Shown here one piece after another: positions 1 to 19,099 of a stretch of 19,099 nt of DNA. Where the stretch lies: the IMG/VR virus record IMGVR_UViG_3300031949_000413, positions 105,088 through 124,186 of that record; one strand, written 5' to 3'. The notes under the pieces are model-generated. The model was not told where the DNA came from, did not search any database, and saw only the letters and a list, made by a program, of their open reading frames with translations. The DNA comes from a virus (lineage: Duplodnaviria; Heunggongvirae; Uroviricota; Caudoviricetes). A program made the position numbers and the translations under genes. Numbering within the stretch: position 1 is the first letter of the stretch; each line of letters begins with the position of its first letter.

Positions 1-384
1 TGCATTCGTGCCGGTTGCCATCGTGATCTTGCCCGAAGCCGCTGCATACACATTGCGCTGATCGGCGCTCTCGCTTGGCAATGATCCCGATGAGAAGAAG
101 TCCGCCGACATCTCTACGAAGCCGTGTCCCGTCAGGACATTACACGCCTCGGCCTCGGCGTAAATCTTGGTGGTCGGCGCATACACCAAGTCGCGGTTGC
201 CATAGAAGAACCCGAAAGGCTTGCTACCGGTTGCGCCTGCTAGGGAAGCCGTTCTCCCTGCCGCGTCCAACACGGCCAACAGGCCGGGTTCCGCTGTGGT
301 TGTGCCTGATGCAACTGTCAGGTCATGACCATATACGTCAGCCCCAGACTTAGGGCTGAGCCACTGAAACACTTTAGTGCTCAT
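1..384 (-). CDS. Partial (runs off the window) putative head decoration/capsid-stabilising protein, MSTKVFQWLSPKSGADVYGHDLTVASG...
   Basis: Not in the ORF track. I translated it by hand: ATG at 384, open for 128 codons to position 1, with a TAGGAG SD overlapping the scaffold stop. Small Gly/Ala-rich beta-type protein directly after the scaffold, a typical decoration-gene position. Function is inferred. Confidence 0.6.
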   Translation of the reverse strand, partial: MSTKVFQWLSPKSGADVYGHDLTVASGTTTAEPGLLAVLDAAGRTASLAGATGSKPFGFFYGNRDLVYAPTTKIYAEAEACNVLTGHGFVEMSADFFSSGSLPSESADQRNVYAAASGKITMATGTNA

Positions 385-393
385 AGATGTCTC

Positions 394-1371
394 CTATCCT
401 ACAACAATCTTCTGTCGCCCAGTTTGGGGCTGCTCGGAGGCCATGAGGCGATTCGTGCCCGATTTGTCCTCTGGAGCTTGCTTCGCGGTGGCGGCTCGCA
501 CCAATAGGTCGATAGTCGTCTCCGGTAATGCCAATAGTTCGTCTTGGCGCGTCTCGAACTCGCTGGCTTCCATTACGTTGCCAACTAGCTTAGCCTTCAA
601 CTGTCCAACCTTATGTGCCTTGACTTCACCACGTGCTGACTGCAAAGCTGTTTCAAGTGTGGTGACTCGTGCTTCCAAGTCAGTCACTTTGGCCTGAAGG
701 GTAGTCTTAGCCGTCTGCTCGTTGGCAAGATCGGCATTGCGCGCCTCAAGATCAGATGCCAACCTGGTCATATCGGCCTTCATCTTGGCATACTCGGCCT
801 GACCATCGGCCTCGTTCTCTTTCTTTTCCGCGTCAGGAGTTTCTTTCTTGTCCTCATTCATCTCGTCATGCTTCTTCTTCATCTCGTCGTCGTCCATATT
901 GGTCTCCTTCGATGATTCAGACTTCGATTTCTTGTCGTCAGGTGTTTCCATTCCGGCGCTCTTGTAAGCCGACTTCAACTTGGCAAGAGCCTTCTCTTTG
1001 TCTGGGCCTTCGTACTTATTGCCCCGATACCCACCGTGTAGAGCCGCCCACGCCCCACCCAATAGGTGTGAATCAACTTTGCCTTCGGTATTCTTGTAGC
1101 GCAGATGCCAAGTAGTGGGTTTTTGCGGGTCTTCCACTACAAGGTAGTGGGAACTGGGATGATTACCATCACCCTCCGACTTGGTGACAGTTGCCTCAAT
1201 CTCATTGTCATCCATAGCCATTTTTTCCTTGTAAAACGCTAAAGCATCTGGCGCGAGTTGATCTACCCAAGCCATAATCAGGCTAGATTTAGTGGAAACA
1301 ATATCCATACTCTGTCCACCAGAAATATGAGCCCATGCAGACTTGATCTCGTCAACCAAAAACTCGCTCAT
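394..1371 (-). CDS. Putative capsid scaffolding protein
   Basis: 325 aa with an AGGA SD. Has an acidic/Lys low-complexity linker and a long C-terminal coiled coil (AEYAKMKADMTRLASDLEARNADL...LETALQ). Lies downstream of the protease-like gene. Confidence 0.65.
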   Translation of the reverse strand: MSEFLVDEIKSAWAHISGGQSMDIVSTKSSLIMAWVDQLAPDALAFYKEKMAMDDNEIEATVTKSEGDGNHPSSHYLVVEDPQKPTTWHLRYKNTEGKVDSHLLGGAWAALHGGYRGNKYEGPDKEKALAKLKSAYKSAGMETPDDKKSKSESSKETNMDDDEMKKKHDEMNEDKKETPDAEKKENEADGQAEYAKMKADMTRLASDLEARNADLANEQTAKTTLQAKVTDLEARVTTLETALQSARGEVKAHKVGQLKAKLVGNVMEASEFETRQDELLALPETTIDLLVRAATAKQAPEDKSGTNRLMASEQPQTGRQKIVVG

Positions 1372-1383
1372 AAATATATCCTA

Positions 1384-1412
1384 TTGATACTTTGTATCAT
1401 CCATGTTATAAT
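1384..1412 (+). promoter_or_regulatory. Sigma70-type promoter with extended -10 driving the endonuclease, probably leaderless
   Basis: TTGATA (1384-1389), 17 bp spacer, TATAAT (1407-1412) preceded by TGn. ATG at 1419 is 7 nt after the -10, and there is no SD. Confidence 0.75.
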
Positions 1413-1418
1413 TACAAC

Positions 1419-2231
1419 ATGGGACGCCCTAAAGGTAGTAGAAACGGAATACGCCAAGCATTTGTTGTAACTTGTGCATCTTGTAAGAAAAAGTTCGAGA
1501 TAGACCCATATCGCTATCGGCTCGAAACTACAAAATGCTGCTCAAAGAAATGTCAGTCAATTTGGCACTCCAGGGGTATGCAGAAACCGACCCACAGAAT
1601 ATGCCCAGTATGTAATAAGGAATTTGTCACAAGACCATCCGATCAAAAAGTCTATTGCTCAATGCTATGTGCATCCAAAGTTCATGGCACTAAAATCACT
1701 GGGCTAAAGGTAGAGCGCATAGAAAAGATTTGCCCGATTTGCTCCAAAAGATTCACGTTCCGCCCAGCTGAAAACAGGTCTTTCTGCTCAAAAAGGTGTG
1801 CCAATAAAGCTCTAATCAAGCAACGCCTTCGACTTACTTGCCAGTGGTGTCATAACACATTCGACACCATGCACAAAGATCAGAAATACTGCTCAAAAAC
1901 CTGTAGGAATATAGCCCTACGCAACATCAAGTTTAGTAACATAGAACCCGGCATGGCATCTGCCCTGTATGACGCTGGAATAAGATTTGAATCTCAATAT
2001 CCATATTTCCATTACATCATGGACTTCGCAATCCCAGATAGGAAGGTGTCTATAGAATGCGACGGAAACTATTGGCACTCTTTCCCGGAAGCCATTGTGA
2101 GAGACAAGAAAAGGGACACTTATCTCAAAAGACACGGCTGGACAGTTTTAAGATTCAGTGAAACAGAAATATACAAAGACATCAACTCTTGTATTGCTCG
2201 CATATCCGGGCAACTAGCGAGTTCATCTTAG
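1419..2231 (+). CDS. Free-standing homing-endonuclease-like protein: four CxxC...CSxxC Zn-finger repeats plus C-terminal DUF559/Vsr-like PD-(D/E)xK nuclease
   Basis: Repeats CASC..CCSKKC, CPVC..YCSMLC, CPIC..FCSKRC and CQWC..YCSKTC. Nuclease motif MDFAIPDRKVSIECDGNYWH...RDKKRDTYLKRHGWTVLRF. Start moved from 1392 to 1419 because 1392 lies inside the promoter. Confidence 0.8.
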   Translation: MGRPKGSRNGIRQAFVVTCASCKKKFEIDPYRYRLETTKCCSKKCQSIWHSRGMQKPTHRICPVCNKEFVTRPSDQKVYCSMLCASKVHGTKITGLKVERIEKICPICSKRFTFRPAENRSFCSKRCANKALIKQRLRLTCQWCHNTFDTMHKDQKYCSKTCRNIALRNIKFSNIEPGMASALYDAGIRFESQYPYFHYIMDFAIPDRKVSIECDGNYWHSFPEAIVRDKKRDTYLKRHGWTVLRFSETEIYKDINSCIARISGQLASSS

Positions 2232-3036
2232 CGTCACCACTTGCCATAGTCTCTATCTCCTCCTGGTGACTGGCGACAAACATGATGGTGGATAAATTGA
2301 AGGATGTCTCACTACCCGCCGGGCTAAGTGTTACCGCCCCGCCAACCGCTCGCAAACCTCGTAAGATGCGCTTTGCACCATGCAGGACTTTAGCCTTTAG
2401 GTGCTGGCAATAAGACTTGGCATCCGTATGGACTGCGTGACAAATCGAGCACTCGGCTGTGGACGCTTCTGCTTCAATGGACAGTTTGTAGCGACCACTC
2501 TCAATATCGTTCGGGTCAATGCCTAACTTGGCACAGCGATCCGTCCACACCACCCCGTCCACTTTAAGAACACCGTCATCGTTCTTACCGGCAGTGTAGA
2601 AACCAATATTCTTGGTGTCGTTGTGTTCGATGTCAATAGCTGTAGCTGAAATAGTGGCCGCTAACTCAGAGATACCGTCATTGTCCAACTCGTCCAGATT
2701 GGCATTCGTCTCAGCCCGCGCCAGCACTGCATCATGGAAGCGCAGAAAACGCGGATTGTCAGTATCGGCCTCAAAATGGACTGAGCCTAACACTAACTCG
2801 GTTGAGGCGATAACTTCGTTGACTTCTGTCACAGTCTCTTCCTCTGAGGCAGTGGCCTTCTCTGACTTAGGCTCATGCACGTATAATGCACGAAGATAAG
2901 GAAGAGCAGCCTGACGGGACTTATAAGGCTCTTTGTTCTTCTTATCGACCTTATTGCCCTTGTCGTCAACTTTGAATACGTACCAGCCATCAGACTCATG
3001 AACTATCTGGTACTTAGCTTCCAACTCGTTTGCCAT
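2182..3036 (-). CDS. Putative prohead protease / head maturation protein
   Basis: AGGT SD before ATG 3036 (track start is GTG 3042). Contains IDIEH, LSIEA..CSIC....C.H and GGAVTLSPA motifs reminiscent of phage prohead proteases. First gene of the head module. Confidence 0.6.
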   Translation of the reverse strand: MANELEAKYQIVHESDGWYVFKVDDKGNKVDKKNKEPYKSRQAALPYLRALYVHEPKSEKATASEEETVTEVNEVIASTELVLGSVHFEADTDNPRFLRFHDAVLARAETNANLDELDNDGISELAATISATAIDIEHNDTKNIGFYTAGKNDDGVLKVDGVVWTDRCAKLGIDPNDIESGRYKLSIEAEASTAECSICHAVHTDAKSYCQHLKAKVLHGAKRILRGLRAVGGAVTLSPAGSETSFNLSTIMFVASHQEEIETMASGDAKMNSLVARICEQYKS

Positions 3037-3049
3037 GTCCACTACCTGT

Positions 3050-3087
3050 AACGAAAAGAGGACAGACCTTTGCCAGTCTGTCCTCTT
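3050..3087 (-). terminator. Intrinsic-terminator-like hairpin in the leader of the head operon
   Basis: Perfect 12-bp stem AAGAGGACAGAC / GTCTGTCCTCTT (3056-3087) with an 8-nt loop, followed by TTCGTT on the minus strand. Confidence 0.7.
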
Positions 3088-3110
3088 ATACGATGCCCTA
3101 TCTATGCTAC

Positions 3111-3139
3111 ATAATACGCTGATGTTTCGCGTTTGTCAA
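3111..3139 (-). promoter_or_regulatory. Near-consensus sigma70 promoter upstream of the head operon
   Basis: Minus strand TTGACA (3139-3134), N17, TATTAT (3116-3111). Confidence 0.8.
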
Positions 3140-3236
3140 TAATGAGTTTTATGGTGTTTCAATCACCAAATTTCAGTATGGCTGTGGACTGTTTATAGTC
3201 AACTCTTGTCCCAAAACTGCCGAATTGGGATATATT

Positions 3237-3923
3237 TTAGCCAAAATTCTCAACGACCTTCATGGGTGAGTTTGCAACCAGTGTTACCCGGTGTCCACTT
3301 GATAGTGTGACATACACATTGTATTGGTAATCGCCAACAGACATTGCGCCCGTTTGGGCCGCTGTTGGCTCAGCGCGCACCTTCTTGGATGTTCCTGTAG
3401 GTGTCACCACTGAGCCTGATACAGAGAATGACACTTCACGAGTTAGCCGACTACCAGCAAAGATAACGCTACCGCTGGTTAGTTCCGGCCACTCACCCGT
3501 CGTGTCTGTCCAGTCCAACGAATGACTATCAGCCGCCGAATAGTCGTCACCTCTCACAAGTGTAACTATATTAGAAACTGCTTGTACAGGAGATACCACT
3601 GTAACACCTCCACTACCATCAATGACTGAGGCGCGAGTGCTCACTTTCGCATCCACATATTCAGACTCTTGTGGATTTATCGACACAAGTGTCAGAATGT
3701 CAGTTGAATCAGATAAACTATAGAATTTTACTGCACCCCGAAAGTCATTTGGGTATCCAGCATAATACCATAGATAATCCCCATTACTGCCAATCTCTAT
3801 GAACCCTGAGGATATTGTACTTCCGACACTCGATCCGCTGGTATCGACCAACTGTCCTCTCAGATCGGACAGATCAGCCTTACTTCGACCAAGAGCAAGA
3901 GATACCACAAGCTGATAAGTCAT
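3237..3923 (-). CDS. Putative virion structural protein with C-terminal Ig-like (BppU-like) domain
   Basis: 228 aa, beta-rich. LVRGDDY...GDYQYNVYVTLSSG pattern resembles baseplate/Ig-like adaptor domains. Abuts the tailspike stop. Confidence 0.5.
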   Translation of the reverse strand: MTYQLVVSLALGRSKADLSDLRGQLVDTSGSSVGSTISSGFIEIGSNGDYLWYYAGYPNDFRGAVKFYSLSDSTDILTLVSINPQESEYVDAKVSTRASVIDGSGGVTVVSPVQAVSNIVTLVRGDDYSAADSHSLDWTDTTGEWPELTSGSVIFAGSRLTREVSFSVSGSVVTPTGTSKKVRAEPTAAQTGAMSVGDYQYNVYVTLSSGHRVTLVANSPMKVVENFG

Positions 3924-6074
3924 TCACTCTGCTCTCCATAAAAAGTGCATTGCGGTTTGTACCCAAACTTGATCGATCTTGGGCTGAGTCGTAGTCGATC
4001 CGGCCACAGATACCCGACTTCTGACCCAATATTTAGATATGCTATTGACACTCACTTTTCCCCAATCAGTAGGAATTGTAAATGTCACTGAATAAGTATC
4101 AGCCATTGCCGTATAACCAGATGTACCATCCGAAACATCCTGAAGGGTAGCCCAGCTAAACCCATTGTAATACTCCCATATCACCGTCCATGTCCCGACT
4201 CCCGCCGTACTGTACTTAATATCCATACCACCGAATGGTTCGCTCAAACCAATATAGAAAGCATCATTTAGCAATGCCGGATTATCCATTACCCAAACAT
4301 CATTAACTGTTGCATTGTTAGCAGCAGCAGTAAAGTCAGCATACACCGTCTCATAATAGAGAAATGCTACATCAACTGCGCCTATAATCTTGGAGACAGC
4401 AACAGGAATTTCAAGTCTAAATGTGCTCGATCCAATGTTTATTTGTGGCACAAAGAAATCCTTACCATCGGACTCTTGCGGAACAGTCTGAACTACATTG
4501 GGAATATTTGGCAAACCATGCGGCCAATCAACTGAAGTGTCAACTCCATTCCTAGAGATAGTGGCAATCCCTGAATTGTAGGTAATTGGATATAGTATCA
4601 ATGATTCAACTTCTAATATGTTGGTGCTAATCTCGAACCCCCAATTACCCACATTCAGTTTGTCAGAAGGCACAATAATGATATAGCTAACGACCTCCGT
4701 TTCGGTGGTGCTACTAATAGGTACATTATAATCTGTGATAACATTAGTAATACCACCCTCGTTATAATAAGCAACGAATACCCCACTTCCAGAAATCTTT
4801 CTGGCCGTAAGCTTGATAAGAAATATCCTATGCGCTCTATCAACAGGAGTAACAGACCATGTGATAGGTGTAAGATTAGTCTTGATGGCATAGCGTCCCG
4901 TGACTGGGCTGGCAACAAACGGTATACCATCACTAGATGCAGCACCGCCCAAATATGCAAAATTCTTGTAACTCAATGTGTATGGATCGTAAGTATTTGT
5001 CCTAACACCAGGCACATCGGGTGGAGTAATAATAGTGCTTACGTTATCGAAATTGCCCGTGTCGTTCTGATCCCACTCGGCCAATACTGGATGATGATTG
5101 TGCCAATTTGACGTTAGCACTTCAGGAATCTGAATAGACGTTCCGCTGATATTGTATTTATTGTTCCTCCATACCAGCCCATACATGGAATTTAGACTAA
5201 CAAAATTAGGAGTCAATCTATCTGTCAATTCAAACATATTCTCCATTACCTGCGCGTTGGTATCATTCTCCGATATGATATACGTTGCAGAATCAGCCGC
5301 AGTCTCGAAATAATTACTGTGTATTCTGAAATTATGAGAAGCACCGCCAAGAAAAACTCCTCCGACCCGCTGATTGTCTAACAGGTCATTGTGGCGTAAA
5401 AGATTTCGTCCGCCGAAATCGCATTGAACCCATCTGGCGCAATAGGCAATTCGATTCCCAAATGCTTCATTTACATCCGACCCCAAGTTAATGTTTCCGG
5501 TATAATAAACACCAACTCCATACCATGTTATCGAGCAATTCTCGATAATGGAATCAAAGACACGCCAAAATTTAACGCCTGCACCATATCCGTCTAATTC
5601 TTCTTGAGTAGGAACAACACCGGTGTGGCGATTAGAATCTACAGCGACATCATATCCACCACTCATATTAACATTACGAATAACCGGGCCAATACAGGAT
5701 ACCGAACCTGAAGATAATCCGATTTGAATTCCATTATTGGCTACAATGCTTAAACCATCAATGACGATCCCGCAATATGGATGCAGCGAGTCTGTTTCTG
5801 TGTACTGAAATACGAACTTACTGTTGTCAAGTTGATGAATAGATGAGCCGCCCCTGGATAGCCCGACTATCTTGACGTTCCTACCAAGAGTAACGGTATC
5901 AGATATGTTTATATTCTTAGGTATAATAATTGTTCCTCCGCCCCCTCCCAGTGAAGAAGCGTCGGAAACTGCTGATTGTAACGCGCTTGTATAGTCTGTT
6001 CCAGACGGACTATAATCAAGAAGGTTTATTGCGCCCACTAAATCAAGTGAGGTTGGTATTCTAATCGCTTGCAT
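3924..6074 (-). CDS. Tailspike/depolymerase-like protein with pectate-lyase-type parallel beta-helix and C-terminal beta-sandwich domains
   Basis: N-terminal DYTSALQSAV...GGGTIIIP...ISDTVTL..NVKIVG (Pectate_lyase_3-like start) followed by Asn-rich beta-helix rungs (IRNVNM, IENCSI, FGNRIA, IHSNYFE, VMENMF). Confidence 0.75.
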   Translation of the reverse strand: MQAIRIPTSLDLVGAINLLDYSPSGTDYTSALQSAVSDASSLGGGGGTIIIPKNINISDTVTLGRNVKIVGLSRGGSSIHQLDNSKFVFQYTETDSLHPYCGIVIDGLSIVANNGIQIGLSSGSVSCIGPVIRNVNMSGGYDVAVDSNRHTGVVPTQEELDGYGAGVKFWRVFDSIIENCSITWYGVGVYYTGNINLGSDVNEAFGNRIAYCARWVQCDFGGRNLLRHNDLLDNQRVGGVFLGGASHNFRIHSNYFETAADSATYIISENDTNAQVMENMFELTDRLTPNFVSLNSMYGLVWRNNKYNISGTSIQIPEVLTSNWHNHHPVLAEWDQNDTGNFDNVSTIITPPDVPGVRTNTYDPYTLSYKNFAYLGGAASSDGIPFVASPVTGRYAIKTNLTPITWSVTPVDRAHRIFLIKLTARKISGSGVFVAYYNEGGITNVITDYNVPISSTTETEVVSYIIIVPSDKLNVGNWGFEISTNILEVESLILYPITYNSGIATISRNGVDTSVDWPHGLPNIPNVVQTVPQESDGKDFFVPQINIGSSTFRLEIPVAVSKIIGAVDVAFLYYETVYADFTAAANNATVNDVWVMDNPALLNDAFYIGLSEPFGGMDIKYSTAGVGTWTVIWEYYNGFSWATLQDVSDGTSGYTAMADTYSVTFTIPTDWGKVSVNSISKYWVRSRVSVAGSTTTQPKIDQVWVQTAMHFLWRAE

Positions 6075-6075
6075 A

Positions 6076-6816
6076 TTAGACAGTCGCCATCTGCAAAACT
6101 TGCGCGGGGGTTAGTTCTGTGTTCCATAGAGCAATATGTTGTAATAACCCAGAAAGAACGAGAGCAGGAGTTACATTTGCAGCGCCCAAGAGTGTGGTAT
6201 TAGTAGGCCAAGTTCCACCCCATATTCCGAGGCCGGTAACATCTGCTCCTATCTGAGAACCGTTTTTGAATCCTCTAAAACGATTGTTCGATTTGGAAAC
6301 AGTCATAGCAAAATGTAAGAATGTTGTTCCAGAATTTCCAGTGGAATCAACAGCAAGTGCTGTCCCTCCTGCGGTGTATGTAAATCTCATAAGGCCAGCA
6401 ACCCCAGGATTAGTAAATTGAAATAAGTCTATTCCAGAAGAAACAAATTGTATCATTCTGCAATTGGCACTCCAATTAGAATTACTCAACCACCCCATCA
6501 AGGTAAATTCTGAAGCGTTGATCGCTGATGCTAGAGAGGCACTCCAAACATTTATATAGCTCGATGTTCCATTAAAACCCGCTGCCGTTAATCCATCTCC
6601 GATTCCCGATGATCCAAATGTTATATTTGTTGGTGTTCCGGTTTTTCCATTTCCGCTATAATCCAGCACACTTCCAGTCCCGGTTGTTCCTACTTGTTCG
6701 TTAAGACGCCAGTAAGCAACCAGGTTTGTTGGCGCAATACCAAATACCCTCGATGAGTAGTCGCTACCCGCAAGACTACTTAGTCCAGATAGGCCGCTTA
6801 GCCCGCTAAGACCCAT
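6076..6816 (-). CDS. LamG / concanavalin-A-like lectin domain protein (virion-associated)
   Basis: LVAYWRLNE...DYSGNGKTGT...GFNGTSSYI...FTLMGW...LHFAMT...GLLQHIALWNTELTPAQV is the Laminin_G_3 pattern. N-terminal (GLS)x4 repeat. Confidence 0.85.
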   Translation of the reverse strand: MGLSGLSGLSGLSSLAGSDYSSRVFGIAPTNLVAYWRLNEQVGTTGTGSVLDYSGNGKTGTPTNITFGSSGIGDGLTAAGFNGTSSYINVWSASLASAINASEFTLMGWLSNSNWSANCRMIQFVSSGIDLFQFTNPGVAGLMRFTYTAGGTALAVDSTGNSGTTFLHFAMTVSKSNNRFRGFKNGSQIGADVTGLGIWGGTWPTNTTLLGAANVTPALVLSGLLQHIALWNTELTPAQVLQMATV

Positions 6817-6828
6817 AGCGTCACCGCC

Positions 6829-7143
6829 TTAGCCGTATCGGTATGACACCGACAGGCGTGAAGTGGCCACGCCACCACTGGCAGCCACATTCATGGTCAT
6901 GGCATTACCGACCGAGCTACACAGTGGCGGGTTAAAATAGACCGGGCCAGCGCCACCCTTCGTCACATCCAAGTCCCACATGACTGTCGATAGTCCATTA
7001 GTAACATAAACCCTTCCACCCGAAGTCGGATCAGCCGAATACGAGAAATCAAGCCAATCCAAACAAATGCGTTGATAGGTGCTGGCCTGAATGGTAATCG
7101 TATTGATAGCGTTGCTGCCACTTGTTTGCGTGTAGGTTGACAT
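6829..7143 (-). CDS. Small hypothetical structural protein
   Basis: 104 aa, GGGGTGA SD, beta-rich composition, in operon context. Confidence 0.6.
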   Translation of the reverse strand: MSTYTQTSGSNAINTITIQASTYQRICLDWLDFSYSADPTSGGRVYVTNGLSTVMWDLDVTKGGAGPVYFNPPLCSSVGNAMTMNVAASGGVATSRLSVSYRYG

Positions 7144-7155
7144 TGCTCACCCCCT

Positions 7156-7193
7156 AAAATGAAAAGGCAACACCTCCGATAGGGCATTGCCTT
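7156..7193 (-). terminator. Intrinsic-terminator-like hairpin
   Basis: AAGGCAATGCCCT-ATCGG-AGGTGTTGCCTT (about 12 bp with G-U pairs and a bulge) followed by TTCATTTT. Confidence 0.6.
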
Positions 7194-7217
7194 GATTACA
7201 AAGACTCGACATTCATC

Positions 7218-7246
7218 ATTGTACATCCCCAACAGTCGAAAGTCAA
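7218..7246 (-). promoter_or_regulatory. Sigma70 promoter
   Basis: Minus strand TTGACT (7246-7241), N17, TACAAT (7223-7218), in an intergenic gap. Confidence 0.75.
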
Positions 7247-7258
7247 TTACTTTCATCT

Positions 7259-7585
7259 CTACAGGTTAGGCAACACCTCAAAGGTGCTAATACTGGACTT
7301 CCATGCGCCACTGGGCATAACCACATAGCCCTGAATCGACCATGTACCCGCCAGCGATGGATCGAAGTCTCCGTTCACTGTAACATATCGTATCTTCCCA
7401 TCAGCACCCGTAGTTGTGAAAGAGGCACTTTTGGCTACTGTGCTATTATCGGGTCTGTGCAGAATGACCTGCTTAGTTGTGGCCGATGAGACATTGACAG
7501 AGCCACCATCCTCAATAATAATCAGCTCTAGGGCTGTACCCCAGTCCCCAGCATGGATACCCGCAGAAGGTTGTGCTGTTTTCAT
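7259..7585 (-). CDS. BppU-N-like Ig-fold structural protein
   Basis: IHAGDWGT.LEL.I...V....RPD.......DGKIRY.....D...AGTW..Q..V pattern. ATGA overlap with the upstream gene. Confidence 0.65.
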   Translation of the reverse strand: MKTAQPSAGIHAGDWGTALELIIIEDGGSVNVSSATTKQVILHRPDNSTVAKSASFTTTGADGKIRYVTVNGDFDPSLAGTWSIQGYVVMPSGAWKSSISTFEVLPNL

Positions 7586-7803
7586 CTATCCCCCAATTTA
7601 ACGCGCCTAGTCATGCCACGCATGATCTGGGCAGGTGCAGACATCTGTGTGTCAATCTCGACTGAACGACTTAAACTGCGCCGAATGGCTACTGTAAACT
7701 GGATAATCTCCCGATAGCCTACTGCAATTGATGCACTACCAATCGCAAATGGATCAAAAAACCCACCGAAGTTCGTAATCTGACGCCCGCGTGGTGCTGC
7801 CAT
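7582..7803 (-). CDS. Hypothetical protein (73 aa)
   Basis: Stop/start overlaps at both ends (TGATG upstream, ATGA downstream) support a real gene. Confidence 0.5.
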   Translation of the reverse strand: MAAPRGRQITNFGGFFDPFAIGSASIAVGYREIIQFTVAIRRSLSRSVEIDTQMSAPAQIMRGMTRRVKLGDR

Positions 7804-8345
7804 CAAGAGCCTACCGTTAGACTCTCAATCGGCTCGTTCGTCGCATCAACTGAGATCGTCTGGCTCATGTGCAGGGTGGAGCCATCAGTTCTGTACACTT
7901 TCAGCACACCCGCATCGTCCACGATTCTTGATACTGCCTTCAAGATTGCCGTCGTTAGCGAATGCAATGCCGCTGTTGTCTCCACATTGTCGATGTCACG
8001 TGACAGAATTGCATCGGCTATCTCTTCCAGTGTTGTAGCGGTAAAACCATAACTAATACCGCCCATATTGCCACTAACAGTTGCCTCAATGTAAATTGTG
8101 TAAGACTTACCGCTCTCAAATCCATTAGCCGCAGTGCAAGCAATCAACTCTGTGTAAAATCCAGTTGTATTGGCATCGTCCAACTTAGACATTGTGCCAG
8201 TTAGAATAGCCGTGGCCGTCTCGTTTTCATACAGACGATAGGTTGGCTCGGTTGCAGCATCCGTCAGAATACCCGTATCGGGATCATGGGTACACACACT
8301 AAAAACCAAATCGCTTCCGATAATGGCGCTACTTTGGCATCCCAC
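7803..8345 (-). CDS. Hypothetical structural protein
   Basis: 180 aa, GTG start after a GGAGGTGA SD. Thr/Asp-rich beta N-terminus and a short helical segment. Confidence 0.55.
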   Translation of the reverse strand: MGCQSSAIIGSDLVFSVCTHDPDTGILTDAATEPTYRLYENETATAILTGTMSKLDDANTTGFYTELIACTAANGFESGKSYTIYIEATVSGNMGGISYGFTATTLEEIADAILSRDIDNVETTAALHSLTTAILKAVSRIVDDAGVLKVYRTDGSTLHMSQTISVDATNEPIESLTVGS

Positions 8346-8547
8346 CGCTCACCTCCACAGCATCGGCTTTGAACTCCCCACAGAAGCCGGTTTTTTCCAC
8401 AATAGGCCACATACCGAAGTAACGGCCATATTTCGAGTAAACGACCGGGTACTTCTTATGGCAGTAGCCTTGACTTTTAGGTAAACCGACCAGCGACTCA
8501 TGCTGGTTGTCGTACCATGTGCATTTCCCGCACAGAAATGAGATCAT
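8329..8547 (-). CDS. Small Cys-rich putative Zn-binding protein (72 aa)
   Basis: GGAG SD 7 nt before ATG 8547. Motif CGKC..Y...GYCHKKYP...WPIV....FCGEF has four Cys. Confidence 0.6.
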   Translation of the reverse strand: MISFLCGKCTWYDNQHESLVGLPKSQGYCHKKYPVVYSKYGRYFGMWPIVEKTGFCGEFKADAVEVSGGMPK

Positions 8548-10228
8548 TTGATGACTCCACAACTTTGTCCAATTTCCTTCGATCTTCATCTGTCCAGCCA
8601 GGTATGGGCCAGAACTTGTCTATCAACCACGCGAGCGGCCTAACCTGTCCAGGAAAACTTCCATTAAAGAATGTCTCCCGCGCCTTGCTTTTTGCGTGTT
8701 CGACCTGCTGCCCAGATATGGGGTAAGGAAATCCAAAGTCAAAACCTTGCGTGCGAAAGCAGTGTGCATACCACGTTTTCTGATTACACATCACCCTTCC
8801 GCCCGATAACCATGTGCGACAAGCAACTTCTATGCCTTGACTTCCCCATGAGCCAAACGACTCATCACACACATTCAATTCCCAATACTTATCGCGTGTC
8901 AACATCCAACACGATCCCTGAAGCGACATGGTTTCTGTCAATTTCCCCTTGCCTTCTGGCCGCTTACTGAACTCTCTAAAATAGCGGAAATGGGGTTCGG
9001 AGTCAAAGCAGTATGCTTTGCTTTGTGGATTGTTTTTAGCAATCCACACAATGTCCATTATAGTCTCTTTCCCGCAAACTGTACATAATCCGCTTGGGCC
9101 TTGATAACGCCTGTGTCCATCAGGGCAAACCCAATCGAAAACATGAAGATTGCACATGATCGGCACAGTCGTCCAGTCATCCTGCATATCGGCCATCATC
9201 TTCACATCAAACCCCTGATCAAAGGCACAGTGGGCATCAACCTTCATCACATATTTAGCCGTAGACATTCTGGCCGCCATGTTCGTTGCCGCTCGCTGCC
9301 CGATACTCTCGGCTAGTTCCACTACTCGCACTCGTTGGTGTTCTTGTATAGGCGGATTGGCAGGCGCACCATCCAATACCACGATAGCCTCAGTGGACTC
9401 TCCGCTATGCTCAAGTATGTCTTGAACCGTTCTTGCTACGAACTGCTCATTGCGCGCTGGAATAAGCACGCTCAGTTCGACCGGCTTTGGTTTAGCCTTG
9501 TGCCGGTATATTGGCACATCAACCTTCTGGCCGTCCTTTAATGGAAAGAACCGTTCAATCGTCTTGGGTAAATCCGGCCAGCCTGGTATGTGCGTCACGT
9601 CCGACTCTTCCCAGAACTTAGGTTTCCTGATGAACTTTTCGGTAGACCATCGCTTCGGCGTCAAATTGCCACCATGACACAAATCCACATTCGGCGCAGA
9701 TGGATAGAATTTCTCGAACTTGTACCAATGTTCCCACTTAATGCGATGATGTGTGAAAGGCTCGAAGCCGAGAACCATGCCAAATCCATGTTGTGATACC
9801 CAATCCAATCTTTCCTTAAAATGAATAACCGCAGGCTCACGATAAACGACCAAGCCCGACAATGGACTGACATCATAGTGAACCGCAAAACCATCCGTCA
9901 TTCTCAAGAACCAATAATTGCCGTTGTAGTAGTAAGTCTCCGGATCGGGCGGCACGAACTTGAAATGTTCGGATGAATATAAAACATCATGCTCCGCGAA
10001 GTAGACCACATCCTCAGTCATGGCCTCCAAACCGGTAAGTATCTGCCGATACATCGTCTTGTAGCTACGCTCGCCCTGCACCACAATGTTTCGGCCAAAG
10101 TTAGTCGGCTTGAGTGTGACACTGGTAATAGGTAGCCCTGACTGCTCAATGTACTTCTTACAGGCCAGCGACATTCTGATATTCAGAGCATTGTCACTGA
10201 AGTACAGGATCGCCTTTTGCCCGCTCAT
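8498..10228 (-). CDS. Two-domain glycosyltransferase: N-terminal GT-A-like domain plus C-terminal GT2/GT27 (ppGalNAc-T)-like domain
   Basis: N domain has VYFAEHDVLY. C domain has LSVLIPARNE, IVVLDG, KVDAHC, and WGSQGIEVACRTWLSGG...YAHCFR. Confidence 0.85.
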   Translation of the reverse strand: MSGQKAILYFSDNALNIRMSLACKKYIEQSGLPITSVTLKPTNFGRNIVVQGERSYKTMYRQILTGLEAMTEDVVYFAEHDVLYSSEHFKFVPPDPETYYYNGNYWFLRMTDGFAVHYDVSPLSGLVVYREPAVIHFKERLDWVSQHGFGMVLGFEPFTHHRIKWEHWYKFEKFYPSAPNVDLCHGGNLTPKRWSTEKFIRKPKFWEESDVTHIPGWPDLPKTIERFFPLKDGQKVDVPIYRHKAKPKPVELSVLIPARNEQFVARTVQDILEHSGESTEAIVVLDGAPANPPIQEHQRVRVVELAESIGQRAATNMAARMSTAKYVMKVDAHCAFDQGFDVKMMADMQDDWTTVPIMCNLHVFDWVCPDGHRRYQGPSGLCTVCGKETIMDIVWIAKNNPQSKAYCFDSEPHFRYFREFSKRPEGKGKLTETMSLQGSCWMLTRDKYWELNVCDESFGSWGSQGIEVACRTWLSGGRVMCNQKTWYAHCFRTQGFDFGFPYPISGQQVEHAKSKARETFFNGSFPGQVRPLAWLIDKFWPIPGWTDEDRRKLDKVVESSNDLISVREMHMVRQPA

Positions 10229-10980
10229 GAGGCATCTCCATTAAAATGTTTTATCCAATAATCCCTATTGCCATTTGTTTTCATGTGACAGCTTCTGCAA
10301 AGAGTTATCAGATTGATCGGATTACAATTTTTCTTATCGTAATCAATATGATGGCAATGTAATATGTGTCCCGCCTCATCTTGGCGTATACCACATTCTT
10401 GACAAGTATAATCGTCTCTTTCTCTGATGCTTCTCCTTAACGTACTTGTCCAGTCGCCAGGATACAGATCAAATGATACTCCGCCTCTCCATAGGTTACT
10501 TTTATTTCCTAGCCTAATTGTTAATGGTGGCCTGAGTCCCCTTCTCTTACAGGTCTCACTTATCTTCCTTTTTGCCTCGTTCGATAATGTTGTCCCCCTC
10601 TTGGGAGATGGCATCCCACGATTCGCCTCATGCGCCTTCTTAACGGCCTCCCTAGAGGCCAACATGGATTTTGTGCTGTTCTTTTTGCCTACACTTATCT
10701 TATCTCCCCAAGTAACTTTTTTCCCTGCCAAGAATCCTTTCATTCCCTTATTCCAAGCAGTATGTCCCATATGTGATCTGCTCAGATTCTTTCTGTGTTC
10801 TTCTGTAATTTTTCTGCCGCGCACAGATTCGACTAGCTTTCTTTTCTGGTACTCTGTTAATTTTCGTCCTTTGTGAGCTTCGCCTATTCTCCTTTTGTGT
10901 TCCTCGCTCAGACTCTTTCCCTTATGAGCCTCGCTCAACTTCCTCTTGTGTTCTTCTGTAAGATGTGAACCCTTACGCAT
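10225..10980 (-). CDS. NUMOD3-repeat HNH homing endonuclease
   Basis: Repeated (L/I)(S/T)EEHK(R/K)K(L/I)SEAHKG units. C-terminal IRERDDYTCQECG...HCHHIDYDKKNCNPINLITLCRSCH. Confidence 0.9.
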   Translation of the reverse strand: MRKGSHLTEEHKRKLSEAHKGKSLSEEHKRRIGEAHKGRKLTEYQKRKLVESVRGRKITEEHRKNLSRSHMGHTAWNKGMKGFLAGKKVTWGDKISVGKKNSTKSMLASREAVKKAHEANRGMPSPKRGTTLSNEAKRKISETCKRRGLRPPLTIRLGNKSNLWRGGVSFDLYPGDWTSTLRRSIRERDDYTCQECGIRQDEAGHILHCHHIDYDKKNCNPINLITLCRSCHMKTNGNRDYWIKHFNGDAS

Positions 10981-11716
10981 ATTCCTCTCCTTTATAGCTC
11001 ACTTCTTCGCGCTGGTGCAGGTTGTGAAACAGCCCCTTCGGGTTCAAATTTCCGTCCCGATGGAAGCGGCCAGTAGGAAACATATAGATAGCCGAACCTG
11101 TCGCAAGATGGATACCATTCCGATTGGCGTATCTGCCCCACTTCGTGTTGAAGTAGCAGTCATCGCCACGCCGACTAACAGGGTGGTAGCCCACTAAGCT
11201 ATACTTCGGATCGTAGCCCCCCAGTTGCTCAAAAGTAGATTTTCTAATGGTGAACGTGTTCTTGTGAACACCTGCGTATAGGCCAAACTTCTTTAAGCGA
11301 TTCTCATCAAAGCCATAGACCTTCAGAACTTCTACATCTTGGCTCAAGTTCCCATCCTCAGTCAAAATCCCAAAGTATCGCTTGAACATCATCCGATCGC
11401 CCGTGAAGTGTCTAGTATCCTCAATGGCCTCACGCGAGAGAATGTGATCGATGTCTGTCATTAGCAGGTACTCGCCCTGTGCTTTAATGGCTCCCAAGTT
11501 CCGCCCTAACCCCTGTGTCCATGCCAACATATTTCCTGTAGGGTATATGCTCAGGTTGTTCAATTTATAGTCTTCTCTCCTGAGAGGTGGATTGCTGCCA
11601 TCGTCAACTACTATGAACTCTACATCATCGGGCAGGCGCATCTTGTTAAAATACTTCACCTGTCGGGCCAACGCGCCGTGACTCTGATAGATCGATATGA
11701 TGACTGATGCCTTCAT
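10973..11716 (-). CDS. Glycosyltransferase family 2 (with GT7-C-like GGYD segment)
   Basis: ASVIISIY, FIVVDDGS, GRNLGAIKAQGEYLLMTDID, FEQLGGYDP. Confidence 0.9.
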   Translation of the reverse strand: MKASVIISIYQSHGALARQVKYFNKMRLPDDVEFIVVDDGSNPPLRREDYKLNNLSIYPTGNMLAWTQGLGRNLGAIKAQGEYLLMTDIDHILSREAIEDTRHFTGDRMMFKRYFGILTEDGNLSQDVEVLKVYGFDENRLKKFGLYAGVHKNTFTIRKSTFEQLGGYDPKYSLVGYHPVSRRGDDCYFNTKWGRYANRNGIHLATGSAIYMFPTGRFHRDGNLNPKGLFHNLHQREEVSYKGEEYA

Positions 11717-12210
11717 TGCCAGTTACTCACATCCTTAAAGTTACTCACCACTGACGTATTGGGCCGTAGTTTAGTGTAGTCGTATCTGTACTTGAACAGC
11801 CCCCACGTCTTATCAAACGCATACCGATCATTCTGGTCTGGTTCAGTATCATGGATAACGATATAGTCAGCAAGGTTTGCCAACCGCGCTACCTCTTTGG
11901 GCCTGCGCCAGCCCGGAGAATGATCAATAAATACTAACCCCCACCGCCGCTGGTCAAAGTTGGCGCTATTCCAATCCTTACAGAGTATAATGTGGTGATA
12001 TTCGCTCTCGAATTGCAATGCCTTAGCATACCAACCATCTCGGCTCTCGTAAGAGTAGACATGCCGCTTGGAAATCGTCGCCAGCCAGTGCAATAGTGTT
12101 GTGGAGAAATAGCCCGTTCCCACTTCCAGCACATCTCCCTCAGAAATATCAAATACTCTTGCCAATAGTGGAATATGTGTCGCCACTGATTCCTTGCCAT
12201 GCTTAGGCAT
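11713..12210 (-). CDS. Class I SAM-dependent methyltransferase-like protein
   Basis: VLEVGTGYFST (motif I), VYSYE, LVFIDH, YIVIHDT. Start placed at ATG 12210 (8-bp overlap with the GT stop) rather than 12345. Confidence 0.75.
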   Translation of the reverse strand: MPKHGKESVATHIPLLARVFDISEGDVLEVGTGYFSTTLLHWLATISKRHVYSYESRDGWYAKALQFESEYHHIILCKDWNSANFDQRRWGLVFIDHSPGWRRPKEVARLANLADYIVIHDTEPDQNDRYAFDKTWGLFKYRYDYTKLRPNTSVVSNFKDVSNWQ

Positions 12211-13066
12211 AAAGTTTACTCTTCCAGTCAGCAGGCCAGCCGGGTAGAGGCCAAAACTGTTCAATAGTTCTGATAAATAGGTCTTTGTTTTCATGAACCG
12301 CCAGATCATAAGAGTAGGCATTACAATCTCTGATACTTTGTACACTCATAAAGTACATCCTTCCATACTTATTACCTTTGTGTAAATGAGCATACCAAGT
12401 GTCCTTATTGGTTATTATCCTGCCTCCATCTCTCCAAACTTTGAGCGCGATAGATTCCGCTTCTTGTCCCCAGCCGGAATAGCCTTCTATCTGCATCAGC
12501 CCCAAATGCTTAAAATAGTCTCGCGTCATTAGCCAGCAACTACCCTGAAAGTGCAGGGTACTATCGACCAACACATTCTGTCTAGCCAATGTACGCGCAT
12601 CCCACTTGAATCCATGCAGGGCTGGCCTGTCAAACTTTAGCGGCCACATCGTATACTCGTAATCAATGGGTGGCCGATTATCTACCTGTGTCTGTAAGCA
12701 CCAGCTCTCGGCATCCAAACGCTGCCTTCTAGGTATCTGAACCCAGTCATCTTGGTGAACACTAATCAGCTTCTCATCGAAGCCCACATCCATCATGCAA
12801 TGAGCATCTAGCGACATCAGATACTTGCCCTGCCCTATATGGGCTACGTGATTGATAGCATGTCGCTTCTTGGTATAGGACGTTGGCTCGAAGCGAATGT
12901 AGTGAACTCTAGGATCATCGACAATCTCGCTTACTGGCGGTTCGTAGCCATCAAGTACAGGGTAGACCTCAATGTTGCCCGTTGCCTTAGCAAGAACATC
13001 TCGGATGGTCTTCTCTAGGAATATCTCGCTCTTACTGGGTATGACAATATCCAAAGATTTACCCAT
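12203..13066 (-). CDS. GT2/GT27 (ppGalNAc-T)-like glycosyltransferase
   Basis: [35 protein letters not shown]...WYAH. Start overlaps the mucin-like gene stop by 8 bp. Confidence 0.85.
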
Positions 13067-16000
13067 TGACGATCAATCCTCCACCGATAAGGCTATGAAC
13101 ACCATTGGCACTGATAATGACTCTGGCTATGAAGCCACCTGATGGCGATGGGCTTGGACTGGCGGACGCGCTTGGACTAGCCGATGCACTAGGCGAAACA
13201 GACGCACTCGGACTGGCGCTTGGACTCTCAGAAGCCGAAGGGCTATACGACGGTGAAGCACTGGCACTAGGGCTTACTGAAGGCGAAATACTGGCGCTCG
13301 GACTTACGGATGCTGACGGTGAAAGGCTAGGACTGACACTAGCTGATGGTGACACGCTAGGCGAAACAGAAGCAGACGGAGATAGAGAAGCCGAAGGCGA
13401 CAGGCTGGGTGATTCTGATGCACTTGGGCTTAAACTCGCACTAGGCGACAAGGACACTGACTCACTAATCCCTGCACTTGGACTGACTGACGCTGACGGC
13501 GATAAGCTGGCAGACGGACTAACCGATGGTGACACAGATGCCGATGGACTTACAGACGCACTTGGCGATAATGATGGCGAAACTGACACAGAAGGAGACA
13601 TACTCGCTGATGGACTCAGGCTAGGGCTGACACTCGTACTGGGCGACAACGATGCCGATGGGCTAATTGAAGGCGATATGGAAGCCGATGGAGAAACCGA
13701 TGCCGATGGTGATAGCGAAGGACTCTCGCTAGCTGACGGTGACAATGAGGCCGATGGACTTAACGATGGACTAATGCTGGCGCTCGGAGATAACGAAGGC
13801 GACTCTGAGGCGCTAGGTGACAAGCTGGCACTTGGCGAAAGACTTGGACTAATTGACGCGCTAGGGCTCAAAGAGGCTGATGGACTCAATGATGGCGATA
13901 TAGATGCTGATGGGCTTAAAGATGCACTTGGGCTAACACTAGGAGAGATACTAACACTAGGCGAAATACTCGCACTTGGGCTCAGGCTAGGCGATACGCT
14001 GGTACTTGGTGAAACCGATGCCGAAGGACTAACAGATGGCGATTCACTGGCGCTTGGACTAAGCGAAGCGGACGGCGAAATGCTAGGACTTACTGATGCG
14101 CTTGGCGAAAGACTTGGACTAACACTAGCACTGGGACTGATTGAGGCGCTCGGAGATACCGAAGGACTCTCGCTAGCTGACGGACTTAAACTTGGCGAGT
14201 TGCCCGCCGAAGGACTCACTGAAGCACTTGGAGATAAGCTCGGACTCACTGAAGCCGATGGGCTAAGACTTGCGCTCGGACTCTGTGAGGCCGATGGACT
14301 AGCACTAGGACTCTCGGATGCTGATGGTGAAATACTTGCCGATGGCGAAACACTAGGACTCTCACTGGCCGATGGTGATAAGCTGGCGCTAGGGCTGAGG
14401 CTCGGTGATTCACTAGCGGACGGTGAGAGAGACGGACTTTCCGATACTGAGGGTGACAAGCTTGGGCTAATAGAAGCTGACGGACTCAAGCTTGCACTTG
14501 GGCTCAGGGAAGGAGATTCGCTCGCTGATGGTGACAAAGATGCAGACGGAGAAACCGATGGTGATTCGGACGCACTTGGAGAAATGCTTGGACTTTCGGA
14601 AGCACTAGGACTTAATGAAGGAGACTCTGATGCACTAGGCGATAAACTCGCGGAAGGCGATAATGATGGTGACTCCGATGCGCTCGGTGATAGACTGGCG
14701 CTGGGGCTTAAACTTGGTGAAACACTTGCACTTGGGCTAATAGATGCGGAAGGCGATAAGCTAGGTGACACTGATGCTGACGGCGATAACGACGCCGATG
14801 GACTTAGACTTGGCGACTCTGAGGCAGAAGGGCTTAACGACGCACTGGGACTCAACGACGGCGACACCGAAGATGAAGGGCTGAGACTTGCTGATGGGCT
14901 AACGCTTGGTGATACACTGGCCGAAGGCGACAGACTGGGACTTATACTAGCCGAAGGACTCAAGCTGGCGCTGGGCGACAAGCTTGGAGATTCACTAGCT
15001 GATGGAGATATAGATGCCGAAGGTGATAGTGATGGCGACACGCTCGCGCTCGGTGATAACGACGCACTAGGCGATAGGGATGGACTCTCTGATGCTGAAG
15101 GTGACAGGCTAGGGCTTATACTGGCGCTAGGCGACAAGGAAGCCGATGGCGACAATGATGGACTCTCAGAGGCCGATGGGCTTACACTTGCGCTAGGGCT
15201 TAATGAAGGAGAGATACTTGCAGATGGCGATAAGCTCGCGCTCGGTGATAGAGATGGACTAATACTAGCAGACGGACTCAGACTCGCTGACGGGCTGATA
15301 GATGGTGATACACTCGCGCTTGGAGACAGTGACGCCGAAGGAGAAACCGATGGCGACTCACTGGCCGATGGGCTGAGACTAGCCGATGGCGAAACGCTCG
15401 GACTTTCAGATGATGAAGGAGATATGCTCGCTGACGGACTCAGACTGGGCGACTGGCTGGCGCTTGGACTTAAGCTAGCACTAGGACTCAGGCTAGGACT
15501 GACACTACTGGACGGCGATACAGACGGGCTGGAGCTGGCACTTGGCGATATAGACGCACTTGGACTGACACTCGCTGAAGGCGAGACGCTGGGACTGACA
15601 GACGACGATGGACTGACACTGGAACTGCTGGCCGCCACCATATCGTCATAAGTCAAACCGTTGCCACCACCGTAAACAATCCCCCGCTCATCGGCAGATA
15701 TTACACGCCCCCATAGCATGATCGGGCCAATGCGACCATCCATCGTGTTATCTGCGCCACCATCATATCCGACCCGAACAATGTTTGTGCCAATGGCATG
15801 TGTCGAGCCAGCAACGGGTGTCTCCTCCGTGCCACCATCTACCTGCATGTGCAAAGTGTTGTCAGTAGCCGTGTACCAGACAATCACAAACTTCCATACA
15901 TTATTGGGAGTACCTTGTACAGCACTATGCTGGGTATCGTATCCGCCACCGCCATATCCCATCTGGAAGAAAATCTGATTGGCCCCGTTCAGGCCAACTG

Positions 16001-17387
16001 TGATACCACCATCATAGCCTACCTGATGCCACAGATAGTGATACATATTCGGTGAAGCACCGGGTGGCGTGTTGTACTGATAATACCAAATTGCCATCGT
16101 AAAATCAGCATCACCGAAACGAACATCATCATTGTCACGGGTAAAACCTTCAGTGGTTAAAACTGTAAATTCACGCGCCGTGGCATAGACCTTGCCTGTG
16201 TTAGCACCCACGGTGCCATCTTGCGTCATCGTCTTTGAGGCGTGTACACCCAGCATATTCCCGTTGGCTTCATCCATCGGCCAGTAATCAGCCAGCCCAA
16301 AGGCCAGATCGCCTGGCCCAAGTGATGGACTAACACTAGCTGATGGCGATAGCGATGGGCTAATGCTTACGCTTGGTGAAAGGCTTGCACTTGGACTCAG
16401 TGACGGCGATACTGAAGCACTCGGACTCAACGAGGCCGAGGGTGATAATGATGGACTTACGGAAGCCGATGGGCTAAGACTTGCGCTCGGTGACAAACTT
16501 GGCGATACCGATGCAGACGGCGACAAGCTGGCCGATGGTGAGACTGATGGGCTAACCGACACACTAGGACTGACACTCGCTGAAGGCGATAGCGAAGGAC
16601 TGACACTCGCACTGGGCGACAAACTCGCAGAAGGAGAAATGCTTGCACTCGGACTCAAGGAAGGTGAAACCGATGCACTGGGGCTGATAGATGCCGATGG
16701 CGACAAGCTGGGTGATACTGAAGCTGAAGGCGAACGCGAAGCACTGGGGCTGAGTGATGGACTTACACTGGCCGATGGGGAACGCGATGCACTTGGACTA
16801 ACCGAGGCCGAAGGCGATAACGACGGGCTAACCGATGAGCTGCCTGCCACTGCCCCAATATCAAGGTTATAGAACGACCCGCTCCATGTGAAGCCCAGCC
16901 CGCCCCATGCAATAGAAATATAATCACTAGCCTGCGTATAGTTGACAGTACCACTTGTGGAAAGTAAATTAGTGTGACCAGCATCAGAATAGGCATAAAC
17001 TGTAACGTCGCCGTTCGCAACGCGCACAATTTTCAGGTAGTAGCGGGTACTGGCGGAGAAAGAACCGAAGCCGGAGTAACCCCCGTTCTTCTCCAGATAG
17101 AGCATTCCATCGCCGGGCCACCAGTAAACACACAGTCCATCTGAAGCTAACTGACTGTAATCCCAATCGTCAGTATCGCTAATCGCCCAAATACCAGCAG
17201 CCACATCAATACTGAAATCAATGTAGTGCGTAAACGTGCCACTGAAATAGTTTGTCCCATAAAGCTTATCGACGCTCGCGCCTTCATTGTATACGACGCT
17301 CGCACCCGTGATCGTATTCGCAGCAACCGTCAAATGGCTCTGCGGATCATTCTCGTCCCATCCAATCGTAAAATTCTCGAAAGCCAT
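13059..17387 (-). CDS. Giant mucin-like Ser/Pro-repeat protein: beta-sandwich N domain, SP repeat 1, LamG domain, SP repeat 2, short hydrophobic C tail
   Basis: 1442 aa. LamG pattern LADYWPMDE...FTMAIW...WKFVIVWY...[19 protein letters not shown]. About 1000 aa of SPSASX/SPSX repeats. No signal peptide. Confidence 0.85.
13140..15629 (-). repeat. Coding tandem repeat block 2 (about 830 aa of SPSAS[VLIE]/SPS[LVI])
   Basis: Read directly from the translation; the DNA is degenerate at synonymous positions. Confidence 0.95.
16321..16841 (-). repeat. Coding tandem repeat block 1 (about 174 aa Ser/Pro repeats)
   Basis: Read directly from the translation. Confidence 0.95.
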
Positions 17388-17395
17388 ATTATCTC

Positions 17396-18439
17396 TTAGG
17401 GCAGGTCATCCCATGGCACGCCCCACGTGCGATCACCGGAGCCCTGGCCCAATAGCATGTTGAGGTCTTGTTGCAAGTAGCTTCTCGTCGTCATGAACCA
17501 TTGAATAAACTGATCCCACTGCGCTTGGTTTAGCTGCGCCGTGTAGGGGAAGATGGACTTGACCCGATTAGGCAACACCACTATCTCGCCACGTGATTCC
17601 CCGATCCGCGAATCGGCTACACCAGTGTCATATTCAGCTTGTGAAATACCCTCGCGGAACCACAGCCCCATGATGTTGTGAATCAGGCGCAGGCGCTCGA
17701 CGTAGGAAATCAGATACCGCCAACGCGCTTCACTCGTGATGCAGTCAGATGGGTAAGTCAGCTGTAGGGCAGTACCCGCCTCAACAAAGGCGATCAGCGT
17801 AGACATTGGATTAGTATTCGTCCAGCCTGATGCGTTCGCTACTTCACGACTTACCGTAGCAATGCGTACAGCCACTTCACTGGCAATAGACGTACCCGTG
17901 CCTGTACGTAAATCGAACAATTCACTGTAGCCAGCAGGCGGTGTCTTGGCATTATCCGTTCCCTCTGCACCCGCATGGTAAATCAATAGGTACTCTCGGC
18001 TCGGCATTCCATAAATATAGCTTGTCAACGTGCTGAAGCCCGCGCCGATCTCTTGATTATAGACACGACCCACACTACTCGTCACCTCAAAGCACATGAT
18101 TATCTTGCACAAAATATTGGCCGACACGGTGAGCGTAATCGTATTAGAGGTCGTAATCTGTGTACCAACCCGGCAAGCCCATGTCGAGACCGTCACGCCA
18201 TCGCCCGCTACCCCATCGCTCTCCGTCAGCTCAATAATCTTAATCCAGTTATTGGCCGAGCTGTCAGTCACCGACACATGGTTGGCGCTCACACCACGCA
18301 CCGCAGCAAGATTGTCGGTAGTACAATTGACAACAAGTATCTTGCCTACCGTCAGGGTGGCAGTCGGATTCATAGCGATGGTGGTCGAACTGACTTCGTG
18401 GGTTAGGCTTCCACGTGCTGTAACAGCCGAAAATGTCAT
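17396..18439 (-). CDS. Hypothetical virion-associated protein (beta-rich N domain, helical C domain)
   Basis: 347 aa, TAGGAG SD. Thr/Val/Ser-rich beta N-terminal ~220 aa. First gene of the coupled operon. Confidence 0.6.
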
Positions 18440-18457
18440 TTGAATACTCCTATACCA

Positions 18458-18491
18458 ACAAAAAGGCTACTGCCCTGATAGGACAATAGCC
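18458..18491 (-). terminator. Intrinsic terminator downstream of ferritin
   Basis: GGCTATTGTCCT-ATC-AGGGCAGTAGCC 12-bp stem (two G-U pairs) followed by TTTTTGTT. Confidence 0.75.
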
Positions 18492-18559
18492 CTGATAACA
18501 ACCCCATCGGGCGGCGCTATATTAGGATGTCGCCCTGACTACGATACCTGATGAAAATG

Positions 18560-19030
18560 CTACTTTAGTTGTAAATCCAACAAGAATGCACTGCCTGCTA
18601 ACTCTAGCGCCGCTATGAATCGTTCAGACTCGGTGACTTCCAGAACTTGCTCCAAGCACATATCCTGTAGAAACGTCTGCGCGCCATAGTCGCCCTCTTG
18701 CATGGCGGTGTCCATGATGATGTTGATCTCGTCTGTTGTAGCCTGCTCCAGCTCCAAACGAGCCACAGCAATGGTGTGGCAATCAGCATAATCACTACTG
18801 ACCGCCATAACCGCAGGAACTTCCATTGGCGCGTTGGCTTCATTGAGATAGCCTAAAAACTTTAATGCGTGGCCGTGTTCGTCATCGGCCTGTAGGGAAA
18901 GGTGCTTAAAGATGTTGGCTAGGCCATGTCGTGCCGACCAATCAGCCATACACCGATAGGCCAACTCGTTATGATATTCACGAGCGACTTGGGCATTGAA
19001 CATTCGGACTAGTTCAGGTGACATCTGCAT
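18560..19030 (-). CDS. ftn: Non-heme ferritin
   Basis: FNAQVAREY, QADDEHGHALKFLGYL, LELEQ, TFLQDMCLEQVLE match the FtnA-type four-helix bundle. GGAG SD 8 nt before ATG 19030. Confidence 0.85.
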   Translation of the reverse strand: MQMSPELVRMFNAQVAREYHNELAYRCMADWSARHGLANIFKHLSLQADDEHGHALKFLGYLNEANAPMEVPAVMAVSSDYADCHTIAVARLELEQATTDEINIIMDTAMQEGDYGAQTFLQDMCLEQVLEVTESERFIAALELAGSAFLLDLQLK

Positions 19031-19099
19031 GGGCGGTACTCCATTCCAATTCACGAGCGACTTGGGCATTGAACATTCGGACTAGTTCAGGTGACATCT
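18976..19099. repeat. Exact 51-bp direct repeat (18976-19026 and 19049-19099; period 73 bp; second copy cut by window end)
   Basis: ATTCACGAGCGACTTGGGCATTGAACATTCGGACTAGTTCAGGTGACATCT occurs twice, 22 bp apart. Confidence 0.95.

Follow-up and report, generated by a model that had tools for sequence, protein, structure and literature searches.

A soluble glycosyltransferase of 287 residues, here called GT287, is encoded in a gene cassette of a tailed phage. By fold and motifs it has a specific kinship to the polypeptide GalNAc-transferases (GalNAc-Ts) of family GT27, and it most likely helps to sugar-coat the neighbouring SxSPS-repeat protein. We hold it moderately probable that GT287 is a cytoplasmic GT-A enzyme of the DxH lineage, which comprises GT27 and GT60, and that it O-glycosylates the Ser residues of the adjoining SxSPS repeats together with partners from its cassette.

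The window analysed is a stretch of 19,099 nucleotides, and all coordinates below refer to it. The features relevant to this study are as follows.

8498 to 10228, minus strand: fused enzyme of 576 residues, with domain X (residues 1-230) and a second GT27-like paralogue (residues ~250-553)
10225 to 10980, minus strand: HNH/NUMOD3 homing-endonuclease gene within the cassette (PHROG HNH endonuclease, 8e-17; NUMOD3, 1.4e-10)
10973 to 11716, minus strand: TarS/TarP-like GT2 glycosyltransferase of 247 residues (Pfam and PDB sequence matches)
11713 to 12210, minus strand: probable SAM-dependent methyltransferase of 165 residues (Atlas neighbours; motif-I-like VLEVGTG)
12203 to 13066, minus strand: GT287, a soluble 287-residue GT-A glycosyltransferase of the DxH (GT27/GT60-like) type (ORF and translation, Pfam, AF2 model)
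12386 to 12397, minus strand: WYAH (GT287 residues 224-227), with the C-terminal His (H227) completing the putative Mn2+ triad
12422 to 12472, minus strand: 17-residue segment (residues 199-215) that would correspond to the Gal/GalNAc-T motif (Glyco_transf_7C region)
12500 to 12517, minus strand: YFKHLG (residues 184-189)
12797 to 12811, minus strand: LDAHC (residues 86-90), the DxH putative metal-binding motif (D87, H89)
13059 to 17387, minus strand: SxSPS-repeat protein of 1442 residues, the presumed acceptor (translation, Laminin_G_3 match)

The window had been taken for phage DNA, and its assignment to a tailed phage was upheld because tape-measure and endolysin matches and direct terminal repeats were found. 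The host is probably an ultra-small (CPR) bacterium. The Pfam Terminase_6N and HK97 capsid models detected nothing in this genome. Genes wrapping around the genome ends were considered as portal, protease, and capsid genes, but this was ruled out, as PHROGs gave DNA methyltransferases and a transposase. Several DNA methyltransferases are encoded in this phage genome.

GT287 is a single ORF starting with ATG. The stop of the 1442-residue repeat gene overlaps its start codon by 8 nt (ATGGGTAA), and the preliminary description was thus correct in calling the enzyme directly coupled to the repeat gene. The following four junctions of the cassette are also overlaps, of 4-8 nt. The protein begins at the first beta-strand, ends ~60 residues past the C-terminal His, and contains no hydrophobic segment (maximum KD19, 0.56). 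Neither the type II membrane/stem region nor the C-terminal ricin-type lectin domain of GT27 enzymes is present in GT287. The lack of the lectin domain, noted earlier, agrees with the short C-terminal extension and with the model, which aligns to GalNAc-T catalytic domains only. GT287 is therefore a bare catalytic domain, with neither a lectin domain nor a stem or membrane anchor. Since it lacks the anchor and the stem, it is expected in the cytoplasm and not in a Golgi lumen.

We compared the sequence of GT287 with the PDB. In the single-sequence search, every match at E < 1e-2 was a polypeptide GalNAc-T, and these were the only significant full-length PDB sequence matches, with modest E-values (1e-4 to 1e-5; 1.5e-4 for GalNAc-T1) and an identity of just 16-22%. 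When the family profile was used, GalNAc-Ts covered positions 5-244 (E 1.4e-5 to 1e-3), and GT2 structures matched the N-terminal ~100 residues only. HMMER aligned LDAHC of GT287 with LDAHC of GalNAc-T1 (D87-x-H89 = D209-x-H211), the WG..E..GG segment with WGGENLEISFRIWQCGG of GalNAc-T1, and H227 with the His of GHVF in GalNAc-T4. D87, H89, and H227 thus align, at the sequence level, with the Mn2+ triad of GalNAc-Ts.

The AF2 model of GT287 (pLDDT 89.5, pTM 0.90) was compared with known structures. The best 50 PDB and the best 30 Swiss-Prot matches in Foldseek were all GalNAc-Ts (TM 0.62-0.72, residues 3-286). In an exhaustive structural search (VIA), GalNAc-T1 (Z 23.0; 263 residues aligned, rmsd 3.3) and TgGalNAc-T3 (Z 22.2) ranked at the top, followed by K4CP (Z 17.6) and SpsA (Z 17.3); TarP/TarS and cellulose synthase also scored at most 17.6. 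Domain X of the same cassette served as an internal control; its matches formed a flat list, in which GalNAc-T1 came no higher than rank 28 (Z 10.9). The GT27-like signature is therefore real. Clustering with ordinary polysaccharide GT2s, named beforehand as the outcome that would speak against it, was not observed; the DxD motif and the closest structural kinship to GT2 are both absent from GT287, which has DxH and lies closer to GalNAc-Ts. The GT-A fold alone does not reveal acceptor specificity.

GT287 belongs to a large family that counts more than 860 close homologues and is common in both Patescibacteria genomes and phage contigs. Across 32 aligned family sequences, nine residues never vary (H89, C90, G198, G200, E202, E204, G214, G215, and H227), and three others (D87, W199, and W224) show a conservation of at least 90%. 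The motifs listed in the preliminary description are thus all present in the order given there and are kept across the family. The pattern W-G-x-E-x-x-E...GG is retained in GT287, but the WGGEN of GalNAc-Ts reads WGQEA. The sole Pfam family assigned to GT287 was Glycos_transf_2 (PF00535; E 3.7e-10, 40.4 bits). PF00535 is also carried by the catalytic domains of GalNAc-Ts, and this match would therefore not discriminate GT2 from GT27. The match to Glyco_transf_7C (PF02709) was weak and below threshold (E 0.12); 26 of the 32 family members matched PF02709 at E <= 1, the best at E 3.4e-4. PF11397 (GlcNAc, GT60) matched neither GT287 at E <= 10 nor its 32 relatives at E <= 1. No family was assigned to GT287 in PHROGs and NCBIfam, tblastn found no match among 50,697 GenBank phage records, and a literature search found no published description of the family.

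The claim that this is eukaryote-like chemistry was overstated. The replacement of DxD by DxH is confined to GT27 and GT60, both of which are polypeptide O-glycosyltransferases, and GT60 occurs in prokaryotes (PMC7185993). GT287 shows GT60-like features, being a DxH GT-A enzyme without a lectin domain in Patescibacteria and phage contigs.

The remaining cassette proteins were analyzed. The paralogue domain of the fused enzyme has a Cys-rich insertion and is 29% identical to GT287 over the whole domain. Its PDB matches were nearly all GalNAc-Ts, and its match to PF11397 was sub-threshold (E 0.012). In its resemblance to GalNAc-Ts, the paralogue equals or exceeds GT287. Domain X was modelled with a pLDDT of 92.6 and matched GT-A/NTP-transferase structures at a Z of about 12.5, and on this model its fold is of the GT-A/nucleotidyltransferase kind. 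The 247-residue GT2 protein matched Glyco_tranf_2_2 (E 9.6e-10) and Glycos_transf_2 (E 1.2e-6) in Pfam and TarS (5e-4) and TarP (0.03) in the PDB, has homologues in 13 related loci, and is probably a glycan-extending enzyme. The real start of the 165-residue ORF is the ATG at 12208-12210, which overlaps the GT287 stop by 8 nt; the 210-residue ORF from 12345 is too long. The Atlas contains the sequence of the longer ORF starting at residue 46, with the nearest clusters annotated as methyltransferase family (scores 0.97-0.98). The ORF gave no match in Pfam, NCBIfam, and PHROG, and in BLASTP the 165/210-residue ORF showed no similarity to the Methyltransf_24 protein that occupies the corresponding position in a Kaiserbacteria locus. 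The methyltransferase label is probably right and serves as a lead only. The HNH/NUMOD3 gene, for which just 2 related loci have a homologue, is a selfish passenger outside the chemistry of the cassette.

The repeat protein consists of an N-terminal domain (1-182), repeats (183-356), a ConA/LamG-like domain (357-586; Laminin_G_3, E 4.2e-12), further repeats (587-1416), and a 26-residue C-terminal tail. Of the 1004 residues in the repeat blocks, 508 are Ser, 188 are Pro, and 2 are Thr, and neither a signal peptide nor a TM segment was found in the protein. With regard to the acceptor preferences of GalNAc-Ts, all Ser residues in SxSPS have Pro at +3, +1, or -1. The repeats are nearly Thr-free, in contrast to the general Thr preference of GalNAc-Ts.

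To connect the repeats with the enzyme, we relied on gene order in homologous loci. Of 55 loci from phage contigs and Patescibacteria genomes, 32 had an SxSPS-repeat ORF on the same strand, and in about 20 of these 32 it lay at most 50 bp from the cassette end. The control DNA, 125 kb in total, contained no SxSPS-repeat ORF; as seeds for control loci, the endolysin yielded only four and the phage DNA methyltransferase none. The pairing with the GT287 family is also kept in a Parcubacteria contig that is cellular and 455 kb long (L001/L065). No SxSPS ORF was found within the fetched flanks of the other 23 loci, many of which are truncated or have a cassette exceeding the flank; some, however, L053 and L016 among them, reach beyond the fused enzyme and still lack such an ORF. 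A contig of 11.9 kb encoding an SxSPS protein (L066) contained no GT homologue. The reverse search, seeded with the repeat sequence, returned 2 loci only, and tblastn masks such a low-complexity query. A functional link between GT287 and the Ser repeats is supported by this conserved synteny.

GT287 had been proposed to be the initiating transferase for the adjacent Ser repeats. The link to the repeats held (32 of 55 loci against none in 125 kb), but its role as the initiator is putative, as the cassette encodes a second GT27-like enzyme that matches GalNAc-T1 slightly better (E 2.6e-7 against 1.5e-4). This difference also bears on an alternative that we consider unlikely but serious, namely that the paralogue makes the first Ser-O-sugar bond and GT287 acts on the glycan of the repeat protein without initiating it, either by filling neighbouring serines, as glycopeptide-preferring GalNAc-T isoforms do, or by adding a second sugar. 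The paralogue is the gene immediately beside the repeat gene in most loci, and both enzymes occur in virtually every locus long enough to hold both. On the other hand, GT287 itself abuts the repeat gene in this window and in L009, L012, L021, and L054, and it aligns over its full length with the GalNAc-T catalytic domain (Z 23). Because the two co-occur, genomics cannot separate their roles. On our reading, the first bond between sugar and peptide would be made by one of the two, GT287 or the paralogue.

It is improbable that the cassette is instead a set of auxiliary genes modifying the host surface, which would make or alter a non-protein glycan (for example a host cell-wall polymer, a teichoic-acid-like polymer, or an exopolysaccharide) and lie beside the repeat gene only incidentally. 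The cassette GT2 resembles TarS and TarP, which glycosylate teichoic acid, and surveys have taken the ConA-like lectin and sugar genes of Patescibacteria phages as host-surface modification (PMC12911398). GT2-CHS and GT7 enzymes, whose GT-A folds are related to GT27 (K4CP, GT7), use sugar acceptors (PMC7185993). However, the same-strand SxSPS linkage is recurrent, tight, and absent from the controls, and DxH is specific to two families that glycosylate polypeptides. A scan of the cassette also detected no TM segments, flippase, or polyprenyl-phosphate enzyme; all of its proteins are soluble, and it holds no membrane-bound or lipid-carrier enzyme or polymerase. Highly improbable is a different substrate altogether, for example phage DNA bases or a small molecule. 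DNA glycosylation is common in phages, and this genome encodes several DNA methyltransferases, but the cassette includes no hydroxymethylase or base-modifying gene, and the same cassette stands beside the same repeat proteins in cellular Patescibacteria loci.

If the SxSPS serines are glycosylated by GT287 and its partners as we favour, the enzyme would, by analogy with GT27 and GT60, use Mn2+ on D87, H89, and H227 to bind a UDP-sugar, which is most likely UDP-HexNAc, and pass the sugar to the Ser hydroxyl with retention. The HexNAc donor is suggested by these relatives only; synteny with the repeat proteins is the one line of evidence that bears on the presumed acceptor, the SxSPS serines. 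GT287 would team with its constant partner, the second GT27-like domain of the fused 576-residue protein, which accompanies it in virtually every sufficiently long locus, and the TarS-like GT2, domain X, and the methyltransferase may also take part. The cassette enzymes would O-glycosylate the SxSPS serines of the protein encoded immediately upstream, before this protein is assembled or exported.

We compared GT287 with known systems. The GT27 enzymes considered were mouse GalNAc-T1 (1xhb/8v9q), human T2, T4, T10, and T12, Drosophila PGANT9, and Toxoplasma GalNAc-T3, and these were the best whole-protein structural matches (Z 22-23, 260 residues, rmsd 3.0-3.3). GT287 shares with them the GT-A fold, DxH with the C-terminal His, a putative counterpart of the Gal/GalNAc-T (Glyco_transf_7C) segment, and a tie, here genomic, to a presumed acceptor with dense Ser/Pro repeats. 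It differs in lacking the lectin domain, stem, and anchor, in having WGQEA for WGGEN, and in its low identity. Named examples of GT60 are the Skp1 hydroxyproline GlcNAc-transferase Gnt1 and protist polypeptide alpha-GlcNAc-transferases (Pfam PF11397 'GlcNAc'). GT60 enzymes, which are placed beside GT27 and known in prokaryotes and protists (PMC7185993), likewise have DxH instead of DxD and no lectin domain. Phage proteins annotated 'Glycosyltransferase, GlcNAc' were found among the viral fold neighbours and Atlas neighbours of GT287. Unlike GT60, however, GT287 and its 32 relatives have no PF11397 match, and the comparison is indirect because no GT60 chain was among the matches listed in the structure searches.

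In Ser-rich-repeat systems of Gram-positive bacteria, namely GspB/Fap1 with GtfA-GtfB and staphylococcal SD-repeat proteins with SdgA/SdgB (PMC3794999), a soluble GT cluster also stands beside a giant Ser-repeat protein, which several GTs modify sequentially in the cytoplasm. GalT1 (5hea), a GT2-type enzyme of this pathway, is a weak sequence and fold neighbour of GT287. The initiators of these systems have a GT-B fold (GT4), whereas GT287 is a DxH GT-A enzyme; the repeat grammar is SASx or SD instead of SxSPS; and the proteins use accessory-Sec export and an LPXTG anchor, whereas no signal peptide or anchor was seen in the repeat protein here.

To our knowledge, mycobacteriophages are the only well-studied case of phage virion glycosylation. 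In the work of Freeman et al. 2023, the sugars reportedly go onto short extensions at the C-termini of capsid and tail-tube subunits instead of onto Ser/Pro repeats of kilo-residue length, and reportedly no GT27-like kinship was described there. Phage-encoded glycosyltransferases of Che8 and its relatives modify the phage's own structural proteins (Freeman et al. 2023, cited in PMC12582341 and PMC11256854).

The family may have a wider meaning. O-glycosylation of the mucin type, with GT27 as its initiator, is regarded as a eukaryotic chemistry of the Golgi, and bacterial serine-repeat glycoproteins rely on unrelated GT-B enzymes. In a tentative and rather doubtful extension of our reading, GT287 would represent a lineage that is sister to the mucin-initiating GalNAc-Ts and is carried by prokaryotes and phages, in which a conserved pair of lectin-less paralogues densely O-glycosylates SxSPS repeats of kilo-residue length. 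Mucin-like glycoprotein brushes would then be displayed by many phages of ultra-small bacteria as well as by those bacteria themselves, and mucin-type O-glycosylation may have originated in this lineage instead of being a eukaryotic invention. If this is true, heavily glycosylated fibres or coats would be present on uncultured phages and episymbiotic bacteria, with a bearing on adhesion and host recognition. The minimal GalNAc-T-like family would also serve as a simple, soluble model for the catalytic core of GT27 and inform the evolutionary origin of GT27 and GT60.

GT287 was translated as one ATG-started ORF of 287 codons on the minus strand (window 12203-13066). The motif series of the preliminary description, namely LDAHC, YFKHLG, the segment at residues 199-215 and WYAH, was present in full and in the same order. 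The gene had also been described as directly coupled to the repeat gene, which encodes a 1442-aa SxSPS-repeat protein and presumed acceptor; its start and the repeat-gene stop indeed share 8 nt (ATGGGTAA). The GT287 stop and the ATG of the next gene overlap by 8 nt (ATGCCTAA), and the remaining three cassette junctions are overlaps of 4-8 nt.

Cassette genes, 5' to 3' on the minus strand, with parts of their products
13059-17387 (-): repeat protein, 1442 aa (translation, Pfam)
repeat protein 1-182: N-terminal globular domain
repeat protein 183-356: repeats, first block
repeat protein, between repeat blocks: ConA/LamG-like domain (Laminin_G_3, 4.2e-12)
repeat protein 587-1416: repeats, second block
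13062-13139 (-): C-terminal tail of the repeat protein, 26 residues, after the repeats
12203-13066 (-): GT287 (ORF, translation)
GT287 residues 86-90 (-): LDAHC (translation)
GT287 residues 184-189 (-): YFKHLG (translation)
GT287 residues 199-215 (-): 17-residue segment (translation)
GT287 residues 224-227 (-): WYAH (translation)
11713-12210 (-): probable methyltransferase, 165 aa (VLEVGTG motif; Atlas neighbours 'methyltransferase', 0.97-0.98)
10973-11716 (-): TarS/TarP-like GT2, 247 aa (Pfam, PDB sequence matches)
10225-10980 (-): HNH/NUMOD3 homing endonuclease (homologue in just two related loci)
8498-10228 (-): 576-aa fusion (residues ~250-553, GT287 paralogue)

Hydropathy analysis of all cassette products revealed no hydrophobic segment in any of them. 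The paralogue in the 576-aa fusion shares 29% identity with GT287, retains DAHC and WYAH, and contains a Cys-rich CPDGH...CxxC insertion. It follows domain X (residues 1-230) in the window; the order is opposite, paralogue first, in a Kaiserbacteria protein (L001:12709-14460; 63% and 52% identity per domain with the window fusion) and in most other loci. The HNH/NUMOD3 gene sits between two cassette genes with overlapping stop and start codons, and the closest structural neighbour of GT287 in AFDB, a 1181-aa protein, carries a DOD-type homing endonuclease domain in its name, a possible intein. Selfish endonucleases thus seem drawn to GT genes of this kind.

Among 5.8 billion proteins, a word-indexed search detected 864 GT287 homologues at E ≤ 1e-3, the best 120 of which show full-length identities of 56-72%. 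Exhaustive HMMER analysis of 1.84 billion cluster representatives yielded 718 clusters at E ≤ 1e-3, of which 176 reached E ≤ 1e-30. In an alignment of 32 family sequences, H89 and C90 of the DxH motif were invariant and D87 was at least 90% conserved. The W-G-x-E-x-E...G-G segment, the WYAHLHKG segment including H227, and an insert, PRRxRLD...RPPIDYE...HGFKWD, were invariant or nearly so. We know of no published motif that corresponds to the insert. The GT287 motifs are not a product of chance.

Pfam assigned GT287 to Glycos_transf_2 (3.7e-10), with a sub-threshold match to Glyco_transf_7C (E 0.12); 26 of 32 relatives matched the latter model at E ≤ 1 (best 3.4e-4). When the single sequence was compared with all PDB sequences, only GalNAc-Ts (polypeptide GalNAc-transferases, CAZy GT27) scored below E 1e-2 (best 1.5e-4); LDAHC aligned with LDAHC, the WG..E..GG segment with WGGENLEISFRIWQCGG, and H227 with the His of GHVF. 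GalNAc-Ts matched the family profile at 1.4e-5 to 1e-3 over positions 5-244, and the match of the GT2 structures (3bcv, SpsA, GalT1) was confined to the first ~100 positions.

The AlphaFold2 model built from the family alignment was confident, with a pLDDT of 89.5 and a pTM of 0.90. The best 50 PDB chains and the best 30 Swiss-Prot models detected by Foldseek were all GalNAc-Ts (TM 0.62-0.72, residues 3-286). In an exhaustive, Foldseek-independent comparison, GalNAc-T1 (Z 23.0, 263 residues, rmsd 3.3) and Toxoplasma GalNAc-T3 (Z 22.2) were followed by the chondroitin polymerase K4CP (17.6), SpsA (17.3) and other GT2-type enzymes (≤ 17). As a control, domain X was modelled by the same procedure (pLDDT 92.6); it matched GT-A and nucleotidyltransferase folds of a generic kind, none standing out (Z about 12.5), and GalNAc-T1 ranked only 28th (Z 10.9). 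GT287 therefore does not cluster with ordinary polysaccharide GT2s, the outcome that would have spoken against the preliminary description. Among AlphaFold DB fold clusters, the closest were the 1181-aa protein (E 1.5e-23) and a 650-aa protein (3.6e-23), both probably from candidate-phyla metagenomes by accession series, with eukaryotic GALNT-like clusters ranking after them.

A DxH in place of DxD is a specific feature of GT27 and GT60, which have polypeptide Ser/Thr O-glycosylation in common and group in a single clade together with GT7 and the chondroitin polymerase GalNAc-T domain; GT60 is found in prokaryotes and protists (Taujale et al., PMC7185993). K4CP as the first non-GT27 structural match agrees with this clade. 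GT287 has the fold, the DxH and the C-terminal His of GT27. GalNAc-Ts possess a lectin domain, a stem and a membrane anchor, whereas GT287 lacks the lectin domain, as originally proposed, and also the other two. We therefore file it under the GT27/GT60 lineage rather than as a GT27 member, and predict that it works as the catalytic domain of a GalNAc-T does. PF11397, the Pfam model for GT60, matched neither GT287 nor its 32 relatives; nevertheless, phage proteins named 'Glycosyltransferase, GlcNAc' occur among the viral fold neighbours and Atlas neighbours of GT287.

The repeat blocks of the presumed acceptor comprise 1004 residues, including 508 Ser, 188 Pro and just 2 Thr; SPSL and SPSAS[LVEI] are the most frequent words. 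The C-terminal tail is conserved in the repeat protein of the related locus L012 (L012:3821-7981) and may serve in attachment or assembly. Across loci the N-terminal domains are diverse, no signal peptides were seen in the repeat proteins, and several end in sequences that we take to resemble phage tail-fibre C-termini. An antisense open frame of 848 aa runs along the repeat gene (window 13105-15651 (+)). The SxSPS protein was missed in the public Kaiserbacteria record (L001:15054-16856), where the gene caller annotated antisense ORFs.

We scanned loci encoding a GT287 relative (31 from IMG/VR and 22 from GTDB species genomes, plus loci from exact-protein look-ups) in all six reading frames for ORFs containing five or more S.SPS words. 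Such an ORF was present in 32 of 55 loci, every time on the GT strand; many of the negative loci are truncated or have a cassette exceeding the 10-kb flank. In about 20 of the loci, either the start of the repeat ORF is no more than 50 bp from the fused-GT end, or its end is equally close to the start of GT287. No repeat ORF was found in 125 kb of control DNA (the rest of the phage genome and four unrelated viral loci). A few loci, e.g., L016 and L053, continue beyond the fused GT with no repeat ORF, and one SxSPS-protein contig has no GT in 11.9 kb. The pairing is also cellular: a 455-kb Parcubacteria contig carries the cassette followed by a 908-aa SxSPS protein, with recG, lemA, a peptidase-M48 gene, tatC and tatA upstream; in a near-identical record, antisense ORFs had been called in place of this protein. 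In cellular Patescibacteria, tatC/tatA (L001:5927-7108) or tatA (L004:5280-5483) lie just upstream of the cassette. No obvious signal peptide is present in the repeat proteins. A link of Tat export to the putative glycoprotein is conceivable.

The data above show the fold, motifs, specific kinship, gene coupling and synteny of GT287, and from these we infer its acceptor, donor and stereochemistry. Most likely, the enzyme would bind a UDP-sugar via Mn2+ held by D87, H89 and H227. Serine hydroxyls of the SxSPS repeats, still unfolded in the cytoplasm, would receive this sugar; by analogy, it would be a HexNAc and be transferred with retention. The glycan would then be extended and capped by the other transferase domains and the methyltransferase. 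GalNAc-Ts favour acceptors with Pro at -1, +1 and +3; every Ser of S-x-S-P-S has Pro at one of these positions, and the repeat would, by analogy, suit this preference. That GT287 is the initiating enzyme, as first proposed, is not supported, because it is not separable in this role from the paralogue. The two co-occur in virtually every locus long enough for both, the paralogue matches GalNAc-T1 more closely (2.6e-7 vs 1.5e-4), and the paralogue-bearing fused gene is the neighbour of the repeat gene in most loci; GT287 adjoins it in the window, L009, L012, L021 and L054. Speculatively, the two might divide the labour as GalNAc-T isoforms that prefer peptides and those that prefer glycopeptides do.

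The window is the final 19 kb of a 124,186-bp IMG/VR record with direct terminal repeats of 103 bp, rated 100% complete. The record encodes a 1388-aa tape-measure-like protein (PhageMin_Tail, 2.2e-13), an endolysin and homing endonucleases; standard terminase and HK97 capsid models had no match in the phage genome. Immediately upstream of the repeat gene lies a 347-aa gene (window 17396-18439 (-)) with no family match. The Atlas model of its product resembles Ig/fn3/TIG beta-sandwich surface proteins (TM 0.53-0.58), a weak lead that it may be a virion surface protein. A ferritin/Dps-like gene lies just upstream of the cassette (18560-19069 (-); Ferritin, 6.6e-17) and a second ConA/LamG-like protein of 246 aa downstream (6076-6816 (-); Laminin_G_3, 1.3e-7). 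The sole clearly assigned plus-strand gene of the window encodes a Vsr/DUF559/MTES_1575-type endonuclease with a zinc-finger-like N-terminus (1392-2231 (+)). Two DNA methyltransferase genes and an IS-type transposase (phrog_506, 1.8e-114) occupy the other genome end (1-4284 of the whole genome, G000).

Many cellular GT relatives are labelled Patescibacteria (Kaiser-, Collier-, Zambryski- and Paceibacteria, Saccharibacteria), suggesting a phage host from this group. Some cassette-bearing MAG contigs (L045, L046, L054 and L056) are labelled Pseudomonadales, Methanosarcinales or Pacearchaeota, and are probably phage contigs mis-binned into unrelated MAGs. L045 and L056 appear to have counterparts among the viral contigs of IMG/VR: the L045 repeat ORF is the same as that of L011, and the contigs of L056 and L021 are both 46,218 bp long with the same ORFs.

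Full-text searches of the literature on GT27 in phages, GT27/GT60 in prokaryotes, phage virion O-glycosylation and CPR phage glycosyltransferases yielded no description of the GT287 family or its SxSPS pairing. Three themes in print come closest: virion glycosylation in mycobacteriophages (Freeman et al. 2023, as cited in PMC12582341), serine-rich-repeat glycoproteins of Gram-positive bacteria (e.g., PMC3794999), and surveys in which ConA-like lectin and sugar genes of Patescibacteria phages are listed as host-surface genes (PMC12911398). Protein O-glycosylation by a DxH GT-A enzyme is already known; we class as new its minimal, soluble, prokaryotic/phage form, a putative O-glycosyltransferase tied to Ser-only repeats.
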